From positions 2,029 through 66,028 of the forward strand of contig JAJDZN010000124.1 in assembly GCA_022824585.1 (NCBI GenBank): a stretch of 64,000 nt of DNA. The letters are read 5' to 3'. The notes beneath the pieces are model-generated. The model made no database searches. It was given only the letters and a program-made list of their open reading frames with translations, and was not told where the DNA came from. This DNA comes from Bryobacterales bacterium. GTDB taxonomy: Bacteria; Acidobacteriota; Terriglobia; Bryobacterales; UBA6623. The stretch's first letter is position 1. Every line of letters begins with the position of its first letter. Positions 1-64,000 of the stretch are shown piece after piece. The position numbers and the translations under genes are program-made.

Positions 1-1730
1 GTCAGCGTCTCGTCGGGCGGCCACAGGCCCCAGTCGAAATTCGGGCTGCGCACCGCGGCAATGCCGTTGAACTTCCGGGGCGGCATGGGATCGAGCTGCA
101 TCTTCTCGAAACGGTGGAATGACTCGTCGTCGTGATAGGCGCTGTTGTCGTGGTGGTGGAAGATCTTCCCCGCTCCCTCGACTTGGTATCCGTGGTTCAT
201 GAAGTAGCGCGGCAAGGTGACCGCGCCCGGCAGGGCGCGCCGCCAATCGGAACGGTTGTCGTAGACGCCGGTGCTGGAAGGGCGCAGCCCGGTCAGCAGG
301 GCCACCCGCGACGGATTGCAAGCCGGCGAGGCTGTGTAGGCGCGCTCGAACAGCGCTCCCCGCCGTGCCAAGCGCCGCAGATTGGGCATCTTCAGCGGCG
401 AATCAGGCTCGAGCACCCAGTCATTGAGGTCGTCCACGGCGATAAACAGGATGTTGGGCTTGTCCGGGCTGGCGTCGGCGCGGAGCGTTCCACGAGCCGC
501 CGCCCGCACTAAGGAGGTCGGCTCGTTCGAGGCGAATTTCGCCCGGGCGTCGAGTTCCTCCAGAGTGAAGCGCACGCTGACGATGTAGGGTTCTTCGCCA
601 GCGGCCCAGTGCCCGTATGTGGTCACGACGAAAGTGCCGTCAGGGAGCAGTTCGACTCCCGGGTACGCAGTGTCCGCACGTGCGAGGTTGTCCATCAACC
701 GCACGCGGTATTGACCCTCTCGCCCGGCGACGATGTCTTCGTACGTGCCAACCCAGCCGACCCAGTCACCATGCGTCGGGCTCTCGTGCGTGCGGTCGCG
801 AAAGCTGATGAACAGGCGGCCATCGGGACCATACTTGGCCGTGTGCCGGTCGCCGGTCAGCGCGCCCGGCAGCTCGCGCGGCTCGCTCCACGTCTCGCCT
901 TCATCGTCTGAGAAGATGACGAACGAGTTCAGCGTGCGGCTGTTTTCGCGTAGCAGCACGGCGATCTGCTTGCCGTCCGGGGACCGCAGCGCACCCGGCT
1001 CGCACAGGTGAGCGATCGGATGCTTGGCGATCACCGTCGGCTGCGACCACGTCAGCCCGCCGTCGGACGAGACCACTCGGTAAACCTCGAAGACTCTGCC
1101 TTGCGGATGCTCCGGGGGATCGCGAAGCCAGCGGCCGTCGTCGTGGAAGAATGCCATGTAGGAGCCGTCCTTGCGCTCCACCATCGAACCCATGGTGACG
1201 ATGCCGCCGTAGCTGGGGCCGGGGGTGTTGATGGGCTGCAGCGGCGACCAGGTCTCGCCCTCGTCCTCGGAATAGGCGACGCGCACCCCGCCTGCCTTGC
1301 CAGAGAACATCACGATGCGCGGAACGCCTTCCGGATCGACCAATCGGAATAGCGTGGGCACCTCCATCGACGTGGCCCAGTTTTCCGGCGTCTGAAGGCG
1401 GTCGGTCCAGGTCAGCCCGCCATCGAAGCTCTTCTTGTAGACGATGGCTCCCCTGCCGTGGCCCTTGGGGTAGGCGATCAGAATCGTCCGGTTGTCGGGC
1501 AGCAGCAGCGTGGACGGGTGGCCGAGGTACTGGCCCGGCTCCCGGTCGACCACGACTTGGCGGTGAGTCTCGTCGGCGAGATCCACCGTGGGGATCGAGT
1601 AACCCCGCGGCTGCTGGGCCGGGGCCAGAATCGCGGCCGCGGCCAGAGCGCAGGCGAACGCCGCCCCTGAGCGCAGGCGCGCGGAGTCGAACAGGGAACG
1701 CAGGTCAACCGCCATCGCGCCCTCAATCAT
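1..1730 (-). CDS. BNR/Asp-box sialidase-like domain fused to an N-terminal sulfatase domain (3' end outside window)
   Basis: The ORF is absent from the track because it runs off the window start. My reverse translation from ATG 1730 gives a signal-like RLRSGAAFACALAAAAILAPAQQ. It also gives four Asp-box motifs: SFDGGLTW, SEDEGETW, SSDGGLTW, SDDEGETW. From about nt 465 downward it reads PNILFIAVDDLNDW...SPACNPSRVALLTG, which contains the sulfatase C-x-P-x-R formylglycine motif. The frame is continuous (checked at codon 638-636). Confidence 0.75.
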   Translation of the reverse strand, partial: MIEGAMAVDLRSLFDSARLRSGAAFACALAAAAILAPAQQPRGYSIPTVDLADETHRQVVVDREPGQYLGHPSTLLLPDNRTILIAYPKGHGRGAIVYKKSFDGGLTWTDRLQTPENWATSMEVPTLFRLVDPEGVPRIVMFSGKAGGVRVAYSEDEGETWSPLQPINTPGPSYGGIVTMGSMVERKDGSYMAFFHDDGRWLRDPPEHPQGRVFEVYRVVSSDGGLTWSQPTVIAKHPIAHLCEPGALRSPDGKQIAVLLRENSRTLNSFVIFSDDEGETWSEPRELPGALTGDRHTAKYGPDGRLFISFRDRTHESPTHGDWVGWVGTYEDIVAGREGQYRVRLMDNLARADTAYPGVELLPDGTFVVTTYGHWAAGEEPYIVSVRFTLEELDARAKFASNEPTSLVRAAARGTLRADASPDKPNILFIAVDDLNDWVLEPDSPLKMPNLRRLARRGALFERAYTASPACNPSRVALLTGLRPSSTGVYDNRSDWRRALPGAVTLPRYFMNHGYQVEGAGKIFHHHDNSAYHDDESFHRFEKMQLDPMPPRKFNGIAAVRSPNFDWGLWPPDETL

Positions 1731-1755
1731 AGAGCGTTGCGCGGAACTTCCGCGC

Positions 1756-2796
1756 TCATACGCGCACGGCCTCGCCGGTCTCGGCCGATGCGTATACGGC
1801 TTCGACGATGGCTAAGGTCTTGAGGTAGTCCTCGCCCGTGGATTCAAAGCTCTTGCCGTCCAGCATGCGATCGATGAAATGCCGCTGCAGGCGATACACG
1901 CAGTCGCCGGCGAAGTTGCGGTTCTCGCGCGGATACTCGACGGGGCGGACATCCTCGCCAAGCGGCTTGATGCGCATGGAAGAGTCCGCCTCCATTGCCA
2001 AGTGCCCGCGAGTTCCGTCCAGCCGCAGCTCGCCGAACGTATATCTGGGGTTGGGCATCTCGGCTTCGTTATAGCGGTTTGCGTCAAGGATCGCCGTCGC
2101 GCCGCTTTCGAACGAAAACAGGATCTGTCCAGCGTCCTCGCCGCGGATCGCCGGGTTCAGGCGCCGCAGCTGCGCGAAGACGAGGGTGACCTCTCCGAGC
2201 AAGAAGCGGAAGGTATCGATGAAGTGGACGGCCGTTTCATAGACCAGCAGCCGCGGATAGTGCCTGAAGAACGGCTGGCGCGCCAAGTAGGCGTCTTCGC
2301 TCCACCCATCGCCGGTGCGCATGCGGAAATACAGGTGTGTCGGCTCTCCGATCAGGCCCTGTGACAAGGCCCGCTGGATTTCGCGATGCCACGGCTGCCA
2401 GCGAAAGTTCTCGTGCACCATGAAGCGCACTCCCTGTTCTTTCGCGCGCCGGACAATGGATGCGCTCTCCTCCAGGGATGGTGCCAGCGGCTTTTGGCAA
2501 ACGATGGCAACTCCCCGGCTGGCAGCGTGGTCGCAGATCTCCGCATGCGTTTCGGGCGGCGTGATGATATCGACGAAGTCGGGCCGCTCCCGATCGATCA
2601 TCTCGCGCCAATCGCTGTAGTAGCGGGGAATCCCGTACGTGGCCATCTGGCGCCTCGCCTTGGCCTCGGTGCGGTTCGAGATCGCCCCGAGGCGCACCTC
2701 GGGGATACGATTCCAGGCTTCGAACTGGAAGCCCGAGAAGTAGCCCGCTCCGATCGCAACCGCCTTGAACGTCGTCCCCATGGGGTCACTGTACAC
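1756..2796 (-). CDS. Gfo/Idh/MocA family oxidoreductase
   Basis: N-terminal Rossmann fold (KAVAIGAGYFSGFQ...), then VDIITPPETH and VCQKPLA motifs typical of the family. The start may be the internal ATG at 2781 (MGTTFKAV). Confidence 0.85.
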   Translation of the reverse strand: MYSDPMGTTFKAVAIGAGYFSGFQFEAWNRIPEVRLGAISNRTEAKARRQMATYGIPRYYSDWREMIDRERPDFVDIITPPETHAEICDHAASRGVAIVCQKPLAPSLEESASIVRRAKEQGVRFMVHENFRWQPWHREIQRALSQGLIGEPTHLYFRMRTGDGWSEDAYLARQPFFRHYPRLLVYETAVHFIDTFRFLLGEVTLVFAQLRRLNPAIRGEDAGQILFSFESGATAILDANRYNEAEMPNPRYTFGELRLDGTRGHLAMEADSSMRIKPLGEDVRPVEYPRENRNFAGDCVYRLQRHFIDRMLDGKSFESTGEDYLKTLAIVEAVYASAETGEAVRV

Positions 2797-2878
2797 GGCG
2801 GCGACAGGCCGAGGCTATCCCGTCCGGCTATACTCCAAGCGCTGACGGAGCCTGCGGCATAGAGGCGGCGATGGCTGC

Positions 2879-5437
2879 GTGACCGGCGCGGCGCGCCTGC
2901 CGCATGGGGGCAAGATCATCGTGATAGGACTCATCGCCTTGGGGCTCGCCATAGTCCTGTGGTATCGCATTCGCCAGCTTTCCCGGCAGATTGACGATCT
3001 TCAGCGCACCGTATATCGGCCGTCTGGCGAGGAGCCGAGAGCAGCCGTGCCGGCTGCCGAGCCCGAGGTGCCGCCGCAGCCCGGCGAGCAGGCTCGGGCG
3101 CCGGCCAAGCGGCAGCCGCGAAGGCGTGCGTGGGTGCCTGCCAGGATCAACTGGATGGTTTGGCTCGGCGGTGTCTCTGTCGCTCTCGCCGGGATCTTCT
3201 TGGTCAAGTACTCGATAGACCAGGGCTTGCTCACGCCGCTCGCTAGGGTCCTGCTCGGAGTCGTCGGCGGGCTGGCGATGCACGGAGTCGTGGCGTGGCG
3301 CGTGCGCACTGCTAGCGGCTACCATCCCGCGCTGTCGGCACTGGCCGCGGCCGGCAGCATCACGATCTGCGCCGCGATCTTGGCCGCGCTGCACCTCTAC
3401 GATCTCATCGAGCCTCTCCCAGCGTTCGCAGTCTTGGCCGTGCTGGCCGTTGCCACCATGGTGCTCGCGTTGCAGCACGGCCCGGTCCTCGCCGTTCTGG
3501 GCATCCTCGGGGGTTACGCCGTGCCGCTGCTCGTGGGAGGGGATAGCGACCGAATGGGCGGCGTGCTTGCGTATGCGACGGTCGTCAGCGTTTCCGGCAT
3601 GCTCATGGTGCGCTATGCCTACCGCAGGTGGCTTTGGTGGTGCATGCTCGCCGCCGCGCTCGGCTGGAATCTGGTCTCGTTCGGCAATGCCAGTGCCGAC
3701 GGCGTCCGCGGGCTCTACTTGGCGGCTCTGGCCGCCTGCCTAATCTTCCTGCCCGCGCTGAACTGGTGGCCGCGTCTGAGCTGGATCGGTCCCATCGCGC
3801 CGACATGGAGATCGGCCGGGGACGATGGCTCGGTTCCGGTCGCCTCAGGAAAGCCTCCAACTTGGTGGGGGCTGGGCCTGGTGACCGTGGTTCAAGGGCT
3901 GTCCATTGCCAACGAGGCTTTTGCCCTCAACGCGGCGCTCCTGTGGGTCGTGCTGCCCGTCACGCTGTACCTCGCGTGCCACAGGTTCCCGCAGTACTCC
4001 GCGCTGCCGCCGGCGGTCTTGGCCGTGCAGGGCATCGCTTGGCTGTCGACGGGTTTCGAGCTGGATCGCTCCGGCATCAGCTGGCAGCCCAGCCTCCTTG
4101 CGTGGATGCCCGAGATGGTCATGTATGCCGCTTGCAGCGGACTGGTGCATGTGGCCGGCCCGTTCCTGCTGCTCCGCCGCGGCGCTCAGGCTGCGAAATG
4201 GGTGCCGCTAACGGTGTTGGGACCTCTGTCTTGGCTCGCGCTGGCCTTCTTCCTGGCAACCGACCACTCCTCGTCATCCCTGTGGAGTGCGGCTAGCCTT
4301 GCTATCGGCTGCATATATGCGGCGACCGGCATGGTCTTCCAGCGGCGGGGAGATGACCTGCACTACACCTGGTGCGTCCTGGGATGCTCCGGCGCGTATT
4401 CGCTCGCAGCCGCCATGTTCTTCAGCGAGGCAGGCCTGACTGTCGCGCTGGCAGCGCAGGCCGTGCCGCTGGCTTGGTTCGCGGCGCGCTCGGGAGCCGG
4501 CAATTTGCTGTGGGCGACCAAGGGCGTGCTGGCCGTGACCGTTCTGCGGCTGTCTCTGAATCCGTGGCTCGAGAGCTACTCCTCCGGCACTCATTGGGCG
4601 GTCTGGGCCTACGGAGGCTCGACGCTGGCCTGCTTCCTTGCCAGCCGAGTCGCGCTTCCCCTCCCGCGCCTTCGGCGCTGGACCGAGGCCGCCGGGGTCC
4701 AGCTGCTTGTGTTGACGCTCTGGGCCGTTCCCCGGAGCTGGATCTACGACGGCTCGATCCTCGCCGAAGAGTACTCCCTGGCCGAAGCCTCGCTCAACAC
4801 GGTCATCTGGGCCGCTTTGGGCATGGCGTACTACTGGCGTTCGCGCGCGAGCGAGCACATCGCGGCCGTTTACCTGTGGGCGTCGAGAGCGCTCATGGCA
4901 ATGGCTCTGGCGAACTATGCGGCGGCCTTGCTGGTGCTCAACCCGTTGTGGAGTGATGAGGCGGTCTCATCCACGCCCGTCTGGAATCTCTTGTTGCTGG
5001 CGTACGGCGCGCCCGTGCTGCTGGCGGCCTTGGCCGGCCGCTTCTCCGAAGAGCGGTCCGCCCGCTGGGCGAGAAGGGTGGCCGCCTTGGCGGCGTTCTT
5101 ATTCGTGACGCTTGAGATTCGTCACCTCTGGCAGGGCGCGCTGGACATAGCGGCGCGCCCCGGCGACGGGGAGATGGCGACATACTCGATCACGTGGACA
5201 TGCATGGCGTTCGCCGCCGTGCTGGCCGGTGGCATGCGATACGGTGACGGCGTATATCGGGCGGGAATGGCATTGCTCGTGCTGGCGGTGGCCAAGGTCT
5301 TCTTGGTCGACATGTCGGGCCTCTCCGGGCTGCTCCGCGCGGGCTCCTTCCTCGGCCTCGGCCTGAGCCTGCTGGGCCTGGCCCTGCTGCACCAGAAGTT
5401 CCGCGCCACGCTCCTACCCGATTCCGCTCGCGAATAG
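2879..5437 (+). CDS. DUF2339-like large polytopic membrane protein
   Basis: 852-aa ORF. It has one N-terminal TM, a Pro/Ala-rich spacer, then many hydrophobic segments. The WLGGVSVALAGIFLVKYSIDQGLLTP block is typical of DUF2339. GTG start. Confidence 0.7.
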   Translation: MTGAARLPHGGKIIVIGLIALGLAIVLWYRIRQLSRQIDDLQRTVYRPSGEEPRAAVPAAEPEVPPQPGEQARAPAKRQPRRRAWVPARINWMVWLGGVSVALAGIFLVKYSIDQGLLTPLARVLLGVVGGLAMHGVVAWRVRTASGYHPALSALAAAGSITICAAILAALHLYDLIEPLPAFAVLAVLAVATMVLALQHGPVLAVLGILGGYAVPLLVGGDSDRMGGVLAYATVVSVSGMLMVRYAYRRWLWWCMLAAALGWNLVSFGNASADGVRGLYLAALAACLIFLPALNWWPRLSWIGPIAPTWRSAGDDGSVPVASGKPPTWWGLGLVTVVQGLSIANEAFALNAALLWVVLPVTLYLACHRFPQYSALPPAVLAVQGIAWLSTGFELDRSGISWQPSLLAWMPEMVMYAACSGLVHVAGPFLLLRRGAQAAKWVPLTVLGPLSWLALAFFLATDHSSSSLWSAASLAIGCIYAATGMVFQRRGDDLHYTWCVLGCSGAYSLAAAMFFSEAGLTVALAAQAVPLAWFAARSGAGNLLWATKGVLAVTVLRLSLNPWLESYSSGTHWAVWAYGGSTLACFLASRVALPLPRLRRWTEAAGVQLLVLTLWAVPRSWIYDGSILAEEYSLAEASLNTVIWAALGMAYYWRSRASEHIAAVYLWASRALMAMALANYAAALLVLNPLWSDEAVSSTPVWNLLLLAYGAPVLLAALAGRFSEERSARWARRVAALAAFLFVTLEIRHLWQGALDIAARPGDGEMATYSITWTCMAFAAVLAGGMRYGDGVYRAGMALLVLAVAKVFLVDMSGLSGLLRAGSFLGLGLSLLGLALLHQKFRATLLPDSARE

Positions 5438-5477
5438 GCGCCTCGGTCTTCTGACCGCATGCCTTCGAGCGGCTTTA

Positions 5478-6353
5478 ATGGGTAATATGAAGCTGCTCAG
5501 TTTCAGCCGCGGCGGGGGACCCGGCTACGGCGCTGTTCTGGGCCATGGAGTCGTAGATCTCGCGGCACGCTACTCCGAGCGTTGGCCCACGCTGTCGGCC
5601 GTGATCCGTGCAGGGGCCCTAGACCGGTTGCGGGACCTTGCAAGCGGGCTCAATTGTGACTTCCCGCTGGAAGAGGTGCGCTTCCTGCCGCCGATTCTGG
5701 ATCCCGGCCGGATTATCTGCGTCGGGCTGAACTACAAGTCGCACATCGAGGAAACCGGACGGCAGATGCCGTCCTATCCGACCCTGTTCACGCGCTTCCC
5801 CGATTCCCACGTCGCCCATGGCGAGGCCATCATCCGTCCGTCCGTGTCCGAGCAGCACGACTTCGAGGGCGAGCTAGCGGTCATCATCGGTCGTAGCGGA
5901 CGCCATATTCCCGCCGCGCAGGCCTTGCAGCACGTGGCTGGCTACAGCTGCTACAACGACGGCTCGATTCGCGACTTCCAGGCGCACACGTCGCAATTCA
6001 CACCGGGCAAGAACTTCTGGCGTTCGGGTGCATTCGGCCCATGGATGGTCACTGCCGACGAGATCCCCGACCCGGGTCGGCTCCGCTTGGAGACCAGGCT
6101 CAACGGCCGGATCATGCAGAGCGCGCCGACCAGCGACCTGATGTTTGACGTGCCTGCCTTGGTCGAATACATCTCCACGGTCTTCCCGCTGCATCCCGCG
6201 GATGTGATCTCCACCGGCACAACCGGCGGAGTCGGCAAGGCGCGCAAGCCGCCTGTGTTCATGCGCGCCGGAGACAGAATCGAGGTCGAGCTGTCGGGCA
6301 TTGGCACGTTGTCCAATATGGTCGAAGACGAACCCGCGCGACCACAACATTGA
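5478..6353 (+). CDS. fumarylacetoacetate hydrolase (FAH) family protein
   Basis: IICVGLNYKSHIEE and DFEGELAVIIG motifs of the FAH fold. The start could be the second ATG at 5487 (MKLLSF). Confidence 0.9.
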   Translation: MGNMKLLSFSRGGGPGYGAVLGHGVVDLAARYSERWPTLSAVIRAGALDRLRDLASGLNCDFPLEEVRFLPPILDPGRIICVGLNYKSHIEETGRQMPSYPTLFTRFPDSHVAHGEAIIRPSVSEQHDFEGELAVIIGRSGRHIPAAQALQHVAGYSCYNDGSIRDFQAHTSQFTPGKNFWRSGAFGPWMVTADEIPDPGRLRLETRLNGRIMQSAPTSDLMFDVPALVEYISTVFPLHPADVISTGTTGGVGKARKPPVFMRAGDRIEVELSGIGTLSNMVEDEPARPQH

Positions 6354-6447
6354 GCGCATGCCGACGGGGCCGGAGCCGCCCTAGCTGCCCCAAGCGGCCT
6401 CTGCGGGGTCCGCTCTGGCGCCGTGCCAAAATAGGCTGCGCCCTTCA

Positions 6448-8157
6448 ATGTCCGCAAAGGCGCGCAAAGAAGTACTCGCATCGCTCACCGCTGCCGGGGC
6501 CACTTACGAGATCGTCGAGCGGCAGATGCCGGACGGCAGCGTCTGCCGAGTGGTCAGCAGCGCCCCCGACACATTGCTGGATCTGCTGGCGGAAACCGCG
6601 AGATTCGGCGACTACGAATACATCTGCTATCGGGACGAGATCTATACGTTTGCGGACGTGCTCGACCAGACCGCCCGGCTCGCCGAGGCGCTATCGAGGC
6701 TTGGCGTGCAGCGCGGCGACCGAGTGGCGACCTGCATGCGGAATTACCCGGAGTGGCCAGCCGCCTTCTTTGCCCCCATGGCCCTAGGCGCTATCACCGT
6801 ATCCCTGAACGGCTGGTGGAGCGGCGAGGAGATTGCCTACGGGTTGCGCGATGCGGGTGCCACGGCACTGATCGTCGATGGCGAGCGGCTTGAACGCATC
6901 GAAAGCGAGCTTGAGGACCTGGGCGTCGAGGCGATCGCGGTGCGCTGTGACCGAGCCGATCTTTCGCGGCATGTCCATCATTGGGACCGCGTCTTAGACC
7001 AATCGTCGCCGACGCCGCTGCGCCGGGTTCCGATTTCGGCAGATGACGACTGCTTGATGCTGTACACATCTGGGTCGACCGGCGGGCCGAAGGCCGCGAT
7101 TTCCACGCACTGCAACGTCATTCACGCGCTGGTCGGATGGGAGATCGAGCACCGCGCCCAAGCGATGCTGCGCGGTGACCCGATTGTCCGGGAACCGTTC
7201 GACGTTCAGTTCCGCATGCTCGTCACGATTCCCTTCTTCCACGTCACCGCGTGTCACGTCTGCATGCTGACGGCCCTTCGGTTCGGGCGCCGCATGACCC
7301 TGATGTACAAGTGGGATGCCGACGAAGCCATCGAGATCATTGACCGGGATCGAATCACCCACTTCATCTCGGTCCCGACGATCACGGGCGACCTGGTCCG
7401 CACGGCCGAGGCCCGAGGGAGGACGTTGCCGAGCCTGCTTGCCGTGGGCGGCGGCGGATCGCACCGACCTGCCAAGCAGGTGCTGGCGATCCCGGAAGTG
7501 CTGGAGAACGCTCATCCGGGCACAGGCTGGGGCATGACCGAGACCAATGCCATAGGCACGCAGATCGGCCCGCCAGACTATGTTCGAGTGCCCACGAGCA
7601 GCGGCCGCCCGTCGATCCTGATGGACATGAAGATCGTCGATCCCGAGGACGGCCGGGATGTGGAGCAGGGCCGCACCGGCGAGCTCTGGGTGCGCGGCGC
7701 TCCCGTGGTGAGGGGGTACTGGAACAAGCCGGATGCGACGGCGCGGGCGTTTCAGGACGGCTGGTTCCGAACCGGCGATCTGGCCTATTTCGACGACGAG
7801 GAATTCATCTACGTCGTAGATCGCATCAAGGACATCGTGATCCGGGGCGGCGAGAACATCAGCTGCCTCAGGGTCGAGGACGCGCTGTACCAATGCGAAG
7901 CCGTCGCCGAGGCCGTGGCCTTCGGCATTCCCGACGAGCGACTGGGCGAGGAATTGGCGGCCGTGGTGGTGCCTCGTCAGGGGGCAGCGATCAGCGCCGA
8001 TCGGCTGCGCGCCGAGATGGAGCGGCACTTGGGTAGCTTCGAGGTGCCGGCGAACATCATATTCCGGGACACGCCGCTACCGCGGATGGCCACCGGAAAG
8101 TTCGCCAAGCGACACATTCGGGAGGCGGTCTTGTCACAGATCAGCGACGGCCGCTGA
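6448..8157 (+). CDS. AMP-dependent acyl-CoA synthetase/ligase (class I adenylate-forming)
   Basis: AMP-binding signature LMLYTSGSTGGPKAA, TGDLAYFDDEEFIYVVDRIKD, and a C-terminal GK lysine motif. Confidence 0.9.
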   Translation: MSAKARKEVLASLTAAGATYEIVERQMPDGSVCRVVSSAPDTLLDLLAETARFGDYEYICYRDEIYTFADVLDQTARLAEALSRLGVQRGDRVATCMRNYPEWPAAFFAPMALGAITVSLNGWWSGEEIAYGLRDAGATALIVDGERLERIESELEDLGVEAIAVRCDRADLSRHVHHWDRVLDQSSPTPLRRVPISADDDCLMLYTSGSTGGPKAAISTHCNVIHALVGWEIEHRAQAMLRGDPIVREPFDVQFRMLVTIPFFHVTACHVCMLTALRFGRRMTLMYKWDADEAIEIIDRDRITHFISVPTITGDLVRTAEARGRTLPSLLAVGGGGSHRPAKQVLAIPEVLENAHPGTGWGMTETNAIGTQIGPPDYVRVPTSSGRPSILMDMKIVDPEDGRDVEQGRTGELWVRGAPVVRGYWNKPDATARAFQDGWFRTGDLAYFDDEEFIYVVDRIKDIVIRGGENISCLRVEDALYQCEAVAEAVAFGIPDERLGEELAAVVVPRQGAAISADRLRAEMERHLGSFEVPANIIFRDTPLPRMATGKFAKRHIREAVLSQISDGR

Positions 8158-8195
8158 ATGCGCGGCTAGGACGACAAACGCGCTGCGGGGCGCGC

Positions 8196-9626
8196 TCAGG
8201 CCAACAGTTTCTTGGCGACGGTCCCGGCCACGTCTGTCAGGCGGAAGTCGCGCCCGCTATAGCGGAACGTGAGTCTTTCGTGATCCAGGCCCATCAGGTG
8301 CAGGATGGTGGCATGCAGGTCGTGGATGTGCATCCTGTCCTCGACTGCGTGGTAGCCGAACTCGTCTGTCGCGCCGTAAATCGATCCCTGCTTGACGCCG
8401 CCGCCGGCCATGAATATCGAGAAGCCGTAGGGATTGTGGACGCGCCAATCGGCGCCTTCCGAGAAGGGCGTGCGTCCGAACTCGCTGCCCCAGACCACCA
8501 GGGTCTCGTCTAGCAAGCCGCGCGACTTGAGATCCTTGATCAAGCCGGCAATGGGCTTGTCCACCTCGCGCGAGCGAATCGGGTGCAGGCGCAAGATGTC
8601 GCCGTGGTGGTCCCACTTTTCCTCCACGCCGGAGTGCGTGGCCTGTACGACGCGCACCCCTCGCTCGCTGAGCCGCCGGGCAAGCAGGCATTGCCAGCCG
8701 AAATCGCGCGTGGCCTCTTCGTCCAGGCCGTAGAGCTTTCGGGTGGCATCGGTCTCGCGCGAAACGTCGAATGCCTCGGGAGCCTCTGCCTGCATGCGGA
8801 AAGCCAGTTCAAAGGCTTGAATGCGGGCCTCAAGGTCCGGATCGAGCCGCCGGTCGTCCGCGTGGCGGCGATTCATCTGGCGCAGGAATTCCAGCTCGAG
8901 CCGCTGTTCTTCGCTGGAACCTCCCTGCGGCAGCACGTGATCGATGGGGTTGTCGATGATATCGTCCACCGGCATCGGCGAGGAGCCGATCGGGGTCCCC
9001 TGGTAGGCGCCGGGCAGGAAGCTGGTCGCGAACAGCTTGTCTCCGCCCTGCCACTGCGTGGGCTTGATGGTGATGAAGCCGGGCAGGTTCTGGTTTTCGG
9101 TGCCCAGCCCGTAGAGTGTCCAAGCGCCCATGCTTGGCCGCGAGAAGGAGAACGTTCCCGTAAACAGCTGCAGCATGGCCGCTCCGTGGTCAACGCCCTC
9201 TCCGACCATCGAGCGGATCACGCACAGATCGTCCGCACAAGCGGCGACCTCGGGGAACAGCTCGCTGACGGGAATGCCGCTTTCGCCGCGCTGCTTGAAT
9301 TCCCAGGGGGAGCGCATGAGGCCGCCGGCCTCCTTGGCATTGAAGGTCAGCGAGCGCTTGATCGGCAGAGGCTTGCCGTTGTCGCTGTCCAAGCGGGGCT
9401 TCGGATCGAAGGTGTCGACGTGCGAGACACCGCCGTGCATGAACAGGAAGATGATCCGCTTGGCACGAGGCGCGAAATGTGGACGCTTGCTAGCCAGGGC
9501 CCCGCCACTGGCTGGCTCGGCCAGCACGGCGGACTCCTGCAACAACGAATAGAGCCCGAGGGAGCCGAATCCCAGTGCCGACCGACGCAGCAGCGAGCGG
9601 CGGGAAAGCGGTGCGCGGGCCAGCAT
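8196..9626 (-). CDS. DUF1501 domain protein (sulfatase-fold, Tat signal)
   Basis: N-terminal LSRRSLLRRSALGFGSLG twin-arginine region. FMHGGVSHVDTFDPKP and VVWGSEFGRTP blocks are typical of DUF1501. It lies directly downstream of a DUF1553 gene. Confidence 0.85.
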   Translation of the reverse strand: MLARAPLSRRSLLRRSALGFGSLGLYSLLQESAVLAEPASGGALASKRPHFAPRAKRIIFLFMHGGVSHVDTFDPKPRLDSDNGKPLPIKRSLTFNAKEAGGLMRSPWEFKQRGESGIPVSELFPEVAACADDLCVIRSMVGEGVDHGAAMLQLFTGTFSFSRPSMGAWTLYGLGTENQNLPGFITIKPTQWQGGDKLFATSFLPGAYQGTPIGSSPMPVDDIIDNPIDHVLPQGGSSEEQRLELEFLRQMNRRHADDRRLDPDLEARIQAFELAFRMQAEAPEAFDVSRETDATRKLYGLDEEATRDFGWQCLLARRLSERGVRVVQATHSGVEEKWDHHGDILRLHPIRSREVDKPIAGLIKDLKSRGLLDETLVVWGSEFGRTPFSEGADWRVHNPYGFSIFMAGGGVKQGSIYGATDEFGYHAVEDRMHIHDLHATILHLMGLDHERLTFRYSGRDFRLTDVAGTVAKKLLA

Positions 9627-9693
9627 GCTTCCAACAGGCTAGCACTCGCGGCCAACCTGCAGGCTTCCCGAGTGGCCGATCGCGGGCCTCAGC

Positions 9694-12408
<2,715 letters not shown>

Positions 12409-12537
12409 GGGATCGGTACTAGTATCCCCCGTTACCGCCGAATCGCGGAGCGGACGCGACTCGGATCGGCACTGGCTGGGCGCGTAGCCACGGGCGCCCC
12501 GAGGATCCCGGGCGAAGCTTCCGGCGCCCAGCCTAGA

Positions 12538-14055
12538 CTACATGTTGGGAAAGAGGTCTCGCAGCGCCGGGTATAGATCGCGGAATGTCGCGTAGCACCG
12601 GCCGTACGCGGCTGACAGCGCCGGATCTGGCAGGTCGCGCCGTTGCTCGATGATGGCGCTCTCGCACGCCTCTTCGACCGATCCGAACGCACCTGTGCCG
12701 ACCATTGCCAGCAGGGCCGCGCCGTAGGCCGAGCCCTCCTGTGTTTGCAGGGTGGCGATCGGCTTGGAGAACACCCCGGCCAAGATGCTGCGCCACAAGG
12801 GTGATTTCGCCCCTCCGCCCGATGCCCGGACTGCCTCAACGCTCGCCCCGAGAGACTCGACGATGGCAAGGCAATCGTTGAGGCTGTACGCGACCCCCTC
12901 GAGGATGGCCCTGACCAAGTGCCCGCGGGTGTGCTTCGCGGTGAGACCGACCCAGCCGCCGCGGGCGCTGGCGTCGAGGTGCGGCGTGCGCTCGCCCATC
13001 AAGTACGGCAGCCAGTAAAGGCCTTCCGCTCCTGCGGGAACGGCGGCTGCCTCGTCGGTCAACAGGTCGTAGATTTCAGCGCCTTGCCGCGCCGCTTGAT
13101 CAGCCAGCCCGGCCGCCAGCTGGTTGCGGAACCATTGCAAGCTCAGGCCCGCTCCCTGCGTGACGCCCATGATGTGCCACTTGCCAGGCACGGCATGGCA
13201 GAAGGTGTGCACCCGTCCGGCCGGATCGTAGGCAGCCTCTTCTAGGTGCGAGAACACCACCCCCGATGTGCCGACCGTGCATGAGACCAAACCCGGCTTC
13301 ACGATGCCGTTTCCGATTGCGCTCGCCGCTTGGTCCCCGCCGCCGCCGACCACCGGCGTGCCGGCCCGCAGGCCGGTTTCCTGCGCTGCTGCCTCGGTAA
13401 TCCGGCCTGTCGTTTGCGGGGATTCCACGACCTCCGGCAGGATGGCGGCGTCGATCCCGAGCTTGTCGATGAGAGGCCTTGCCCAGCGCCGCTGCATGAC
13501 GTCGAAAAGGGCGGTGCCCGACGCGTCGGACACCTCGCTGGCGTACTCCCCGGTCAAGCAGAAGCGGATGTAGTCCTTTGGCAGCAGCATCCGGCGCACG
13601 CGCTCGTAGCTGGCCGGGTCGTGGTCCCGCACCCAGAGCAGCTTCGGCGCCGTGAACCCTGTCAACACCGGATTGGCAGTCTGCTCCAGCACCATGTCCT
13701 TGCCGGCCTTGGCGTTGATCCAGTCGACCTGCTCTTGGCTGCGCTGGTCGCACCAGATCAGCGCGGGCCGGATGACTTCGTCCGCGGCATCCAGCAGCGT
13801 TAGCCCGTGCATCTGGCCCGAAAGCCCCACGCCTGCGATCTGCTCGCCGCGCACGCCTGTCTCGGCGAGGAGCTGCCGCACGGCTTGCCGGGAGGCGTTC
13901 CACCAGTCTTGCGGGCGCTGCTCGGCCCACAGCGGCTTGAGCATGAGGATGTCCTCATGCGCGGCTGTCACGCCGCTCACTACGGCACCGTCCGCTCCTA
14001 CGAGCAGCGCTCGGGAGCCACCGGTGCCGACGTCAATGCCTAGCCAATACTTCAT
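12538..14055 (-). CDS. xylB: xylulokinase (FGGY family)
   Basis: MKYWLGIDVGTGGSRALL, GLSGQMHG and GGGGDQAASAIGNG motifs. I prefer the ATG at 14055, which overlaps the plsC stop as ATGA. The track ORF extends to 14160 with an Arg-rich extension. Confidence 0.85.
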   Translation of the reverse strand: MKYWLGIDVGTGGSRALLVGADGAVVSGVTAAHEDILMLKPLWAEQRPQDWWNASRQAVRQLLAETGVRGEQIAGVGLSGQMHGLTLLDAADEVIRPALIWCDQRSQEQVDWINAKAGKDMVLEQTANPVLTGFTAPKLLWVRDHDPASYERVRRMLLPKDYIRFCLTGEYASEVSDASGTALFDVMQRRWARPLIDKLGIDAAILPEVVESPQTTGRITEAAAQETGLRAGTPVVGGGGDQAASAIGNGIVKPGLVSCTVGTSGVVFSHLEEAAYDPAGRVHTFCHAVPGKWHIMGVTQGAGLSLQWFRNQLAAGLADQAARQGAEIYDLLTDEAAAVPAGAEGLYWLPYLMGERTPHLDASARGGWVGLTAKHTRGHLVRAILEGVAYSLNDCLAIVESLGASVEAVRASGGGAKSPLWRSILAGVFSKPIATLQTQEGSAYGAALLAMVGTGAFGSVEEACESAIIEQRRDLPDPALSAAYGRCYATFRDLYPALRDLFPNM

Positions 14056-14828
14056 CTGATTGCCTCGCTCTCCCGATTCTCGCCATCCCGCGACGGCTGT
14101 GCAGCCGCGAGTCGTTCGATTTCTTTCCGCAAGCGGTCTGTCAGATTGTGGGCGGTCCACGAATTGGAGCTCCCGGTACGCAGCGGCCTGCCGAAACGCA
14201 CGTCCACGCGGCCGGGCCGCAGGTGCAGCGAGCCGGGCGGCAGCACGTGCGCCGTTCCTGATATCGCCACCGGCACCAGCGGAGCTCCCGATTGAATGGC
14301 GATGTGTGCAGCGCCCGTCTTGAGTCTTCGCATGCTCGTGCCGCGGCGGCGCCCCCCCTCGGGGAAGACTAGGATCGAACGTCCGGCCCGCACCTTCTCG
14401 GCCGCGAAAGCAATGTTGCGCACGGCCAGTCTCGGGTTCTCACGATGGACGGGAAGATGACCGGCGCGGTTCAGGTGCCACCCGATGAACGGGATCTTCC
14501 ACAGGCCCGATCTGGCAAGAATCCGGAATTGCCGCGGCATGAAGCCGAACATCAAGGGGGTGTCGATCAGGCTGAAGTGGTTGGAAGCGAACACGTACGC
14601 CTGATCGGGGGCAAGGTTCTCGGCTCCCGTCAGGCGGACCTCGACCATGAAGACGCTCATGAGCATGCGTCCCCAGTTGCGGGCGACGCGATGCTGGAGC
14701 CGGCCGGTGCTGTCAAACAGTGAGGACAGCAGCGACAGGAATCCCATGACGCTGGTGATCCCCACCAGCATGGGGATCATCCAACACACTGAGCGGAGCA
14801 GGCTCAGCGCTTCCCTCACCCGGTGCAA
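14052..14828 (-). CDS. plsC: 1-acyl-sn-glycerol-3-phosphate acyltransferase
   Basis: H(X4)D motif NHFSLID and the VFPEGGRRRG block, preceded by an N-terminal TM. Confidence 0.85.
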   Translation of the reverse strand: MHRVREALSLLRSVCWMIPMLVGITSVMGFLSLLSSLFDSTGRLQHRVARNWGRMLMSVFMVEVRLTGAENLAPDQAYVFASNHFSLIDTPLMFGFMPRQFRILARSGLWKIPFIGWHLNRAGHLPVHRENPRLAVRNIAFAAEKVRAGRSILVFPEGGRRRGTSMRRLKTGAAHIAIQSGAPLVPVAISGTAHVLPPGSLHLRPGRVDVRFGRPLRTGSSNSWTAHNLTDRLRKEIERLAAAQPSRDGENRESEAIR

Positions 14829-14837
14829 CCTCCGATT

Positions 14838-16121
14838 CTATCCGAGCAGTTCTCGGGCCTCGCCGACCAAGAAGATCGAACCGGCAACGACAATCCAGTC
14901 GTCTCTTGTCGCCGCGGCGGAGGCCAGCCTGAGCGCTTCGCCGATGTCGTCGGCCGTCTCGATGTGGGCATGGTGATGCCCCGCTGTCTGCATTAGCGCT
15001 TCGGGGCTGGCGGCCCGCGCAACGCTCGAGCGCGTCAGCAGCACGCGATCGGCTGCTGGAAACAGCCAGGCTGCGACTTCGTCGACCGCCTTGTCCCGCG
15101 ACGAGCCGTAGATCAACGTCACCTTCCTCCCGCGCGCCTCGCGCCCCAAGAATTCGGCCAGTGCCCGTGCGCCGTCGGGATTGTGGGCCGCGTCCAGCAG
15201 CACTGCCGGGTCGTTGCTGGCGAACTCCAGCCGTCCGGGCCATTGAGCTCGGCTCACGCCTTCGGCGATCCGGGCGAGCGGCACCCCCAACGCGTCGAGG
15301 GATGCCACGGCGACGAGGGCGTTCTCGACTTGGTGTTTCCCCGCCATGGAGAGTTCGATGTTGGCGGCCATGTCACGGCCGGCCGCCTCGAAGCGCCAGC
15401 GACCAGCTTTGCTGGCAGCATTCTTCGGCCTCCATTCGGCCTCGACATCGATCACGTCGGCCTTGGCCCGCTCGAAGCACTGCAGCAGGGCCTCGCGCGC
15501 CGGGGCGGCTTGCGGCCCCATGATCACGCGGCTGCCGGGCTTTGCGATGGCCGCCTTTTCGGCCGCGATAGCGGCCAAGTCCAGGCCTAGGAATTGCTCG
15601 TGGTCGCGGTTCACCCGGGTGATGACCGCTAGCTCGGAGCGGACTACGTTGCTGGCATCGAGACGGCCGCCCAGTCCGGTCTCGATGATCATATGCTCGA
15701 GTCCGGCCTGACGAAACAGGACCAGTGCCACTGCCGTCACAGACTCGAAGAACGTTGGGTGGGCCGAACGACCGTACTTTGCCACGACGCGCTCGTTTGC
15801 TCGGCGGACCGGCTCGATCGCTTTGGCCAGCGTTTCGTCGCGGGCCTCTCGCCCGCTGATTCGAAAGCGCTCGTTGATCCGCGACAGGTGCGGCGAGGTG
15901 TACAGGCCGACGGTCCGCCCGTCCGCCAGCAGGCCACTCTCGATCATCGCAGCCGTGGAGCCCTTGCCGTTCGTGCCGGCGATGTGGACAATACCTGGAG
16001 AATTCTCGGGATGGCCCAGTTCGGCTACCAAGCGGCGCATGCGCTCCAAGCCGAAGCTCTCCTTGCGAATGGAGCCCAGCAGGGATTGCAGGTAGCGGAC
16101 GGACGGGTCGGTCGCGGCCAT
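14838..16121 (-). CDS. folC: bifunctional folylpolyglutamate synthase/dihydrofolate synthase
   Basis: Mur ligase P-loop HIAGTNGKGSTAAM. Conserved position downstream of accD. Confidence 0.9.
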   Translation of the reverse strand: MAATDPSVRYLQSLLGSIRKESFGLERMRRLVAELGHPENSPGIVHIAGTNGKGSTAAMIESGLLADGRTVGLYTSPHLSRINERFRISGREARDETLAKAIEPVRRANERVVAKYGRSAHPTFFESVTAVALVLFRQAGLEHMIIETGLGGRLDASNVVRSELAVITRVNRDHEQFLGLDLAAIAAEKAAIAKPGSRVIMGPQAAPAREALLQCFERAKADVIDVEAEWRPKNAASKAGRWRFEAAGRDMAANIELSMAGKHQVENALVAVASLDALGVPLARIAEGVSRAQWPGRLEFASNDPAVLLDAAHNPDGARALAEFLGREARGRKVTLIYGSSRDKAVDEVAAWLFPAADRVLLTRSSVARAASPEALMQTAGHHHAHIETADDIGEALRLASAAATRDDWIVVAGSIFLVGEARELLG

Positions 16122-16126
16122 CCGGG

Positions 16127-16963
16127 CTAGGCTTCCGGATCGCCTAGGAACCTGAGCGCGTTCCCGATGTACTGCTTCAGCTGCGGTCTAGGCACCACCG
16201 CGTCCAGCATGCCGTGCCGGAGCAGGAATTCCGAGCGCTGGAAGCCCTTGGGGAGCTTTTGGCGAATGGTCTGCTCGATCACGCGCGGGCCGGCAAAGCC
16301 GATCAATGCACCGGGCTCGGCGATGTTCAGGTCGCCCAGCATGGCGAAGCTGGCCGTCACGCCGCCGGTGGTCGGATCCGTCAGCACGCTGATGTAGGGA
16401 ATCTTGGCCCGGTCGAGTCGCTTCAGGGCCGCCGAGACCTTGGCCATCTGCACCAGGCTCACCATGCCCTCCATCATGCGCGCTCCGCCCGAGGCCGAAA
16501 CGAACACCAAGGCGCGGCCATCACTTTCGGCGCGTTCCGCCGCTCTGGTGAGCTTCTCGCCGACGACGGCTCCCATGCTGCCGCCGATGAAGCGGTACTC
16601 CATCGCGCAGATCACCACTTTGTGGCCTTCCAGCTCGCCGGTGGCGCAGATCACTGCATCGCTCAAGCCAGTCTTTTCCTTGGCGTCCTGCAGGCGCTCC
16701 TCGTACGACTTGCGATCTGTGAATTGCAAGGCATTCGTGGAGCGGAGATTGCCTCCGAACTCCTCCCACGAGCCATTGTCGAACAGCATGTCGAGGCGTT
16801 GGCGTGCCGAGATCTTGAAATGGAACCCGCACTTGGCGCAGACCATTCCCTGCGCGTCCAGGTCCTTCTTCCAGATCGGCTCCGAGCAGGCGTCGCACTT
16901 GATCCAGAGGCCTTCGGTATGGACTCGCTTGTCCTCGTTGTCCTTCTTGCGAAATATGGGCAT
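16127..16963 (-). CDS. accD: acetyl-CoA carboxylase carboxyltransferase beta subunit
   Basis: N-terminal Zn ribbon CDACSEPIW...CAKCGFH and the carboxyltransferase domain. The ATG at 16963 is preferred over the TTG at 16972. Confidence 0.9.
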   Translation of the reverse strand: MPIFRKKDNEDKRVHTEGLWIKCDACSEPIWKKDLDAQGMVCAKCGFHFKISARQRLDMLFDNGSWEEFGGNLRSTNALQFTDRKSYEERLQDAKEKTGLSDAVICATGELEGHKVVICAMEYRFIGGSMGAVVGEKLTRAAERAESDGRALVFVSASGGARMMEGMVSLVQMAKVSAALKRLDRAKIPYISVLTDPTTGGVTASFAMLGDLNIAEPGALIGFAGPRVIEQTIRQKLPKGFQRSEFLLRHGMLDAVVPRPQLKQYIGNALRFLGDPEA

Positions 16964-17108
16964 TCGGGGCAACGCTCAATCCAAAGAGCGCGCGCAATGT
17001 TCCGATAATAGCCATTCCGCCCGCGAAGCCTCAATCTCGGGCGCCCTACGGACGCCCGAGCCGAGGGCGATCCCCAGCGCGACTCCGCCCGATCGCCGTC
17101 GCGGCGCG

Positions 17109-18104
17109 CTAGGCGGCCATGTCCTCGAAGAGGCTGCCCTGCAACGGCTGCGGAGCCAGCTCGCTCACAACGGGCTTGGGCCCGCGGGCGCGAATTTGCC
17201 CGGACAGCCCGTGCTTCTGCCGGATCCGGCAGATCTTGGCAGACAGCCAGTCGCGGTATCCGGGCGAGACGTAGGCACCTTGCCGGTAGTGAGCCCTGTA
17301 GCGCGCCGTCAGGTGTGGGAACTGGTCCTCGAGGAAGGACACCATTCGCCGGCGGGCCTCAGATTTGAGAAACAACGGATGGGCGTGCCAATAGGACGCG
17401 TCCGTCCGCTTGGCGGCTTGCGCGACACTCTCGAGCAGCTCGGTCGAATCCGTCAGCAGCGGCAGGACGGGTGCGCTGAAGACGCCCGCCTCGATGCCTC
17501 GCCAGCGCAACTCCCGAACGGCTTCGATGCGCTTGTCGGGACGCACCGCGCGCGGTTCCAAGGCTCTGGCGAGGGCGTTGTCCATGGTCGTGATGGTGAC
17601 AGTGACGTGGAGCTCGTTCCGCAGGGCGATCCTTCCAAGCAGGTCGAGGTCGCGCAGGACCAGGTCGGACTTGGTCGTGATCCCGATCACGTTCCCGGAG
17701 AATTCGGCGAAGGCTTCCAAGACGCCGCGGGTGGTCTCGAACCTGCGCTCGGCGGGCTGGTACGGATCGGTGCCGGTGCCGACCGCGATCGCTCCGCTGA
17801 CGCCCTTGGCGAGTTCGCGGCGGAGCAGGTTCTTGGCGTTCTCCTTGGAGAACACCAACGAGGCGAACCGGGACGGGTCGTCTATGCCCAAGTACTGGTG
17901 GGTGTAGACCGCATAGCAGTAGTGGCAGCCGATCTCGCAGCCGCGGTACGGGTTCACCGTCCACTGGAACGGCATCTCGGGATTCGAGCAGCGGTTCAGG
18001 ATGCTCTTCGACGGCAGGCTGCGATACTCGACCCGCTGTTTCGTGGCGAGGACTCTGGCGTCGGCGGCCTGAGCGGCGATGCCAGAGAGGATTTGCTGGG
18101 CCAT
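17109..18104 (-). CDS. radical SAM protein (SplB / Rv2578c-like)
   Basis: CxxxCxxC motif within NPYRGCEIGCHYCYA. Confidence 0.85.
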   Translation of the reverse strand: MAQQILSGIAAQAADARVLATKQRVEYRSLPSKSILNRCSNPEMPFQWTVNPYRGCEIGCHYCYAVYTHQYLGIDDPSRFASLVFSKENAKNLLRRELAKGVSGAIAVGTGTDPYQPAERRFETTRGVLEAFAEFSGNVIGITTKSDLVLRDLDLLGRIALRNELHVTVTITTMDNALARALEPRAVRPDKRIEAVRELRWRGIEAGVFSAPVLPLLTDSTELLESVAQAAKRTDASYWHAHPLFLKSEARRRMVSFLEDQFPHLTARYRAHYRQGAYVSPGYRDWLSAKICRIRQKHGLSGQIRARGPKPVVSELAPQPLQGSLFEDMAA

Positions 18105-18110
18105 TCTTAT

Positions 18111-18139
18111 ATATTCGCTTTTTGTTTGTATTCAGTCAA
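18111..18139 (-). promoter_or_regulatory. candidate promoter abutting the radical SAM start codon (leaderless candidate)
   Basis: Minus strand reads TTGACT (18139-18134), 17 nt, GAATAT (18116-18111), 6 nt, then ATG at 18104. No Shine-Dalgarno sequence is present. Confidence 0.4.
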
Positions 18140-18571
18140 GTGATTTCATGATTATTTCAGCAAGAATCCGCGAATTGAGCCCGATTCTTGTCGTCAAATC
18201 GACGAGAGCGGCCCAAGAAACGGCTGCCAGCAATCCCACCACCGCGCTTGCGACGGCTCCGCAGGGGCGAGGGCAGGGCCGGCCTCGGTCCTGCGCCGCC
18301 GCCGGGCGAGTCTGCCGAACGGGCTGACCAGGGTCTGCCAGACTCGAGATTCCCAACGTCAACCGGTCCATGCCATTGACGAAGGGTTCGGGCTTGATCG
18401 TGGGTTCTCATGTCCCTAGCCGTTTGACTGGCGCGGAGCGCCTTGCCAGAACGAAGGTGTGAAACTTCACTCGGGAAAGAGTGGGCTGCCGATCGTTCGA
18501 AACCGCATCTCTCGTCGCAGTTTCCCGACCGCGCTGCGAGTGGATTCCTGTCGGCCCGGGGTAGGACGGGC

Positions 18572-19264
18572 TTATGCCGGAGGAGTCCTTCGCAATCTCA
18601 ACAGCTGGTTGCCGCCCCTCTGCAACTCGTAGGCCACGGGCTCGACGCTTGCTTCGACGCCTTGCGAGACGAATGTCTCGATGACTCCCTTAACGTGCGG
18701 AGACAGTGCCCCTCCGTTCCGCAACAAGGGGAAGACCCGCACCTCCGCTGCCACGCGAAGCATCTCTGCAAGGGCCTTGACGTGGAATTGCAAGTCAAGT
18801 TCTTGGCTGTAGAGGAAAAGGAAGTGAGACGACAGAGCCAGATCGAACTCACTGTCACCAAAGGGCAGGTCCGGCAGGCTGGCCTGCACGTACCGGCCCT
18901 TGAGCTTGCCGCGAGGAAAGTCGGCAAGGAACCTGTGCATCGCGGCCATCCGGGTCCGTCCCAGTTCCTCAACTGACCGCGCATGCGTCCAGACGAAGTC
19001 CTGAGAGTGGTCGCGCATTTGCGCCATCACTTCATCAAAGGTCTCCGCGATTCGTGCCTCGATAGCGGCCGCGGATTCGCCATAGAGGGGGTCGACGGAG
19101 ACTACCGCATGCCCGTTCCGCGACATCTCGGCGTTGAAGCTCGCTGGCCCGTCACCGCAACCGAGGATGCGCCGACGCATGTCTGCTTCGTCGAGTCCGA
19201 ACATCGCGCGGTACTCGTCTAGCGAGCGCCCCCAAGGAACGATTCGGTCAATCGAGAACGGCAT
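18572..19264 (-). CDS. class I SAM-dependent methyltransferase
   Basis: Motif I ILGCGDGPASF, a downstream acidic loop, and GC3-rich codons. Confidence 0.75.
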   Translation of the reverse strand: MPFSIDRIVPWGRSLDEYRAMFGLDEADMRRRILGCGDGPASFNAEMSRNGHAVVSVDPLYGESAAAIEARIAETFDEVMAQMRDHSQDFVWTHARSVEELGRTRMAAMHRFLADFPRGKLKGRYVQASLPDLPFGDSEFDLALSSHFLFLYSQELDLQFHVKALAEMLRVAAEVRVFPLLRNGGALSPHVKGVIETFVSQGVEASVEPVAYELQRGGNQLLRLRRTPPA

Positions 19265-19322
19265 TCACGAAACGCCTCCCGGGCGCACCACCACCTAGTG
19301 CAGTCCAGCAGGGCCTTGCCCG

Positions 19323-20441
19323 CTAGTTGCGAGCGTCGCGGAGGAAGCCGAGCATTCTGCGCAACGGCTCGGCAGCGCCCCAGAGGAGCTGGTCGCCCAC
19401 CGTGAAGGCACCCAGGTACTCCGGCCCCATGCTCAGATGCCGGAGCCTGCCTATGTGGATGTCCAGCTTGCCGGCTACGGCGGCAGGGGTCAGTTGGCGG
19501 AGCGTGGCCTCTTGGGAGTTGTCGACCAGCCTGACCCAGGCGTTTCCAGAACTGAGCAAGTCCCGCACCTCTGCCAGCGGCACGGCGCGGGAGAGCTTGA
19601 TACACAGCGCCTGGCTGTGACAGCGCAGGGCGTCCACGCGCGCGCAGATTCCATCGATGACCACGGGCGGGTCGGCGCCGAGGATCTTGCTGGCCTCGAC
19701 GCTGGCCTTCCATTCCTCGCGGGTCTGGCCGCTGTCCATGGCGCGGTCGATCCAAGGCAGCACGTTGCAGGCCAAGGGCGCTCCGATTTCGTTCACGGGA
19801 AAGGCCGCGCCCGTTTGAACGCGCGTGAAGGCCTGCTCGACCTCGATGGCGGAACCGCCCTGCAGGTCCGTCGTGGCGGCGCCGAGCGCGCCCACTTGGC
19901 TACCGAGCTCGGTCAGCTTTCTCGCGCCGGCGCCGGACACCGCTTGATAGGTCATGGTGCTGACCCATTCGACCATGCCCTCGCGCAGAAGCCCGCCAAT
20001 CGCCATCAGCAACAGGCTGACCGTGCAGTTGGCTCCGATAAAGTTGCGGCAGCCGTCGTCGAGTCGCTTCTGGATCTGGTCCGCATTGATTGGATCGAGC
20101 ACGAGCGTGGCATCCTGGCGGAGCCTCAGCGTGGACGCCGCGTCGATCCAGTAGCCGTTCCAGCCTGATGCTCTCAGGGCCTCGAAGACTTCGGAGGTAT
20201 AGCCACCGCCTTGGCACGACAGCACGGCTTCGCAGCGTGCCAGCGCATCAATCTCCCGCGCGTCCTGCAGGACAGCGCTGGCACCGCCATGCGGCGCCCG
20301 ACCGCCGGGATTTGACGTCGAGAAGAAGTGGACCGCCAAGCTGTCCAAGTCCCCTTCCGACCGCATTCTGTCGAGGAGCACGCTCCCGACCATGCCGCGC
20401 CAGCCGACGAATCCTACCTTCAACACACCGAGATCCCCCAA
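19323..20441 (-). CDS. asd: aspartate-semialdehyde dehydrogenase (long, E. coli-type)
   Basis: VGFVGWRGMVGSVLLDRM N-terminus and the IGANCTVSLLLM active-site Cys block. Confidence 0.9.
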   Translation of the reverse strand: MGDLGVLKVGFVGWRGMVGSVLLDRMRSEGDLDSLAVHFFSTSNPGGRAPHGGASAVLQDAREIDALARCEAVLSCQGGGYTSEVFEALRASGWNGYWIDAASTLRLRQDATLVLDPINADQIQKRLDDGCRNFIGANCTVSLLLMAIGGLLREGMVEWVSTMTYQAVSGAGARKLTELGSQVGALGAATTDLQGGSAIEVEQAFTRVQTGAAFPVNEIGAPLACNVLPWIDRAMDSGQTREEWKASVEASKILGADPPVVIDGICARVDALRCHSQALCIKLSRAVPLAEVRDLLSSGNAWVRLVDNSQEATLRQLTPAAVAGKLDIHIGRLRHLSMGPEYLGAFTVGDQLLWGAAEPLRRMLGFLRDARN

Positions 20442-20489
20442 GGCGCCGCTCTCCGCGCGGCGCAGCTGCGGCCCAATGCCGCGACCTGC

Positions 20490-20720
20490 CTACTCGCTGG
20501 CGGATTCCTGCGCCGCGGAATCGCGCCAGGCGCTGATCTTGAGGTGCTGGCAAATCCAGCAAAGCCTGTCGGAGCGTTCTGTCGCGCCGTGTACGCCGCA
20601 GACTCGGCAGGGCACTCGCCTGACTGGCTTGGACCGGAGCACGAAGTCCTTCGCGCCGTCAATCAGTTGAGGGTTAACTATGGGGATCTCGCCCCCGCCC
20701 GCTTTGCTCGTCTTGGCCAT
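20490..20720 (-). CDS. small hypothetical protein with CxxC...CxxC zinc-ribbon-like motif
   Basis: 76-aa ORF with CRVCG...CWIC and GC3-rich codon usage. No family recognised. Confidence 0.45.
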   Translation of the reverse strand: MAKTSKAGGGEIPIVNPQLIDGAKDFVLRSKPVRRVPCRVCGVHGATERSDRLCWICQHLKISAWRDSAAQESASE

Positions 20721-20770
20721 GGGTCTGTCCAGCGTAGGCTATTTCCACTATAAGGTCTACCACGAGTCTC

Positions 20771-20794
20771 TTCCAATGAGAGATGCGCATGAAC
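20771..20794. repeat. IS subterminal repeat L1 (TTCCAATGAGAGATGCGCATGAAC)
   Basis: Reverse complement GTTCATGCGCATCTCTCATTGGAA matches the right-end copies. Confidence 0.7.
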
Positions 20795-20805
20795 GGAGGG
20801 TTTGT

Positions 20806-20829
20806 TTCCAACGTGAAATGAGCATGAAG
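20806..20829. repeat. IS subterminal repeat L2 (TTCCAACGTGAAATGAGCATGAAG)
   Basis: Reverse complement CTTCATGCTCATTTCACGTTGGAA matches the right-end copies. Confidence 0.7.
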
Positions 20830-20863
20830 GGTGGCCTAGAAGGGGTGTGGGGATCATCGGAGG

Positions 20864-22123
20864 GTGATCTTGCATCTCGATTTGGAAACTCACAAGAGCT
20901 TGGACGATGTGCGCCAGTTCCTCGCCAGCACCCCGCCGGGGGCCGCCCTGGCACTGGAGCGCAAGCAGGCCTACGAGCATCTCTCACGGGTGCTGCGGCG
21001 CTTCGCGTACTGGAAGCTGGGCAAGGCGGACAAGGGCCTGCTGCGCGGCTATCTGCAGCGCACCACGGGGCTGTCGCAGTCCCAGCTGACGCGCCTGATC
21101 CGGCGCTATTTGGCCGAGGGTCAACTGGCGGACCGGCGCCAAGGCGCGGCCAAGCCGTTCCGACGCAAGTACACGGGGGCGGACATCGAGCTGCTGGCCG
21201 AGACCGACGAGTTGCACGGGACGCTGTCCGGACCGGCCACGCTGGCGCTGTTCCAGCGCGCTTGGGAGCTGTTTGGCGACGCGCGCTTCGAGCGCTTGGC
21301 AGGGCTGTCGAACGGGCACCTGTACAACCTGCGGCACAGCCGCAGGTATGTGCAGAGGCTGGGCGCGCAGCAGCCCACGCGGCCCACCCAGGTGGCCATC
21401 GGCGAGCGTAGGCGGCCGCGGCCGGAGGGGCGGCCGGGCTACCTGCGGATTGATTCGGTGCACCAAGGCGACCTAGACAAAGTCAAGGGTGTCTATCACA
21501 TCAATGCGGTGGACGAAGTGACGCAGTTCGAAGGCGTGGGCAGCACGGAGCGGATCGCGGAGAGCTACTTGCTGCCGCTGCTGGAGAGCATGCTGGAGGC
21601 CTTCCCGTTCGAGATTCTGGGCGTGCACGCCGATAACGGCTCCGAGTACATCAACCACCAAGTGGCGCGCCTGCTGGAGAAGCTGCGCGTGCAGGAGTTC
21701 ACCAAGTCGCGCCCGCGGCACTGCAACGACAACGCGCTGGCGGAGTCGAAGAACGGCACCGTGGTCCGCAAGCAACTCGGCTACGGGCACATCGCCGGGC
21801 GGCACGCCGAGCAGCTCAACGCGTTCAACCGGGACGCGCTCACGCCGTACCTGAACTACCACCGCCCGTGCTACTTCCCCTGCGAGCAGGTGGATGCCAC
21901 GGGCAAGCTGCGCAAGCGCTACCGCCGGCAGGACATCATGACGCCGTACGAGAAACTGAAATCGCTGCCGGACGCGGAGCGCTTCCTGCGCGACGGGATC
22001 GACTTCGCCCAGCTGGACAAGCAGGCCTACCAGTACAGCGACAACGAGGCGGCCCGGCGGCTCAACGAGGCCCGCGACGAGCTCTTCCGAGTGATCCGGG
22101 GGGAGGCCGCTAGCGCGGCCTGA
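20864..22123 (+). CDS. DDE-type integrase/transposase (rve domain)
   Basis: Catalytic triad context: IDSVHQGD, then HADNGSEY about 60 aa later, then NDNALAESKNG about 36 aa after that. N-terminal HTH-like region. GTG start. Confidence 0.9.
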   Translation: MILHLDLETHKSLDDVRQFLASTPPGAALALERKQAYEHLSRVLRRFAYWKLGKADKGLLRGYLQRTTGLSQSQLTRLIRRYLAEGQLADRRQGAAKPFRRKYTGADIELLAETDELHGTLSGPATLALFQRAWELFGDARFERLAGLSNGHLYNLRHSRRYVQRLGAQQPTRPTQVAIGERRRPRPEGRPGYLRIDSVHQGDLDKVKGVYHINAVDEVTQFEGVGSTERIAESYLLPLLESMLEAFPFEILGVHADNGSEYINHQVARLLEKLRVQEFTKSRPRHCNDNALAESKNGTVVRKQLGYGHIAGRHAEQLNAFNRDALTPYLNYHRPCYFPCEQVDATGKLRKRYRRQDIMTPYEKLKSLPDAERFLRDGIDFAQLDKQAYQYSDNEAARRLNEARDELFRVIRGEAASAA

Positions 22124-22133
22124 GGGCCAGGCC

Positions 22134-22157
22134 GTTCATGCTCATTTCGGATTGGAA
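22134..22157. repeat. IS subterminal repeat R2 (GTTCATGCTCATTTCGGATTGGAA)
   Basis: Same motif as L1 and L2 in inverted orientation, 11 nt after the transposase stop. Confidence 0.7.
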
Positions 22158-22198
22158 ACCGGGAATTCCAGGGGGATAACTGCATGGGCCCAGAAACT

Positions 22199-22222
22199 GG
22201 CCGGTGGGCTAGCCCACCGGCC
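22199..22222. repeat. perfect 24-nt palindrome GGCCGGTGGGCTAGCCCACCGGCC
   Basis: Read directly. The two 12-nt halves are exact reverse complements. Confidence 0.9.
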
Positions 22223-22266
22223 CCCTCCGCCTCCCGCGCCCCTGCCAACCCTGTGCCCCTAGCACG

Positions 22267-22288
22267 GGGGAAGGGGTTCCCCTTCCCC
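22267..22288. repeat. 22-nt palindrome GGGGAAGGGGTTCCCCTTCCCC
   Basis: Read directly. The 10-nt arms are exact reverse complements around a central TT. Confidence 0.9.
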
Positions 22289-22349
22289 TGCGACCCCTTC
22301 CCCCCTGCCGCTATAATCGCCTTCTCCCCAACTCCTCTCCTCCGCCCCT

Positions 22350-22374
22350 CTTCATGCTCATCTGTCGATTGGAA
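22350..22374. repeat. IS terminal repeat R1 (CTTCATGCTCATCTGTCGATTGGAA)
   Basis: Outermost right copy of the motif, continuing into AGGACTC, which mirrors the left GAGTCTC. Confidence 0.7.
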
Positions 22375-22579
22375 AGGACTCCACGCCTGCAAGCCTGGGT
22401 GCATAGCCGGGGCCGCGAGGCCGGGGTCCGTGACGGCTGACGCACAGTCTTGTCTTCCTCACCGGAAGCGAGCGGCCGGGCTCTCGGCCGCCACTTGCCG
22501 GTCGCGTGCCGGACGCACCTCGATGCCGCGCGCGATGCCGTTCTTGCAATCGAAGCGACGACACGTGGGCTCAAGCGAG

Positions 22580-22770
22580 GAAATCAGTGAAATCCCGTAC
22601 TCCGGCTTCTATCCCCGTCTTCACGATCAGAGGCTCGAGCCCTTGGAAGCGCTCGGGAATTACTTCGAGACCCACGTCGAACGTGGCGTTCGCCGGATCG
22701 GAGAAATTCGCGATCTCACTGGATTCCAGCACTTCGTGCGGCCCTGCGCGAGAAGGGCGGGCCAGCTGGA
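22580..22770 (+). pseudogene. fragment of a DUF4143/AAA ATPase (COG1373-like) gene
   Basis: Translation YSGFYPRLHDQRLEPLEALGNYFETHVERGVRRIGEIRDLTGFQHFVRPCARRAGQL matches the conserved GGFP...TYVERDVR...L.TFQ.F..LCA.R.GQ core. The N-terminal P-loop part and the C-terminal half are both absent. Confidence 0.55.
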
Positions 22771-22830
22771 AGATCCTCCGGCACTCCGCCGTACGGCGCG
22801 GTGATAGGATTGCCGGGAGGGTTTCGAGCG

Positions 22831-23718
22831 GTGAAGATCAACGTGCTTGGTGCCGCGGGCGGCCTCGGATCTCGTGTCGTCGATGCTCTGCTCGACCGCG
22901 GCCTTCCCCCTGAGGACTTGATCGCCTGCTCCCGAAGTCCGGACAGGCTCCGACGGTTCAAGGATCTGGGAATCGATATCCGCCGGGCCGACTACGACGC
23001 GCCTGAAACGCTTTTGGGCGCTCTGGAGGGGACCGACGTGCTGATGCTGATCCCGAGCGCCAGCGACGTGGAACCCCGGATCGTCCAGCACTCCAACATC
23101 CTGGACGCGGCCCGCTCTGCGCGCGTGAAGCGGGTGGTGCTGACCAGCTCCAGCGCCGCCCGAACGGACTCGAAGTTCCTGATCGCCCCCTACCTGGTGT
23201 ATGCCGAGTCAAGGCTTCGGACCAGCGGCCTGGGATGGACCATCCTGCGAAACGGCATCTATCTGGACCCTCTCGTCGACTGGGCACCGGCACTTGCCGC
23301 GATGGGTCGCCTCCCGTATCCGGTCAGGCGGGGCCGGGTCGCATATGTGTCGCGAGATGATCTTGCGCGAGCATCCGCGGCAGCTTGCGCGCTTGAGCGG
23401 CATGCCGACCGGGTCTATGAGCTGACTGGCCTGCGCGCCCTGTCCATGCCGGAGCTTGCGTCGGCTCTGACCTACGCGACCGGGCAGACCGTTCGGTTCG
23501 ACGAGGTGACCGAGGAGGAGTTCGCGGAGATCTGCCGTGCGGACAGAATCCCGGAGCCTGACATTGCGATCCTCGCGTCCTTGTACCGGGCCGCAGACAA
23601 CGGAGAGTTCGAACAGGTAAGCGACGACATCCGCCTGCTGACTGGCATCCCGCCCATGGCTGCCGAGGAGTATCTGAGGGAATCGCTCCAAACGTACCGC
23701 GCGGCCGGGCGCAAGTGA
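22831..23718 (+). CDS. NmrA-family NAD(P)-binding protein
   Basis: VKINVLGAAGGLGSRVVDALL Rossmann N-terminus. The GTG at 22831 is preceded by GGGAGG. The track ORF starts at 22801. Confidence 0.8.
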   Translation: MKINVLGAAGGLGSRVVDALLDRGLPPEDLIACSRSPDRLRRFKDLGIDIRRADYDAPETLLGALEGTDVLMLIPSASDVEPRIVQHSNILDAARSARVKRVVLTSSSAARTDSKFLIAPYLVYAESRLRTSGLGWTILRNGIYLDPLVDWAPALAAMGRLPYPVRRGRVAYVSRDDLARASAAACALERHADRVYELTGLRALSMPELASALTYATGQTVRFDEVTEEEFAEICRADRIPEPDIAILASLYRAADNGEFEQVSDDIRLLTGIPPMAAEEYLRESLQTYRAAGRK

Positions 23719-23913
23719 TCGCTGGTCCCCTGCCTGGAACCGAGGCGGAAGTTCGGCGCCAGAGCAAAGCGGCGTCTGTCCAGGCCGGACCGTACGGTGC
23801 ACCCATACCTTGAACAAGTCCCTTCGGTGCGAGAGCGTGGCCGACCTGCCGTCCTGACTGCACAGTCTCGCCGCAATGACCGGAGCCCGGCGTGGCTTCC
23901 CTACAATGGTGCC

Positions 23914-25110
23914 GTGAAGGGATTGCTACTGACCACGCTGCTGGCTCTGTCGGCGACAGGAGGGATCGCGCAAGTGACGGAATTCGCCATCCAAGTAGAG
24001 GATTCCGCCCTCGCTGACCTTAAGGAGCGTCTCGAGCGGACGCGGCTGCCAGACCAAATCCCGGGCTCTGGCTGGGACTATGGCGCGGACCGGGCGTACA
24101 TGGAAGAGTTGCTGGAGTACTGGCGAGCCGCGTACGACTGGCGCAAGCACGAAGCTCAACTGAACGAGTTGCCGCACTTCAAGACGTCCATCGACGGCAT
24201 CGACATGCATTTCGTGCATGTTCGCTCGAAGGAAGACGCGGCGATGCCCTTGGTGATCACGCACGGCTGGCCGGGGTCGGTGTACGAGTTCATGGACGTG
24301 ATCGGTCCGCTGACCGATCCGGTCGGCCACGGGGGCAGCGCCGAAGATGCGTTCCACCTGGTCTTGCCGTCGATGCCAGGGTACGGCTTCTCAGGGCCGG
24401 CCCACCGGCGGGGCATGAGCGTCGACAGCGTGGCGGGCGTGGTTGCCAAGCTCATGGACCGTCTCGGCTACGAGCGTTACGCGGCCCAAGGCGGGGACTG
24501 GGGCTCGGGCGTCTCGTCTTGGCTGGCCCGCGATTATCCCGACCGCTTGATCGGAATCCACCTGAACATGGTCGGCGGCGGTCCGCCCGCGGGCATGCAG
24601 GATCCGGAAAGCGGCATCCCCGAGTGGGAACTGAAGCGCTACCGGGAGCGCGCCGAGTGGTGGCAAGGCGAGAATGCCTACGGGAACATACAGGGCTCCA
24701 AGCCCCTGACGCTGGCGTACGGCCTGAATGACTCCCCGGCTGGCCTGGCGGCGTGGGTGGTGGAGAAATTCCGCGCCTGGAGCGACTGCGGCGGCGATGT
24801 GGAGAGCCGGTTCACCAAGGACCAGCTCTTGACCAACATCATGCTGTACTGGCTGACCGAGAGCATGCCTTCAGCCGTCCGGCTCTACTACGAATCCCGC
24901 CGCAGCGGCCGCCGGCAGCAGCGCAGCGAAGTGCCGACAGCGATCGCGGTCTTTCCGGGCGAGATCTTCTTCTCGCCCCGCAAGTGGGTCGAGGCCCGCT
25001 ACAACGTGGCACAGTGGACCGAGATGCCGCGGGGCGGGCATTTCGCGGCGATGGAGGAGCCGGGACTCTACGTCGAGGACGTGGTCAAGTTCTTTCGCGG
25101 GCTGCGCTAG
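23914..25110 (+). CDS. epoxide hydrolase (N-terminal EH domain + alpha/beta hydrolase)
   Basis: LKERLERTRLPDQ...WDYG, GIDMHFVHVRS and HGWPGSVYEF motifs. The GTG at 23914 gives a signal-like KGLLLTTLLALSATGGIAQ. The track ORF starts at 23797. Confidence 0.8.
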   Translation: MKGLLLTTLLALSATGGIAQVTEFAIQVEDSALADLKERLERTRLPDQIPGSGWDYGADRAYMEELLEYWRAAYDWRKHEAQLNELPHFKTSIDGIDMHFVHVRSKEDAAMPLVITHGWPGSVYEFMDVIGPLTDPVGHGGSAEDAFHLVLPSMPGYGFSGPAHRRGMSVDSVAGVVAKLMDRLGYERYAAQGGDWGSGVSSWLARDYPDRLIGIHLNMVGGGPPAGMQDPESGIPEWELKRYRERAEWWQGENAYGNIQGSKPLTLAYGLNDSPAGLAAWVVEKFRAWSDCGGDVESRFTKDQLLTNIMLYWLTESMPSAVRLYYESRRSGRRQQRSEVPTAIAVFPGEIFFSPRKWVEARYNVAQWTEMPRGGHFAAMEEPGLYVEDVVKFFRGLR

Positions 25111-25132
25111 CGCCGCTTCGCGCGCAGCGGCG

Positions 25133-26491
25133 TCACCGAGCCGCGCTCGCGGCGAGTTCCTCGAGCTTGACCCGGATGTCCGCCTCGGGCAGCCACTGGC
25201 CGCGAACCATCACACCGGCGCGCTTGGCTACGTTGGCTGCGTCATCCAGAGGATTGGCCTCGAGCAGCACCAAGTCGGCGCGGGCGCCGACCGCGACGCG
25301 CCCGAACGCGTCGGACCCGAAATGCTCGGCTGCGTTCTTTGTTGCGGACGCCAGGATTTCATAGGGCGTCAGGCCTGCGGACGCCATGATGCTGATCTCT
25401 CGGTGGATCGAGAAGCCCGGCACGTTGAAGATCTGCGGCGCGTCAGTGCCGAACGCGATCCGCGCTCCCTCGTCCTGCAGGGCCTTGAGGATCTTCTTGC
25501 GAATCTCGATCACGCGCGCGCCGGATTCGGCGTTGAGGCGCTGCTGGCGGCTGTTCTGCGATTCCATCCAGGCATCGACCGTTGCGCGGGGCAAGTACTT
25601 CAGCTCGTCGAAACTGGCATAGTGCTCCGTCGGCACGTCGGCGTTGAATGTCTCCCACAGCGCCATCGTTGGCACCGCCGAAGCGTTGGCGAGCTTGGTC
25701 GCTGCGACCAGTGCCGGGATCTTCGCCTCGTCTGCGTGCAGTCCCATCTCGCGGCTGCGCGTGGCGGCGTCCGCGTTCTTGATCGGCGAATCGTCGGCTT
25801 CCAGCGCTTCCAGGAAGTTGTCCAAATGGTCGATGCTGCCTTGGCCTGCCGCCAGCGCGTGCAGCAGCCCGACCGGATTGGGGACATGCCCGCCGAAGGG
25901 GATTCCCGCCTCAGTTGCCTCGTCGGCGATGGCGTCGTAGACTTCCACGCTGAGCCCCTCGAGAATCTTGAGCGAGTCGAAGCCGGCCCCGTGCTGTTCG
26001 CGGACACGTTGCCGGGCAACTTCCACCGTCAAGCCCTCGGTTGCGCGAAACGCGGGCCCGGCGGCATAGATCGTCGGCCCCAGCCGCGCGCCTTCCGCGA
26101 TCTGCTGGCGAAGCTCTAGGTGCGACGCATTGCCGAGCATGCCGCGAACGGTTGTCACGCCGTTGGAGAGGAACAGGAAGAGGATCCGGTCGACCTCTTC
26201 GGGCGGGGTGTCGGCAGCGGGCAGGTGTGCGTGCATCTCGGTGAGGCCGGGCACGAGGTACTTGCCGCTGCCGTCCACGACCAAGGCCCCCCTTGGGACC
26301 TTGATCTCGGACGCCGGCCCCAGGTCGCTGATCTTGCCCAGCGAGGTGACGACGGTCTGGCCGTGCAGGACGCGCTCGTCGTCCATCGGCACCACGCTGG
26401 CGTTGACGAAGGCTACCGTTCCCTCGGGCGCGCTCTGGCAGCCCAGCCCCAGCAGCAAAGCGGACACAGCCGCAAGATTCCTCCCGCTCAT
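25133..26491 (-). CDS. amidohydrolase family protein (secreted/lipoprotein)
   Basis: Lipobox-like LLGLGC, the metal-binding MHAHL motif, and a C-terminal GADLVLL block. Confidence 0.85.
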   Translation of the reverse strand: MSGRNLAAVSALLLGLGCQSAPEGTVAFVNASVVPMDDERVLHGQTVVTSLGKISDLGPASEIKVPRGALVVDGSGKYLVPGLTEMHAHLPAADTPPEEVDRILFLFLSNGVTTVRGMLGNASHLELRQQIAEGARLGPTIYAAGPAFRATEGLTVEVARQRVREQHGAGFDSLKILEGLSVEVYDAIADEATEAGIPFGGHVPNPVGLLHALAAGQGSIDHLDNFLEALEADDSPIKNADAATRSREMGLHADEAKIPALVAATKLANASAVPTMALWETFNADVPTEHYASFDELKYLPRATVDAWMESQNSRQQRLNAESGARVIEIRKKILKALQDEGARIAFGTDAPQIFNVPGFSIHREISIMASAGLTPYEILASATKNAAEHFGSDAFGRVAVGARADLVLLEANPLDDAANVAKRAGVMVRGQWLPEADIRVKLEELAASAAR

Positions 26492-26557
26492 GACTTCCGC
26501 TCCATCGAATGCACTTGCTGCCGCGCTTGACGGCCCGTTGCAATCTTAACCCCGGAA

Positions 26558-27037
26558 TCAGTCTTGCGGCTCTTGGAAGTTCTCGACTGTGTATTCGTAA
26601 TACGGCCCGCGCAGGAATCCGAGGAAAATCTCGTTGACCAGCTTGAGCGCCTTGCTGACGGCGTAGTCCCAGTCGCCGTCCAGGCTGTGCAGCAACACCG
26701 ACACCGATCCCTTCCGATTCCTGCTCTGCACCTTGGCGCGCTGCGAGTCGATGCGTCTGTGGCTTGGCAGCGTTTCGCCGCTCAGCTCGCGCAGGAAGCT
26801 CCGTAGATCCTTGTAGAGCGGGGCCGTCGGCGCCAGATTGGGCAACAGGTCGCGAAACTCGAGCGTGCCGCGGCGCGGATCGAAGATCAAGCGGATAGGC
26901 TTTTCGCGCAGCCAGACGAAGGAAAACTCCAAGCCGTTCCGCCGCCGGACGGCCGCGAAGGAGCGGAAGACGCCTCGGTCGGCGCGCGAGCGCAGCAGCG
27001 CGTCGACGCTGTCCAGCGGACTCGGCGACGCGGGCAT
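26558..27037 (-). CDS. hypothetical 159-aa protein, translationally coupled to the upstream ThDP enzyme gene
   Basis: Its ATG (27037-27035) shares one base with the TGA (27039-27037) of the upstream gene. Codons are GC3-rich and no signal peptide is present. The remainder of the 385-aa track ORF is an antisense shadow. Confidence 0.6.
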   Translation of the reverse strand: MPASPSPLDSVDALLRSRADRGVFRSFAAVRRRNGLEFSFVWLREKPIRLIFDPRRGTLEFRDLLPNLAPTAPLYKDLRSFLRELSGETLPSHRRIDSQRAKVQSRNRKGSVSVLLHSLDGDWDYAVSKALKLVNEIFLGFLRGPYYEYTVENFQEPQD

Positions 27038-28989
27038 CAGTGGTAGTAGGCCATGCAGCCCGGCTCGACCTTCTGGAGCATGCCCGGCGGATAGTCCCGA
27101 GCGCTCCAGAACTCCTTGATCGCCTGGCAGTTGATGACCGTCGAGAGCCGCTCGTCCGCCGCCGCCTTGTAACTGCGCGCCAACGCCGGACCCAGATCCT
27201 CGGCCTTGGTCACGTATTCCCCACGCGCACCTAAGGCCTCGCCGATCTTCTCGTAGCGCAGGTTCTCCTGGAACAGGTACATGTGCTGGGCGCGGGCCGT
27301 ATCGCTGCGCCCGCCGCTGGCACCGCTGCGCCAGACGCCCCAGGCGTTGTTGTTGTAGACCACCATGATCGTGGGAATCCGGTACTTGCTCAGGGTCTCC
27401 ATCTCCATGCCGGAGTAGGCGAATCCTGCATCGCCCGTCACCGCGAGCACAGGCGCGCCCTTGTAGGGGGCTTGCGGGCCCGTGCCCTGCTGCACCGCTG
27501 CGCCGGCTCCGACCGTGTAGCCGACATCCGGCCCGATCGCACCGTATTGGTAGGCACCGTTGCAAATCTGGCCCGGCCGGAACGCTCTTAGCCGTCGGCG
27601 CGTGTAGCGCCCGATGCCGTAGCCGCCGGACACCACGGTGGTCTGCTCCTTGGGAATATCTCCCTTGTAGAGCAGATTCTCGATCTCCGCGGCTATCACG
27701 GCCGGATGGACGCACCCGGCCTGGGCGCTGTACTTGAGACCGAGCTTGTAGTGCTCGTCGTTCTCGGCTTCGAACGCCGCGCGCGCCGCCGCCAACTCAT
27801 CGCGCCAAGCCGGGCGCTCCTTCTTCGGCAGTGCCTCGGCAAGGGCCTCCAGGGCGGCCTTTTCGCAGCTAACGATGCCGAGGTCGACCGGCAGGTTGCG
27901 CCCGATATCGGCAGCGTCCGGGTCGATGCGGATGTAGGCGACGTCCGGATCGAACGAGTATTCGCCGATGTTGGGCATGCAGTACTGTCCGACCAAGACC
28001 ACGAGGTCGGCGCTCAAGAGGGCATCCGGGGCCGTGTTGGCCGAGAGGGGGTGCTCGTCGCCGAAGTGGCCGCGGCTGGGGCCCGATTCCACGACCGCGA
28101 TGTCGGCCTTCTCGGCAAGGGCCTTGAGCGCGTCCCAAGCCTTGCTGTAGAAGACACCGGCGCTGGCCACGATGATCGGGCGTTCCGCCTTGGCGATCAT
28201 GCTCGCCGCCTTGGCGATCTCCTTGGGCGACGGATGCGGGCGCGATTCGGTGCGGTACTTCGACTTGTCGTAGAAGAAGCGCAGGTCCTCCGCGCTGTCG
28301 AAGCGCTCGCGCGCCACCTCGCCGGGAAAGTCCAGGTGGACCGGTCGCGGAACGCCGGTCTTGAGCTGGCGGAAGGCGTAGCCGGCGTATTCGTGCACGC
28401 GCTCGGGATTGATGAGACGCTTGCCGTACTTCTTCATGCCTTCGGTGGTCGGCTGCTGGTAGACCCGCTGGATGCCGTGCTCGGTGTCCTCGAGTCCCAG
28501 CGTCATGTTGCTCGCCAGCACCAGCAGCGGCGAGCGCGCCGCGTTGGCGGCGGCGATGTTCATGATCATGTTCGTGAAGCCGGGGCCCTCGGTGCCCGAC
28601 GCGGCCACGACCTCGCCGGTCACGCGGGCGAACCCGTCCGCAGCGGCGCACATCATGCCTTCGGTGCGGCCCCCGTAGCTGGGAATGCCCTCCGACGCGA
28701 TGGCGTTGATCACGACGTAGTTGCCCGGAGCGCAGAACAGAGCGGCCAGCCCCTCGGCCTTGCAGGCCTTGGCGAAGATCTGCGCGCCTGTCATCGGGAA
28801 GTCGGGAGGCTTGGAGTCTTCCGCGAGGCTCGCTGGCACCTCGCCCGGGAGCTTGATGTTGCTGTCGTGTCGCTCGGTGGTGGATGCCGCCGCCTCAGCG
28901 CCGGCCGCGACCGCCGCCGCCACCGCCCCCTTGGTCACGAATCCCCGCCTCGATACGGTGCGCTCCGCGTTGCTGCGCTTGCTCGCCAT
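27037..28989 (-). CDS. thiamine diphosphate-dependent enzyme (acetolactate synthase-like fold) with twin-arginine signal
   Basis: [23 protein letters not shown] matches the Tat consensus S-R-R-x-F-[LV]-K. The catalytic Glu context is [17 protein letters not shown]. The ThDP motif is [33 protein letters not shown]. Confidence 0.9.
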
Positions 28990-29036
28990 GGTTTGTCTCC
29001 TCTAGTCGCCGTGTGCTCGCCGCTGCGCCGCGCTCT

Positions 29037-29471
29037 TCAGGGCGCCTGCGGGCGAAGCTCCTTGGGTCCGATGCTGCGAATGAAGAGCACGATCTGCCAG
29101 ACCTCGTCATCTTGCAGCTGCTTGCCGAAAGGCGGCATCTCGTGGCCGGCACCGTCCCGGATCGACACAAAGATCTCGCCGTCCGTCGCTCCGTAGCGCC
29201 ACTCGTCCGGATCGCGCAGGCTCGGCGCTTCGAAGTCCGGGTTCGCCTGCGCCCTGCCGTCGGCGCCGTGGCAGTACTGACACAGCCGCAGATAGGTGTT
29301 GCGGCCGGCCTTAACAGTCTCGGGCGCGTAAGCGACCGGGTTTTGCAAGGCCTTGGCCTGGTCTGCCGGCATGCGCTCCGCAGCCGCGCAAGGGGCGACT
29401 GCCAGAAGCGCTCCGCAGGCGAGGCCGCACAATACGGCTCGCGCTCCTGTGCGCGTGGGACTAGTCGTCAT
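29037..29471 (-). CDS. class I c-type cytochrome (monoheme, secreted)
   Basis: Signal peptide, CQYCH heme motif, and distal-Met context GHEMPPF. The ATG at 29471 is preceded by GGAG. The track ORF extends to 29609. Confidence 0.8.
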   Translation of the reverse strand: MTTSPTRTGARAVLCGLACGALLAVAPCAAAERMPADQAKALQNPVAYAPETVKAGRNTYLRLCQYCHGADGRAQANPDFEAPSLRDPDEWRYGATDGEIFVSIRDGAGHEMPPFGKQLQDDEVWQIVLFIRSIGPKELRPQAP

Positions 29472-29600
29472 GCGACTCCAGCCCGGCCGACGCCCTTGGC
29501 CGCCGGTCGGGTCGCGCTCCTGTGCCGCTGCCGCGGTTTCGCGCCGCCATTCGCACAGACAGCATAGCCACTCAAGGCGTGCGCTGCCAAGTGCGGGGCG

Positions 29601-29643
29601 AAAAAACAAAAGACGCTTCGAGGCGGCTGCCTCAGAGCGTCTT
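29601..29643 (-). terminator. intrinsic terminator
   Basis: Minus strand reads AAGACGCUcuGAGGCagccGCCUCgaAGCGUCUU followed by UUUGUUUUUU. The 8+5-bp stem was read directly. Confidence 0.65.
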
Positions 29644-29765
29644 AGATAGGGTGCCGGAGGGGTAAGTCAGGGGTCTTTGGTTGAGGATTAGCTTGCGTTG
29701 GTGGGGTTGTCCCCCCCGGCACTCATTACTCTACTGGATTCCATAGGCTGACGCAAGCGGATTTA
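29601..29765 (-). ncRNA. candidate structured leader RNA or sRNA (class unknown) ending in the terminator
   Basis: There are two interleaved helices. GCUUGCGU (29758-29751) pairs with ACGCAAGC (29698-29691). GUGCCGGGGGGG (29722-29711) pairs with CCCCUCCGGCAC (29662-29651), giving 12 bp with one G-U. An AT-rich promoter-like zone lies upstream. No plausible ORF is present. Confidence 0.3.
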
Positions 29766-29877
29766 CGGATTTTTGTAGAATATTTTTCAAGATTGCTCAT
29801 AACATGTTGAAAACAAACATGTTGTGTGCGGTTCGAACGCGCTCCGAAGCCGCCGCCGAGAATCCGCGAATCAGAAT

Positions 29878-30669
29878 CTAGCGCAAGCTCAGCGCCACGG
29901 GCCGTATCGGCGAGCCCGTGGCGCCCCGCAGCCGCAGCGGCGAGGCTGCGAAGACGAACTCGCAGACGCGTTCCGCGGACAGGGTTTCGAGATCCAGCGC
30001 CTCGATGATGTGAATGCCGCTCTCGACCAGCAGGTGGACATGCACGGGCATGCTCGGGGCGGGCACGAACTCGAACGCGATCGTGTCGGAACCGCCGGCG
30101 AACGCGCCCTTGGCGCTCAGCCAGCCCGCGGCCTCCCGATTGACGCCGGGGCAGTGCAGGCCATTGATGTACCGGCCGGCGTCGTGCCAGTAGCGGGCCC
30201 AGCCGGTGCGCACCAGAACGATGTCCCCGGTGGAGACCGCGATGTCGGCGCGGTCTGCCGCCCGCTCGAGATGGTCGGCGTCGACGACAAAGTCGTGGGG
30301 CAGTGCCTCCAAGCCCTCGGTGGCGGCGACATCGAGCAGGACGCCGCGGCGGAAGATCGGCTCGATGGTATCGACATGGTGCACCGACAGGCCGGTCGTG
30401 TACGACTGGCAACCAACGGCGTCGTCCCCGCCGTACAGTTTTCCGTCCAGCGAAAAGTGGCACAGCGCGTCGATGTGCGTTCCGACATGCCCGCCGAGGG
30501 CTAGCGCATCCGCGGCCGCGCTGACTCCGTCCCGGGTGGTCTCTCCGTGAGCCTTGCTCAGGCCGTACACGAACGGCGGGTGGTTCGGGTGGTGGGGCAT
30601 GCCGGGGTAGTACGGCTGCGCCAGATCAATGACGCGCGACTCGTCGAGGCGTTGCAGCAAGTCCTGCAT
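29878..30669 (-). CDS. cyclase family protein (kynurenine formamidase-like)
   Basis: HVGTHIDALCH motif (HxGTHxDxxxH). Confidence 0.85.
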   Translation of the reverse strand: MQDLLQRLDESRVIDLAQPYYPGMPHHPNHPPFVYGLSKAHGETTRDGVSAAADALALGGHVGTHIDALCHFSLDGKLYGGDDAVGCQSYTTGLSVHHVDTIEPIFRRGVLLDVAATEGLEALPHDFVVDADHLERAADRADIAVSTGDIVLVRTGWARYWHDAGRYINGLHCPGVNREAAGWLSAKGAFAGGSDTIAFEFVPAPSMPVHVHLLVESGIHIIEALDLETLSAERVCEFVFAASPLRLRGATGSPIRPVALSLR

Positions 30670-30677
30670 AGCAGGGC

Positions 30678-30683
30678 ATTCTA
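30678..30683 (-). promoter_or_regulatory. -10 box TAGAAT, 8 nt upstream of the cyclase ATG
   Basis: Minus strand reads TAGAATgccctgctATG. No Shine-Dalgarno sequence is present. Confidence 0.35.
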
Positions 30684-30962
30684 ACCGTTACCATCAAGCT
30701 GCCCGACATCGTCGGCCGCACAGCGTCCGGCTGTGGAGCGGGCGCGGCGACCAGGCTGGGCTCGGACGGCTGCAGCGGCGAGCACCGGCTGCTGCCAAGG
30801 CAGGACGGCGGCCGGCACGTAGCCGGTAGCAGGGCCGCCGCGAACGCTGTGCGGGCAGTGCGGCGGGCGGCGCGGTACGCCGAATTCGTGATACTCTCAG
30901 GGTTTCCCGTCAGCACGCCTCCGGGTGGGCGGACCGACGCGGCAGTCTCCCCGGCAGCTTCC

Positions 30963-31703
30963 ATGAAGTGTAGTTTCACCGGCGAATCAGTTCCGACGGA
31001 CAAGCTCTTTCTGCTCTACTACCCCCCCGACGCAGCCCACGAGACTTGGGAGAAGTCGACCTTCGCGGCCGCCCGCGCGCGCGAAGCCATCGGCGCGGCG
31101 CGTGAGTGCCTGGTCTCTTTCTTTCGGCGCTACGTGGCTACAAGGCGGATGCTGCCTGGCCTGCTCATGGTCTTGGGCGCACTCGCACTGTTCGGCCTTT
31201 GGATGCATTCCGCGCTGCGAGGCTGGGGCGAGCTAGGATTCGTCGTACGGTATTTGGTCCCCGCTGTGTTGCTGGTCGCGACGTTTATCGGCAGTACTTG
31301 GGTTTCCGCGTTTCTGGGCCGCTGGAAGCTCTGGCGGCAAGGCTGCAAGGAGGCTGTCGCCAAAGAGCTGGCCGCCGTCTCCCGGGTCATGCATGACCTG
31401 CCGGACGATCCGGACGCCGAACAGGCGGCTGCGATCATGCGCCGCGAGGTTCCGAGCATCATGTCGGAGGTGGCCTTTTTCGGCCAGAACTTCAAGGCGT
31501 TCACCTACATGGACTTCGTGCTGGGGCCGAGGCTGCGCAATCCGGCCGACCGCTCCGAGCTGCCGCAGGCGCACAGCCCGTATCGGGATGCCTACTACGT
31601 GGGCGAAGTCGTCTACGACAATGCGCGGATGTTCCAGAAAGACAGGCGCACCACCAGCGATCCCCGCTTCGTGGGCAGCGGTGGCCGCCGCGGCGTGATC
31701 TAG
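30963..31703 (+). CDS. hypothetical membrane protein
   Basis: Two or three hydrophobic segments (LPGLLMVLGALALFGLW, YLVPAVLLVATFIGSTWVSAFL). The ATG at 30963 is preferred; the track ORF starts at 30849. Confidence 0.55.
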   Translation: MKCSFTGESVPTDKLFLLYYPPDAAHETWEKSTFAAARAREAIGAARECLVSFFRRYVATRRMLPGLLMVLGALALFGLWMHSALRGWGELGFVVRYLVPAVLLVATFIGSTWVSAFLGRWKLWRQGCKEAVAKELAAVSRVMHDLPDDPDAEQAAAIMRREVPSIMSEVAFFGQNFKAFTYMDFVLGPRLRNPADRSELPQAHSPYRDAYYVGEVVYDNARMFQKDRRTTSDPRFVGSGGRRGVI

Positions 31704-32863
31704 CCCCGGCTGGTCGGCCGCAGGTTCTTGAGCGGATGCACGCGGTCCTTTAGCGGGAAGTCGATCACTTTGCGCTGGAGCTGCGAGGCGTACATGCCCT
31801 GTGTCATCTCGACCGTCCAGCGGCCGGCACGCTCGCTGCAGGCGGGCTCGCTGCCCTCCTCGATCGCCCGCAGCAGGTCTTCCACCATCAGGGCGTTGGC
31901 AGTGAGGTGGCGCTCGCTGCCGAAACTGCGGTGCTTCGGCTCGATCAGCTCCCACTGCTTGTCGCGTCGCGGCACCCACGCCGGTGATCGCAGGATGTAG
32001 GCCTCCGAGCTCTCGTCGTAGACCTCGTTGGGAAGGAAGATATAGCCCTTGGCGCCGAAGACGTGCGTCCCGAACCGCCACGGGTGGGTCTGGCTGGACT
32101 CGTTCGATGCGAAGTAGCCGTGCCGGCCCTGGCCGAACGAGAACATCGCGGACATCTGGCGTCCGGCGATGGGCCCGATAGGCTCGTTAGGCTTGCGCAT
32201 GTGGTCGAAGCTGAGCTCCTCGCCCTTGGACGTGATGTGGGAGAAGACCCATTCCGGATCTCCCAGCACGGCGCGCATCATGTCGAAGATGTGCGATCCG
32301 AGCACGACCAAGTCTTCGCCCCCGGCGCGATAGTCCTCCTTTCCCCGTCCCCGCACCTCGTGGATCTCGCCGATCTCGCCCGCTCCGATCAGTTCCAGGG
32401 CCTTGAGCGTGAAGGGAGACCGCCGCATCTGGTGCGCCAGCTGGACCTTGACGCCGGCCTTGCGGATCGCCTCCACCATTTGATCGGCGTCTTCCAGCGT
32501 GGCGGCGAATGGCTTCTCGAGGTACATGTGGCAGCCCGCTTGGGCGGCCGCGGTTACCATCTCCCGCCTCTGGTCGGTGTGGCGCGGACAGATGCTGACG
32601 ATGTCTGGCTTCTCCGTCGCGAGCAGTTCCCGGTAGTCCGCGTAAGCGTGCCCCGCCCCGGTTCGCTCTTGCGCCTTGGCGCGGCCTTCCTCGTCCGGGT
32701 CGGCGACTGCGACTACGTGGGTCTGCGGGAACACCGGCCAGACGTCCCCGATGCCATGGCCATAGTTCCCTCGGCCGGTGTGGCCGATGACTCCGACTCG
32801 GTAGCGAACCTGAGCGCGGAGTGGGATCGCGAGTGCGCCCGCGAGGAAGTGCCTGCGCTGCAT
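31700..32863 (-). CDS. Gfo/Idh/MocA family oxidoreductase with Tat signal
   Basis: MQRRHFLAGALAIPLRAQ followed by the Rossmann motif VGVIGHTGRGNYGHG. Confidence 0.85.
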   Translation of the reverse strand: MQRRHFLAGALAIPLRAQVRYRVGVIGHTGRGNYGHGIGDVWPVFPQTHVVAVADPDEEGRAKAQERTGAGHAYADYRELLATEKPDIVSICPRHTDQRREMVTAAAQAGCHMYLEKPFAATLEDADQMVEAIRKAGVKVQLAHQMRRSPFTLKALELIGAGEIGEIHEVRGRGKEDYRAGGEDLVVLGSHIFDMMRAVLGDPEWVFSHITSKGEELSFDHMRKPNEPIGPIAGRQMSAMFSFGQGRHGYFASNESSQTHPWRFGTHVFGAKGYIFLPNEVYDESSEAYILRSPAWVPRRDKQWELIEPKHRSFGSERHLTANALMVEDLLRAIEEGSEPACSERAGRWTVEMTQGMYASQLQRKVIDFPLKDRVHPLKNLRPTSRG

Positions 32864-32869
32864 GGCCTG

Positions 32870-32878
32870 ACTATACCA
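32870..32878 (-). promoter_or_regulatory. extended -10 box TGGTATAGT, 6 nt upstream of ATG (leaderless candidate)
   Basis: Minus strand reads TGGTATAGTcaggccATG, with the ATG at 32863. Confidence 0.45.
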
Positions 32879-33069
32879 ATCAGACTGTGGCGCGGGTCAG
32901 CGAAACATCAGGCCGGAAATCCGACAGAAACGGCCCTACAGGCCCTCGCCGCCTGACGGTCCGAGCGCAGGGCGCGGGCACGCCATCGCCTCGCCGCGCT
33001 CGTAGGGAATCCGCCGGACCCGACGGGTTCCGGCCGACGGCCCGACGATGTCTAATCTTCGGCCCGCGG

Positions 33070-33516
33070 CTATTCCGACACTTCCGTAAGCTCTTGGCCG
33101 CCTTCGACCCAGCCCTCGATCCCTCCGAACTGGATCTCGTTCTCGTAACCGTTGTCTCTCAACATGGCCGCCGCACGGGAGGCCCTGCCACCGCGCCGTC
33201 AATAGGCCACGATGGGCTTGTCGCGAGGCACTTCTGCCAAACGGCCCTCGAGTTCGTCGATCGGGATGTGGGTGTAGCCCTCGATAGCCCCGTCCTGTAC
33301 CAGTTCCTCGGGCGTGCGCACGTCGAGCAGGAAGATGTCTTCCCCGCCTGCCAGCCGTGTCGCGACGTTCTCGACGTCAAGTTCGGTCGGAGCGGCGACC
33401 TCGGCCGCCATCGCCTCGCCTTCCGACGAAGCGGCTGTCTCGGGGCCCTCGCCTCCGCCGCAGGCCGCGAGGGCCAGGGCGGCCGAAAAAGCCCCGCATG
33501 CTAGTGCTCTTGTCAT
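33070..33516 (-). CDS. rhodanese-domain lipoprotein with in-frame TGA at the catalytic Cys position (candidate selenoprotein or fresh pseudogene)
   Basis: Lipobox LALAAC. The sequence LLDVRTPEEL...DKPIVAY-TGA-RRGGRASRAAAMLRDNGYENEIQFGGIEGWVEGGQELTEVSE-TAG is all in one frame. The TGA (33201-33199) sits where rhodaneses have C in the CRxGxR active-site loop. Confidence 0.65.
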
Positions 33517-33528
33517 CTCGTTCTCCTG

Positions 33529-34425
33529 TTAGGCGTGCCAGCCGAGCGTGGATGCCTCCGGTATTCGCTGGACCAAGTCCGCTAACTCGTAGCGGTTTTC
33601 CGCTCCGATCGTGAAGCAGTCGATGCAATCCAAGGCCATCGCATGCTGCAGCGCCTCGCCCACGCGGTCGCGCAGGACTCCCTCGCCGAGAATCTTCATG
33701 CCGATGACGCCCTTGCCCGCCGCCTTGATCTTGCACAGCTCTTCGATGACCGTGGCCGGGTCGGCGTCCATGCGGGCGCCGACCGCGTTGACCCGGGCCA
33801 GGTCCACGTCGATGAACTCCTGCTTGTGGACTTGCCGCAGCGCGGGCAGCGAATGGCAGGAGATCCCGCGCGACTTGACGATGCCTTTCTGCTTGTACTC
33901 GTTGATCACGTCCATCGCGCCTGCGCGCTGGACCGGCCAGTCTTCCTCGCGCACCGCGTGCAACAGCAGCAGGTCGATGTAGTCGGTCCTGAGCTCCCTG
34001 CGGAAGCGCTCGATGTCCTCGCGCATGCCCTTCGCGGTCTTGGTGGTGGACTTGGTCATGATCACGACCTTTTCGCGAGGGATGTCTTGCAGGGCCCGCC
34101 TCACGTGCGGGTGGCTGCCGTAGCCATCGGCGGTGTCCCAGAAGTTCAGGCCGCTGTCAAAGCCGAAGCGGTACAGGTCCGCCAAGCCCTCCACGCCCAG
34201 CTTGCGGGTTTGGTTGGACGCGCCGCGGAATCCGCTGGTGCCGGTGCCCATGGCCAGCCGCGACGGCTTCAGGCCGTCCGGCCCCAGCGACACGGTGTCG
34301 TAGGCATAGCGGCGCGCCGGGTTCTCCGAGTAGCCGCTGACTGCCCCGAAGAGCTTGTGCTGGAGCGCCGCTATCGGAGCCCCCGCTAGCAACGAGTGGC
34401 GGACGAAGTCTCGTCTTCTCATCAT
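33529..34425 (-). CDS. aldo/keto reductase with Tat signal
   Basis: MMRRRDFVRHSLLAGAPIAA followed by AKR blocks (FWDTADGYG, IDLLLLH). Confidence 0.85.
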   Translation of the reverse strand: MMRRRDFVRHSLLAGAPIAALQHKLFGAVSGYSENPARRYAYDTVSLGPDGLKPSRLAMGTGTSGFRGASNQTRKLGVEGLADLYRFGFDSGLNFWDTADGYGSHPHVRRALQDIPREKVVIMTKSTTKTAKGMREDIERFRRELRTDYIDLLLLHAVREEDWPVQRAGAMDVINEYKQKGIVKSRGISCHSLPALRQVHKQEFIDVDLARVNAVGARMDADPATVIEELCKIKAAGKGVIGMKILGEGVLRDRVGEALQHAMALDCIDCFTIGAENRYELADLVQRIPEASTLGWHA

Positions 34426-34500
34426 GGGAATTCCAGAGTCAGGCTACCACACAGCCGCAGTCCTCGGGGACTCGTCCGCCGTGCTCGGCCGATGCCGAAA

Positions 34501-35304
34501 TCAGGGAGCGGGGGTGATCTTCAAGTTTCGGTAGTGCGCGACGGTCGAACCCTCGAGCCACAGCGCCACGTTGCCGGTGGCGCTCGCGCCGGACTTGACG
34601 TCGTTCACCAGCAAGGTTGGCTGTTCGGCCCCGTTCAAGTAGATCCGAGCCTTCTCGCCATCCACGGTGATCTTGACCTTGATCCACTCGCCGGGCACGA
34701 TGTCCGCGTAGGTCTCGTACCTGCTCGGGGTCTCGCCGCGGAACTTGTACCAGGTCCATTCCGGGTGGGAAATGTACTGGACGGTGTGGTTGCGCCGCTC
34801 TTGGTCATCCGCCCGCCCGTTGGTCGGCCGCAGGTAGAAGCAGTCGTAAGTCTTGCGGTCCTCCTGCAGCCGCCAGGCGATGCCGACGAATCCGCGAGCA
34901 CCGCCCTGCGCCCCCGGAGCGGGCTGGCCGGAAACCTCGACCTCGATGGTGCCGTTTCCGAATTCCGAACCCTTGACGATAGCCAGATGATTGGTGCGCA
35001 GCGCCTCGAATGTACCCGGGCCCCGCGGCTGCTCGCCGCGCGCCCGCATGGCAGCCATCATCTCCGCCCGCTTCTTCTGGGCCGCTCGCAGAACCTCGGG
35101 ATCCCCGCTCACCTTGAGGCCTCGCTGGCCGTCAAGCGAGTCGGGCGCCGCCAAGACGTTGACCAATTCCAGCCCTTCCGTCGAGTCAAGGGCGAGTTCC
35201 TGCGCGGCGAGCGGCAGCGACAGGACGGCCAGGCACAGCGTCCAAAGTAGCGGAGTGGCGCGCCCGGCCGTACGGAGGATCGGGTGTCGCTCTACTCGTT
35301 CCAC
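34501..35304 (-). CDS. secreted ConA/LamG-like jelly-roll protein (DUF1080-like)
   Basis: Signal peptide. The C-terminal pattern GEWIKVKITVDGEKARIYLNG...HYRNLKI resembles DUF1080-type domains. The assignment is tentative. Confidence 0.55.
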   Translation of the reverse strand: MERVERHPILRTAGRATPLLWTLCLAVLSLPLAAQELALDSTEGLELVNVLAAPDSLDGQRGLKVSGDPEVLRAAQKKRAEMMAAMRARGEQPRGPGTFEALRTNHLAIVKGSEFGNGTIEVEVSGQPAPGAQGGARGFVGIAWRLQEDRKTYDCFYLRPTNGRADDQERRNHTVQYISHPEWTWYKFRGETPSRYETYADIVPGEWIKVKITVDGEKARIYLNGAEQPTLLVNDVKSGASATGNVALWLEGSTVAHYRNLKITPAP

Positions 35305-35828
35305 GGAGGAGTCACCCCGTTGACGCGAGCGTAGGCGATCGACTGGCCGAGATGCTCGCTAAGGTGGTTGAGGGCCATCGATACCGCGCCGCGCTTGGTG
35401 GTGTCTTGGCCGAACAGCTTCATCGCGCTGTCGGCTTCGTCTACCGACAGCTTGCCGATCGCGCCTCGCAGGTGGGCGAAAGACTTCACCAAAGCGGACT
35501 TGATCTCGCCCGCGTCGGTCGTCGATTTCTCCAAGCCCCGCACGTCAAGCCCCTCGGGCGGATTCGTGCCGAACGCCCGCGCCACGAAATAGTTCGCGGA
35601 CGCGACGTGCAGCAAGACCTCCGATGTCGAGCGCACGCCCTCGCCGGGGCGGTAGGTCTGCTTGTCGCCGGCCATCGCGCCGGCCAGTCCGGTGAACTTC
35701 TCTTCGAGCTGGCCTAGGCGGCCTTCCGCCTCCCCGACAAACCCGTCTCCGGCCACCAACGCCAGCGGCGCCACCAAAACTGCGAGCCCGCAGAAAACGA
35801 TCGCGGGCCAACTTCTCACATTCATCAC
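35292..35828 (-). CDS. DinB-family protein (secreted)
   Basis: Signal peptide and a four-helix DinB-like pattern with the C-terminal HLSEHLGQSIAYAR. Confidence 0.7.
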   Translation of the reverse strand: MMNVRSWPAIVFCGLAVLVAPLALVAGDGFVGEAEGRLGQLEEKFTGLAGAMAGDKQTYRPGEGVRSTSEVLLHVASANYFVARAFGTNPPEGLDVRGLEKSTTDAGEIKSALVKSFAHLRGAIGKLSVDEADSAMKLFGQDTTKRGAVSMALNHLSEHLGQSIAYARVNGVTPPWNE

Positions 35829-35974
35829 AACCTCCAGATTGAAGTACCTGCCTGCGTCCGGAAATCCCGACTCAAGGCCCGTTCACAGGCAAACAAGGCT
35901 CGAACGCCGCTCGTACGGCGCCAACAAGTAGATAGGCCAACCAAGCATGAAATTGGTTACGGCACAGGCCGGAA

Positions 35975-36193
35975 TCAACCCAGGCCCAGGTCGTTGGCGC
36001 TCTCGAGGATCGAGCCGCAAGCGGCGCATACTTGGCTGCCGCACCGCGGGCAGGTGGCCGCCCGCACCGCGCTCCTCCCGCAGCGCGGGCAGTAGCTCTC
36101 CGGATCGCCGGCGGCGGGCTCGTCGGGCGAGGCCGGCTCGTGGCGCAGCGGGCTGCGGCAATCGCCGCACAGGATGGACTGGTCCGCGCGCAT
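35975..36193 (-). CDS. small double zinc-ribbon protein
   Basis: CGDC...CPRCG...CPRCG...CAACG, with GC3-rich codons. Confidence 0.5.
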   Translation of the reverse strand: MRADQSILCGDCRSPLRHEPASPDEPAAGDPESYCPRCGRSAVRAATCPRCGSQVCAACGSILESANDLGLG

Positions 36194-36355
36194 GGACGGA
36201 AGGCTACCCCGCGATCATAGACGACGATCAGGACCCGGGTCCGCAAGCGAGTCAGAGCGTCGGGCGCCACGACTGACGGGGCGCGCCCGCAAACATCACG
36301 CTATCACTGTGTTGGCGTGTAAGTAGTTATATTGCAACAGCTTACGGAATTCTTT

Positions 36356-36363
36356 GGTATACT
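36356..36363 (+). promoter_or_regulatory. extended -10 box TGGTATACT, 6 nt upstream of the hemE ATG (leaderless candidate)
   Basis: TGGTATACTaaagcgATG, with the ATG at 36370. No Shine-Dalgarno sequence is present. Confidence 0.45.
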
Positions 36364-36369
36364 AAAGCG

Positions 36370-37413
36370 ATGCGCCAGCGATTCCTCCGCGCATGTGCCG
36401 GCGAGTCCGGGGACTGCACTCCGGTGTGGTTCATGCGCCAAGCGGGGCGCTACATGGCCGCGTACCGCGCCTTGCGGCGCGACCACACGATCTTGGAGAT
36501 TTGCAAGACGCCGCGCCTCGCGGCAGAGGTCACGCGGCAGCCCGTCGACGCCTTGGACGTGGATGCGGCAATCATTTTCGCGGATCTCCTGCTGCCGCTG
36601 GAGCCGATGGGGCTCGGGCTGGAGTTCGTCGCCGGCGACGGCCCGCGAATCGAGCGGCCGGTCCGCTCCCGCGCCGATATCGATCGGCTCGAGACCGGGC
36701 GCGCCGCGGATCTGGACTATGTCGGCGAGTCCATTGCCCTGGCGCGCCGCCACCTGGACGGCCGCGTCCCGGTCATCGGATTCGTCGGCGCGCCGTTCAC
36801 GCTGGCGAGCTACATGATCGAAGGCAGGGGCTCGCGCCATTACGCCGCCACCAAGAGCCTGATGTGGAGCGACCCGTCCGGATGGCGGGAACTGATGGAG
36901 CGCATCGTCGCCGTGCTGGCGCCGTACGCTGCCAGCCAGGTCGCCGCCGGTGCCAGCGCCATCCAGGTTTTCGACAGCTGGGTTGGCGCGCTGTCCCCGT
37001 CCGACTACGAGCGCTTCGTCCTGCCGCATTCGCGGGAGTTGGTGCGGCGCATCCAGACCGGCGGCGTGCCGGTGATTCATTTCGGCACCGGCAACGCGGG
37101 CTTCTTGGAGGTGTTCTGTCGAGCTGGCGGCGACGTGCTGGGCCTGGACTGGCGCGTTGACCTGGCCGCGGCGTGGGAGCGCGTCGGCCACGACACGCCA
37201 GTGCAGGGAAACTTGGACCCGCTCGCCCTGCTGGCGCCCCTGCCAGAGCTGCGCCGCAAGGTTCGCGCCGTCCTGGCCGCCGCGGACGGACGTCCCGGCC
37301 ACATCTTCAACTTGGGCCACGGCATCATCCCCGAGACGCCCGTCGAACACGTCCGCGCCGCCGTGAGCATGGTCCGCGAGTATTGCGCCGAGCGAAAGGC
37401 ATGTCCCGGGTAG
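36370..37413 (+). CDS. hemE: uroporphyrinogen decarboxylase
   Basis: PVWFMRQAGRYM signature. Confidence 0.95.
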   Translation: MRQRFLRACAGESGDCTPVWFMRQAGRYMAAYRALRRDHTILEICKTPRLAAEVTRQPVDALDVDAAIIFADLLLPLEPMGLGLEFVAGDGPRIERPVRSRADIDRLETGRAADLDYVGESIALARRHLDGRVPVIGFVGAPFTLASYMIEGRGSRHYAATKSLMWSDPSGWRELMERIVAVLAPYAASQVAAGASAIQVFDSWVGALSPSDYERFVLPHSRELVRRIQTGGVPVIHFGTGNAGFLEVFCRAGGDVLGLDWRVDLAAAWERVGHDTPVQGNLDPLALLAPLPELRRKVRAVLAAADGRPGHIFNLGHGIIPETPVEHVRAAVSMVREYCAERKACPG

Positions 37414-38792
37414 CCATCGTTGGCGGCGGGGTCTCGGGCTTGTCTGCCGCCTACTACTTGGGGCGGCACGGCATTCCCTGCACTCTGATCGAGCGCGAGC
37501 AAAGGCTCGGCGGCATCGTCCGCACCGAGCGCTTCGGTGACTGCTTGGTCGAGGCCGGGCCGGACAGTTGGCTGGCTGAGAAGGACTGGATGCTGGACCT
37601 GGTGCGCGAACTCGGACTCGGCCACCAGGTGATCGGCTCCAATGACGAAAGGCGGCGTACCTATGTCGTCCGCCGCGGCCGTCCGCGGCCGCTGCCCGAG
37701 AGCATGCGGCTGCTGGCGCCGTCCAAGCCATGGCAGGCGGTCGCTAGCGGGCTGTTCGGCTTGGCCTCGAAGGCTCGCATGACGGGAGAGTGGTTTCGCC
37801 GGCCCCAGACGCTGCCCGAGCGGTCCGTTGCCGAATTTGTGGAGGACCACTTCGGGCGCGAGGCGGTCGAGTACCTTGCGCAGCCGCTGCTGGCGGGCGT
37901 GTACGGCTCGCCCCCCGAGAACTTATCGGCCGACAGCGTGATTCCGCGTTTCGTGGGATACGAGCGCGAGTACGGCAGCCTGCTGCGCGGCGTGTGGAAG
38001 AATCGCAAGCGACATCGGGACGGGCCTCTGTTCCTGACGTTGCGGGAGGGCATGGGCTCGCTGACCGACGCGCTGCAGCAGCACCTCCCCGAAACCTGCG
38101 AAGTCGTTGCGGACGAGGTACGGGCGGTGCAACCCAGCGCCGCCGGGTGGCGGGTCCGGGCCGAGCGCGGCGCATGGGATGCCAGCAGCGTGATCGTCGC
38201 GACTCCCGCCCCCGAAGCCGGTAGGCTGCTCGCTGGCGTCGACGATGCCCTGGCCGAGGGCCTGGGAAGCATCGTCTATACCTCCTCGGTCGTAGTCGCT
38301 CTGGTGTACCCGCAGCGCGGCTTCGGCCATCCCTTGGACGGCTTCGGCCTCTTGATCCCACGGGCCGAGCGCGGGACGCTGGCCGCCTGCACTTGGACAA
38401 ACACGAAGTTCTCAGGCCGGGCCGGGCCGGGCAAGGTCTTGCTGCGGGCTTTTCTGGCCGGCGCGGACGCCGAGCGGGCCCTGGAGTCAAACGACGAATT
38501 GGTATCCGGGCGAGCGGACGCGGAGCTGCGGCAGCGGATGGGCTTCCGATCTACCCTGGAGGTGTCGCGAGCCTACCGCTGGCCCGCCGCCATGCCCCAG
38601 TACTCGGTGGGTCATACCGCGCGGGTGAGCCAGATCGAAGAGCGGCTGGTCCGCTTCCCGGGGCTGCACTTGGCGGGAAACGGCTATGCCGGGCTCGGCC
38701 TGCCCGACTGCGTCCGTCGCAGCGAGCGCATCGCGAGGGCGATAGCGTCCGGAGAGGCGTCCCTCACGACCCCAGCCGCTGGACCGCCATGA
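37401..38792 (+). CDS. hemY: protoporphyrinogen/coproporphyrinogen III oxidase (HemY/CgoX family)
   Basis: MSRVAIVGGGVSGLSAAYYL FAD-binding N-terminus. The ATG at 37401 overlaps the hemE end. The track ORF has an Arg-rich extension back to 37173. Confidence 0.9.
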   Translation: MSRVAIVGGGVSGLSAAYYLGRHGIPCTLIEREQRLGGIVRTERFGDCLVEAGPDSWLAEKDWMLDLVRELGLGHQVIGSNDERRRTYVVRRGRPRPLPESMRLLAPSKPWQAVASGLFGLASKARMTGEWFRRPQTLPERSVAEFVEDHFGREAVEYLAQPLLAGVYGSPPENLSADSVIPRFVGYEREYGSLLRGVWKNRKRHRDGPLFLTLREGMGSLTDALQQHLPETCEVVADEVRAVQPSAAGWRVRAERGAWDASSVIVATPAPEAGRLLAGVDDALAEGLGSIVYTSSVVVALVYPQRGFGHPLDGFGLLIPRAERGTLAACTWTNTKFSGRAGPGKVLLRAFLAGADAERALESNDELVSGRADAELRQRMGFRSTLEVSRAYRWPAAMPQYSVGHTARVSQIEERLVRFPGLHLAGNGYAGLGLPDCVRRSERIARAIASGEASLTTPAAGPP

Positions 38793-40062
38793 TGGTCATG
38801 TCATCTGCCTGCGGTGCGTCGCCACAAAAATCATTGACCTCTTTCAGCAGCGTCTCCAAGAGCTGGTCGGGCGGCAGCGCGGCCTGAGCGCGAGCCGAGG
38901 TGCGCAGGCGCTCGTCGCCGAACTCCTGGAAGTGGTCATTCATGGCCTCGCTGAACCCGTCGCTGTAGACCAGCAGGGTCTCGCCCGGTCTCAGTTCTGC
39001 TTCTCCCTGCTCGTAGGGGTAGCCCTGGAGCACGCCGAGCACCGGCCCGCCGGTCCTAAGCTGTTCGGGACGATCCCTACCGGGCAGCACGAGCGGAGGG
39101 TTGTGGCCCGCGTTGCAATACTCGAGCCGATGGGTGCTCGTGTCGAGCACGCCGTAGAACATCGTGACGAACTTGTCGGAGTCGGTGCTGGCGTGCAGCA
39201 TGTCGTTCGAGCGTGATACGCAGCTGGCCACGTCGGGCGAGGAGCGCCCCTGGCTGCGGATGGTCGCCTGTACGTTGGACATCAGCATCGCGGCCGTGAT
39301 GCCCTTGCCCGAAACGTCCGCTAGGCACAGGCCGAGACGGTCTTCGCCGAGTTCCAAGAAGTCGAAATAGTCCCCGCCGACCCGCTTGGCCGGTTCCGAG
39401 ATCCCGGAGATGACGTAACCCGGCACTTGCGGCGGCTGTTGCGGCAGCAGGTTCTTCTGGATTTCCCGGGCCAACCGCAGCTCCTCCTGAAGCACGACCA
39501 GAGCCTTTTCCTCTTCGGCCAGCCGGGCGTTCTCGACCACTTGGGCCGACTGCGTCGCGATGATGCTCAGCAGCCGCTGGTCCCCGTCGCTGAAGCCGCT
39601 CGAGCCTTGCTTGTTGAAGACGTTCACGACTCCGGTCAGGCGGCCCTTGAGCATCATCGGCACGCACAGCAGCGATTGAATGTGGTTGCCGTCTGCGGCA
39701 CCGCGAAAGCGCGTTTCCGATTCGAAATCGTCAATCACCAGCGGCTTGCGGTTCTTCAGCATCCAGCCGGTGATCTGGTCGCCCAGGCGCATGGGGATGA
39801 TCTGCGAGTCGTCCTGCTCGATCTTGCGGACCATCGTCTTGAGGCTCACGCCCTGCTCGCGCCGGTCGAACAGCAGGACGGCTCCCTGCTCGACCCGCAG
39901 ATGCTTGACGCACTTCTGCACGATCAGGTCCACGGTGGCGTCGAGCGAGGAGGTCGACGACACGGCCGTGGAAACCTCGTTGAGGATCGAAAGCTCCTCC
40001 ACCGCCGCCCGCAGGCGGCGGTTCTCATCCTCGAGGCGTGAGATGCGTCTGGCTGAGTCCAT
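38764..40062 (-). CDS. GAF domain-containing PP2C/SpoIIE-family serine phosphatase
   Basis: N-terminal coiled coil, a GAF-like middle region, and a C-terminal GGDYFD...DVSGKG...SDG PP2C pattern. Confidence 0.85.
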   Translation of the reverse strand: MDSARRISRLEDENRRLRAAVEELSILNEVSTAVSSTSSLDATVDLIVQKCVKHLRVEQGAVLLFDRREQGVSLKTMVRKIEQDDSQIIPMRLGDQITGWMLKNRKPLVIDDFESETRFRGAADGNHIQSLLCVPMMLKGRLTGVVNVFNKQGSSGFSDGDQRLLSIIATQSAQVVENARLAEEEKALVVLQEELRLAREIQKNLLPQQPPQVPGYVISGISEPAKRVGGDYFDFLELGEDRLGLCLADVSGKGITAAMLMSNVQATIRSQGRSSPDVASCVSRSNDMLHASTDSDKFVTMFYGVLDTSTHRLEYCNAGHNPPLVLPGRDRPEQLRTGGPVLGVLQGYPYEQGEAELRPGETLLVYSDGFSEAMNDHFQEFGDERLRTSARAQAALPPDQLLETLLKEVNDFCGDAPQADDMTIMAVQRLGS

Positions 40063-40111
40063 GGCTGGGCGGGCGGCTATGGTCGAGGCAGCGGCTTGAT
40101 CCTAGCGGATT

Positions 40112-40507
40112 TCAACCGCGCTCCACGAGTTCCAGCAGCACGCCGCCGGTCTCGCTGGGGTGCACGAACACATACTTGTAGCCCTCGGCACCGATCTGGA
40201 CGCGGTCCGTCACCAGGCGGCGACCCGACTGGCGGATCGTTTCCGCCGCGGCTTCGATGTCGGCGACCTGCAGCGCGAGGTGGTGCATGCCCTCGCCGCG
40301 GCGCTCGAGAAAGCGGGCGATGACCGAGTCCTGGGAGGTGGGCTGCAGCAGCTCGATCCGGCCCTCGCCGGCCGGCAGCAGCGCCGCCTCCACTTTCTCG
40401 TGGGCGACCACGCTGCGGTGTGTCGGCTCCACGCCCAAGGAGTCGCGGTAAAACTCCAGCGCCCGGTCGATCGAGCGCACCGCGATGCCGATGTGGTCGA
40501 CAGTCAT
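40112..40507 (-). CDS. mce: methylmalonyl-CoA epimerase (VOC family)
   Basis: MTVDHIGIAVRSID...GMHHLALQV. Its ATG at 40507 overlaps the meaB TGA as ATGA. Confidence 0.85.
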   Translation of the reverse strand: MTVDHIGIAVRSIDRALEFYRDSLGVEPTHRSVVAHEKVEAALLPAGEGRIELLQPTSQDSVIARFLERRGEGMHHLALQVADIEAAAETIRQSGRRLVTDRVQIGAEGYKYVFVHPSETGGVLLELVERG

Positions 40508-41430
40508 CGCTTCCATTGTTGCTTGAAGCGGCCCGCGATCGCTTGCGTGTACGCGTATGGGTTGAGCTCGCCCGCGGCGATGGCTTCGGCGGCCCGGTCC
40601 AGATCCGGCTCGAGGCCCGCGCTGTCCAGCAGCATCGCCTGCAGCTCGCCGCTGAGGCGCTTCAGCAGCTGCCGCTTCCAATACGCTGGATCGGACGGAG
40701 CGCGGGCGGTCCGTCGCAAGGCCTCGACCAATTCCTCGATGCCGTCGCAGCGGCTGGCTGTGGTGCGCAAGACGGGCGGCTTGGGCTGTCCAGGCGGGAT
40801 CAACGAGATCATGGCCAGGATCTGGCGCTCTAGCTCGTCAGCGCCCGGCTGGTCGGCCTTGTTAATCACAAAGACGTCAGCGATCTCCATGATTCCGGCC
40901 TTGGCCGCTTGGATATCGTCGCCGGAAGCGGGTGTCAGCACCACTGCCACCGTAGCCGCGAGATGCACGACATCGACCTCGCTCTGGCCGACGCCTGCCG
41001 TTTCGATCAAGACTGCGTCGTGCCCCGCTGCGTCCAGCAGGGCCAGCGCATCTCCGACCGCTGGCGCCAGCCCCCCGAGTTCCCCCCGGGCCGCCATCGA
41101 GCGGATAAAGACGCCGGAATCGCCGTGATGGCGCTGCATCCGCACTCGATCGCCGAGGATTGCGCCGCCAGTGAAGGGGCTGCTCGGGTCGACCGCGAGA
41201 ATCCCCACTGACATGCCGTCGCTGCGCAAGTGGCGCGCGATGCAGTCGACCAGCGTGCTCTTGCCGGCGCCGGGCGGGCCGGTGATCCCGAAGCGCTGGG
41301 CCGCGGTGTTGGGATCGTGCAGATCGGCCAGCAGCTCATCGGTGCCGCCGGAGCGGTTCTCGACCGCGCTGAGCGCCCGAGCCAATGCGCGCGGATCGCC
41401 TCGCCGGATGCGATCGGCCAGCAGTTTCAC
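40504..41430 (-). CDS. meaB: methylmalonyl-CoA mutase-associated GTPase
   Basis: P-loop GITGPPGAGKSTLVD and the NKAD motif. GTG start with GGGAG upstream. Confidence 0.9.
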   Translation of the reverse strand: MKLLADRIRRGDPRALARALSAVENRSGGTDELLADLHDPNTAAQRFGITGPPGAGKSTLVDCIARHLRSDGMSVGILAVDPSSPFTGGAILGDRVRMQRHHGDSGVFIRSMAARGELGGLAPAVGDALALLDAAGHDAVLIETAGVGQSEVDVVHLAATVAVVLTPASGDDIQAAKAGIMEIADVFVINKADQPGADELERQILAMISLIPPGQPKPPVLRTTASRCDGIEELVEALRRTARAPSDPAYWKRQLLKRLSGELQAMLLDSAGLEPDLDRAAEAIAAGELNPYAYTQAIAGRFKQQWKR

Positions 41431-41599
41431 AGCAATCCGCTCCCTGCCGGCGACCGTTCCTGTGTACAGACGTGCCGCATCGTGCGGGCCGATTTCGATT
41501 GTATCCGGGAGACGCAGCAGACTAGTGCCGCCCCGCGCAATGCCTCGCTCCAGACGGGCTCTCGCCTGCTAGCGGGGCGCTACACTGAAGTCAGCTCCA

Positions 41600-44500
41600 G
41601 TGCCGCAATGGGTGCCTCAGAAATGTGCAGTGCTTGCCGAAAAACCCTCGGTCGCGCGCGACATTTCGAAGGCGCTGGGAGCGACCGCGAGAGGCAGCGG
41701 ATTCTTCCACGGCAACGGCGTGGTGGTGACGTGGGCGATCGGCCACTTGGTCCATCTCGCCGAGCCGCACCAGATTGATCCGGCATGGAAGGAGTGGCGG
41801 CGTTCGCTGCTGCCCATGCTTCCGGGCGAATGGCCGCTGATCGTGGACGAGGAGCGGGCGGACCAGTTCGGCGTCGTCAAGAAAATCCTCAACAGCCCGA
41901 AGATCGAGCGGTTGGTCTGCGCCACCGACGCGGGCCGCGAGGGCGAGCTGATCTTCCGCCAGATCTACGCCGCGGCCGGCTCGTCCAAGCCGGTGGACCG
42001 GCTCTGGATTTCGTCGCTGACGCAGGACGCGATCCGGCGCGGCTTCCAGAACTTGCAACCGGCCAGCGGCTTCGACGACTTGGCGGCGGCCGCGCGTGCG
42101 CGCAGCCGCGCCGATTGGCTCGTCGGCATGAATCTCACGCGGGCCTACACGCTCGACCACGCCGACAGCGAGGTGCTCTCGGTCGGGCGGGTGCAGACGC
42201 CTACCCTGGCCATGCTGGTGGAGCGCGAGATCGCCATACGGGACTTCGTTCCCGAGGACTATCTGGAAGTTCACGCCGAGTTTGACGCAGGTGAGGGAAA
42301 GCACTACCGCGGCGTCTATTTTCGACTCGAAAAGGGCAAGCGGCAGCAGAGGCTAGCGGCTGACGGCAAGCAAGCGGCCGAGATCGTCGCAAGGGCCCGG
42401 GCAGGACGCGCCGATATCGTCTCGGTCAAGCGGACCCGGCATCGCCAGCCGCCGCCACATCTGTACGACCTCACCGAACTCCAGCGTCACGCCAACCGCT
42501 TGTACGGCTTCAGCGCCGAGCGCACACTCGGCATAGCGCAGGCTCTGTACGAGAAGCACAAGGCAATCACGTACCCCCGCACCGACAGCCGCTTTCTCTC
42601 CAGCGATGTTGCCAGCCAGGCGCCCCAGATCGCGTCGCGCGTGGTGCGCGGCTATGACGAGTCGTTGCTCGCGCCCGGCACCGGCACCGAACCGCTGCCG
42701 GGTCGGTTCGTGAACGATGCCAAGGTCACCGATCACCACGCCATCATTCCGACCGGTTCGGCCAGCGGCGTGCGCGATGGGTCGGCCGAAGCGAAAGTGC
42801 TCGACCTGATCAATCGCCGCTTTCTCCAGGCGTGGCACGCGGAACACCGCTATTCCTCCACGACCGTGATCACCCGCGTCGTGCACAGGGCAGACGAGGA
42901 TCAATACCTGTCCAGCGGCAAAGCCATCGACGATCCCGGCTGGAAGCTGCTCGACGCCGCGCCGGCGAACAAGCGCGAACCCAAGTCCGAGCCGGACCTG
43001 CCAAGCGGCTTGCGCCAAGGCCAGAGGGTGGAGGTGCAAGCGGCCGAGGCAGTCAAGAAGCGGACCAAGCCGCCGCCGCGGTTCACGGACGCAACCTTGC
43101 TGACGGCCATGGAGTCGGCGGGCAAGACACTCGACAGCCAAGCGCTCTCGGACGCCATGAAGGAGCGCGGCATCGGCACGCCGGCGACCCGCGCCTCGAT
43201 CATCGAAACGCTCCTAAAGCGTTCCTATGTCGAGCGCGAGAAGAAGACCCTGCGGGCTACCGAGAAGGGGATCCGCCTGCTCGACCTCGTTCATCCCAAG
43301 GTCCGCAGCCCGGAAATGACCGGAGAGTGGGAGGCCAAGCTGCGCAGCATCGAGCGCGGCGATGGCGGCTACGACAAGTTCATGCAGGGCATAGAGGAGT
43401 TCGTGCGCGACGTTGTCGGCGGTTCTGCCAACGGTTCAGCCTCCGCAAGCCACCGCAGTGTGGCCCGTTCGCAGCCGCCAACGAGCCCGCCGTCGCCCGC
43501 AGCCCGCGGGGGTACCGGGCTGGGCTCTCGGTTGACGCGGCGGAAAGCGGTCGCAGCTGACCAATCCGTCAAGCCCGCCGCCACGCCCGAGCCGCCGGTG
43601 GGCGCTCCCGGCGGACGCTCCGAGAAAACAGTGCCTACCCCTAGGCCGGCACTCCCGCGGCGCGGTTTAGGTTCGCCGCCGCCCGATCGGCCACCCCCGC
43701 CGGCTCCTTCCGGGCCGAAGCCGGCAGCTGTCTCCCCGGAGCGGCTGCGCGAACTGCTGCGATCGCGCTTCGGGCATGCCTCCTTTCGCCCGAACCAGGA
43801 GGCGGTCTGCCAAGATGTCGTGGCCGGCCGGGACGTGCTTCTCGTCATGCCGACTGGAGCGGGCAAGTCGCTTTGCTACCAGCTGCCCGGAATCGCCCGC
43901 GGCGACACCACGATTGTGATCAGCCCGCTGATCGCACTGATGGAGGACCAGACGGACAAGCTGCGCCAGCAGGGGTTCAAGGCCGAGCGGATCCATTCGG
44001 GGCGCGACCGGCTCGAATCGCGGCGCGTGTGCAAGGAGTATGTCGCGGGCGAGCTGGATTTTCTCTACATCGCTCCCGAGCGTCTGGCCGTGCCGGGCTT
44101 TCCCGAATTCCTGGCGAAGCGCACGCCGGGCCTGGTCGCCATCGATGAGGCGCATTGCATTTCCATGTGGGGCCATGACTTCCGCCCGGAGTACAGACGC
44201 TTGCGCGAGCGCTTGCCGTCCCTGCGTCCGGCCCCGGTGATCGCGCTGACAGCGACGGCCACGCCCATCGTCCAGCGCGACGTGATCGAGCAATTGGGCT
44301 TGGGCGATTGCAAGCGCTCGATTCATGGGTTCCGGCGCGAGAACCTGCAGATTGAGCTCGTGGAACTCGTGCCGTCACTGCGGCCCGCCGCCTTGGCAAG
44401 GCTGATGCTTGACGACTCGCGACGGCCGGCGATTGTCTACGCTCCGACCCGCAAGGCTGCTGAGGCGCAGGCCGAGTTGTTGCAGTCGAGCATGCCCGCG

Positions 44501-45802
44501 GCGGCCTATCACGCCGGCATGCCGGCCGAGGACCGTGACCGCGTGCAGGCCGCGTTCCTACGGGGAGACCTTGAAGTCATCGTCGCCACGATCGCATTCG
44601 GCATGGGCATCGACAAGCCGGACGTGCGCACGGTTGTCCATACTGGGCTGCCGGGTTCGATCGAGGGCTACTACCAAGAGATCGGCCGCGCGGGACGCGA
44701 CGGACTGCCCTCCAAGGCAATCCTGCTGCACTCGTGGGCGGACCGCAAGACGCACGAGTTCTTCTTGGAACGGGATTATCCCGAGCCGCCGAAGCTCGAA
44801 GCGATGTTCAACCGCCTCAGCACCGCCAAGCTGCCGGTCGGCGAATTGGCCGCCGACTTCTCCGGCGACCCCGAGGAGTTCGAGAGGGCGCTCGAGAAGC
44901 TGTGGATGCATGGCGGGGTGAGGATCGACGCAGACGATCAGGCCACCAAGGGCGACGGGAAGTGGCGGGCGCGCTATGAGGAGCAGCGCGCCTACAAGCT
45001 GCGGCAGCTGGACCAAGTGAGCGACTTCACCCGCTCCAACCAGTGCCGCATGCTCGACTTGGTGCGGCACTTCGACGACTTGGAGGATTCGCTCAAGCCC
45101 TGCCAGCATTGCGACAACTGCGACCCGGAGACCTGCACCGTCAAGACGTTCCGGCCGCCCACGCCGCAGGAATCGGCGGTGCTGGACACGATTCGACAGG
45201 CCCTGCGCGAGCGTGACGGACAGTCGGTCGGCAAGGTCTTTCGCGAGAGCGTGGAGCCGAACAACGTGGATCGAAAGACGTTCGAGCGGCTGGTGGACGG
45301 TTTACAGCGGGCGGACTTGGCGCGCATCGACCACGATTCCTTCGTCAACGCGCAGGGCGAGTCGATCGAGTACCGCCGCATCTGGCTGACGCCGGACGGT
45401 CGCAGCGCGACGAGCCTCGGCAGTTGCGTCAGGCTGCCCGCCGAACGCGCGGGCCTGGGGCCCGCGAAGCGGGCATCGCGACCGAAAAAGAGCGCCACGG
45501 CTGGCTCGGCGGGAAGGCGCAATGGCAGCCGCGCCACGAAGCAGTTTGGCTTGGGAGAGACCCCGCCCCGCGACGATTCTGACCAGTTGATCTCCTCCGC
45601 GCTGCGCGCCTGGCGAAAGTCCGAGGCGGGAAGACGCAAGATGCCCGCGTTTCGCGTGTTTCCCGATCGCACCTTGAACGCCTTGGTCGATCACAAGCCC
45701 TCGAACGACGCCGAGCTGCTGAAGGTGCCCGGTGTCGGGCCTGCGGTCGCGAAGAAGTACGGGGAGCAGTTGCTGCGGGTCATTCGCACTTCCGGCGCTT
45801 GA
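41600..45802 (+). CDS. DNA topoisomerase III (type IA) fused to RecQ helicase
   Basis: One uninterrupted ORF of 1400 aa. N-terminal half: LAEKPSVARDI, ATDAGREGELIF (TOPRIM), GRVQTPTLAML, and the active-site tyrosine motif ITYPRTDSRFL. C-terminal half: FRPNQ, MPTGAGKSLCYQLP, DEAHCISMWGHDFRPEY, QEIGRAGRDG, Zn motif CRM...CQHCDNC, and an HRDC-like end. The true start may be the GTG at 41630. Confidence 0.9.
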   Translation: MPQWVPQKCAVLAEKPSVARDISKALGATARGSGFFHGNGVVVTWAIGHLVHLAEPHQIDPAWKEWRRSLLPMLPGEWPLIVDEERADQFGVVKKILNSPKIERLVCATDAGREGELIFRQIYAAAGSSKPVDRLWISSLTQDAIRRGFQNLQPASGFDDLAAAARARSRADWLVGMNLTRAYTLDHADSEVLSVGRVQTPTLAMLVEREIAIRDFVPEDYLEVHAEFDAGEGKHYRGVYFRLEKGKRQQRLAADGKQAAEIVARARAGRADIVSVKRTRHRQPPPHLYDLTELQRHANRLYGFSAERTLGIAQALYEKHKAITYPRTDSRFLSSDVASQAPQIASRVVRGYDESLLAPGTGTEPLPGRFVNDAKVTDHHAIIPTGSASGVRDGSAEAKVLDLINRRFLQAWHAEHRYSSTTVITRVVHRADEDQYLSSGKAIDDPGWKLLDAAPANKREPKSEPDLPSGLRQGQRVEVQAAEAVKKRTKPPPRFTDATLLTAMESAGKTLDSQALSDAMKERGIGTPATRASIIETLLKRSYVEREKKTLRATEKGIRLLDLVHPKVRSPEMTGEWEAKLRSIERGDGGYDKFMQGIEEFVRDVVGGSANGSASASHRSVARSQPPTSPPSPAARGGTGLGSRLTRRKAVAADQSVKPAATPEPPVGAPGGRSEKTVPTPRPALPRRGLGSPPPDRPPPPAPSGPKPAAVSPERLRELLRSRFGHASFRPNQEAVCQDVVAGRDVLLVMPTGAGKSLCYQLPGIARGDTTIVISPLIALMEDQTDKLRQQGFKAERIHSGRDRLESRRVCKEYVAGELDFLYIAPERLAVPGFPEFLAKRTPGLVAIDEAHCISMWGHDFRPEYRRLRERLPSLRPAPVIALTATATPIVQRDVIEQLGLGDCKRSIHGFRRENLQIELVELVPSLRPAALARLMLDDSRRPAIVYAPTRKAAEAQAELLQSSMPAAAYHAGMPAEDRDRVQAAFLRGDLEVIVATIAFGMGIDKPDVRTVVHTGLPGSIEGYYQEIGRAGRDGLPSKAILLHSWADRKTHEFFLERDYPEPPKLEAMFNRLSTAKLPVGELAADFSGDPEEFERALEKLWMHGGVRIDADDQATKGDGKWRARYEEQRAYKLRQLDQVSDFTRSNQCRMLDLVRHFDDLEDSLKPCQHCDNCDPETCTVKTFRPPTPQESAVLDTIRQALRERDGQSVGKVFRESVEPNNVDRKTFERLVDGLQRADLARIDHDSFVNAQGESIEYRRIWLTPDGRSATSLGSCVRLPAERAGLGPAKRASRPKKSATAGSAGRRNGSRATKQFGLGETPPRDDSDQLISSALRAWRKSEAGRRKMPAFRVFPDRTLNALVDHKPSNDAELLKVPGVGPAVAKKYGEQLLRVIRTSGA

Positions 45803-45934
45803 GGGAACTGTGTCCGGCGGTGAAGCCCGGCCAGTCCGGCCCGGCCGCGACCGGGCCTACAATTGAGATCACAGGCAGCAGGCCCGGCACGGCGCCGTGC
45901 CCAGAGCCCTGCGGCCGAAGGTGCTAGCAGCAAG

Positions 45935-46564
45935 ATGGCCACCCATTGCACCTGCGGCAGCCCCTTGCCTCCGGGCGCTTCGTTCTGCCCCCGCTGCGGG
46001 CGGCCGCTAGTCCCGGGCGTGGGCGAGCCCGAAGTGCCGTTCGAACAGCCGGCGCAACCCGAGCCGACGCCGCAAGAGCTAACCGCAAAGGACTACATCA
46101 GAGCCATCGGGCCGCCCGCCATAGCGGGCATGTCCCTGCGCTTTCTTCTCAGCGCGCTGGTCTCGCTGTTTGGCCTGGGCTTAGTCGCGGCGATGCTGGG
46201 CATCGGCGTCGTGTGGCTGGCGGCGTACTACGCGGTAAGGCGCTTCGAGCAGAGAGTCGCGCCGGTCTCGAGTTTGTGGCACGGATTCGGCGTCGGGACG
46301 CTCACGGGCCTGCTGTGCTACCTTCCGACGCTCGTCACGCAGCTGGCAGTGCTAGGCGGGCCGGGCCAAGAGGCTTTTCTGGAGGCATTGCAGGAGCAGG
46401 CACAAGATTCGCCCATCATCGCCGGAGCGGCTACCGCACTCGAGGATCCGACCGTGTTCTGGGGCGCGATGGTATTGACCATCCTGGTAGAGGCCACCGT
46501 GCTGGTAGCCGGGGCTGGCGGGTTCGGAGCGCTGGCCGCGAAGACCGTGATGAACGAGCGCTAG
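45935..46564 (+). CDS. zinc-ribbon membrane protein
   Basis: N-terminal CTCG...CPRCG followed by 4-5 TM segments. The ATG at 45935 is preferred. Confidence 0.6.
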   Translation: MATHCTCGSPLPPGASFCPRCGRPLVPGVGEPEVPFEQPAQPEPTPQELTAKDYIRAIGPPAIAGMSLRFLLSALVSLFGLGLVAAMLGIGVVWLAAYYAVRRFEQRVAPVSSLWHGFGVGTLTGLLCYLPTLVTQLAVLGGPGQEAFLEALQEQAQDSPIIAGAATALEDPTVFWGAMVLTILVEATVLVAGAGGFGALAAKTVMNER

Positions 46565-46630
46565 CGGGGTGTCGGCGGGGCACCCGGGAAACCGAGCACC
46601 CGCGACGGCGGGAGCGGGATCGCCCTGCGT

Positions 46631-46636
46631 TATACT
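46631..46636 (+). promoter_or_regulatory. -10 box TATACT, 6 nt upstream of GTG start (leaderless candidate)
   Basis: TATACTcgcagcGTG, with the GTG at 46643. Confidence 0.35.
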
Positions 46637-46642
46637 CGCAGC

Positions 46643-47590
46643 GTGGAGTCTGGCAAGGCTTCCGAGTGCTACTCGCGGTCTAGCATTCGGCGGATCTTGG
46701 GGATCAACGAGAACCGGCTGCGCGCGTGGGAGCGAGCCGGGCTGACCGAGGTCAAGCAGAGCTATAGCTTCGCGGATCTGATCTCGCTCAGAACGCTGCA
46801 GGGGTTGCGCGCCGAGCGCATTTCGACAAAGCGTATCCAGCAGGCACTCAAGCAGCTGCGACACCGTCTGGACTCCGTCCGAGAGCCGCTAAGCGAGCTC
46901 AAGATCGTCTTGGACGGCCGTCGCATCGCGTTCGAGCTGCCGGGAGAGAAGATCGAAGCGCTGACTGGCCAGTTGTTGCTCAAGTTCGATGTCGAGCAGT
47001 TGCGCCAGGCGTCGGTCGTCGAAATTCAGAGCAGCCCGACACGGTCGGGCGAGCCCGCATTGGACGGCGAAGCGCTATTCCAGCGCGCCCTCGAGCTGGA
47101 GAGCAGCGGCGCGCCTGTGCCGGAACTCGTTGGTCTCTATCGCAAGGTGCTGGAACGCGATCCTGCGGCGGCCGGTGCATTGGTGAATCTCGGCACGCTG
47201 CAATTCCGGCAGGGCGAGACCGCCCAGGCCGAACAGCACTACCGCGATGCGCTGCGGCTGTACCCGAACTATGCTTTGGCGCACTACAACCTAGCGAACG
47301 TCTGCGATGCCTCGGGCAGGCTCGAAGAAGCCGTTCAGCACTATTCCAACGCCCTGCGCTACTGCCCCGACTATGCCGACGCGCACTATAACCTCGCGCT
47401 GGTGGAAGAGCGCCTCGAGCGCTTGGCCGAGGCGGCGCGTCACTGGAGCGCCTACCTCCAGTTCGATTCGTCCAGTCCCTGGGCGAAGATCGCGCGCCTC
47501 AAGCTGCGACAATTGCGCGAACCCGGCAAGGGCGGCCCCCAGCCTGTTGGGACCACGTTCCGCAAGCCGTTCGACGGCGCGCCAGAGTAG
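46643..47590 (+). CDS. MerR-type HTH + TPR repeat protein
   Basis: YSRSSIRRILGINENRLRAWERAGL HTH. The C-terminal TPRs include AHYNLANVCDASGRLEEAVQHYSNALRYCPDYADAHYNLA. Confidence 0.75.
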   Translation: MESGKASECYSRSSIRRILGINENRLRAWERAGLTEVKQSYSFADLISLRTLQGLRAERISTKRIQQALKQLRHRLDSVREPLSELKIVLDGRRIAFELPGEKIEALTGQLLLKFDVEQLRQASVVEIQSSPTRSGEPALDGEALFQRALELESSGAPVPELVGLYRKVLERDPAAAGALVNLGTLQFRQGETAQAEQHYRDALRLYPNYALAHYNLANVCDASGRLEEAVQHYSNALRYCPDYADAHYNLALVEERLERLAEAARHWSAYLQFDSSSPWAKIARLKLRQLREPGKGGPQPVGTTFRKPFDGAPE

Positions 47591-47623
47591 TCGTCGCCTG
47601 CGGTTCGGTACTATCGGGAATCC

Positions 47624-48328
47624 ATGCAGCGGTCCCTCGAGCACGTCAGCACACTGACTTTCGACATGTTCGGCACTGTGCTGAACTTGTCCGGCTCTAT
47701 CGTTCCAGCAGTGCGCGATTTCCTGGCGGCGGCCGGAGCGGACGCCGACGCGGCCGCGGTGTGGGCTGACTGGCGGACGCGCCAGCGGCTCCAGCAGCAT
47801 CAGGACACGATCTTGATGTTGGGGCACAGAGGCTACCTCGACTCCGCCCGCCGAGCCCTGCAGCACACCCTAAAGCGCCACGGCGTGGCGTACACGGAGG
47901 ACGGCGTGCAGGACTTGCTGCAGGTGTTCGAGCGCCTGCGTCCGTTCGACGACGCCCAAGCGGGCTTGTTGCGGCTGGGCGGGCGCTATCGGCTCGTGGC
48001 GCTCTCGAACGGCGATCGCGACTTGGTGGAGCGCTTGGCGACCAACAACGTCGAAGCAACGTTTGACAGGAGCCTGTCGGTAGACAGCGTGGGTCGCTTC
48101 AAGCCGCATCCCTCGGTGTACCGGATGGCCGCGGGCGAGCTAGGCTGCGAACCCGGCGAGATCATGATGGTGGCGGCCCATGCATTCGACATCTTGGGGG
48201 CTAGGGCGTGCGGCTACCGCGGCGCCTATGTCAACCGCTACGGACGGCCCTACGAGGAGTCGGCGTTGCTGCCGGACTTCGAGGTCCGAGACTTCAATGA
48301 GCTGGCCGACCGGCTGCTGGCCCGCTGA
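47624..48328 (+). CDS. haloacid dehalogenase type II / HAD-family hydrolase
   Basis: FDMFGTVLN nucleophile motif, LSNGD, and a C-terminal AHAFD.GA block. Confidence 0.85.
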   Translation: MQRSLEHVSTLTFDMFGTVLNLSGSIVPAVRDFLAAAGADADAAAVWADWRTRQRLQQHQDTILMLGHRGYLDSARRALQHTLKRHGVAYTEDGVQDLLQVFERLRPFDDAQAGLLRLGGRYRLVALSNGDRDLVERLATNNVEATFDRSLSVDSVGRFKPHPSVYRMAAGELGCEPGEIMMVAAHAFDILGARACGYRGAYVNRYGRPYEESALLPDFEVRDFNELADRLLAR

Positions 48329-48369
48329 GCGGATCCGTTCGCTGCGCCGCGCTTCTACGCCGCGTCAAC

Positions 48370-48807
48370 TTGGCGAAGCCGGGCTCGCGCCGGCGCTCCA
48401 GGCCGGCTAGCAGACTGCGTCGCGTGCGATGGTTCATCTTGTCGTCCGGCCACGGAACGGCCTTCCTGCGCCTGGTGTGGGGGAAGTACCGGGCCGAGAT
48501 GGTCGCGGCGATCATTGCGGCCACCGCGCTGCCGCTGCTGTTCGGATGGGTGCCGCCCAACCCGTACTACGGATTCCGCACGCCGCGCTCCATGAGTTCG
48601 CCGGAAGCCTGGTATCGGGCGAACCAGATCATGGCGTGCTATCTGCTGGCATCCCAAGCCCTGGGCCTTCTGTCCAAGCGGCACGTGACCGCAACGCTGA
48701 TCTCCCGCTGGGGCAGGGACGAATCGACATGGGCGACGCCTTGGATATGCGCCGCCGCGCTCCTGGGCGTGCTAGGCTCTGTCGCTCATTTCTACTGGAT
48801 GGGCTGA
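48370..48807 (+). CDS. SdpI/YhfL-family membrane protein
   Basis: PPNPYYGFRTPRSMSSPEAWYRAN motif between TM segments. The start is uncertain; an alternative ATG lies at 48499. Confidence 0.55.
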   Translation: MAKPGSRRRSRPASRLRRVRWFILSSGHGTAFLRLVWGKYRAEMVAAIIAATALPLLFGWVPPNPYYGFRTPRSMSSPEAWYRANQIMACYLLASQALGLLSKRHVTATLISRWGRDESTWATPWICAAALLGVLGSVAHFYWMG

Positions 48808-48852
48808 GCGCCGCGGCGCGCGCGGCGATGCTGACAGCCGTGGCAGCGTCGT

Positions 48853-49830
48853 CTATCGCGACGGCGTGCCTACATGGCGGACGGTCGCTCCGGTCGGCAC
48901 GAGCTTGTCGCCCCGGACCTGCAAGCCGCCTTCTGGCATCGGTGGGCCGTCGTGGTCCCGGAAGTACAGGGGCAATCCTTCGGAAAAGTTGAGCGGGCGA
49001 CCCCGGGGATTCTGGCGCTGGTGGTGGATGTGAATGTGGGGCTCGCTGGTATTGCCCGAGTTGCCGCAGGCACCGATGGGCTGGCCCTCTTCGACTTGGT
49101 CGCCGCGCTTCACCAGCACGCTGCCCTGTTGCAGATGTGCGATCAGCAGGTAGGTCCCGCTGTCGAGCCTGAGCGCTACTGAATTGCCGGCCGGGTTCCT
49201 TATATCCATGCTTGCTTTGCCCGGCACGTGATCCGGCAGCCCGTCTACTGCCATGGCCACGGTCGCTGCAGCCGGCGCGACGACAGCAGTGCCGTAGCAG
49301 CCGTAGTCGGCGAGATCCTCGCTGCCCTGCATGGCCGGTTCGACCAGCAGGTCGTAGGCCCAGCGCTGGTCGGGGTAGGCGGCGTGATAGTTCGTGGCGA
49401 GGCTGTCGCCGCCCCAGCCGACGCGCAGTTCTTCGTTGGAGGGCAAGCGAACGGTCGCAGCGGGCGAAGAAGTCTCCAAGCTGAAAGGGAACGTAATGGT
49501 GAGGATTCCGAATCCCCACAGGGCGGGCCAGAAGGCTACTGCCGCCAGTCCGAACGTCACTTGCATCGGGCGGCTGAAGCGTCGCTTGTGCAAGGCGTGC
49601 GCGAGCAGCGCCATGAGTGAGACAGGGGCGAGCGTCTGGCCCGCCGTCACCAGCGCCAGCCAGCCTACGACGGCAGTCATGCCGCCCGACAAGTACATTG
49701 CCCACGCGGAAACGAGCACCAAAACCAACGTACCGGGCAGGCACCAGCGCAACACTGGCCAGCATCGCGCAAGAGCGGTTCTGAACCGGCGTAGGATCGA
49801 TGGGCTCCAGTCCGCCATTGCCGGTGGCAA
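48853..49830 (-). CDS. M23-family metallopeptidase with N-terminal membrane domain
   Basis: NSGNTSEPHIHIHHQ (HxH) and the upstream H/D metal-ligand region. Four N-terminal TMs. Confidence 0.85.
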   Translation of the reverse strand: MPPAMADWSPSILRRFRTALARCWPVLRWCLPGTLVLVLVSAWAMYLSGGMTAVVGWLALVTAGQTLAPVSLMALLAHALHKRRFSRPMQVTFGLAAVAFWPALWGFGILTITFPFSLETSSPAATVRLPSNEELRVGWGGDSLATNYHAAYPDQRWAYDLLVEPAMQGSEDLADYGCYGTAVVAPAAATVAMAVDGLPDHVPGKASMDIRNPAGNSVALRLDSGTYLLIAHLQQGSVLVKRGDQVEEGQPIGACGNSGNTSEPHIHIHHQRQNPRGRPLNFSEGLPLYFRDHDGPPMPEGGLQVRGDKLVPTGATVRHVGTPSR

Positions 49831-49956
49831 GTTCCAGCCTGCCCCATTATTGCGTAGGGCCTTGGCCGGTAAGCCAGAGCGACTTCGGCCTAGGCTTCGG
49901 CTTGGCCAATCCCCATCACGCTAACGGATGTACGGATGGGCTGCTAGGAATCGACC

Positions 49957-50362
49957 ATGCGCGTTGCGATCCTTACGCTGCTTGCGTGCCTGGGCGCGCT
50001 TGGCCAGCAAGTACTGCCGCAGGATCAAGGTATCAGCGGATTGGGCCAGACACTGCAGCGACTGGCCTCTCCGTATCGCGTGCTGCACATGGTGGCTCAC
50101 CCCAATGATGAGGACGGCCCAACACGCCCATGCCTGAGCCGCGGACTCGGCGCCGAGGTCGTGATCGCTTCGGTCACCCGCGGCGAGTCCGGCGCGAACC
50201 GGGTCGCGGACGACTTCTTCGACGCGCTGGGGATCTTGAGGACGCTCGAGTTTCGCAAGGCCGAGCAATACCACGGAGCCGACTTGCGGTTCACACGCTT
50301 CGCCGACTTCGGCTGTCCGAAGACATTGGAGGAAACGCTCTCGAACTGGGACAAGACTCAAT
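49957..50362 (+). pseudogene. 5' fragment of a large PIG-L/LmbE-family deacetylase gene
   Basis: Signal peptide, VLHMVAHPNDEDG (the family motif is AHPDDE), VTRGESG, and RTLEFRKAEQYHGADLRFTRFADFG. Similarity stops near SNWDKT, and only about 135 aa of a much longer family are present. Confidence 0.55.
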
Positions 50363-50398
50363 CGGCTCGACATCCCACAATGGGAAATATTGGCGTGT

Positions 50399-50692
50399 GT
50401 GCGGATTGTCGCGAAGCGAATATCGTGCACGTACTGGGAAACCGAGCGCCGAGCAGGGCAGCCGCTTAAGCCTTGGCATGGGTTCGCGTCGAAGGCCGAA
50501 TGGCCATCGCCTAGTGCAGTGAAGGCGGACTACAGAAATGCAAGCATCGTCGGCAAGGATCGAGTCGTCTTCAGTATCGGCGGGAACAGGTGCCGTCTTG
50601 TCGTACGCTTCGACTAAGCACGCCGTATCGGATTCGTCAGATTCGTGGGAACGCATGCCGAGCATGACCGAATCGATGCTTCTTGTATCTGA
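50399..50692 (+). pseudogene. higB: higB-family toxin gene interrupted by an in-frame TAA
   Basis: (M)RIVAKR...QPLKPWHGFASKAEWPSPSAVKADYRNASIVGKDRVVFSIGGNRCRLVVRFD-TAA-ARRIGFVRFVGTHAEHDRIDASCI-TGA, all in one frame. The TAA (50615-50617) replaces the Tyr usually found in this block. Confidence 0.75.
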
Positions 50693-50701
50693 GGGTTCAG
50701 C

Positions 50702-51082
50702 ATGAAGATCAAGCCCATCAAGTGCAACGCGGACTACGACGCAGCCTCGACTGCAATCGACAGTCTTATGGGCGCCGCGCCAGACACACCCGAGGGCGAC
50801 GAGCTCGAGGTTCTGGTCACGCTCGTAGAGGCGTACGAAGCCGAGCGCTGGCCAATTGAGGCACCGGACCCCATTTCAGCGATCGAACATTTCATGGAAG
50901 CGCACGGCCTCCGGCAGAGGGACTTCGCCGCCCTGATTGGATCCCAGCCACGAGCCTCTGAGGTGCTAAACCGCCGTCGTCCCCTGACCTTGTCGATGAT
51001 CCGTGCCTTGTCGAGCAAGTGGAACCTCCCGGCCGATGTCTTGGTTCGTGAGTACGACCTCACGAAGGCTCCGGCCGCTTGA
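50702..51082 (+). CDS. higA: HigA-family antitoxin (XRE HTH)
   Basis: Typical COG5499-like layout: an N-terminal EYD/A..ID.L helix, then the HTH GLRQRDFAALIGSQPRASEVLNRRRPLT. GAGGG lies upstream of the ATG. Confidence 0.85.
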   Translation: MKIKPIKCNADYDAASTAIDSLMGAAPDTPEGDELEVLVTLVEAYEAERWPIEAPDPISAIEHFMEAHGLRQRDFAALIGSQPRASEVLNRRRPLTLSMIRALSSKWNLPADVLVREYDLTKAPAA

Positions 51083-51381
51083 TCACTGTTGGGACGAGCC
51101 CGAGGCCTTTCGCCAAACGAGCCGGCGCGATCGTCGCGTCTGTGCGCATTCGCATTCATCCTGCCGAGGATTGCAACGTCACCGAATGCGTTCGGGCGGG
51201 CGAGCATTGGCGCCGCAGGCTTGGGGTTTCCATGCGCGCACCATGTCGCCCTGCTCCAGCGTCCGGCGCGTCCTTGAGTGTGCTAGTCTCCAACACGGGG
51301 AGGCGCCATGGCGCAGGTGTCGCCGGCCGTGGGGCCGGCACTGCTGTCCGTGGTGGGCCTGCCTCCCCTTGGAAGCCCGCG

Positions 51382-53763
51382 ATGAACGCTTGCTTGCGCC
51401 TCGGAGCGCTGTTGATGGTGGGTTCCGCGCTGTCTTCGGGCGCGAGCCGCGAGCGATTGGAACAGGCTCTCGACAACGAAATCCGGCCGCTGCTTGCGAC
51501 CTACTGCATCCGTTGCCACGGCCCCGAGGTACAGACAGTCGGAATCGACTTCAGCGTCTTTGACGATCACGGCTCCGTCCTTCGCTCCCGCCCTCTGTGG
51601 CTGCGTGCCCTGCGCGTGCTGCGCGAGAACGAAATGCCCCCGGCCGGAGCGCAGCCGACTGTTGAGGAGCGCCGGCGGATGGTCGCGTGGATCGACGCCG
51701 CCGTCAACAATCTCGATTGGAGCGAACACCGCCAGCCGGGATCGGTCACGATCCCCCGCCTCAATCGCGAGGAGTACAACAACACCATCCGCGACCTGAC
51801 CGGGCTTGACCTGCGCCCGGGAGACGCGTTTCCAGCGGACGGGCAGGGCGAAAGCGGGTTCCGCAACGACCGAGACGGGCTCTTCGTGGCCCCGGTCTTG
51901 GCCGAGAAGTACCTGCAGGCCGCAGGTCGCGTCGTGGACGAGCTGATCGCTACCAAGACGGAGAAGGATCCGCTCAACGTTCGTCTGGAAATCGAGGATT
52001 TCTTCCGCACCGAGACGAATCACGAGTTCACTCCTTACGGTCTTGACCTGCGCAATTACCAGCAGACGGTCTACCGCTACGTCACATTTCCTCGGTTTGG
52101 CCGCTACCGCTTCCGCGTCCGGGCTTGGGGCGAGTCGCCCGCCGAGGGCCAGCTGCCCGGTGTCACGCTGCGTGTCGGCGGGCGCATGGTGGGCCAGTCG
52201 CATGTGGCCGCCGATCCCCAATTTCCCGCCATCTACGAATTCGAAGCGAACATCCCGCGCGGCAGCCACCGCGTATCGCTCCATTGGTTCAAATCCCCGA
52301 CTGCCCTGACGAACGACCACAACCGCCGCTTGGCAGAAGAGCATCAGCGGGCACGGGAGCTGGCCAAGGCCGAGGGCAAGAAACCGCCAGCAGCCGTCGT
52401 GCTCTTGTCCTTGGACTGGGTCGAGGTTGCAGAGGCGCTGGAAGCAGGACAGGACGGCTCGCTGGTCTGGACTGCCGCGCCTAGTCCGGGCCTTGACGAT
52501 CGACAGGCGGCTCGGCGCATCATCGCGACGTTCGCGCAGCGCGCCTATCGGCGGCCTGCCCGCCCGGACGAGGTTGACTCGCTGCTGGCGTTCTATGGCC
52601 GCGCAGCCGGGCGGGGAGAATCGTTTGAGCAGTCCGTGGGATTGGCGCTGCGCGCCGCGCTGGCCTCGCCGAAGTTCCTCTTCCGACACGAGAGTGGCGG
52701 CGCTGCGGCCGGCGATTACCGGCTGGACGACTTCGAGCTCGCGTCCCGGCTGTCGTACTTCCTCTGGATGTCGATGCCCGACGCGGAACTGATGGACCTA
52801 GCCCGAGCGGGGTCCTTGGGAGACCCGCAGACCTTGGAATGGCAAGTCTCGCGCATGATCGCTGATCCCAAGTCCGAGGCCTTCATCGAGGCCTTTTTTG
52901 GACAGTGGCTGGGCTTCGCTGACCTCGGCGGCACGCTCAAGCCCGATGATGTCGCTTTTCCCGAGTTCACGCCGGCCCTGGGTGAGGCTATGGTGCTGGA
53001 GGCCAAGAGGTTCTTCGGCCGGATCGTGCGCGAGGATCGCAGCCTGCTGGAGATCCTGGATTCCGGCTACAGCTATCTCAACGAGGATCTCGCCAAACAC
53101 TACGGACTGGAAGGTGTGGTTGGTCGCGAACAGCGACTGGTAGAGTTCGAGGACGCGCGCAGGGGCGGCGTGCTTGGCATGGGGGCCATCTTGGTGGCGA
53201 CCTCGCTGCCCACGCGCACGAGCCCGGTAGTGCGCGGAAAGTGGGTCCTCGAGACCATGCTCGGCGAGGAATTGCCGCCTCCTCCGCCTGACGCCGGCGA
53301 ACTGGCCGAGCCAGGCGAAAGCTCCGCGGGCATGACCATGCGGCAGATGTATGAGATGCACCGCGACGAGCAGCGCTGCGCCGTCTGCCATGACGAGATC
53401 GATCCGATCGGCTTCGGGCTGGAGAACTTCGACGCCATCGGCCGCTGGCGCGACAGCGACAACGGACAGCCGATCGATGCCACCGGGACGCTGCCGAGCG
53501 GGGAGAGCTTCGCGGGTCCGGTGGAGTTGAAGAAGATCTTGCTGGGGCGGAGCAGAGAATTCGCCGAGATGATCAGTGGGCAGATGCTGGGTTTCGCTTT
53601 GGGCCGAAATCTGGAATACTATGACCAGCCAATCGTCGAGGAGATCAGCCGCGCTGTGATCCGCAGCGACTACAGCGCGCGAGCGCTGATCACCGAGATA
53701 GTTGCCAGTTATCCGTTCCGCTTCCGGCGGGGCGCCGCGGACAGCCGCGAGGAGAGCGAGTGA
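51382..53763 (+). CDS. DUF1587/DUF1592/DUF1595/DUF1588/DUF1585-family protein (cytochrome c-like N-terminus)
   Basis: Signal peptide, CIRCHG, and the C-terminal CAVCHDEIDPIGFGLENFDAIGRWRD. The ATG at 51382 is preferred; the track ORF has a low-complexity extension back to 51079. Confidence 0.85.
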   Translation: MNACLRLGALLMVGSALSSGASRERLEQALDNEIRPLLATYCIRCHGPEVQTVGIDFSVFDDHGSVLRSRPLWLRALRVLRENEMPPAGAQPTVEERRRMVAWIDAAVNNLDWSEHRQPGSVTIPRLNREEYNNTIRDLTGLDLRPGDAFPADGQGESGFRNDRDGLFVAPVLAEKYLQAAGRVVDELIATKTEKDPLNVRLEIEDFFRTETNHEFTPYGLDLRNYQQTVYRYVTFPRFGRYRFRVRAWGESPAEGQLPGVTLRVGGRMVGQSHVAADPQFPAIYEFEANIPRGSHRVSLHWFKSPTALTNDHNRRLAEEHQRARELAKAEGKKPPAAVVLLSLDWVEVAEALEAGQDGSLVWTAAPSPGLDDRQAARRIIATFAQRAYRRPARPDEVDSLLAFYGRAAGRGESFEQSVGLALRAALASPKFLFRHESGGAAAGDYRLDDFELASRLSYFLWMSMPDAELMDLARAGSLGDPQTLEWQVSRMIADPKSEAFIEAFFGQWLGFADLGGTLKPDDVAFPEFTPALGEAMVLEAKRFFGRIVREDRSLLEILDSGYSYLNEDLAKHYGLEGVVGREQRLVEFEDARRGGVLGMGAILVATSLPTRTSPVVRGKWVLETMLGEELPPPPPDAGELAEPGESSAGMTMRQMYEMHRDEQRCAVCHDEIDPIGFGLENFDAIGRWRDSDNGQPIDATGTLPSGESFAGPVELKKILLGRSREFAEMISGQMLGFALGRNLEYYDQPIVEEISRAVIRSDYSARALITEIVASYPFRFRRGAADSREESE

Positions 53764-55094
53764 TGGCACGCAAGAGAATTTCCCGGAGAGCGGTATTGCG
53801 CGGTGCCGGGGTGACGATGGCACTTCCGCTTCTCGACGTGATGGAACGGGCGCGGGGGGCAGCGCGCGTCGCCACCGGGACGGCCCCGGTGCGACTGGCC
53901 ACGCTGTTCCACCCCAACGGCGTCTACCCGCAGAACTGGGATCCGGACGGAGTCGGGCGCGATTACAAGCTGTCCCGCATCCTCGAGCCGCTGGCTCCGG
54001 TTCGCGACCACGTCAGCGTGATCTCGAACCTGGGCACTGGGGCGCAGGGCCACGTTGGCGCCACGTCCGCATTCCTGACCGGCACTCCGCTGCACAAGAA
54101 AGCGGCAGGACGGATCAACACGCCCAACATGGGCACCTCGCTGGACCAGTTCGTAGCCGAGCGGATCGGTGGCAGGACCGGCATGCCTTCGCTGGAAATC
54201 GGGGCAGAACCGCCTCGTTCGGGCGGAGAGAACGGACTGGCGATCTCGTACGCCAACACCGTTTCGTGGCGCTCCGACAACACCAAGGTCGATCCCGAGA
54301 TCGAGCCGCAGGCCGTCTTTGACCGGCTGTTCGGGGTCAGCAAGAAGACGCGACGGCAACTCGCCGACGAGGCCAGCATCATCGACCACGTGCTCGACGA
54401 TGCCAAGAGCCTGCGCGCCGGGGGCAGTGCCGGGGACCGGCGCAAGCTGGACGAGTTCCTCACCTCGGTGCGCGACGTGGAAGGCCGCATCGAGCGCAAT
54501 CTGAACCCGGCCGACACCGAGGCCGAGTGGAAGCCCGTGATCGAGCCCGAGCTGTTCAGACCCGAGGCCGGTATCCCGCAGACGCGAGACGAACATCTGC
54601 GGCAGATGCTGGATCTGATGGTGCTGGCGTTCCAGACCGACACCACGCGCGTGGCGACGTTCATGATGGCGCACGGCTTCAGCCGCCAGAACTTCACGTT
54701 CTTGGATGGCGTCAACGGAGACCATCACTCGATCTCGCACCACAAGGAGAATCCCGAGCTGACCGAGCCCTACACCATCGTCAGCCGCTGGTATGTCTCG
54801 CAACTTGTCTACTTGGTCGAGAAGATGGGCGCCGTCGACGAGGGCGAGGGGCGCTCGCTGCTGGACAACACAATGATCCTGTACGGTTCGGCGCTGAAGA
54901 ACGGCAACGGCCACACCACGCAGAACCTGCCCGTCCTGCTGGCTGGGCGCGGTGGCGGCAAGCTCAATCCCGGGTGCCGGATCGTGCTGCCGGAAGAGAC
55001 GCCGATCACGAACCTCCATCTGACGCTGGCGCAGCACATGGGGGTCGACGCCGACCGCTTCAATACAAGTACTGGCGTGATCGCCGACCTGTGA
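53763..55094 (+). CDS. DUF1552 domain protein (Tat-like signal)
   Basis: ISRRAVLRGAGVTMALPLLD and the GDHHSISHH motif. Its start overlaps the upstream stop (TGATG). Confidence 0.85.
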   Translation: MARKRISRRAVLRGAGVTMALPLLDVMERARGAARVATGTAPVRLATLFHPNGVYPQNWDPDGVGRDYKLSRILEPLAPVRDHVSVISNLGTGAQGHVGATSAFLTGTPLHKKAAGRINTPNMGTSLDQFVAERIGGRTGMPSLEIGAEPPRSGGENGLAISYANTVSWRSDNTKVDPEIEPQAVFDRLFGVSKKTRRQLADEASIIDHVLDDAKSLRAGGSAGDRRKLDEFLTSVRDVEGRIERNLNPADTEAEWKPVIEPELFRPEAGIPQTRDEHLRQMLDLMVLAFQTDTTRVATFMMAHGFSRQNFTFLDGVNGDHHSISHHKENPELTEPYTIVSRWYVSQLVYLVEKMGAVDEGEGRSLLDNTMILYGSALKNGNGHTTQNLPVLLAGRGGGKLNPGCRIVLPEETPITNLHLTLAQHMGVDADRFNTSTGVIADL

Positions 55095-55195
55095 CGTCAG
55101 GGCGGTGAGGCGGGGCGATCCTGCGACACCCCCGCAGGCGGACCTCTCCTGGATGGGCCGGCGCAATCGGCTGGCTGCGGCCGTCCGGCCGATCA

Positions 55196-56152
55196 TCACT
55201 CGCCGAGAAATGCTTCCAGCTTGGCCTTTGCGTCGCTGAAGTAGTCCGGCAAGTCCTCCACCGCGCCGCCGATTTCGAACACGAGCAGGCCCTCGTATTC
55301 GATCTGTCGGAGTTTCGCTATGAGGCGCGGGTAGTCGACGAAGCCGTGGACTAGCGGCTTGTGTTCGGCCCAGGTATCCGGCTCGATGTCGTGGACGTGC
55401 ATATGGAAGATCTTGGGCCCTAGCGCGTCGATGATCTCGTGCGTGACGTCGTTATAGGCTCTGATCCCGGCGGCCGTTCCCCTTTCCTCAGGACCCACCC
55501 GAGCGACTAGCTCGGCGTAGTTCTTCTGGTGGCCCACGTCGATGGTCGCGCCGACGTGGTCGTGATCGACTTCGCGAACCAGTCTCGTGAAGTCCGCCAC
55601 GGATTCGGGATAGCCGGTCTCGAGGGCTAGCCGAAAGCCGAAGTCCCGCGCCATGTCTCCCCAGCGGCGAAAGGTGCTGATCAGCATCGGCCAGGCGTCT
55701 TGCAGGGACAGATGCGCGGAACGCTGCACATGGATGTTGGCCAGTTCGGCGCCGACGAAGGCCGAGGCCTCGAGAGCGACGTCAATCCGCTCGACCCCGA
55801 ACGCATGGGACGGCCCGAACGGCGAGAAGTAGGGCGTGTCGACCCATGGCAGGTGCGTGGAGACGTAGCGGAACGGGTCCACTGCCGCCTTGAGCCGAGC
55901 CCGGCCCTCGGCCCCAAGATCTCTGAATTCAAAGCCGGGCGGCACGCCCGGGCGCGCCGCCACCGGACCCATCGGGTGCAGTTCGATGGTCTGGAAGCCG
56001 AGGTCCCGCAAGATCCCGATTGACCGATACAGTCCGTATCCCGGGAAGTAAGGGTTTGCTCCGATGACGGCCGGGTCGAGGCCGCGCTTCTGCGCCTGGG
56101 CCTTGATGGCGGCTGCTCCGAGAGAAACCTGGAGAAAGCGACGGCGGTGCAT
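55196..56152 (-). CDS. sugar phosphate isomerase/epimerase (xylose isomerase-like TIM barrel) with Tat signal
   Basis: MHRRRFLQVSLGAAAIKAQA followed by a TIM-barrel pattern (IELH, LALETG, HMHVHD). Confidence 0.85.
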   Translation of the reverse strand: MHRRRFLQVSLGAAAIKAQAQKRGLDPAVIGANPYFPGYGLYRSIGILRDLGFQTIELHPMGPVAARPGVPPGFEFRDLGAEGRARLKAAVDPFRYVSTHLPWVDTPYFSPFGPSHAFGVERIDVALEASAFVGAELANIHVQRSAHLSLQDAWPMLISTFRRWGDMARDFGFRLALETGYPESVADFTRLVREVDHDHVGATIDVGHQKNYAELVARVGPEERGTAAGIRAYNDVTHEIIDALGPKIFHMHVHDIEPDTWAEHKPLVHGFVDYPRLIAKLRQIEYEGLLVFEIGGAVEDLPDYFSDAKAKLEAFLGE

Positions 56153-56229
56153 GAACCCTCCCTGTCTGGCCTGGGCGGCCGCGACAGCGGCCATTTTGGC
56201 ACGGCCCGGGTCCGCGGCGCGCCGATCGG

Positions 56230-56736
56230 TCAGTCCTCGTCTCCGACGACCTCCACCGCCACGGCCCCAGCCGCGCGAAGCGACTCTGCGAGTCTTGCGG
56301 TGTCTGGCGCCCCCGCAACTTGCAGCACCACGCCGAGGTCCGGCAGGGCCGGCACGGGAGCGCGCTTACGCCCGCGGAGCAATCCGGACTCCCACAGCAG
56401 GGCTGCGAATATGCCGATGACCGCCCCGGCCATGGTTGTTTCGAAAGTGACCACGCCGGTTGCCCAGCCGGAATTGATCGGCATCCCGCCGGTGATCAGC
56501 GGATAGTCGCGCTGGATCCAGTACATCAGCGCGGTCGCTCCGCCGCCCACAGTGATTGCCGAGAGCACAGCTGCTAGCGACATGCGGCTGCGCCTGGCCA
56601 GCGGAGCGGGGTCCAACTCCACCGGTCGCAACGAATAGAGCTCCATCGCGCTCTTGGAGATTCCCGCAGCGGCCAGATCGCTGATCGCCGTCGCGGCGTG
56701 CTCGCCGCACGAAAACTCAGCGTGCACGTACTCCAT
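56230..56736 (-). CDS. actD: DUF3341 protein (ActD-like)
   Basis: An N-terminal soluble domain followed by two TMs. It sits directly after an NrfD-like gene, overlapping it by 20 nt. Confidence 0.7.
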   Translation of the reverse strand: MEYVHAEFSCGEHAATAISDLAAAGISKSAMELYSLRPVELDPAPLARRSRMSLAAVLSAITVGGGATALMYWIQRDYPLITGGMPINSGWATGVVTFETTMAGAVIGIFAALLWESGLLRGRKRAPVPALPDLGVVLQVAGAPDTARLAESLRAAGAVAVEVVGDED

Positions 56737-58045
56737 CGTCGTACTCCCAGATGGCAATGATCGGAAACGCCTTGACGAACAGCAGGTACAGCAGCACCAT
56801 TGCCGCGAATGTCCCCGCTGTGATCGAGAGCTCGATCCAGCTCGGCGCGTAGCTGCCCCAGGCCGCCGCTAGCGGCGGGGTTGACAGCGTCGGAACCACG
56901 ATCAGGAACCGCTCGAGCCACATCCCGACGAGCACTGCAGCGCTGCTGACGGCAATGGTCGGGATGCTGCGCAACTTCGAGATCCCTAGCAGGACGAACG
57001 GGATGACGAAGTTGCAGGCCACCATCGTCCAAAAGAACATGCCGTAGAGGCCGTGTTCCCGGATTTGGAACACGCGGATCTCGGAGGGCAGGTTGCCATA
57101 CCAAGTGGTGAGGTGCTCCGAGAACGTGAAGTAGCCCCAGATCAGGCTCATCAACAGCAGCAGCTTGCTCAGGTTCACGAAGTGGACTTCGCGAAGATAC
57201 TTCTCCAAGCCCATCATCTTGCGCAACGCTGCCATGACCAGCACCAGCGCAGCAATTCCGCTGAAGATCGCGCCGACCACGAAATACGGCGCGAAGATCG
57301 TGTTGTGCCAAGTCGGCATGACCGACATCGAGAAGTCGTAAGCGACCACCGAATGCACCGAGACCGCGATCGCCAGGATCACAACCGCCATCAGCTTCAT
57401 GGAACGCTCCAAGGCCTGCCATTGCCGGTCCGAGCCCGTCCATCCGAGCGACAGGGCCCGATAGATGCGACGCTTCGCTCCCTTGCTGTGGTTCGCCAGC
57501 TCGGCTAGGTCCGGGATCAGGGGCAGGTAGAGATAGATGACGCTGCCCGACAGGTACGTCAGGATCGCGGTCAGATCCCAGAACAGCGGAGAGCGAAAGT
57601 TCGGCCACAGCAGGCGCTCGTTGGGATAGGGCAGCATCCAGTAGAAGAACCACGGGCGGCTGATGTGGATCAGGGGGAACAGGCCGCCGATCATCAAGCA
57701 GAAGACGGTAATCGCTTCGGCCGCGCGGGTGACGGGCTTGCGCCATTCCGCTCCGGTCAATCGCAGGATCGCGGAAATCAGCGTTCCGGCATGCGAAATG
57801 CCGATCCAGAAGACGAAGTTGACGATGTAGAAGCCCCAGTAGACCGGCCGCCGGACACCTGTGCTGCCGAAACCGTTAACGATCTGGTAGCCCCATGCGA
57901 ACAGAGCCCAGGCCACGACCATGCCGCAAACGGCTACTCCCGCCAGATACGGCGCGCTGGCACCGCGCATGCGCCCGAGCAAGTCGGCGCGGACGCTTGC
58001 GTGGCTCGAAGCCGGAGTCAGGGCTGTGGTCGGAACGGCGTCCAT
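56717..58045 (-). CDS. actC: NrfD/PsrC-family polytopic quinone-interacting membrane subunit (ActC-like)
   Basis: 442 aa and about 10 TMs. The WGFYIVNFVFWIGISHAGTLISAILR block is typical of NrfD. Confidence 0.85.
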   Translation of the reverse strand: MDAVPTTALTPASSHASVRADLLGRMRGASAPYLAGVAVCGMVVAWALFAWGYQIVNGFGSTGVRRPVYWGFYIVNFVFWIGISHAGTLISAILRLTGAEWRKPVTRAAEAITVFCLMIGGLFPLIHISRPWFFYWMLPYPNERLLWPNFRSPLFWDLTAILTYLSGSVIYLYLPLIPDLAELANHSKGAKRRIYRALSLGWTGSDRQWQALERSMKLMAVVILAIAVSVHSVVAYDFSMSVMPTWHNTIFAPYFVVGAIFSGIAALVLVMAALRKMMGLEKYLREVHFVNLSKLLLLMSLIWGYFTFSEHLTTWYGNLPSEIRVFQIREHGLYGMFFWTMVACNFVIPFVLLGISKLRSIPTIAVSSAAVLVGMWLERFLIVVPTLSTPPLAAAWGSYAPSWIELSITAGTFAAMVLLYLLFVKAFPIIAIWEYDDGVRAR

Positions 58046-58078
58046 CGCTGCAAATGCTGGGGCGCGCGAGTCGTGGCG

Positions 58079-58807
58079 CTAGTCGGCCTTCTCTAGATAA
58101 AACACGCGCGGCTTGGTGCCGAGGCTCTCGAGCAGCTGCCCGGACCGCCCGCTGCCGAGCTGCCTGGCGACCTTGCTGTTGGCATCGCTCATGTCGCCGA
58201 ACACCATAGCCTCGGCAGGACAGGACTGCACGCAGGCCGGTTGCACGTCGCCGTCTGCCAGCTCGCGACCGTCGGCGTCCGCATCGAGCTTGGCGCGCTT
58301 GATCTTGTGGGCGCAGAACGTGCATTTCTCCACGACGCCCGACGGGCGGATGGAAACGTCCGGGTTGAGCTGCAAATTCAGCGGCTCGGCCCACTCTGGG
58401 GCGAACCAATTGAAGAAGCGAACCGTATAGGGGCAGTTGTTGGCGCAATAGCGCGTGCCGATACAGCGGTTGTAGATCTGGACGTTGAGGCCCTCGGCGT
58501 TCTGATAGGTGGCGTTGACCGGGCAGACCGGCTCGCAGGGAGCCTCGTCGCACTGCTGGCACATCACCGGACGGTACTTGACCTTGATGTCCGGGAACTC
58601 GCCCTCGTAATAGCGGTCGATGCGAATCCAGTGCTTCGTGCGGCCCATAGCCGCTTGGTCCTCGCCGGCGGTCGGGACGTTGTTCTCCGAGGCGCATGCC
58701 ACGACGCACGCCTCGCAGCCGGTGCAGCGGTCTAGGTCGATCGCCATCGCCCACTGGGGCGTCCGCTCCGCACCTTGCTCGGCTTGCTGAGTGGTTTGTT
58801 CGGCCAT
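58079..58807 (-). CDS. 4Fe-4S ferredoxin-type iron-sulfur subunit (ActB2-like)
   Basis: Multiple Cys clusters: CTGCEACVVAC, CQQCDEAPC, CIGTRYCANNCP, CTFC. Confidence 0.9.
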   Translation of the reverse strand: MAEQTTQQAEQGAERTPQWAMAIDLDRCTGCEACVVACASENNVPTAGEDQAAMGRTKHWIRIDRYYEGEFPDIKVKYRPVMCQQCDEAPCEPVCPVNATYQNAEGLNVQIYNRCIGTRYCANNCPYTVRFFNWFAPEWAEPLNLQLNPDVSIRPSGVVEKCTFCAHKIKRAKLDADADGRELADGDVQPACVQSCPAEAMVFGDMSDANSKVARQLGSGRSGQLLESLGTKPRVFYLEKAD

Positions 58808-58821
58808 CGAGTTCCTCCGTT

Positions 58822-60963
58822 CTAGACTCTGTGTGGCGGCAAGTCCCGATCCTGCCGCGAGAACTGCACGAGCCGCGCGCCCCCGGCAATCTTCTCGATG
58901 CTAATCGGCGTCGGGCCCATGGCCGGGCAGCCCGTCCGTTCGTCACGCGCGTCGCCCACGATGACCATGGGGTTCGCCCCCCGGCCAGAGGCGTAGCGCC
59001 CGTAGGAGGCGTGTCCTTGGCCCAGGGCCATGGACACGACCCCGGGAATCGCCGCAGGGTTGACGTAAACCGGGGCTTCCAAGGCGCCATGTTCGGATCG
59101 AATCCGCACGGTGTCACCGTTGGCGAGGCCGAGCCTTGCAGCGGTTGCCGGGTCCACCTCTACCGGCAGCCCCCACAGCGCGCTCGACGTCGGATCGGGC
59201 AGTTCTTGCAGCCACGGGCGGTTGGCGCCGCTTCCAGAGCCGAACTGCGGCGACTCGTACGCTTGAAATACGACGCCCGCCTGTTTGGAGGCTATCTCGA
59301 ATGTACCCAAGCCCCCCGGCGTCGCTGGCGGCTTCCCGGAGGGCTGTCGCTGCCAGCCTCCGTCTTGGAAGATCTTTGCCTCGAAGTCCGACGCCGAAGT
59401 TCCCGAACCGGCAGATTCGACCGCGGAGTGCAGCGTGCTCACCGCCTCTTCTACCGTAATTTCTTCGAACGGCCGTTCCGCCGCCTCCGCCAACTGAGAC
59501 AAGACGGTCGCGGTCAGTCGCGAATCGTAGAGTGGCGCGACAAACTCCCCAGCCGCCGCAAACGATGGGGTCGGCGATACGGCAGGCACTTCGAGCAGCG
59601 CCTGCTCGAGCGGATCGTGGTCGGGCAGGATGAGGTCCGCGACCGCGGATGTGTCGTCCAAGAAGGGCGAGAAGCTGATAACAGTCTCCGCTTCGGCCAG
59701 CGCGCTCTGGCTCGCCGGGGCGTTGTAGGCCGGATTCACGCCGTCGACCAGCACAACGGAGGCTTGTCCCAAGCGCTCGGGCCAATCCGCGGAGAAGGCG
59801 CTTTGCGGGGCAAGCAGGCCCAACGGCTCGGTCGGTGGAATCACTCCGCCGGGCTTGCCCACGCAGCCGAGCAGCCAGTTCAAGGCTGAGGCGGCCGCGA
59901 CAGCGTCGGCGGAGTTCTGGCGCACCATCGAAGCGCCGGCCACCACCACGGGCGCGGACGCTTGGGCCAGCTCGGACGCCGTCTGCCGGATTGCCTCGAC
60001 GGGCACTCCGGCCGCCGCCGCGGCCTGTTCGAGATCGACGTCAGCAAAGACCGATACAACGCTCGTCGGCGCGTCGGCGATCTGCTCGCTCAGCAGGACC
60101 TGTCCGATAGCGAGCGCGAGCGCGAGTTCTCCGCCAGGCCAGACGGGCAGCCATCGATCGGCATTCCAAGCCGTGAGCGAGAATCTGGATTCGGCGTGGA
60201 TGAGCCGCCCGCGCAGCTCGCGGCGCCCTTGGCGCATGTGCCCGTAGCGCCTCGAATACAGCACCGGCGACGCCCACCCGCCAAGGAAGTCCGCTCCTAT
60301 TGACAGCACTAGGGTGGAGTCTTGGATCTCATATAGCGGCAGGCCGCTTCGTCCGAACACGCGTGTGGAGGCCTGGCGCTCGGCGGCGAAGTCGCCGACT
60401 CCGATGCTGGTGGCGGGCGGGGCGCCGATGGCGTCTAGAAAGCGGGCGATGTTCTCCGAGCGAACGCCTTCGCGGGCTCTTGCCAAGAACAGGATCCGGC
60501 CGGGATCGGCGGCCGCCAAGGCCCGGGCGGCTTCCGCGATCGCGTCATCCCATGAAACGGCTTCGAACTGGCCGGAGGCGCGCGGGCCGACCCGCTTCAT
60601 CGGGCTGCGCAGCCGGTCCGGGTTGTAGAGCGACTGCAGGGAAGCGTGGCCGCGGGCGCAAAGTCGCCCGCCGCTGACGGGATCGAGGGGGTTGCCTTCG
60701 AGTTTCTTGACGGCTGCGATCTTCTGGCGGACAAGTTCGCCGTCGACCTGGATCTCGCGTTCCGACGCCATCACCCGGGCTAGCGTGCCGCAGGCCGCCG
60801 AGCACTCGCCGCACACGCTTGGGTACCACTGCTCCACGCCGACCGGGACGCTCTCCTCGGGCACGAGCAGGGGGATGATTTCCTCGGCTTGGCGGCCACA
60901 GGCGCCAGTTACCGCGCCGCCAGAGGCGGTCCCGACGAGCTTTACGAAGTTACGCCGGTCCAT
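58822..60963 (-). CDS. molybdopterin-oxidoreductase-fold subunit with Tat signal (ActB1-like)
   Basis: MDRRNFVKLVGTASGGAVTGAC, followed by CGECSAACG...LCARG (a CX2CX3C...C pattern). Confidence 0.85.
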   Translation of the reverse strand: MDRRNFVKLVGTASGGAVTGACGRQAEEIIPLLVPEESVPVGVEQWYPSVCGECSAACGTLARVMASEREIQVDGELVRQKIAAVKKLEGNPLDPVSGGRLCARGHASLQSLYNPDRLRSPMKRVGPRASGQFEAVSWDDAIAEAARALAAADPGRILFLARAREGVRSENIARFLDAIGAPPATSIGVGDFAAERQASTRVFGRSGLPLYEIQDSTLVLSIGADFLGGWASPVLYSRRYGHMRQGRRELRGRLIHAESRFSLTAWNADRWLPVWPGGELALALAIGQVLLSEQIADAPTSVVSVFADVDLEQAAAAAGVPVEAIRQTASELAQASAPVVVAGASMVRQNSADAVAAASALNWLLGCVGKPGGVIPPTEPLGLLAPQSAFSADWPERLGQASVVLVDGVNPAYNAPASQSALAEAETVISFSPFLDDTSAVADLILPDHDPLEQALLEVPAVSPTPSFAAAGEFVAPLYDSRLTATVLSQLAEAAERPFEEITVEEAVSTLHSAVESAGSGTSASDFEAKIFQDGGWQRQPSGKPPATPGGLGTFEIASKQAGVVFQAYESPQFGSGSGANRPWLQELPDPTSSALWGLPVEVDPATAARLGLANGDTVRIRSEHGALEAPVYVNPAAIPGVVSMALGQGHASYGRYASGRGANPMVIVGDARDERTGCPAMGPTPISIEKIAGGARLVQFSRQDRDLPPHRV

Positions 60964-61077
60964 GCTAGCCAGCCTCCGCACAGGCGGTTTGCCCGCGCCC
61001 GCGAAGCGTACACGGCAGAGCCGCTGGGATGGCAGGGCGCACTATGGCTTGCACGGTCGGTTGCATCAGGGGCTGGC

Positions 61078-61641
61078 CTAGTAGTGGCATGCCAGGCAGT
61101 CGTCGGTGGCGGAATTCTCGCGGTGGCACTGAATGCAGGAGCCCATGGTGTGCGTCACCGCCTTGACCGCGACCGTCATGGACGCCACGTCACCGTGGCA
61201 CTGAGAGCAAGCGATTTCCGCCCTCGCGTGCGGCGCGTGGCGAAACTGCACCGCAGCCGTCTTGGCAAACCCGTAGATGCGTTCCCAGGGCACCTCGTGC
61301 TTGCGCTCCCAGTATTCGCTCAGGCGCACCACCTCGGGTAAGTCCGTCGCGATGAACTGGTGGCACAGCATGCACTTGCGAATTGACGGCAGTCCGGCCG
61401 AGTCGCGCGATGTCGCGCCCTCGTGGCAGTCAGTACATTGCATGCTGGCTTTCTCGATGTGGGCCGTGTGCGAAAAGCCGATCGGCTGCTCCGCCGCCGA
61501 CGCGGTCTGAACGACTAGGAGCAGCAAGGCTGAGAGCATTGCCAGGGACACGAGGAATTCGGCCCAAACGGATGTACAGGATAACCCAGCCGCGGATGCC
61601 GGCTCCAGTCGGACCGCGCGGGCAGCGGGTCTGGCCTTCAT
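61078..61641 (-). CDS. actA: pentaheme c-type cytochrome (ActA-like)
   Basis: Five CxxCH motifs: CTDCH, CMLCH, CSQCH, CIQCH, CLACH. N-terminal TM anchor. The ATG at 61641 overlaps the upstream TGA as ATGA. Confidence 0.85.
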   Translation of the reverse strand: MKARPAARAVRLEPASAAGLSCTSVWAEFLVSLAMLSALLLLVVQTASAAEQPIGFSHTAHIEKASMQCTDCHEGATSRDSAGLPSIRKCMLCHQFIATDLPEVVRLSEYWERKHEVPWERIYGFAKTAAVQFRHAPHARAEIACSQCHGDVASMTVAVKAVTHTMGSCIQCHRENSATDDCLACHY

Positions 61642-62228
61642 CCGTCTCCCAGTGCCTTCTCGAGAAGTGCTCGGCACGCGGGCGAGTATTCGATCTGGAG
61701 GGCCGCCGATCGGCCGGCCTCGGACATCTTCCTCCATGTTTTGCGCAGGATGTTGACCATGCTGTCTTCGCCTTGGTCTCCGGCAAAGGGCGCGAAATAG
61801 TGGTCCAAGAACACCAAGCACGCTACGTCCTCCAACAGCTGTGCTAGGCGGTCGGTCCTGAAGCGCTCCTTGCGGATGATGGATTGGACGCGCAGCACGC
61901 TGCTGTCATCGAAGCCGCAGTCGCGCATGATCGCGCCGGCGGTGTCGGCGTGGAAGCGCCCGAGCTCGCTGCGCCAAGCGAGGTAGGCACGCCTGCCCGC
62001 AGGGTAGCTGTCGCGCGGGATCTCCCAGCGGCGGATGTGTTGGGCTCGCACCGCCAGCCGCACTTCGTCCGGGGCGTTCGGCTCGAGCCGGTCCAGCCAG
62101 GCCGACATGCGCTTCGCGTATGACAGTTCCTTGGGCTCGCCGCCGGGCTCGCGGTTGGGATCCTCCGCGTTCGCCGCGTCGAACATTTCCATGCAGCGGC
62201 GCACGCGGGCCTTGTCCACATCGCTCAT
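61638..62228 (-). CDS. DUF4202 domain protein
   Basis: VRLAVRAQHIRRWEIPRDSYP...YLAWR...VACLVFLDHYF blocks. The ATG at 62228 overlaps the rsmE TGA as ATGA. Confidence 0.7.
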   Translation of the reverse strand: MSDVDKARVRRCMEMFDAANAEDPNREPGGEPKELSYAKRMSAWLDRLEPNAPDEVRLAVRAQHIRRWEIPRDSYPAGRRAYLAWRSELGRFHADTAGAIMRDCGFDDSSVLRVQSIIRKERFRTDRLAQLLEDVACLVFLDHYFAPFAGDQGEDSMVNILRKTWRKMSEAGRSAALQIEYSPACRALLEKALGDG

Positions 62229-62942
62229 CTTCCACTCTCGATGCCGCAGCGGCTGGCACAGATGGCGGCCAGAGCGACAGCCGCTGTCTCGGCCCTCAGC
62301 ACGTTGCGTCCGAGGCTCGCGGCCTTGAAACCGCTCTCGTGCGCCAATTGCGACTCTTGCTGCGTCCAACCGCCCTCGGGGCCGACAAGGAGGGTTGTCT
62401 CGTGGCCGCAGCAGACGCTTGCCACGGGCGGGCCAGCCGGTTCGGCCAATAGCTTCGTATCGCTGGCACAGTCTTGGACAGCGTCAGCGAAGGCCACCGG
62501 CGCTGGCACCGTCGGCGCGGCCAGCCGTCGCGACTGCTGGGCGGCCTCGAGTGCGATGCGCCGCCAGCGCTCGGCTCGCTTCTCGGCCGACTGTACCAGC
62601 ATGGCGTCGCTGCGGGCGGCGATCAGCGGCGTAATCGAATGCACGCCGAGTTCGGTCAGCTTTTCGACAGCCCACTCGAAGCGGGCGAACTTGACGATTG
62701 CCAGCACCACGCTCAGCCGCGGGAACTCGGGCTCTGCGGGCAGCGCGCCTTCGATACGGAAGCGCACCTCGGTCGGCGTGCAGCTCTCGGTGAGGGCTCG
62801 ATAGGCCGTCACTTGGTCGGAGACCTCGACCTGATTCCCCCGCCCGCAGGCGCGCCACCCGCGCGAGGTGATGTGCTTGGGAGCCGCGAGCGACTGCCGC
62901 GCCGCCCTCGATCCCGTCCACGAACACGCGTCGCAGGGCCAT
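62225..62942 (-). pseudogene. rsmE: 16S rRNA (uracil1498-N3)-methyltransferase gene with a +1 frameshift in a G5 run (or a sequencing error)
   Basis: MALRRVFVDGIEGGAAVARGSQAHHLARVARLRAG is in one frame. It continues NQVEVSDQVTAYRALTE...LLVGPEGGWT...RAETAAV in the next frame. The switch occurs at the GGGGG run (plus-strand C run, 62837-62841). Total length is 718 nt, which is 239 codons plus 1 nt. Confidence 0.7.
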
Positions 62943-63022
62943 TTCCAACCAGCTTATCGCTTGCTTCCGCGGGGCGCCTGCCCCGCGCGATTGGCTGTCT
63001 CCCCTGATCGGTAGACTGGAGC

Positions 63023-64000
63023 ATGGGCCTGCGAATCGGAACGCCGGTCGAAGCGGACGGCGGGCACGCCGTCACTGCCGACGAGACAGCGCAAGTGGTG
63101 AGAGACCGGCTGCGCCCGCACTTTGCGGAGCTGGCGCAGTGCGGGTCGACACGCGAACTGTCGGGCCACCACCTGTATCCGCAGATCCAGCCCATAGCGG
63201 ATCGCGTGTTGGCGACGGCCGAGACCGGTACGTTCGCGACTGCGGATGCTCCCGCCAAGTCGACGTATCGCTTGCTGGCCTGGAACATCGAGCGCGGCAT
63301 AGAGTTCAAGGCCCAGACGGAGGAGTTCAGGGGTCACGACTACCTGCGTTCGGCCGATGTCCTGCTACTCACCGAGACCGACGTAGGCATGGCTCGTTCG
63401 GGAAATCGCAACGTTGCCCGCGATCTGGCCCGAGAGCTGGGGCTGAACTACGCTTTCGCGCCCTGCTACTTGAACCTGTCCAAGGGGGCTGGTGTCGAGA
63501 GCGAATCCGCGGGGGAGAACGACTTGGGCTTGCACGGCAATGCGCTGCTGAGCCGCTATCCGATGCGCAATCCGCGCCGCATCGCCTTGGGGAACGGCCG
63601 CGACAAGATGCGCGGCCGTGAGAAGCGCCTGGGACAGCAGGCAGCCATCGCCGCCGAGATCGACTTGCCAGGATTGCCGCTGACGGCTTGCTCGGTTCAC
63701 TTGGACGCGCAGTCCCGCCAGCGCCACCGGCGAGACCAGATGGAGTTGGTGATCGACGGACTGCCGCCCGGCGGCCCCGCCGTGATCGCCGGCGACTGGA
63801 ATACGACGACATTCGACTCTTCGAGCGCCCGAGCGGTGATCATCGGGTATTTCGTGAGGCTGATGTTCGGCGTCAACAACATGATCAAGGGCCACTTCTT
63901 GCGGCCGTATGCCCTGTTCGAGCGCGATCTATTCCAGCTGCTGGAGCGGAGCGGCTTCGACTGGCGCTCGTCGAATGTGCTGGACGAGCGGACCACTTCC
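63023..64000 (+). CDS. endonuclease/exonuclease/phosphatase (EEP) family protein (3' end outside window)
   Basis: The ORF is absent from the track because it is open at the window end. My translation from ATG 63023 gives YRLLAWNIERG, ADVLLLTETD, GNALLSRYP, HLDA and IAGDWN, which are typical EEP blocks. Confidence 0.7.
   Translation, partial: MGLRIGTPVEADGGHAVTADETAQVVRDRLRPHFAELAQCGSTRELSGHHLYPQIQPIADRVLATAETGTFATADAPAKSTYRLLAWNIERGIEFKAQTEEFRGHDYLRSADVLLLTETDVGMARSGNRNVARDLARELGLNYAFAPCYLNLSKGAGVESESAGENDLGLHGNALLSRYPMRNPRRIALGNGRDKMRGREKRLGQQAAIAAEIDLPGLPLTACSVHLDAQSRQRHRRDQMELVIDGLPPGGPAVIAGDWNTTTFDSSSARAVIIGYFVRLMFGVNNMIKGHFLRPYALFERDLFQLLERSGFDWRSSNVLDERTTS

Follow-up and report, generated by a model that had tools for sequence, protein, structure and literature searches.

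The window, by which we mean the whole stretch of 64,000 nucleotides of Bryobacterales DNA that was analysed, carries on its minus strand a gene for a putative single-domain rhodanese lipoprotein precursor (33070..33516) with one in-frame UGA. The gene lies in a conserved co-directional cluster (31700..35828, minus strand) in which DinB_2 (35292-35828) is followed by a 3-keto-disaccharide hydrolase-like gene (34501-35304), an aldo/keto reductase gene (33529-34425, with its stop at 33529-33531), the candidate Sec-rhodanese gene and a GFO/IDH/MocA oxidoreductase gene (31700-32863). This order is found in approximately 30 Bryobacterales species and recurs on independent contigs; in another clade an HpcH/HpaI aldolase neighbours the rhodanese gene. 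The ATG of the candidate Sec-rhodanese lies 13 nt past the stop of the aldo/keto reductase gene, with a Shine-Dalgarno-like AGGAG of presumed function (33523..33527, minus strand) 7 nt 5' of it. Because the upstream stop adjoins this AGGAG and ATG, co-transcription of the two genes is likely. Both oxidoreductases of the cluster have twin-arginine-like N-termini, as read from the translation. No sulfur or selenium genes are present in the conserved cluster, and its sugar-type oxidoreductases give no pointer to the substrate of the rhodanese.

Read from the sequence, the frame starts at an ATG (33516-33514) and runs for 105 codons, the last of them encoding ...DKPIVAY, to a TGA at 33201-33199. 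It then stays open for 42 sense codons, RRGGRASRAAAMLRDNGYENEIQFGGIEGWVEGGQELTEVSE, up to a TAG at 33070-33072, which gives 148 codons including Sec, plus the TAG. The open reading frame ending at the TGA and the open frame beyond it had been described in an earlier note on this DNA, and both are seen in the sequence and in its translation; the 43 codons given there for the extension are reached only when the stop is counted. Elsewhere the TGA codon is an ordinary stop and ends about half of the long open reading frames of the window. Peptides C-terminal to the UGA in the predicted product are AAAMLR and DNGYENEIQFGGIEGWVEGGQELTEVSE. The N-terminal sequence, MTRALACGAFSAALALAAC-GGG, resembles a lipoprotein signal peptide (33460..33516, minus strand) with an L-A-A-C lipobox at residues 16-19, preceded by a charged and then a hydrophobic stretch, as judged by pattern matching of the N-terminus only. 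The lipobox cysteine, Cys19 (codon 33460-33462), does not vary among 34 aligned homologues. Export and lipid anchoring are probable because of this LAAC-lipobox signal peptide.

When the TGA is read as cysteine, the joined product of 148 residues matches the rhodanese family PF00581 across the TGA, over residues 52-137 (33106..33363, minus strand), with an E-value of 4.6e-14 and a score of 53.1 bits against a gathering cutoff of 22.2. Matches to rhodanese domains in the PDB cover the same homology domain. The TGA, residue 106 (33199..33201, minus strand), pairs with the rhodanese-domain cysteine of 3NTA and 4OCG ('ivayCrrggra' versus 'iiifCqvglrg', E 1.8e-13). By our own count this is residue 531 of 3NTA, which we take to be the catalytic cysteine of that domain. 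The claim that the TGA falls on the active-site cysteine of a rhodanese domain is thus borne out by two kinds of match. The active-site loop would be the six residues U-R-R-G-G-R (33184..33201, minus strand), a UxxG motif, with Arg at +5 and Ala at +6 relative to U. Five positions are invariant in alignment A4, namely C106 (which corresponds to Sec), G109, R111, A112 and R114.

A protein search with the joined product found 117 relatives. Approximately 90 of them are only 94-113 residues long, and all of these end in ...KP[IV]V[AT]Y, at the column of the TGA in the window. These shortened relatives share 58-95% identity with the query and are spread over many contigs, of up to 8.5 Mb, whereas the full-length relatives (~150 residues) have YCMRGGRASRAA at this column. 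We read the codon at the active-site column from the DNA of species-representative genomes. Pattern matching yielded 65 matches in 54 species-representative loci and the window, and in every one there is a stop codon at the active-site column, which is always TGA (0 TAA, 0 TAG). Without one probably spurious match (L033, 12960), 64 credible genes remain. Beyond each TGA the frame stays open for 41-52 codons, which encode xxGGRA[SAT]RA...NGY...GG...W, and the gene architecture is shared in 44 Bryobacterales loci. A further 15 genes of the TGA form were found on 11 metagenome contigs, and OZ241997.1, a complete genome, carries an orthologue 98% identical to that of the window. The gene is also present in the complete chromosomes OZ252099.1, OZ242276.1 and OX638379.1. 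The carriers are mostly Bryobacterales MAGs, and several isolate labels look sponge-derived; the others are Vicinamibacteria, Ca. Marinacidobacterium, Ca. Multivoraceae and one Verrucomicrobiales MAG. Several of the loci outside Bryobacterales have two Sec-type genes in tandem.

Cysteine occupies the same column, encoded by TGC, in approximately 21 Bryobacterales or Acidobacteria genome loci, and 'YCMRGGRA' forms with TGC or TGT are also found in many metagenome loci. It is the sole alternative to TGA observed there, and a UGA at the catalytic cysteine with cysteine as the only alternative constitutes a Sec/Cys-pair signature. Close relatives with TGC in an otherwise identical sequence, a case that the earlier note had set against its own proposal, did not appear in the sample: the sampled close relatives have TGA, and the Cys forms are more distant. 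Among 28 Bryobacterales Sec forms, dN/dS is 0.22 (dS 1.07) for codons +13 to +36, and 0.12 (dS 1.24) for codons -45 to -1, upstream of the TGA. A dN/dS of 0.22 with many synonymous changes indicates that the downstream frame is translated and under selection.

Shortly after the UGA the mRNA can form a hairpin, which we propose as the core of a bacterial SECIS (33166..33184, minus strand; nt +18 to +36, with the U of UGA as nt 1). In the window the core is GGCCUCCCGUGCGGCGGCC, with the stem GGCC-U-CC / GG-C-GGCC of 6-7 bp (6 bp and one mismatch), the apical loop C-G-U-G-C (33173-33177) and a spacing of 21 nt to the UGA; a possible extended hairpin spans 33161-33189. The segment 'GCC UCC CGU GCG GCG GCC' (nt +19 to +36) is near-invariant in Sec forms, synonymous sites included, whereas the Cys forms vary. 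Across 36 non-redundant Sec forms the codon entropy is 0 at +7 to +10 (UCC CGU GCG GCG), which includes an invariant CGU for arginine, and approximately 0.35 at +6 and +11, whereas comparable codons in other places have 1-2 bits. The dS of codons +1 to +12 is 0.36, about a third of the 1.1-1.2 in the flanks. The CGUGC loop is present in 61 of the 65 matches.

Pairing across homologues points to the same structure. In 45 distinct sequences the register 18-24:30-36 around C25-G26-U27-G28-C29 is 85.7% paired, and the pair 24:30 is CG in 33, GC in 12 and unpaired in none. The stem has a U22-C32 mismatch in 25 of the 45, the window among them, and forms G22:C32 or U22:G32 in the other 20. Covariation of the register is 0.196 compared with 0.083 for shuffled alignments, a value reached by none of 500 shuffles and above that of all slid registers, and RNAalifold returns the same core. 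The Vicinamibacteria-type stem, GCCGCG[CGUGC]CGCGGC, replaces C24:G30 with G24:C30 and U22-C32 with G22:C32. The compensatory swap at 24:30 probably arose just once or twice in evolution, and with so few independent events the support from conservation and covariation of the hairpin is moderate. The folding energy of the window hairpin is -8.7 kcal/mol for the core and -12.3 kcal/mol for the extended form, no better than that of shuffles at such G+C (z -0.84 for the core, -0.28 for the extended form and +0.93 for 72 nt). Since it is not significant against shuffles, we did not use folding energy as evidence.

Two other registers were considered and rejected. The earlier note had drawn a stem-loop 8-35 nt after the TGA, with GUGGC...GCCAU enclosing GCC/GGC. 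A conserved hairpin does lie in that interval; the register drawn there (11-15:34-38 with 19-21:30-32) does not hold, as it is 72.5% paired, the same as shuffles, with several pairs broken in 12-36 of the 45 sequences. The minimum-free-energy register of the single sequence (7-11:24-28 with 13-14:20-21) is 98.7% paired in Bryobacterales with no compensatory change, and its 5' arm is kept because it is dictated by RGG codons. It fails in Vicinamibacteria-type genes, in which 11:24 is broken in 12 and 7:28 in 14, and it leaves the frozen synonymous sites at nt 30-36 unexplained, so that 18-24:30-36 is preferred. With this register, its frozen synonymous sites and one compensatory pair, the orthologues do share the SECIS-like hairpin that the note had asked of them.

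The bSECIS model of Zhang and Gladyshev, in the summary given in PMC13188914, has a loop of 3-9 nt with a G in its first two positions followed by G or U, an upper stem of 4-16 bp, a distance of 16-37 nt from the UGA and a minimum free energy of -7.5 kcal/mol or lower. The window hairpin agrees with every item of that summary: its loop has 5 nt, the second and third being G and U, its stem has at least 4 bp, it lies 21 nt from the UGA and its folding energy is -8.7 kcal/mol. Cys forms lack such a hairpin and fold differently, at -3.6 to -6.7 kcal/mol. Rfam gave no match in the 64-kb window. We infer from these comparisons that the hairpin at 33184-33166 is a bacterial SECIS, with SelB binding predicted. 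Its likeness to the bacterial SECIS of the E. coli fdhF type lies in being an intra-CDS hairpin shortly after the UGA with a small apical loop that presents G and then U. It differs from that element in being unrelated in sequence, with a CGUGC loop and, in the window, a stem with a U-C mismatch.

On this sequence evidence, the UGA at 33201-33199 very probably encodes selenocysteine at the catalytic site of the rhodanese, and we put the probability at approximately 0.88. This had been the central suggestion of the earlier note, and it is strengthened by the TGA column, the selection on the downstream codons, the Cys homologues and the conserved SECIS-type hairpin. In the proposed mechanism, the UGA would be recoded during translation. 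The in-CDS hairpin, with G26-U27 exposed in its CGUGC loop, would act as the SECIS and recruit SelB-GTP-Sec-tRNA(Sec); Sec would be inserted and the 42 further codons translated up to the TAG. The product would then be exported by means of its lipoprotein signal peptide and lipid-anchored outside the cytoplasm, where the U-R-R-G-G-R loop may carry out rhodanese-type transfer of sulfane sulfur (or selenium) through an Se-S (or Se-Se) intermediate. SelB dependence, selenium incorporation, export, lipidation and the substrate are all predicted features of this scheme. A six-residue active-site loop is characteristic of sulfurtransferase rhodaneses, and a seven-residue CX5R loop of Cdc25 phosphatases and arsenate reductases. 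By this loop-length rule the six-residue U-R-R-G-G-R loop is of the sulfurtransferase type, and sulfurtransferase activity is predicted. The most likely role, judging by loop and signal peptide, would be that of an extracytoplasmic, membrane-anchored carrier of sulfane sulfur (or selenium).

Among the alternatives, the one that survives best is programmed read-through of the UGA with a standard amino acid (Trp, Cys or Arg, by near-cognate decoding), with the hairpin stimulating read-through. The comparative data bear on translation of the UGA and on the hairpin rather than on the amino acid inserted, and the window and the fetched loci are free of Sec machinery genes, both of which leave room for such a reading. 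Neither tblastn, with SelA, SelB and SelD of E. coli as queries, nor ARAGORN turned up a selA, selB, selD or tRNA-Sec in the window or in approximately 2 Mb of locus sequence; this is expected, given that the loci are 20-kb samples of genomes of 3-9 Mb. Read-through with a standard amino acid is nevertheless unlikely. The UGA lies exactly at a redox or nucleophilic catalytic cysteine, a column at which only Cys is otherwise seen; the spacing and the G-U loop of the hairpin agree with the bSECIS model; and rhodanese-like selenoproteins with UxxG are an established predicted class. In addition, Ca. Solibacter usitatus Ellin6076, from the same order, has been reported to be SelD+, SelA+ and SelB+ with 8 known selenoproteins (Peng et al. 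2016).

The order-level evidence can be extended somewhat. Ca. Solibacter usitatus is a cultured member of the order Bryobacterales (NCBI taxonomy), and its SelA sequence, taken from the supplement of Zhang et al. 2006, was used as a query. The best 120 of 8000 matches are all at least 72% identical, and besides many JGI and metagenome sequences they include MAGs named Bryobacteraceae and Acidobacteriia. The corresponding search with E. coli SelA has only Enterobacterales among the best 120 of 8000 matches. For the two selA contigs that were examined, no link to the rhodanese-carrying genomes was found. Scanning the window and the loci for other selenoprotein genes as Sec/Cys pairs gave almost only antisense-frame noise. 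The scan of the same sequences for UGA plus hairpin gave one credible other case, an fdhA with the classic ENQARL-U-HGPTV Sec site, on a metagenome contig (L095) that also carries a Cys-type relative of the rhodanese. By analogy within the order, Sec machinery in the organism of the window is plausible.

Less probable still is that the UGA is a true stop, the gene encoding a functional N-terminal fragment of 105 residues or two peptides, with the downstream conservation serving something else. Gene callers and NCBI do annotate a 'hypothetical protein' of 105-108 aa here. Such a fragment would, however, end before the active-site loop and lack the final third of the rhodanese fold, and only the joined parts cover positions 6-100 of the 102 positions of the Pfam profile. 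As for a second peptide, the first downstream ATG (33165) has no Shine-Dalgarno sequence, and its product, of 31 residues, would lack the catalytic loop. The downstream conservation is moreover in the same frame and at the amino-acid level.

A fresh pseudogene, in which a recent TGC- or TGT-to-TGA nonsense mutation has left the downstream frame as an undecayed remnant, was the alternative named in the earlier note. TGA is one base from TGC, and the window taken by itself would be compatible with such a mutation. Yet the TGA is common to 54 species-level genomes, in which the N-terminal parts are 58-95% identical to the window protein, and the 41-52 downstream codons are open in all of them, with a dN/dS of 0.22 at a dS of ~1.1. 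So old a stop would have led to decay of the frame, and this reading is therefore excluded for practical purposes. The least probable explanation, for which only the general possibility speaks, is a sequencing or assembly error with a true codon TGC. Exactly the 105-residue shortened product of the window recurs among the gene calls of 9 contigs, which stem from independent samples and assemblers, so that the base call is sound. The cluster of this product contains 13 sequences, and long-read chromosome-level MAGs have the same TGA.

With selenocysteine as the preferred reading, public gene calls truncate the gene and at least 78 of its relatives at the Sec codon. The NCBI-named relatives MDE0108075.1 and MDE0104337.1 are entered as 'hypothetical protein' of approximately 105 residues, and there is no full-length Sec-annotated entry among the 117 matches. 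Because the gene calls stop at the Sec codon, a probable selenoenzyme is hidden and the selenium use of marine Acidobacteria is understated. The kind of protein is already known, as rhodanese-like selenoproteins have been predicted since 2005, and no new category is opened here; what is new is a mis-annotated member. With Sec forms and Cys forms each numbering in the dozens within one order, and a short, near-invariant SECIS, the family offers a clean natural data set that could train selenoprotein finders and support the study of Sec/Cys exchange. An exported, lipid-anchored Sec-rhodanese would, if true, place selenocysteine chemistry outside the cytoplasm and may bear on sulfane-sulfur and selenium trafficking.

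Rhodanese-related sulfurtransferases had been named in the earlier note as a known family with Sec/Cys pairs, and the literature agrees: the first report of such a selenoprotein family came from the Sargasso Sea metagenome (PMC1088965), and a 2026 review catalogues five 'forms' of rhodanese-like selenoprotein, among which forms 2 and 4, with the exemplars MBM9537886.1 and MCY3690685.1, are PF00581 proteins with UxxG (PMC13188914). The window protein shares with forms 2 and 4 the PF00581 domain, a single Sec at the catalytic Cys, the U-x-x-G motif (here U-R-R-G) and the existence of Cys homologues. Since U-R-R-G is a UxxG within PF00581, this class fits the window protein, a likeness drawn by motif and domain. 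Form 3 (NF041203, rhodanese_LYCAU, CxU) does not describe it: the score is 26.5 bits against a cutoff of 115, and the window protein reads Y-U-R-R-G, with no Cys two residues before Sec, unlike the CxU of form 3. Nor does form 5 (TsoB, a rhodanese/DsbD fusion with UxxxxU), given one UGA, one domain and 148 residues. None of the NCBIfam selenoprotein models matched above its cutoff. We take COG2897 to be the two-domain SseA type; the window protein, a single-domain precursor with a lipobox, differs in this from the Sargasso Sea rhodanese. The latter was filed under COG2897 (PMC1088965).

It is possible, though less likely than not, that the Acidobacteriota proteins form a separate branch of lipobox-bearing Sec-rhodaneses, extracytoplasmic and not yet described, which would add a sixth 'form' to the five catalogued and have a near-invariant SECIS of its own and repeated Sec/Cys switching within one order. 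Our literature search found no mention of the distribution in Bryobacterales, Vicinamibacteria and Verrucomicrobiales or of a SECIS with a CGUGC loop, and a full-text search for 'Bryobacterales' and 'selenocysteine' together returned no paper. Such a clade, if distinct, would be widespread in marine and possibly sponge-associated Acidobacteriota, with members in Bryobacterales, Vicinamibacteria, Ca. Marinacidobacterium (sometimes as tandem pairs) and a Verrucomicrobiales MAG.

The E. coli proteins PspE (periplasmic) and GlpE (cytoplasmic) resemble the window protein in consisting of a single rhodanese domain of approximately 100 residues with a six-residue loop, and PspE also has an export signal. 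The window protein differs from both in its predicted Sec in place of Cys and in its lipoprotein-type signal. Its equivalog scores are 35.2 against 102 for PspE (NF007627) and 24 against 102 for GlpE, and because these are far below the cutoffs it is not an orthologue of either. The best matches among solved structures are the rhodanese domains of NADH-dependent persulfide reductase and CoA-disulfide reductase (3NTA, 4OCG and 3ICR), whose Cys is aligned with the TGA. Those, however, are C-terminal domains of flavoproteins of 570 residues, whereas the window protein is a free-standing and putatively exported domain.

The codon immediately 5′ of the Sec UGA (window 33202-33204) is UAU in 32 of the 32 Sec forms (homologous rhodanese genes with TGA at the catalytic Cys column) that have Tyr there. 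Tyr codons at other positions of the rhodanese gene favour UAC by 27 to 6, and in the Cys forms, which carry TGC or TGT at that column, a preceding Tyr codon is UAC in three of five. Directly 3′ of the UGA the nucleotide is C in 40 and A in 25, with no other observed. UAU before the UGA together with C or A after it may constitute a context requirement for recoding. Two Cys-form genes (TGC at 0-based offsets 10201 in L102 and 4361 in L103) still have GCUUCCCGUGCGGCGGAC 3′ of the TGC, a near-match to the SECIS sequence of the Sec forms that may be left over from a recent Sec-to-Cys conversion.

The Sec-rhodanese lies in a co-directional five-gene cluster (window 31700-35828, minus strand) conserved in approximately 30 Bryobacterales species, in the order DinB_2, 3-keto-disaccharide hydrolase-like, aldo/keto reductase, Sec-rhodanese and GFO/IDH/MocA, and is thereby grouped with sugar-type oxidoreductases. 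Vicinamibacteria and Ca. Marinacidobacterium genomes have two adjoining Sec-type rhodanese genes spaced by approximately 400 nt, with active-site contexts ‘LTT-U-MVGPRAARA’ and ‘LTA-U-QGGGRAARA’, and the hairpin GCCGCG[CGUGC]CGCGG is separately present in both genes. The pair looks like a two-selenoprotein tandem; it was seen at 0-based TGA offsets 10135 and 10558 (L068), 10147 and 10550 (L069), 10132 and 10539 (L070), 9794 and 10279 (L074) and 10135 and 10539 (L078), and also in L116, L118, L120 and L121.

Elsewhere in the window, a long minus-strand ORF (37080-37922), antisense to a 539-aa gene (37173-38792), mimics a Sec/Cys pair through TGA/TGC/TGG polymorphism among relatives. It was rejected as a Sec/Cys-pair gene, the ‘protein’ being Arg/Ser/Pro-rich junk, and illustrates the kind of false positive that Sec/Cys-pair scans give in DNA of 66% G+C.

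On a 325-kb metagenome contig (L095), a minus-strand formate dehydrogenase alpha-subunit gene has an in-frame TGA at approximately 1622-1624, in the classic Sec site ENQARL-U-HGPTV with a hairpin 3′ of it, and a Cys-type rhodanese relative is encoded on the contig as well. In two Bryobacterales-type contigs, selA adjoins efp and a GFO/IDH/MocA gene (L163, 10001-13267; L164, 10001-13369), with no selB adjacent to selA in either and a tRNA-Pro(cgg) just upstream. In the vicinity of rhodanese loci, ARAGORN called unusually long tRNAs (Arg-gcg, Pro-cgg) at 363-454 (L020), 19629-19726 (L038) and 13336-13433 (L046), which may be intron-containing or false calls. They measure 92-98 nt, whereas the tRNA-Pro(cgg) by selA is of normal length, at 77-78 nt.

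What the first reader, a model, noticed from the sequence alone, without database searches (positions are those of the whole stretch)
41600..45802. Topoisomerase III and RecQ helicase fused in one 1400-aa polypeptide
A single uninterrupted ORF encodes both enzymes.

- **Topoisomerase half (first ~600 aa).** It is a complete type IA topoisomerase with a TOPRIM motif ATDAGREGELIF, as in Bacillus-type TopB, and the catalytic tyrosine motif ITYPRTDSRFL.
- **Linker.** About 100 aa, rich in Pro/Ala/Gly/Ser, at nt ~43425-43733.
- **RecQ half.** It has Walker A MPTGAGKSLCYQLP, DEAH box DEAHCISMWGHDFRPEY, the Zn-binding cysteines and an HRDC-like C-terminus.

RecQ-family helicases and Topo III are known to work as separate partner proteins (E. 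coli RecQ/TopB, Sgs1-Top3, BLM-TOP3A). Reverse gyrase is a helicase-like N-terminal module fused to a topo IA C-terminal module. Here the order is reversed and the helicase is a true RecQ.

A covalent single-chain 'dissolvasome' would be an attractive system for double Holliday junction dissolution or decatenation. I am not aware of a characterised example.
Basis: partly seen in the sequence, partly recalled or inferred. Interest (0 to 1): 0.85.

Follow-up and report, generated by a model that had tools for sequence, protein, structure and literature searches.

The report
Natural topoisomerase III–RecQ helicase fusion protein
One 1400-residue bacterial protein joins a complete DNA topoisomerase III to a complete RecQ helicase through a floppy linker; these two enzymes normally cooperate as separate proteins, and the fusion is real, widespread (it is even in Myxococcus xanthus) and apparently never studied.

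Summary
Window 41600-45802 (+) is one uninterrupted 1400-aa ORF. It carries Toprim and the Topo IA core (residues 11-596), a disordered Pro/Ala/Gly/Ser/Arg linker (~605-712), and a complete RecQ (helicase core, Zn module, winged helix, HRDC).

- **Not an artefact.** At least 133 full-length homologues keep every catalytic residue of both halves. Linker length varies from 28 to 292 aa.
- **Distribution.** The fusion occurs in Acidobacteriota (the window is Bryobacterales), Myxococcota, and MAGs labelled Pseudobacteriovorax and Ca. Contendobacter. Cultured carriers include Myxococcus xanthus, Stigmatella, Corallococcus and Archangium. Databases call it 'DNA topoisomerase 3' or 'RecQ'.
- **Origin.** The topoisomerase halves form one clade (200/200 bootstrap), which points to a single origin. 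The topoisomerase half was later lost in some lineages.
- **Context.** It is a solitary chromosomal housekeeping gene. A strong PADLOC 'DpdF' hit has no support from gene context.
- **Structure.** AlphaFold models both halves confidently but predicts no fixed interface between them (pTM 0.53).

The best explanation is a tethered RecQ-Topo III strand-passage or 'dissolvasome' enzyme. This is inferred, not shown. I found no paper describing it.

The parts
41581..41588 (+). Conserved upstream motif TACACTGA, 13 nt before the GTG start. It may be a -10-like promoter element, which would imply a very short leader.
   Evidence: These columns are invariant in the upstream regions of six Bryobacterales loci that otherwise align at only 30% mean identity. 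The sequence was read. The sigma-70 consensus scan found no promoter, so the function is unproven.
41600..45802 (+). Single ORF of 1400 aa (GTG start, stop included) encoding the Topo III-linker-RecQ fusion.
41630..42013 (+). TOPRIM domain (residues 11-138). Acidic residues are E14, D110, E114 and E116. The motif is D-A-G instead of D-x-D.
   Evidence: Pfam Toprim hit. It aligns to E. coli Topo III residues 5-106. The residues are invariant in 126-133 of 133 homologues. All stand-alone TopBs of this branch also have D-x-G.
42074..43387 (+). Type IA topoisomerase core, domains II-IV (residues 159-596). It includes the catalytic Tyr325 (nt 42572-42574) in ITYPRTDSR and a Topo III-length 'decatenation loop' region (~503-524).
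   Evidence: Topoisom_bac E 3e-113 over the full profile. E. coli Topo III 1D6M E 1.6e-87 against Topo I 2e-28. Y325, P326, R327 and T328 are invariant in 133 of 133 homologues. AF2 pLDDT is about 85-93.
43412..43735 (+). Disordered linker (residues 605-712; 108 aa; 22% Pro, 15% Ala, 13% Ser, 12% Gly, 10% Arg; net charge +11).
   Evidence: No conservation and about 45% gaps in the family alignment. Length is 28-229 aa among 133 mainly acidobacterial homologues (a few are Myxococcota loci) and 48-292 aa in myxobacteria. AF2 pLDDT is about 30. GC2 of 0.78 reflects Pro/Ala/Gly/Arg codons.
43745..44767 (+). RecQ helicase core with two RecA lobes (residues 716-1056). Features: Walker A GAGKS (K756), DEAH 849-852, aromatic-rich loop SxWGHDFRP, motif VI QEIGRAGRDG.
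   Evidence: DEAD and Helicase_C hits. E. coli RecQ 1OYW E 7.6e-92 over residues 14-346. The motifs are invariant in 133 of 133 homologues. AF2 pLDDT is about 90.
44786..44950 (+). Family-specific insertion of about 55 aa with helix-helix-helix-strand-strand topology (winged-helix-like; residues 1063-1117), lying between the helicase core and the Zn-binding helices.
   Evidence: About 65 extra residues relative to E. coli RecQ. AF2 secondary structure is confident. Stand-alone RecQs of the same subfamily also have it, but generic RecQs do not.
44963..45124 (+). RecQ Zn-binding subdomain (residues 1122-1175) with Cys1149, Cys1168, Cys1171 and Cys1174.
   Evidence: RecQ_Zn_bind hit. All four Cys are invariant in 133 of 133 homologues. 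It aligns to the E. coli RecQ Cys cluster.
45164..45388 (+). RQC winged-helix domain with a beta-hairpin (residues 1189-1263).
   Evidence: No Pfam RQC hit. The AF2 model shows three helices plus a hairpin. The whole model superposes on RecQ catalytic cores 4TMU and 1OYW over about 600 columns, TM 0.72.
45476..45568 (+). Second disordered spacer (residues ~1293-1323) before the HRDC domain.
   Evidence: AF2 pLDDT below 50 at half-model residues 593-623. Low conservation; length 6-123 aa across the family.
45575..45796 (+). HRDC domain (residues 1326-1399).
   Evidence: Pfam HRDC E 2e-18. A helical bundle in the AF2 model. Absent from the Contendobacter and Pseudobacteriovorax versions.

Best explanation
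The gene encodes a genuine, conserved single-chain enzyme. A catalytically complete Topo III-type type IA topoisomerase sits at the N-terminus. A complete RecQ-family 3'-5' helicase sits at the C-terminus, with helicase core, Zn module, winged helix and HRDC. A long, intrinsically disordered, fast-evolving linker joins them.

Most likely mechanism (inferred):
1. The RecQ half binds branched or gapped DNA through its winged helix and HRDC, and uses ATP to unwind duplex DNA.
2. The tether holds the Topo III half at 1:1 stoichiometry and high local concentration. It loads on the exposed single strand, cleaves it through Tyr325, passes another strand through the gate and reseals.

This is the RecQ-Topo III strand-passage reaction known for the separate E. 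coli proteins and for Sgs1-Top3 and BLM-TOP3A. The predicted outputs are decatenation of late replication intermediates and converging forks, and crossover-free dissolution of double Holliday junctions or hemicatenanes.

The covalent tether would replace the bridging that SSB (in bacteria) or RMI1 (in eukaryotes) otherwise provides.

Shown here: the architecture, the integrity and conservation of both active sites, linker disorder, a solitary chromosomal housekeeping context, and a single origin of the topoisomerase half.

Inferred: all biochemical activities and the in vivo role.
For: Architecture and domain integrity.

Both active sites are invariant in 133 homologues at identities down to about 50%, so both halves are under purifying selection.

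The topoisomerase is of Topo III type: 297 bits to E. coli Topo III against 102 bits to Topo I. A loop region aligns with only a one-residue gap to the E. coli Topo III decatenation-loop region.

The RecQ half model has pLDDT 85.9 and pTM 0.78, and superposes on bacterial RecQ cores including the winged helix.

The linker is 28-292 aa, about 66% P/A/G/S/R, unconserved, with pLDDT about 30.

The 1-1200 model has confident domains but pTM 0.53, so no fixed interface is predicted. This fits a tether rather than a rigid machine.

Breadth: at least 31 GTDB species genomes in Acidobacteriota, Myxococcota, Pseudobacteriovorax and Ca. Contendobacter, about 54 of the 150 best 50%-identity representatives, and more than 25 named myxobacterial species.

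The fused topoisomerase halves are monophyletic, 200/200 bootstrap.

Independent genomic linkage of the same two functions: recQ and topB are adjacent, 23 bp apart, in Listeria.

Gene context is housekeeping and shows no conserved partner genes.

Established knowledge (my own): E. coli RecQ and Topo III jointly catenate and decatenate DNA (Harmon, DiGate and Kowalczykowski 1999). They also resolve converging forks (Suski and Marians 2008, cited in PMC2647321 and PMC11894792).
Against: - No biochemical or genetic data exist for any member.
- The lack of a predicted interface comes from a single pTM value, and about 100 disordered residues also depress pTM.
- I could not establish whether genomes with the fusion also keep stand-alone topB or recQ genes. 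So it is unknown whether the fusion is the main RecQ/Topo III or a specialised extra copy.
- The topoisomerase half has been lost or has decayed in some lineages (L086; L093 and L094). The coupling is therefore dispensable at least sometimes.
- Myxococcaceae replace the Asp of YPRTDSR with Ala, Ser or Gly. The consequence is unknown.
- The RecQ half fails the curated E. coli-type RecQ equivalog cut-off (488 vs 640) and carries an extra winged-helix-like insertion. Its substrate preference may therefore differ from classical RecQ.
Confidence: 0.7

Rival explanations
1. This is co-expression only. The fusion merely guarantees equal production of two enzymes that then act independently (Topo III as a general decatenase, RecQ as a general repair helicase), with no mechanistic coupling on the same DNA molecule.
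For: The linker is long, variable and unconserved, and no inter-domain interface is predicted. Stand-alone RecQs of the same subfamily exist with no topB within 4 kb. The topoisomerase half has decayed in L086.
Against: The fusion has been kept across several phyla with a single origin of the topoisomerase half. The same two genes are adjacent in Listeria. The separate E. coli enzymes are known to act synergistically (established knowledge). A tether of about 100 residues enforces proximity, so independence on DNA is physically unlikely.
Confidence: 0.15
2. It is a reverse-gyrase-like machine: the helicase and topoisomerase form a tightly coupled ATP-driven topoisomerase that actively changes supercoiling, positively or negatively, in mesophiles.
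For: It is the only other natural covalent pairing of an SF2 helicase module with a type IA topoisomerase. The reverse gyrase model TIGR01054 matches the topoisomerase part.
Against: The domain order is reversed. TIGR01054 scores 114 bits against a cut-off of 472 and matches only the topoisomerase region. The helicase is a full RecQ with Zn, winged helix and HRDC, not the reduced reverse gyrase module. The two halves are separated by 28-292 disordered residues and no interface is predicted.
Confidence: 0.07
3. It is a component of an anti-phage defence system: a DpdF-like helicase of the Dpd 7-deazaguanine system, or a PsyrT-like RecQ toxin.
For: PADLOC model PDLC02865 'DpdF' matches residues 9-1312 at 1489 bits. 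PsyrT scores 374 bits.
Against: The curated NCBIfam DpdF equivalog scores 181 bits against a cut-off of 550. Other PADLOC 'DpdF' models are about 610 positions long and match the query only across its RecQ half; they look like plain RecQ profiles, so the label probably reflects homology expansion. None of ten neighbours hits a defence family beyond trivial scores. No neighbour family is shared across lineages. Synteny is with housekeeping genes. No fused copy was found on 72,556 plasmids or 50,697 phage records.
Confidence: 0.03
4. It is an assembly or sequencing artefact, or a pseudogene, in which two adjacent genes have been joined.
For: The linker has weaker codon bias (GC3 0.70). One relative (L108) does carry a frameshift.
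Against: More than 230 homologous full-length ORFs come from independent assemblies, including complete chromosomes of cultured species. Both halves are in the same frame with the same GC3. All catalytic residues are invariant.
Confidence: 0.01

Closest known systems
E. coli RecQ + topoisomerase III (TopB), functionally bridged by SSB
   Same: The same two enzyme families. The topoisomerase half aligns to E. coli Topo III residues 5-596 (E 1.6e-87) and the helicase half to E. coli RecQ residues 14-346 (E 7.6e-92). The expected chemistry is the same: RecQ makes ssDNA and Topo III passes strands.
   Different: Here the two are one polypeptide joined by a disordered tether. The Topo III C-terminal tail is replaced by the linker. 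The TOPRIM motif is D-x-G rather than D-x-D. The RecQ carries an extra winged-helix-like insertion and fails the E. coli-type equivalog cut-off.
Eukaryotic dissolvasome: Sgs1-Top3-Rmi1 / BLM-TOP3A-RMI1/2
   Same: A RecQ-family helicase physically coupled to a Topo III-type enzyme. The helicase has RQC and HRDC domains. Foldseek matches to BLM structures have E about 1e-33.
   Different: In eukaryotes the coupling is non-covalent, through the helicase N-terminus and the RMI1 OB-fold. No OB-fold or RMI1-like domain is detected here. Here the topoisomerase is N-terminal and covalently attached.
Reverse gyrase
   Same: A natural single-chain fusion of an SF2 helicase-type module with a type IA topoisomerase.
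   Different: The order is opposite (helicase is N-terminal in reverse gyrase). The reverse gyrase helicase-like module is not a true RecQ and packs rigidly against the topoisomerase. The TIGR01054 score is far below its cut-off and covers only the topoisomerase part. The organisms here are soil mesophiles, not thermophiles.
Listeria monocytogenes recQ-topB gene pair
   Same: The same two functions are genomically linked: recQ (590 aa) is followed 23 bp later by topB (717 aa) on one strand, in a housekeeping context.
   Different: They are two separate proteins. The gene order is recQ then topB, the reverse of the fusion. The RecQ is generic and lacks the insertion.
PADLOC 'DpdF' model PDLC02865
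   Same: A near full-length profile match (1489 bits, residues 9-1312). The model was evidently built from proteins with this same architecture.
   Different: The window gene and its relatives have no dpd neighbours. It also fails the curated DpdF model. The label is probably a by-product of homology expansion.

Membership tests
Type IA topoisomerase, Topo III (TopB) subfamily | TOPRIM domain with a conserved Glu and an acidic D-x-D/E cluster for Mg2+ | tested here: met
   E14, D110, E114 and E116 are present and invariant. The second Asp is Gly (D-A-G) in all 133 fused proteins and in all 60 stand-alone TopBs of this branch.
Type IA topoisomerase, Topo III (TopB) subfamily | Catalytic tyrosine in domain III (YPR motif) and the full four-domain toroid | tested here: met
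   Y325, P326 and R327 are invariant. Topoisom_bac covers profile positions 4-411 of 411. The AF2 domains are confident.
Type IA topoisomerase, Topo III (TopB) subfamily | Curated subfamily models above their cut-offs, and closer to Topo III than to Topo I | tested here: met
   NF005829 660 vs 597; TIGR01056 572 vs 516. PDB Topo III 297.7 bits against Topo I 102.6 bits.
Type IA topoisomerase, Topo III (TopB) subfamily | Decatenation loop (17-residue insertion, E. coli 502-519; position taken from my own knowledge) | tested here: met
   The region aligns to E. coli Topo III ~496-525 with a single one-residue gap. The loop is less basic than in E. coli, and its function is untested.
Type IA topoisomerase, Topo III (TopB) subfamily | ssDNA cleavage/religation and decatenase activity | not testable with these tools
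   This needs purified protein.
RecQ helicase family | SF2 core with Walker A, DEAH, the RecQ aromatic-rich loop and motif VI arginines | tested here: met
   All are invariant in 133 of 133 homologues. E. coli RecQ E 7.6e-92. TIGR00614 392 vs 220.
RecQ helicase family | RQC region: four-Cys Zn-binding subdomain plus a winged helix with a beta-hairpin | tested here: met
   RecQ_Zn_bind hit and four invariant Cys. The winged helix is seen only in the structure prediction: there is no Pfam RQC hit, but AF2 shows it and Foldseek gives TM 0.72 to 4TMU and 1OYW over about 600 columns.
RecQ helicase family | HRDC domain | tested here: met
   Pfam HRDC E 2e-18. It is absent in some family members.
RecQ helicase family | Equivalog of E. 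coli RecQ (TIGR01389 / NF008279 above cut-off) | tested here: not met
   488 vs 640 and 383 vs 1015. It belongs to the RecQ family but to a distinct subfamily with an insertion of about 55 aa.
Reverse gyrase | N-terminal helicase-like module, C-terminal Topo IA, and the curated model TIGR01054 above cut-off | tested here: not met
   The order is reversed. The score is 114 vs 472, and only the topoisomerase region (model positions 718-1165) matches.
Dpd system helicase DpdF | Curated DpdF equivalog above cut-off, and location in a dpdA-K cluster | tested here: not met
   NF041063 181 vs 550. No dpd or other defence genes lie among the neighbours here or in 12 related loci. The PADLOC PDLC02865 hit is a resemblance only.
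Eukaryote-type dissolvasome (RecQ-Top3-RMI1) | RMI1-type OB-fold bridging subunit | tested here: not met
   No OB-fold domain is in the protein and there is no conserved neighbour gene. The covalent linker may make such a subunit unnecessary (inference).

The most novel reading that the evidence does not exclude
The tether does more than co-localise the two halves. On this reading the fusion is a new class of ATP-dependent type IA topoisomerase in mesophilic bacteria. RecQ translocation would be mechanically coupled to the Topo III gate, giving an emergent activity that neither the separate E. coli proteins nor reverse gyrase show. Examples would be processive, SSB/RMI1-independent double-Holliday-junction dissolution, or directional strand passage. 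The family-specific winged-helix insertion in the RecQ half could be the docking or sensing element.
Probability: 0.12. Interest if true: 0.85.

Novelty: new variant of a known kind. Interest (0 to 1): 0.62.

Why it matters
RecQ helicases and Topo III-type enzymes cooperate from bacteria to humans (BLM-TOP3A). In bacteria, however, the physiological meaning of the partnership is still debated. A 2026 paper states that Topo III's anti-recombination role 'remains poorly defined in prokaryotes' (PMC13244152 abstract).

A natural covalent fusion that arose once and has been kept across several phyla is Rosetta-stone evidence that the two activities are meant to act together on the same substrate.

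It also offers a minimal, stoichiometrically defined single-chain 'dissolvasome' for structural and single-molecule work, with no need for SSB or RMI1.

It corrects the statement that reverse gyrase is the unique helicase-topoisomerase fusion (PMC7245102).

Because Myxococcus xanthus carries it, genetics is immediately feasible.

On the practical side, databases name it inconsistently ('topoisomerase 3', 'RecQ', 'recombinase RecQ'), and a defence-system HMM labelled DpdF matches it at full length. Both are likely sources of mis-annotation.

Tried and rejected
2. One Pfam batch exceeded the residue limit, and one script timed out. Both were rerun.
3. The first neighbour-joining trees used metagenomic 50%-identity representatives and were uninterpretable. 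Many 'unfused' proteins are probably fragments of fused genes cut at contig ends. I replaced them with trees built only from genome loci whose ORFs are closed by stop codons.
4. My BLAST table missed the topoisomerase half of L012. Pfam showed that L012 is a full fusion.
5. An apparent 100-aa deletion around the catalytic Tyr in L091 turned out to be a masked run of N in the record. I rejected it.
6. The listing of cluster members returned no organism names.
7. I followed up the PADLOC 'DpdF' hit and rejected a defence role on context.
8. The plasmid and phage searches found only stand-alone topB, or the Listeria gene pair. No fused copy turned up.
9. The sigma-70 promoter and terminator scan found nothing useful. 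I saw no LexA-type box by eye in the 169-bp upstream region.
10. I tried to link the M. xanthus fusion to the damage-responsive 'RecQ MXAN_1950' of PMC12288472. The paper and its supplement give only the name. The fusion's position in another M. xanthus strain (0.62 Mb of 9.26 Mb) does not obviously fit. This is unresolved.
11. I could not test whether fusion-bearing genomes also have stand-alone topB or recQ genes, because the tools give no whole-genome access. The 64-kb window holds no paralogue.

Full report
**1. The observation**

Window 41600..45802 (+) is a single 1400-aa ORF with a GTG start and no internal stop.

Pfam finds these domains, all above gathering cut-offs:

| Domain | Residues | Note |
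|---|---|---|
| Toprim | 11-138 | |
| Topoisom_bac | 159-596 | E 3e-113, whole profile |
| DEAD | 730-888 | |
| Helicase_C | 931-1035 | |
| RecQ_Zn_bind | 1126-1174 | |
| HRDC | 1334-1395 | |

NCBIfam puts the N-terminal half in the Topo III subfamily (NF005829 660 bits vs cut-off 597; TIGR01056 572 vs 516). It puts the C-terminal half in the RecQ family (TIGR00614 392 vs 220). The C-terminal half is not an E. coli RecQ equivalog (TIGR01389 488 vs 640).

Third-position GC is 0.84 in the topoisomerase half and 0.85 in the RecQ half, in the same frame. The linker's GC2 of 0.78 reflects Pro/Ala/Gly/Arg codons.

**2. It is not an artefact and not a one-off**

A search of 5.8 billion proteins returned only full-length proteins with the same architecture among its best 120 hits. 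They are 1308-1533 aa long, 97% down to 52% identical, and several lie on multi-megabase contigs.

I aligned 133 fused proteins. Every catalytic residue of both halves is invariant:
- TOPRIM: E14, D110, E114, E116;
- topoisomerase active site: Y325, P326, R327;
- helicase: Walker A K756, DEAH 849-852, the aromatic-rich loop W857/H859/F861/R862, motif VI R1030/R1033;
- Zn cluster: Cys1149, 1168, 1171, 1174.

Conservation collapses only in residues ~605-712 and ~1280-1325.

**3. Each half against solved structures**

The N-terminal half aligns end to end with E. coli Topo III (1D6M residues 5-596, E 1.6e-87). It matches Topo I far more weakly (E 2e-28). The Topo III alignment includes the region of the decatenation loop with only a one-residue gap.

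The TOPRIM motif is D-A-G where E. coli has D-P-D. This is the norm for the whole TopB branch: all 60 stand-alone relatives have [CT]-D-[AS]-[GA]-REGE. It is therefore not a sign of inactivation.

The C-terminal half aligns with E. coli RecQ residues 14-346 (E 7.6e-92) and, weakly, with the Cys cluster. It has about 65 extra residues in between.

An AlphaFold model of residues 701-1400 is confident (pLDDT 85.9, pTM 0.78). In order, it shows:
- two RecA lobes;
- a small helix-helix-helix-strand-strand (winged-helix-like) insertion at 1063-1117;
- the Zn-binding helices;
- a canonical winged helix with a beta-hairpin at 1189-1263;
- a disordered spacer;
- the HRDC bundle.

Foldseek places the model on bacterial RecQ catalytic cores (4TMU, 1OYW; TM 0.72 over about 600 columns). 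The RQC module is thus present even though Pfam's RQC model is silent.

**4. The linker**

- In the window it is 108 aa: 22% Pro, 15% Ala, 13% Ser, 12% Gly, 10% Arg, net charge +11.
- Across the 133 aligned fused homologues (mainly Acidobacteriota) it is 28-229 aa (median 98), with no conserved position.
- In 97 myxobacterial proteins it is 48-292 aa (median 153).
- AlphaFold gives it pLDDT of about 30.
- The model of residues 1-1200 has confident domains (mean pLDDT 82.6) but pTM of only 0.53.

So no fixed Topo-RecQ interface is predicted. This is weak evidence, because only pTM is available, but it points to a flexible tether rather than a rigid reverse-gyrase-like assembly.

**5. Who has it**

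The window is from a Bryobacterales (Acidobacteriota) genome. The closest GTDB locus, L008, is 92% identical and shares the whole neighbourhood.

Even so, they yielded at least 31 loci with both halves in one ORF:
- Bryobacterales, Acidobacteriia and other Acidobacteriota (the Thermoanaerobaculia fused forms come; the one GTDB Thermoanaerobaculia locus, L092, is stand-alone);
- Myxococcota (Archangium, Labilithrix, Polyangia);
- a Pseudobacteriovorax MAG;
- Ca. Contendobacter and Competibacteraceae MAGs.

The last two groups lack the HRDC domain. Taxon labels of MAGs carry the usual mis-binning caveat.

An exhaustive HMMER search of 1.84 billion 50%-identity representatives found both halves in about 54 of the best 150 hits, with identities down to about 37-42%.

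A search seeded with the Archangium protein showed the fusion in cultured species: Myxococcus xanthus, M. stipitatus DSM 14675, M. fulvus, Corallococcus coralloides, Stigmatella aurantiaca, Cystobacter fuscus, Archangium gephyra, Hyalangium minutum, Pyxidicoccus and others. These proteins are named 'DNA topoisomerase 3', 'ATP-dependent DNA helicase RecQ', 'recombinase RecQ' or 'RecQ family helicase'.

**6. Evolution**

I used only genome loci whose ORFs are bounded by stop codons.

Topoisomerase half: the 27 fused proteins form one clade against 59 stand-alone TopBs, with 200/200 bootstrap support. The single apparent exception, L009, is a fused gene cut by its contig end. This indicates a single origin of the fused topoisomerase.

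RecQ half: it belongs to a distinct subfamily that contains the insertion. That subfamily also includes truly stand-alone members in Bdellovibrionales, Myxococcales, Thermoanaerobaculia and Acidobacteriota, with no topB within 4 kb.

Two nestings in the RecQ tree are well supported:
- stand-alone L093 and L094 lie inside a fused clade (98%);
- L086 is sister to a fused Bryobacterales gene (100%).

L086 carries a decayed Toprim remnant (AEKPS to ADSSS; DAGREGE to DASGPGE) in front of an intact RecQ. The topoisomerase half has therefore been lost secondarily at least twice. Deep nodes are unresolved by neighbour joining.

**7. Context**

The window gene is solitary. It is transcribed divergently from a MeaB GTPase gene and a methylmalonyl-CoA-epimerase-like gene. 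Downstream lie a Zn-ribbon membrane protein, a MerR-TPR regulator and a HAD hydrolase.

This synteny holds across Bryobacterales at 65-92% identity but not beyond. Apart from order-level (Bryobacterales) and genus-level (Archangium) synteny, no neighbour family is shared between lineages. The M. xanthus copy is likewise surrounded by unrelated genes. The 64-kb window has no second topoisomerase or RecQ.

**8. The defence-system lead**

PADLOC model PDLC02865 'DpdF' matches residues 9-1312 at 1489 bits. I reject a Dpd or other defence role for four reasons:
- the curated NCBIfam DpdF model scores 181 vs a cut-off of 550;
- other PADLOC 'DpdF' models are about 610 positions long and match the query only across its RecQ half, so they look like ordinary RecQ profiles;
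- none of ten neighbours hits a defence family meaningfully;
- there is no conserved island, and no fused copy on plasmids or phages.

The model label probably stems from homology expansion. It will mislabel these proteins.

**9. An independent genomic link between the two functions**

In Listeria monocytogenes, recQ (590 aa) is followed 23 bp later by topB (717 aa) on the same strand, next to guaB. This is the split counterpart of the fusion, in the opposite gene order.

**10. Mechanism**

Shown here:
- two intact, strongly conserved active sites on one chain;
- a disordered tether;
- a housekeeping context.

Inferred from established knowledge of E. coli RecQ with Topo III (joint catenation and decatenation; resolution of converging forks) and of Sgs1-Top3 and BLM-TOP3A (dissolution of double Holliday junctions):
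1. RecQ binds branched or gapped DNA and unwinds it with ATP.
2. The tethered Topo III loads on the exposed single strand.
3. Topo III cleaves via Tyr325, passes a strand and reseals.

The tether would enforce 1:1 stoichiometry and high local concentration. It would replace the bridging otherwise provided by SSB or RMI1.

Rivals: independent action of the two halves (0.15), a reverse-gyrase-like supercoiling machine (0.07), a defence component (0.03) and an artefact (0.01).

**11. Novelty**

Nine literature searches and targeted reading found no description of a Topo III-RecQ fusion. The reading covered a 2024 review of type IA topoisomerase diversity (PMC10969213), the 2009 phylogenomic survey of topoisomerases (PMC2647321) and a 2024 archaeal topology review.

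A 2020 PNAS paper states that reverse gyrase is the unique such fusion (PMC7245102).

The searched library lacks most subscription journals, so a mention elsewhere cannot be excluded.

The architecture has been in public genomes and automatic annotations for years. It is an overlooked covalent variant of a known partnership, not a new kind of system.

**12. Verdict**

The finding is real and correctly interpreted. The fusion is widespread, already present in databases, and mechanistically predictable. It is still worthwhile because it is uncharacterised, contradicts a stated uniqueness claim, and is immediately testable in M. xanthus.

Noticed in passing
L086:3449-6004 (Bryobacterales MAG chromosome OZ252029.1, 9.1 Mb): An 852-aa ORF with a decayed Toprim remnant (29% identical to residues 7-149; catalytic Glu and the DAGREGE motif lost), no topoisomerase domains II-IV, and then an intact RecQ. 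It is sister to a fused gene in the RecQ tree (100% bootstrap). This looks like a fusion caught losing its topoisomerase half.
   Followed up: partly
window 41581-41588; also L008, L001, L002, L003 and L004 upstream regions: The motif TACACTGA is invariant about 13 nt upstream of the start codon in six Bryobacterales loci whose intergenic regions are otherwise about 30% identical. It may be a -10-like element giving a nearly leaderless mRNA, or a regulatory site. The sigma-70 consensus scan found no promoter.
   Followed up: partly
L161:6965-10914 (Listeria monocytogenes NZ_LR134400.1, labelled 'plasmid 3' but 594 kb with housekeeping genes): recQ and topB are adjacent on one strand, 23 bp apart, next to guaB. 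This is an operon-like unfused counterpart of the fusion. Short 'Listeria phage' records also contain the pair. The 'plasmid' label of the record looks wrong.
   Followed up: partly
PADLOC-DB model PDLC02865 vs window 41600-45799: A defence-database HMM named DpdF (1499 positions) is in effect a profile of Topo III-RecQ fusions, scoring 1489 bits. Several other 'DpdF' models are RecQ-length (about 610 positions) and match the query only across its RecQ half. These models will flag housekeeping RecQ and fusion genes as DpdF candidates.
   Followed up: yes
L095:2780-6016 (= L013; Bdellovibrionales MAG JAFEAP010000029.1): A stand-alone RecQ of the same subfamily carries an N-terminal extension of about 400 aa with no Pfam domain, in the position where the fusion proteins have the topoisomerase.
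   Followed up: no
L102:1727-5755 (Ca. Contendobacter MAG) and L109:1928-5608 (Pseudobacteriovorax MAG): These fused proteins lack the HRDC domain. L109 has a weak PcrA/UvrD tudor-like hit at its C-terminus (E 4e-4). About 17 of the 50%-identity representatives also show Topo+RecQ without HRDC, though some may be truncated.
   Followed up: partly
P0303-P0399 (Myxococcaceae/Archangiaceae fusion proteins): The active-site motif is LSYPRT[A/S/G]SRH in all 97 myxobacterial proteins, against [ILV][TS]YPRTDSR in all 120 acidobacterial ones. Tyr and Arg are kept, but the following Asp is replaced. The consequence for catalysis is unknown.
   Followed up: partly
L108:5253-5435 (Bryobacteraceae MAG CAWGVL010000055.1): The fused gene shows a +1 frame change within the RecQ Zn region. 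It is either a pseudogene or an indel error of a long-read assembly.
   Followed up: no
PMC12288472 Table 1 and supplement; L162 (M. xanthus CP017170.1 615975-620768): M. xanthus 'RecQ' MXAN_1950 rises about 1.9 log2-fold units after mitomycin C and in a ddiA mutant. I could not determine whether MXAN_1950 is the fusion or a second, stand-alone RecQ. The fusion's map position in another strain suggests a different locus.
   Followed up: partly
window 36304-37731 (-) and 48429-49765: ORFs of 475, 187 and 378 aa near the fusion gene have no Pfam hits. In this 66% GC sequence some may be spurious, since they overlap better-supported ORFs on the other strand.
   Followed up: no

Follow-up and report, generated by a model that had tools for sequence, protein, structure and literature searches.

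A five-gene alternative complex III-type operon with a split ActB and an FS0 cysteine motif in a Bryobacterales bacterium

The window analysed here is a stretch of 64,000 nucleotides from a Bryobacterales bacterium, and at positions 56230-61641 on its minus strand it encodes ActA, ActB1, ActB2, an ActC-type NrfD protein and ActD. The locus raises the question of which respiratory complex is formed by an alternative complex III (ACIII)-type core in which ActB is split into two genes, ActE and ActF are absent and the molybdopterin-fold subunit carries an FS0 cysteine motif. The initial annotation had suggested an intermediate between Psr/Qrc-type enzymes and ACIII, or a module with another exit route for electrons. 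We favour, with a probability of about 0.6, a minimal ACIII of the kind typical of Acidobacteriota, most likely a menaquinol:cytochrome c oxidoreductase in which FS0 would be a relic cluster.

Subunit composition of the operon

The gene order originally read on the minus strand (pentaheme cytochrome, Tat-signal MopB-fold protein, four-cluster ferredoxin, NrfD-like protein, DUF3341 protein) agreed with Pfam assignments and CxxCH motifs, and all five genes were recovered in place. The first gene, actA (61078..61641, minus strand as for every feature of the operon given below), encodes a membrane-anchored cytochrome c of 187 amino acids when read from the ATG at 61641, with five CxxCH motifs and an N-terminal hydrophobic anchor. 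This ATG and the TGA of the upstream DUF4202 gene overlap as ATGA, and the real start could lie further downstream. ActA contains the Pfam domains Cytochrome_C7, CIII and c3_2, and its best matches among solved structures (8k9e_A, 6f0k_A, 6lod_A and 6btm_A; E 1e-21 to 6e-15) were the ActA subunits of Chloroflexus, Rhodothermus, Roseiflexus and Flavobacterium, respectively. The solved ACIIIs used as references were those of Rhodothermus marinus (6F0K), Flavobacterium johnsoniae (6BTM), Roseiflexus (6LOD) and Chloroflexus (8K9E).

The iron-sulfur subunit ActB2 (58079..58807) has the four cysteine groups of a four-cluster ferredoxin, with motifs for three [4Fe-4S] clusters and one [3Fe-4S] cluster, and it matched the B2 domain of Rhodothermus ActB (6f0k_B residues 795-1024) at 265 bits. 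Within its group III motif, CIGTRYCANNCP (58430..58465), threonine takes the place of the second cysteine, so that a [3Fe-4S] cluster is predicted beside the quinol site. The pattern CxxTxxCxxxCP is identical to that of Rhodothermus ActB and was found in 79 B2 sequences of ACIII-like loci, whereas the position is cysteine in all eight true QrcC sequences.

ActC (56717..58045; 442 amino acids; PF03916), the NrfD-family quinol-binding membrane subunit, matched 6f0k_C with an E-value of 1e-94, compared with just 5e-17 for ActF. The Rhodothermus residues W82, I86, F89, P136, H139, S164, L166, D169, V250, D253 and R395 are all kept, and in the quinol pocket the equivalents of R. marinus His139, Asp169, Asp253 and Arg395 are His127, Asp157, Asp237 and Arg379. 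The last gene, actD (56230..56757), overlaps actC by 41 nt and encodes a small two-helix membrane subunit of the DUF3341 family. ActD scored 66.8 bits against PF11821 (cut-off 25.7), was the one match to this model genome-wide and gave a weak match to Roseiflexus ActD (6lod_D); the subunit has been described as exclusive to ACIII (PMC5928083). Taken together, the ActC quinol pocket, the B2 score and [3Fe-4S] motif, the presence of ActD and the ActA matches argue for ACIII identity, and by the sequences of B2, ActC and ActD the locus reads plainly as ACIII, not Qrc.

No monoheme ActE gene was found in the operon, or in the genome by tblastn with four ActE proteins from relatives' canonical operons, and none was detected by HMM in eight loci of relatives (L013-L020). 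Likewise, tblastn with ActF from relatives' canonical operons found ActC alone, and PF03916 has a single match in the genome. The absence of both genes refers to a metagenome-assembled genome of 341 contigs that is 91.8% complete, and for ActF only, the gap is filled by a genus-wide count: all 31 genomes of the genus had exactly one ActC-like match and no second ActC/ActF-like gene. An ActF encoded elsewhere was rejected on the basis of the lone PF03916 match, the ActF queries and this count. The initial observation that neither gene follows the operon was thus extended to the genome, where no split operon holding actE and actF was found. Loss of the two subunits appears tolerable, because F. 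johnsoniae still transfers electrons to aa3 after deletion of actE (PMC8552683), and ActF is a peripheral subunit that does not bind quinol (PMC5928083, PMC8076601).

After actD comes a xylose-isomerase-like TIM-barrel gene (55196-56194) with an RRRF motif, matching the Tat-signal isomerase described at first. It was rejected as part of the module since it adjoins the operon only in the closest relatives; in the relative locus L015 it lies 9 kb away, and more distant relatives showed no copy in their 20-kb loci. The genes downstream of the operon differ between relatives. A promoter and terminator scan was uninformative (0 promoters; 6 terminators versus 3.8 expected).

The ActB1 subunit and its phylogenetic position

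The actB1 gene (58822..60963) is separate from that of the iron-sulfur subunit and encodes a Tat-exported MopB-fold protein of 713 amino acids; the N-terminus reads MDRRNF, and GGAGG lies 9 nt upstream of the start. Pfam identified Molybdop_Fe4S4 (PF04879, 35.8 bits), Molybdopterin (PF00384) and Molydop_binding (PF01568). The CX2CX3C...C motif reported by the initial annotation is present: CGECSAAC and LCARG were both seen, and alignment placed Cys51-x2-Cys54-x3-Cys58 at 60790..60813 and the fourth FS0 cysteine, Cys102 in LCARG, at 60658-60660. All four cysteines were invariant in 120/120 homologues (at least 52% identity) and in a 30-sequence B1 alignment, and they align with the FS0 cysteines of two genuine MopB enzymes encoded in this genome. 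The arginine after the fourth cysteine is also kept (CARG in 110 of the 120 homologues). None of the four positions is a cysteine in Rhodothermus ActB, which has a gap or different residues there and has been described as cofactor-free (PMC5928083), as the annotation had stated for canonical ActB1.

At the position of the molybdenum-ligand cysteine of real molybdoenzymes, which the annotation had singled out for inspection, B1 has Asp191 (60391..60393), aligned with the ligand cysteine of ArrA and of the genome's own MopB proteins on C293 and C108. In Nar-type enzymes the molybdenum ligand is an aspartate. Position 191 is Asp in 118 of 120 close homologues; across the wider ACIII-like clade, where the operon is the same, it is occupied by S, E, G, N, P, H or Y. 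The PF00384 score of B1 was about 71-72 bits, a third to half of the 162-245 bits of three genuine MopB proteins from the same genome, and identity to the relative locus L017 was 46% for B1, compared with 74% for B2 and 66% for ActC, indicating that B1 is diverging fastest of these three. The lack of a cysteine at the ligand position, the low PF00384 score and the faster divergence than B2 and ActC suggest that B1 is non-catalytic.

Models of catalytic enzymes scored far under their cut-offs on B1 (PhsA 148 against 694, ArrA 131 against 1600, DmsA 118 against 778 bits), and membership of a known catalytic molybdoenzyme family, which the annotation had left open, did not emerge. The best NCBIfam match was QrcB, at 253 bits, compared with 74 bits for solved ActB, so that HMM scores bring B1 closer to QrcB, a point against the ACIII reading. 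An AlphaFold2 model of B1 (pLDDT 87, pTM 0.88) gave Foldseek TM scores of 0.76 with ArrA, 0.75 with PsrA and 0.70-0.71 with ActB.

A B1 tree was built by a quick LG+G4 search with SH-aLRT support only, using two genuine MopB proteins of the same genome as the outgroup and not including PsrA, ArrA or TtrA. The phylogenetic check proposed at the outset placed the B1 of this locus among the ACIII-like proteins, a clade with SH-aLRT 99 whose sister clade comprises eight true Qrc loci (SH-aLRT 98). These Qrc loci came from a phylum-wide sample; no true QrcB was found in three Thermodesulfobacteriota or Syntrophaceae genomes, and none of ten proteins checked from the top 150 representatives was a QrcB above cut-off. 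Most ACIII/Qrc-like B1 proteins have FS0, which on this tree was the ancestral state and disappeared on at least four occasions. FS0-bearing ActB1 also occurs in ACIII operons with full C-D-E-F in Gammaproteobacteria, Gemmatimonadota and Eisenbacteria, and the motif was published in 2015 for actAB1B2CDEF clusters of iron oxidisers (PMC4643136). Whether canonical ActB1 carries the motif therefore has a divided answer: operons bearing ActE and ActF have it, whereas the solved ACIIIs do not.

The operon was present in 24/24 same-genus genomes sampled, and the five-gene layout without ActE and ActF was found at 27 loci, all in Acidobacteriota. The rarity implied by the annotation was therefore not borne out, and by these comparisons neither FS0 nor the layout is special to this locus. 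Of the proposed intermediate between Psr/Qrc enzymes and ACIII, what stands is the retention of ancestral characters (split B, FS0 and one NrfD subunit); by B2, ActC and ActD the complex already falls within ACIII.

Proposed electron path and competing readings

In a minimal ACIII, menaquinol would bind at the periplasmic face of ActC and pass its electrons to the neighbouring [3Fe-4S] cluster of ActB2, from which they would travel through the five hemes of ActA and leave to an acceptor in the periplasm. This acceptor is probably a soluble cytochrome of the c type that supplies the aa3 oxidase, whose genes lie elsewhere in the genome. Electron transfer may be coupled to proton movement by ActC and ActD. 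ActB1 would serve as a non-catalytic scaffold of molybdoenzyme descent that lost the cysteine ligand of molybdenum and kept FS0 as an ancestral [4Fe-4S] cluster. Lying at the distal end of the wire of B2 clusters, FS0 would most likely be structural or a redox dead end. The sequences show which subunits are present, the conserved motifs of the quinol site and the clusters, the place of B1 in the tree and the absence of ActE and ActF; from these we infer the direction of electron flow, the acceptor, the cofactor content and the proton coupling.

The CoxB subunit of the aa3 oxidase is without a heme c domain. The search for adjacent cytochrome oxidase genes, suggested at the outset, showed that this operon never adjoins them, whereas canonical ACIII operons of relatives do. 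The genome also encodes a Rieske/cytochrome b/multiheme c complex, so that ACIII is not required to feed the oxidase. Both points count against the favoured reading.

We think it unlikely that electrons instead run in the Qrc direction, from reduced periplasmic cytochromes (supplied by periplasmic dehydrogenases or external donors) to menaquinone, with energy conserved as in QrcABCD. The operon is unlinked to oxidase genes, iron-oxidiser ACIII-like clusters have been proposed to run uphill to quinone (PMC4643136), and the Qrc genes of an acidobacterial MAG were transcribed under anoxic conditions (PMC10564751); however, the neighbourhood of the operon yielded no periplasmic donor enzyme. The top NCBIfam matches of A, B1 and B2 are QrcA, QrcB and QrcC, but at scores far under the curated cut-offs (83 against 180, 253 against 440 and 251 against 400, respectively). 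There is one NrfD subunit, as in Qrc, yet true QrcD proteins reached just 24-35 bits on the ActC HMM and have other quinone-site residues, and inspection of eight true Qrc loci detected no ActD. Identification of B1 as QrcB was rejected on its score, its position outside the Qrc clade and the difference between QrcD and ActC.

The strict conservation of FS0, together with that of Asp191 in the close clade, suggests that B1 may exceed a scaffold role. We consider it improbable, on the sequences at hand, that FS0 takes part in redox chemistry and carries the FeS2-4 wire of ActB2 on into B1 as a second entry or exit for electrons. Such a cluster could feed a residual metal or pterin site at Asp191. 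In that case the acidobacterial complex, with electron flow that branches, would represent a living functional link from catalytic CISM enzymes to ACIII.

Quite improbable, too, is a role in extracellular or metal electron transfer, where the complex would link inner-membrane quinol to the periplasm and deliver electrons to stand-alone multiheme cytochromes, not to an oxidase. In MBNT15, ACIII-like clusters that lie at a distance from oxidase genes have been proposed to serve iron reduction (PMC9386147). In the genus studied here two stand-alone genes for ActA-like pentaheme cytochromes are conserved, with at least three matches including ActA in 28/31 genomes. Against this, no porin-cytochrome or outer-membrane conduit genes were found near the operon, its downstream neighbours are variable, and the genus has aerobic-chain genes.

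A working molybdo- or tungsto-enzyme, with Asp191 as the ligand and FS0 feeding it in a quinol-linked reductase or oxidase of some periplasmic substrate, would fit the conserved cysteines, arginine and Asp191 and the nearest folds (ArrA, PsrA), but is very improbable given the variable ligand position in the wider clade, the low PF00384 and catalytic-model scores, the fast evolution of B1, the lack of molybdenum in QrcB and ActB, the only relatives studied (PMC13059093, PMC5928083), and the complete electron path that pentaheme ActA and the [3Fe-4S] cluster offer without B1.

Comparison with known systems

The minimal ACIII favoured here appears to be a known kind of complex in a common acidobacterial variant, not a new machine, with a predicted biochemical role. 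The variant has already been noted in genome papers. Understanding of ACIII comes from four model complexes, and these represent a derived state that arose by fusion of B, loss of FS0 and gain of ActE and ActF. The five-gene form is standard across Acidobacteriota, a dominant soil phylum, and this genus has it in addition to a Rieske/cytochrome b complex; it is relevant to models of soil bacterial respiration and to the recruitment of molybdoenzymes as scaffolds.

With the solved ACIIIs the operon shares a pentaheme ActA, a MopB-like unit with an iron-sulfur unit ([3Fe-4S] plus three [4Fe-4S]), ActD, an ActC with the same quinol-pocket residues, and a B protein in which a conserved cysteine comes after the Tat signal. 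It differs in the split ActB, in the four FS0 cysteines, which the solved complexes do not have, in the absence of monoheme ActE and of a second NrfD-like subunit, ActF, and in its location away from cytochrome oxidase genes. B1 is just 23-30% identical to the canonical fused ActB of same-order relatives.

The actAB1B2CDEF clusters of iron oxidisers (Kato et al. 2015, PMC4643136) and those of Gammaproteobacteria have the split ActB, ActC and ActD in common with this locus. The iron-oxidiser ActB1 also has a CX2CX3CX27C [4Fe-4S] motif, and both belong to the 'ACIII-Qrc clade'. Unlike the operon described here, these clusters keep ActE and ActF and have their B1 in a different subclade of the tree, and those of Gammaproteobacteria often follow coxBA (as in L051 and L062).

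QrcABCD resembles the operon in four of five parts (multiheme cytochrome c, split MopB-like subunit, four-cluster iron-sulfur subunit and one NrfD protein); the large subunit has lost its catalytic role, and FS0 is kept in some Qrc members. However, Qrc has no ActD, and QrcD is far from ActC, with Asp or Glu at the quinone site and Asp in place of His139 (PMC5928083, PMC8076601). QrcC has cysteine where the B2 of this locus has threonine, and the NCBIfam Qrc cut-offs were all missed here.

Cluster N7 of complex I lies in Nqo3/NuoG, in a MopB-derived domain that has lost Mo-bisPGD and kept the [4Fe-4S] cluster equivalent to FS0. N7 lies outside the principal route of the electrons and is important for stability. 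Although complex I is another complex and N7 lies on the cytoplasmic side, the parallel suggests, by analogy, that FS0 may play a similar part in the ActB1 of this minimal ACIII.

Gene content and surroundings of the operon

Contig C33, which constitutes the window, belongs to a metagenome-assembled genome of 6.18 Mb (341 contigs, 91.8% complete), and close homologues bearing names come from Bryobacterales, phylum Acidobacteriota. Its minus strand carries five tightly packed genes, encoding a cytochrome with five CxxCH motifs (actA, 61078-61641), a 713-aa subunit with an RRNF Tat motif and GGAGG 9 nt upstream (actB1, 58822-60963), a four-cluster FeS protein (actB2, 58079-58807), an NrfD-family protein (actC, 56717-58045) and ActD (actD, 56230-56757), with a 41-nt overlap between the last two. 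Pfam detected a Molybdop_Fe4S4 domain in B1, where CGECSAAC...LCARG is seen, and the gene after actD encodes a TIM barrel that resembles xylose isomerases and bears a Tat-like motif. Coordinates, motifs and Pfam matches agree with the initial annotation, which had described these five genes and the TIM-barrel gene correctly; the locus is genuine and its description sound. Because all relatives examined share the order of the five genes while their downstream neighbours vary (Suf genes, DUF-type pairs, others), the TIM barrel was rejected as a member of the module.

Upstream, the TGA of a DUF4202 gene (61638-62228) and a candidate actA ATG overlap as ATGA (61638-61641). DUF4202 and rsmE lie upstream in nearer relatives (L013, L014, L018), and were not found beside actA in the loci of five others (L015-L017, L019, L020). 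On the plus strand (51079-55094), ORFs of 894 aa and 444 aa follow one another, the second with a Tat-like N-terminus; neither had an NCBIfam hit, and only in the closest relatives (L013, L014) does the pair adjoin the operon.

ActE, ActF and other respiratory genes

ActE and ActF are absent. ActE and ActF queries were taken from canonical ACIII-caa3 operons of same-order relatives (L021-L024; ActA, fused ActB, C, D, E, F, then CoxB, CoxA), and in tblastn against the whole genome their sole match was ActC itself. The genome has one NrfD and one ActD hit. This search was able to find ActF, because the ActC query readily detects canonical ActF (66-95 bits). Exactly one ActC-like match was present in 31/31 genomes of the genus, many of them assembled in one to three contigs. 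The earlier observation that neither gene follows the operon was upheld, and tblastn of the 91.8%-complete genome revealed no homologs elsewhere. A complex lacking both subunits is mechanistically plausible, since deletion of ActE in F. johnsoniae left electron transfer to aa3 intact (PMC8552683) and ActF binds no quinol (PMC5928083).

A search for cytochrome oxidase genes, as had been proposed, showed that the module is never linked to them; contig C30 encodes an oxidase of aa3 type, with a CoxB that lacks heme c, and no bd oxidase was found in the genome. Contig C65 carries a Rieske/split cytochrome b/octaheme c operon (24274-29821, minus strand; L126), with b6-like and petD-like halves and a 998-aa cytochrome c containing eight CxxCH motifs. 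A bc-type complex is therefore present besides the ACIII-like module, which is not the sole possible quinol oxidiser. Candidate soluble partners of the module are encoded by two pentaheme cytochrome c genes that stand alone (C220, 25797-26339, minus strand, L124; C45, 2289-2939, plus strand, L125). Their products resemble ActA, with 37-39% identity, and a signal peptide is clear in one of them; neither gene adjoins any complex. Both are conserved in the genus, 28/31 genomes having at least three ActA-like matches, ActA included.

Distribution and history of the FS0 motif

The CX2CX3C...C pattern that the initial annotation had noticed in B1 (CGECSAACG...LCARG; FS0) was confirmed, its four cysteines being invariant in 120/120 homologues at ≥52% identity and in a 30-sequence alignment reaching down to 28% identity. 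All four positions are gaps or non-Cys residues in Rhodothermus ActB. Separately, an Ala21-Cys22 pair just after the Tat signal of B1 (60898-60903) is invariant in 120/120 homologues, and Cys22 aligns with Cys74 of Rhodothermus ActB; the pair may be a lipobox, in which case B1 would be a Tat-exported lipoprotein.

Species-representative genomes were scanned, giving 80 loci that were annotated with HMMs built in this analysis. FS0 is kept in 27 loci with A-B1-B2-C-D only, all from Acidobacteriota (Bryobacterales, Terriglobia, Acidobacteriaceae, Acidiferrales), and in A-B1-B2-C-D-E loci of Chloroflexota. It is also kept in A-B1-B2-C-D-E-F operons of Gammaproteobacteria, three of them after coxBA, and beside C-D-E-F in fused ActBs of Gemmatimonadota and Eisenbacteria. 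It is lost from canonical fused ActBs of Bryobacterales relatives and from split B1 of Dehalococcoidia with two ActC copies. In ACIII-like operons of Dehalococcoidia and Thermomicrobia with an FS0-less split B1 (L065, L079, L086, L089, L093, L099, L106), two tandem full-length ActC-type genes replace the ActC + ActF pair.

Eight true Qrc loci were fetched (L116-L123; QrcB 456-970 bits, cut-off 440). The full motif is kept in five, all Thermodesulfobacteriota (L118, L119, L120, L122, L123), and lost in three (L116, L117, L121), including the two highest scorers on the QrcB model. Because of these five loci, the description of QrcB as cofactor-less may not be valid throughout the family. In a 66-row B1 tree whose outgroup was a pair of genuine MopBs from the window's genome, a Qrc clade (SH-aLRT 98) is sister to an ACIII-like clade (99) that includes the window's B1, within an Acidobacteriota/Nitrospira split-B subclade. 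Fusion of B requires one change on this tree and FS0 at least four, which are losses because the outgroup has FS0. Together, the survey and the tree make FS0 the ancestral, majority state, with solved ACIIIs also lacking it.

Function and relation to ACIII and Qrc

The module is best read, with a probability of about 0.6, as a minimal menaquinol:cytochrome c oxidoreductase. Operation in reverse, in the manner of Qrc, is unlikely, and a connection with extracellular redox chemistry, or with that of metals, is more doubtful still. That B1 is a surviving molybdoenzyme is very unlikely. Asp191 is conserved in 118/120 homologues of the close clade, and a confident AlphaFold2 model (pLDDT 87, pTM 0.88) shows the usual MopB fold, with ArrA (TM 0.76) and PsrA (0.75) as its nearest matches, followed by ActB (0.70-0.71). 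Yet Asp191 occupies the site at which ArrA and two genuine MopBs in the genome have their Mo-ligand Cys, and in the wider clade, which has the same operon, that site is S, E, G, N, P, H or Y. PF00384 gives 72 bits against 162-245 for the genome's genuine MopBs, sequence divergence is faster in B1 than in B2 or ActC (46% identity to the relative's locus L017, against 74% and 66%), and scores on catalytic family models fall far below cut-off. B1 would instead be a scaffold with a relic cluster, in which a residual active site is improbable and to which N7 in complex I is a possible analogue. Elsewhere in the genome, a MopB gene (C269, 14362-15636, plus strand) has one in-frame TGA within a strong PF00384 match (216 bits) and may encode a selenocysteine-containing formate dehydrogenase.

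The subunits were set against those of ACIII and of Qrc. ActC matches Rhodothermus ActC at E 1e-94 (ActF, 5e-17) and keeps all of the quinol-pocket and proton-path residues named previously (W82, I86, F89, P136, H139, S164, L166, D169, V250, D253, R395; PMC5928083, PMC8076601). B2 matches the B2 domain of Rhodothermus ActB with 265 bits and shares its CIGTRYC(A/S)NNCPY motif, in which Thr replaces the second Cys, a [3Fe-4S] cluster signature. Four solved ActA chains match ActA, and ActD passes PF11821.

The best NCBIfam matches for A, B1 and B2 are Qrc models, all far below cut-off. In contrast to the window's operon, the eight true Qrc loci have an NrfD subunit scoring just 24-35 bits on the ActC HMM, with Asp or Glu at positions of ActC His or Asp, and an FeS subunit with Cys at the position of the B2 Thr; ActD was not detected in them. 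From ACIII the operon departs in two canonical features, ActE and ActF; a cofactor-free B1 is a descriptive feature of ACIII, from which B1 here would depart by its conserved FS0 cysteines. ACIII-like ActABCD clusters have been described at a distance from oxidase genes in MBNT15 (PMC9386147). If the ACIII family is taken broadly, the locus is a member and, judged by sequence, the module is a widespread, already noted variant of it.
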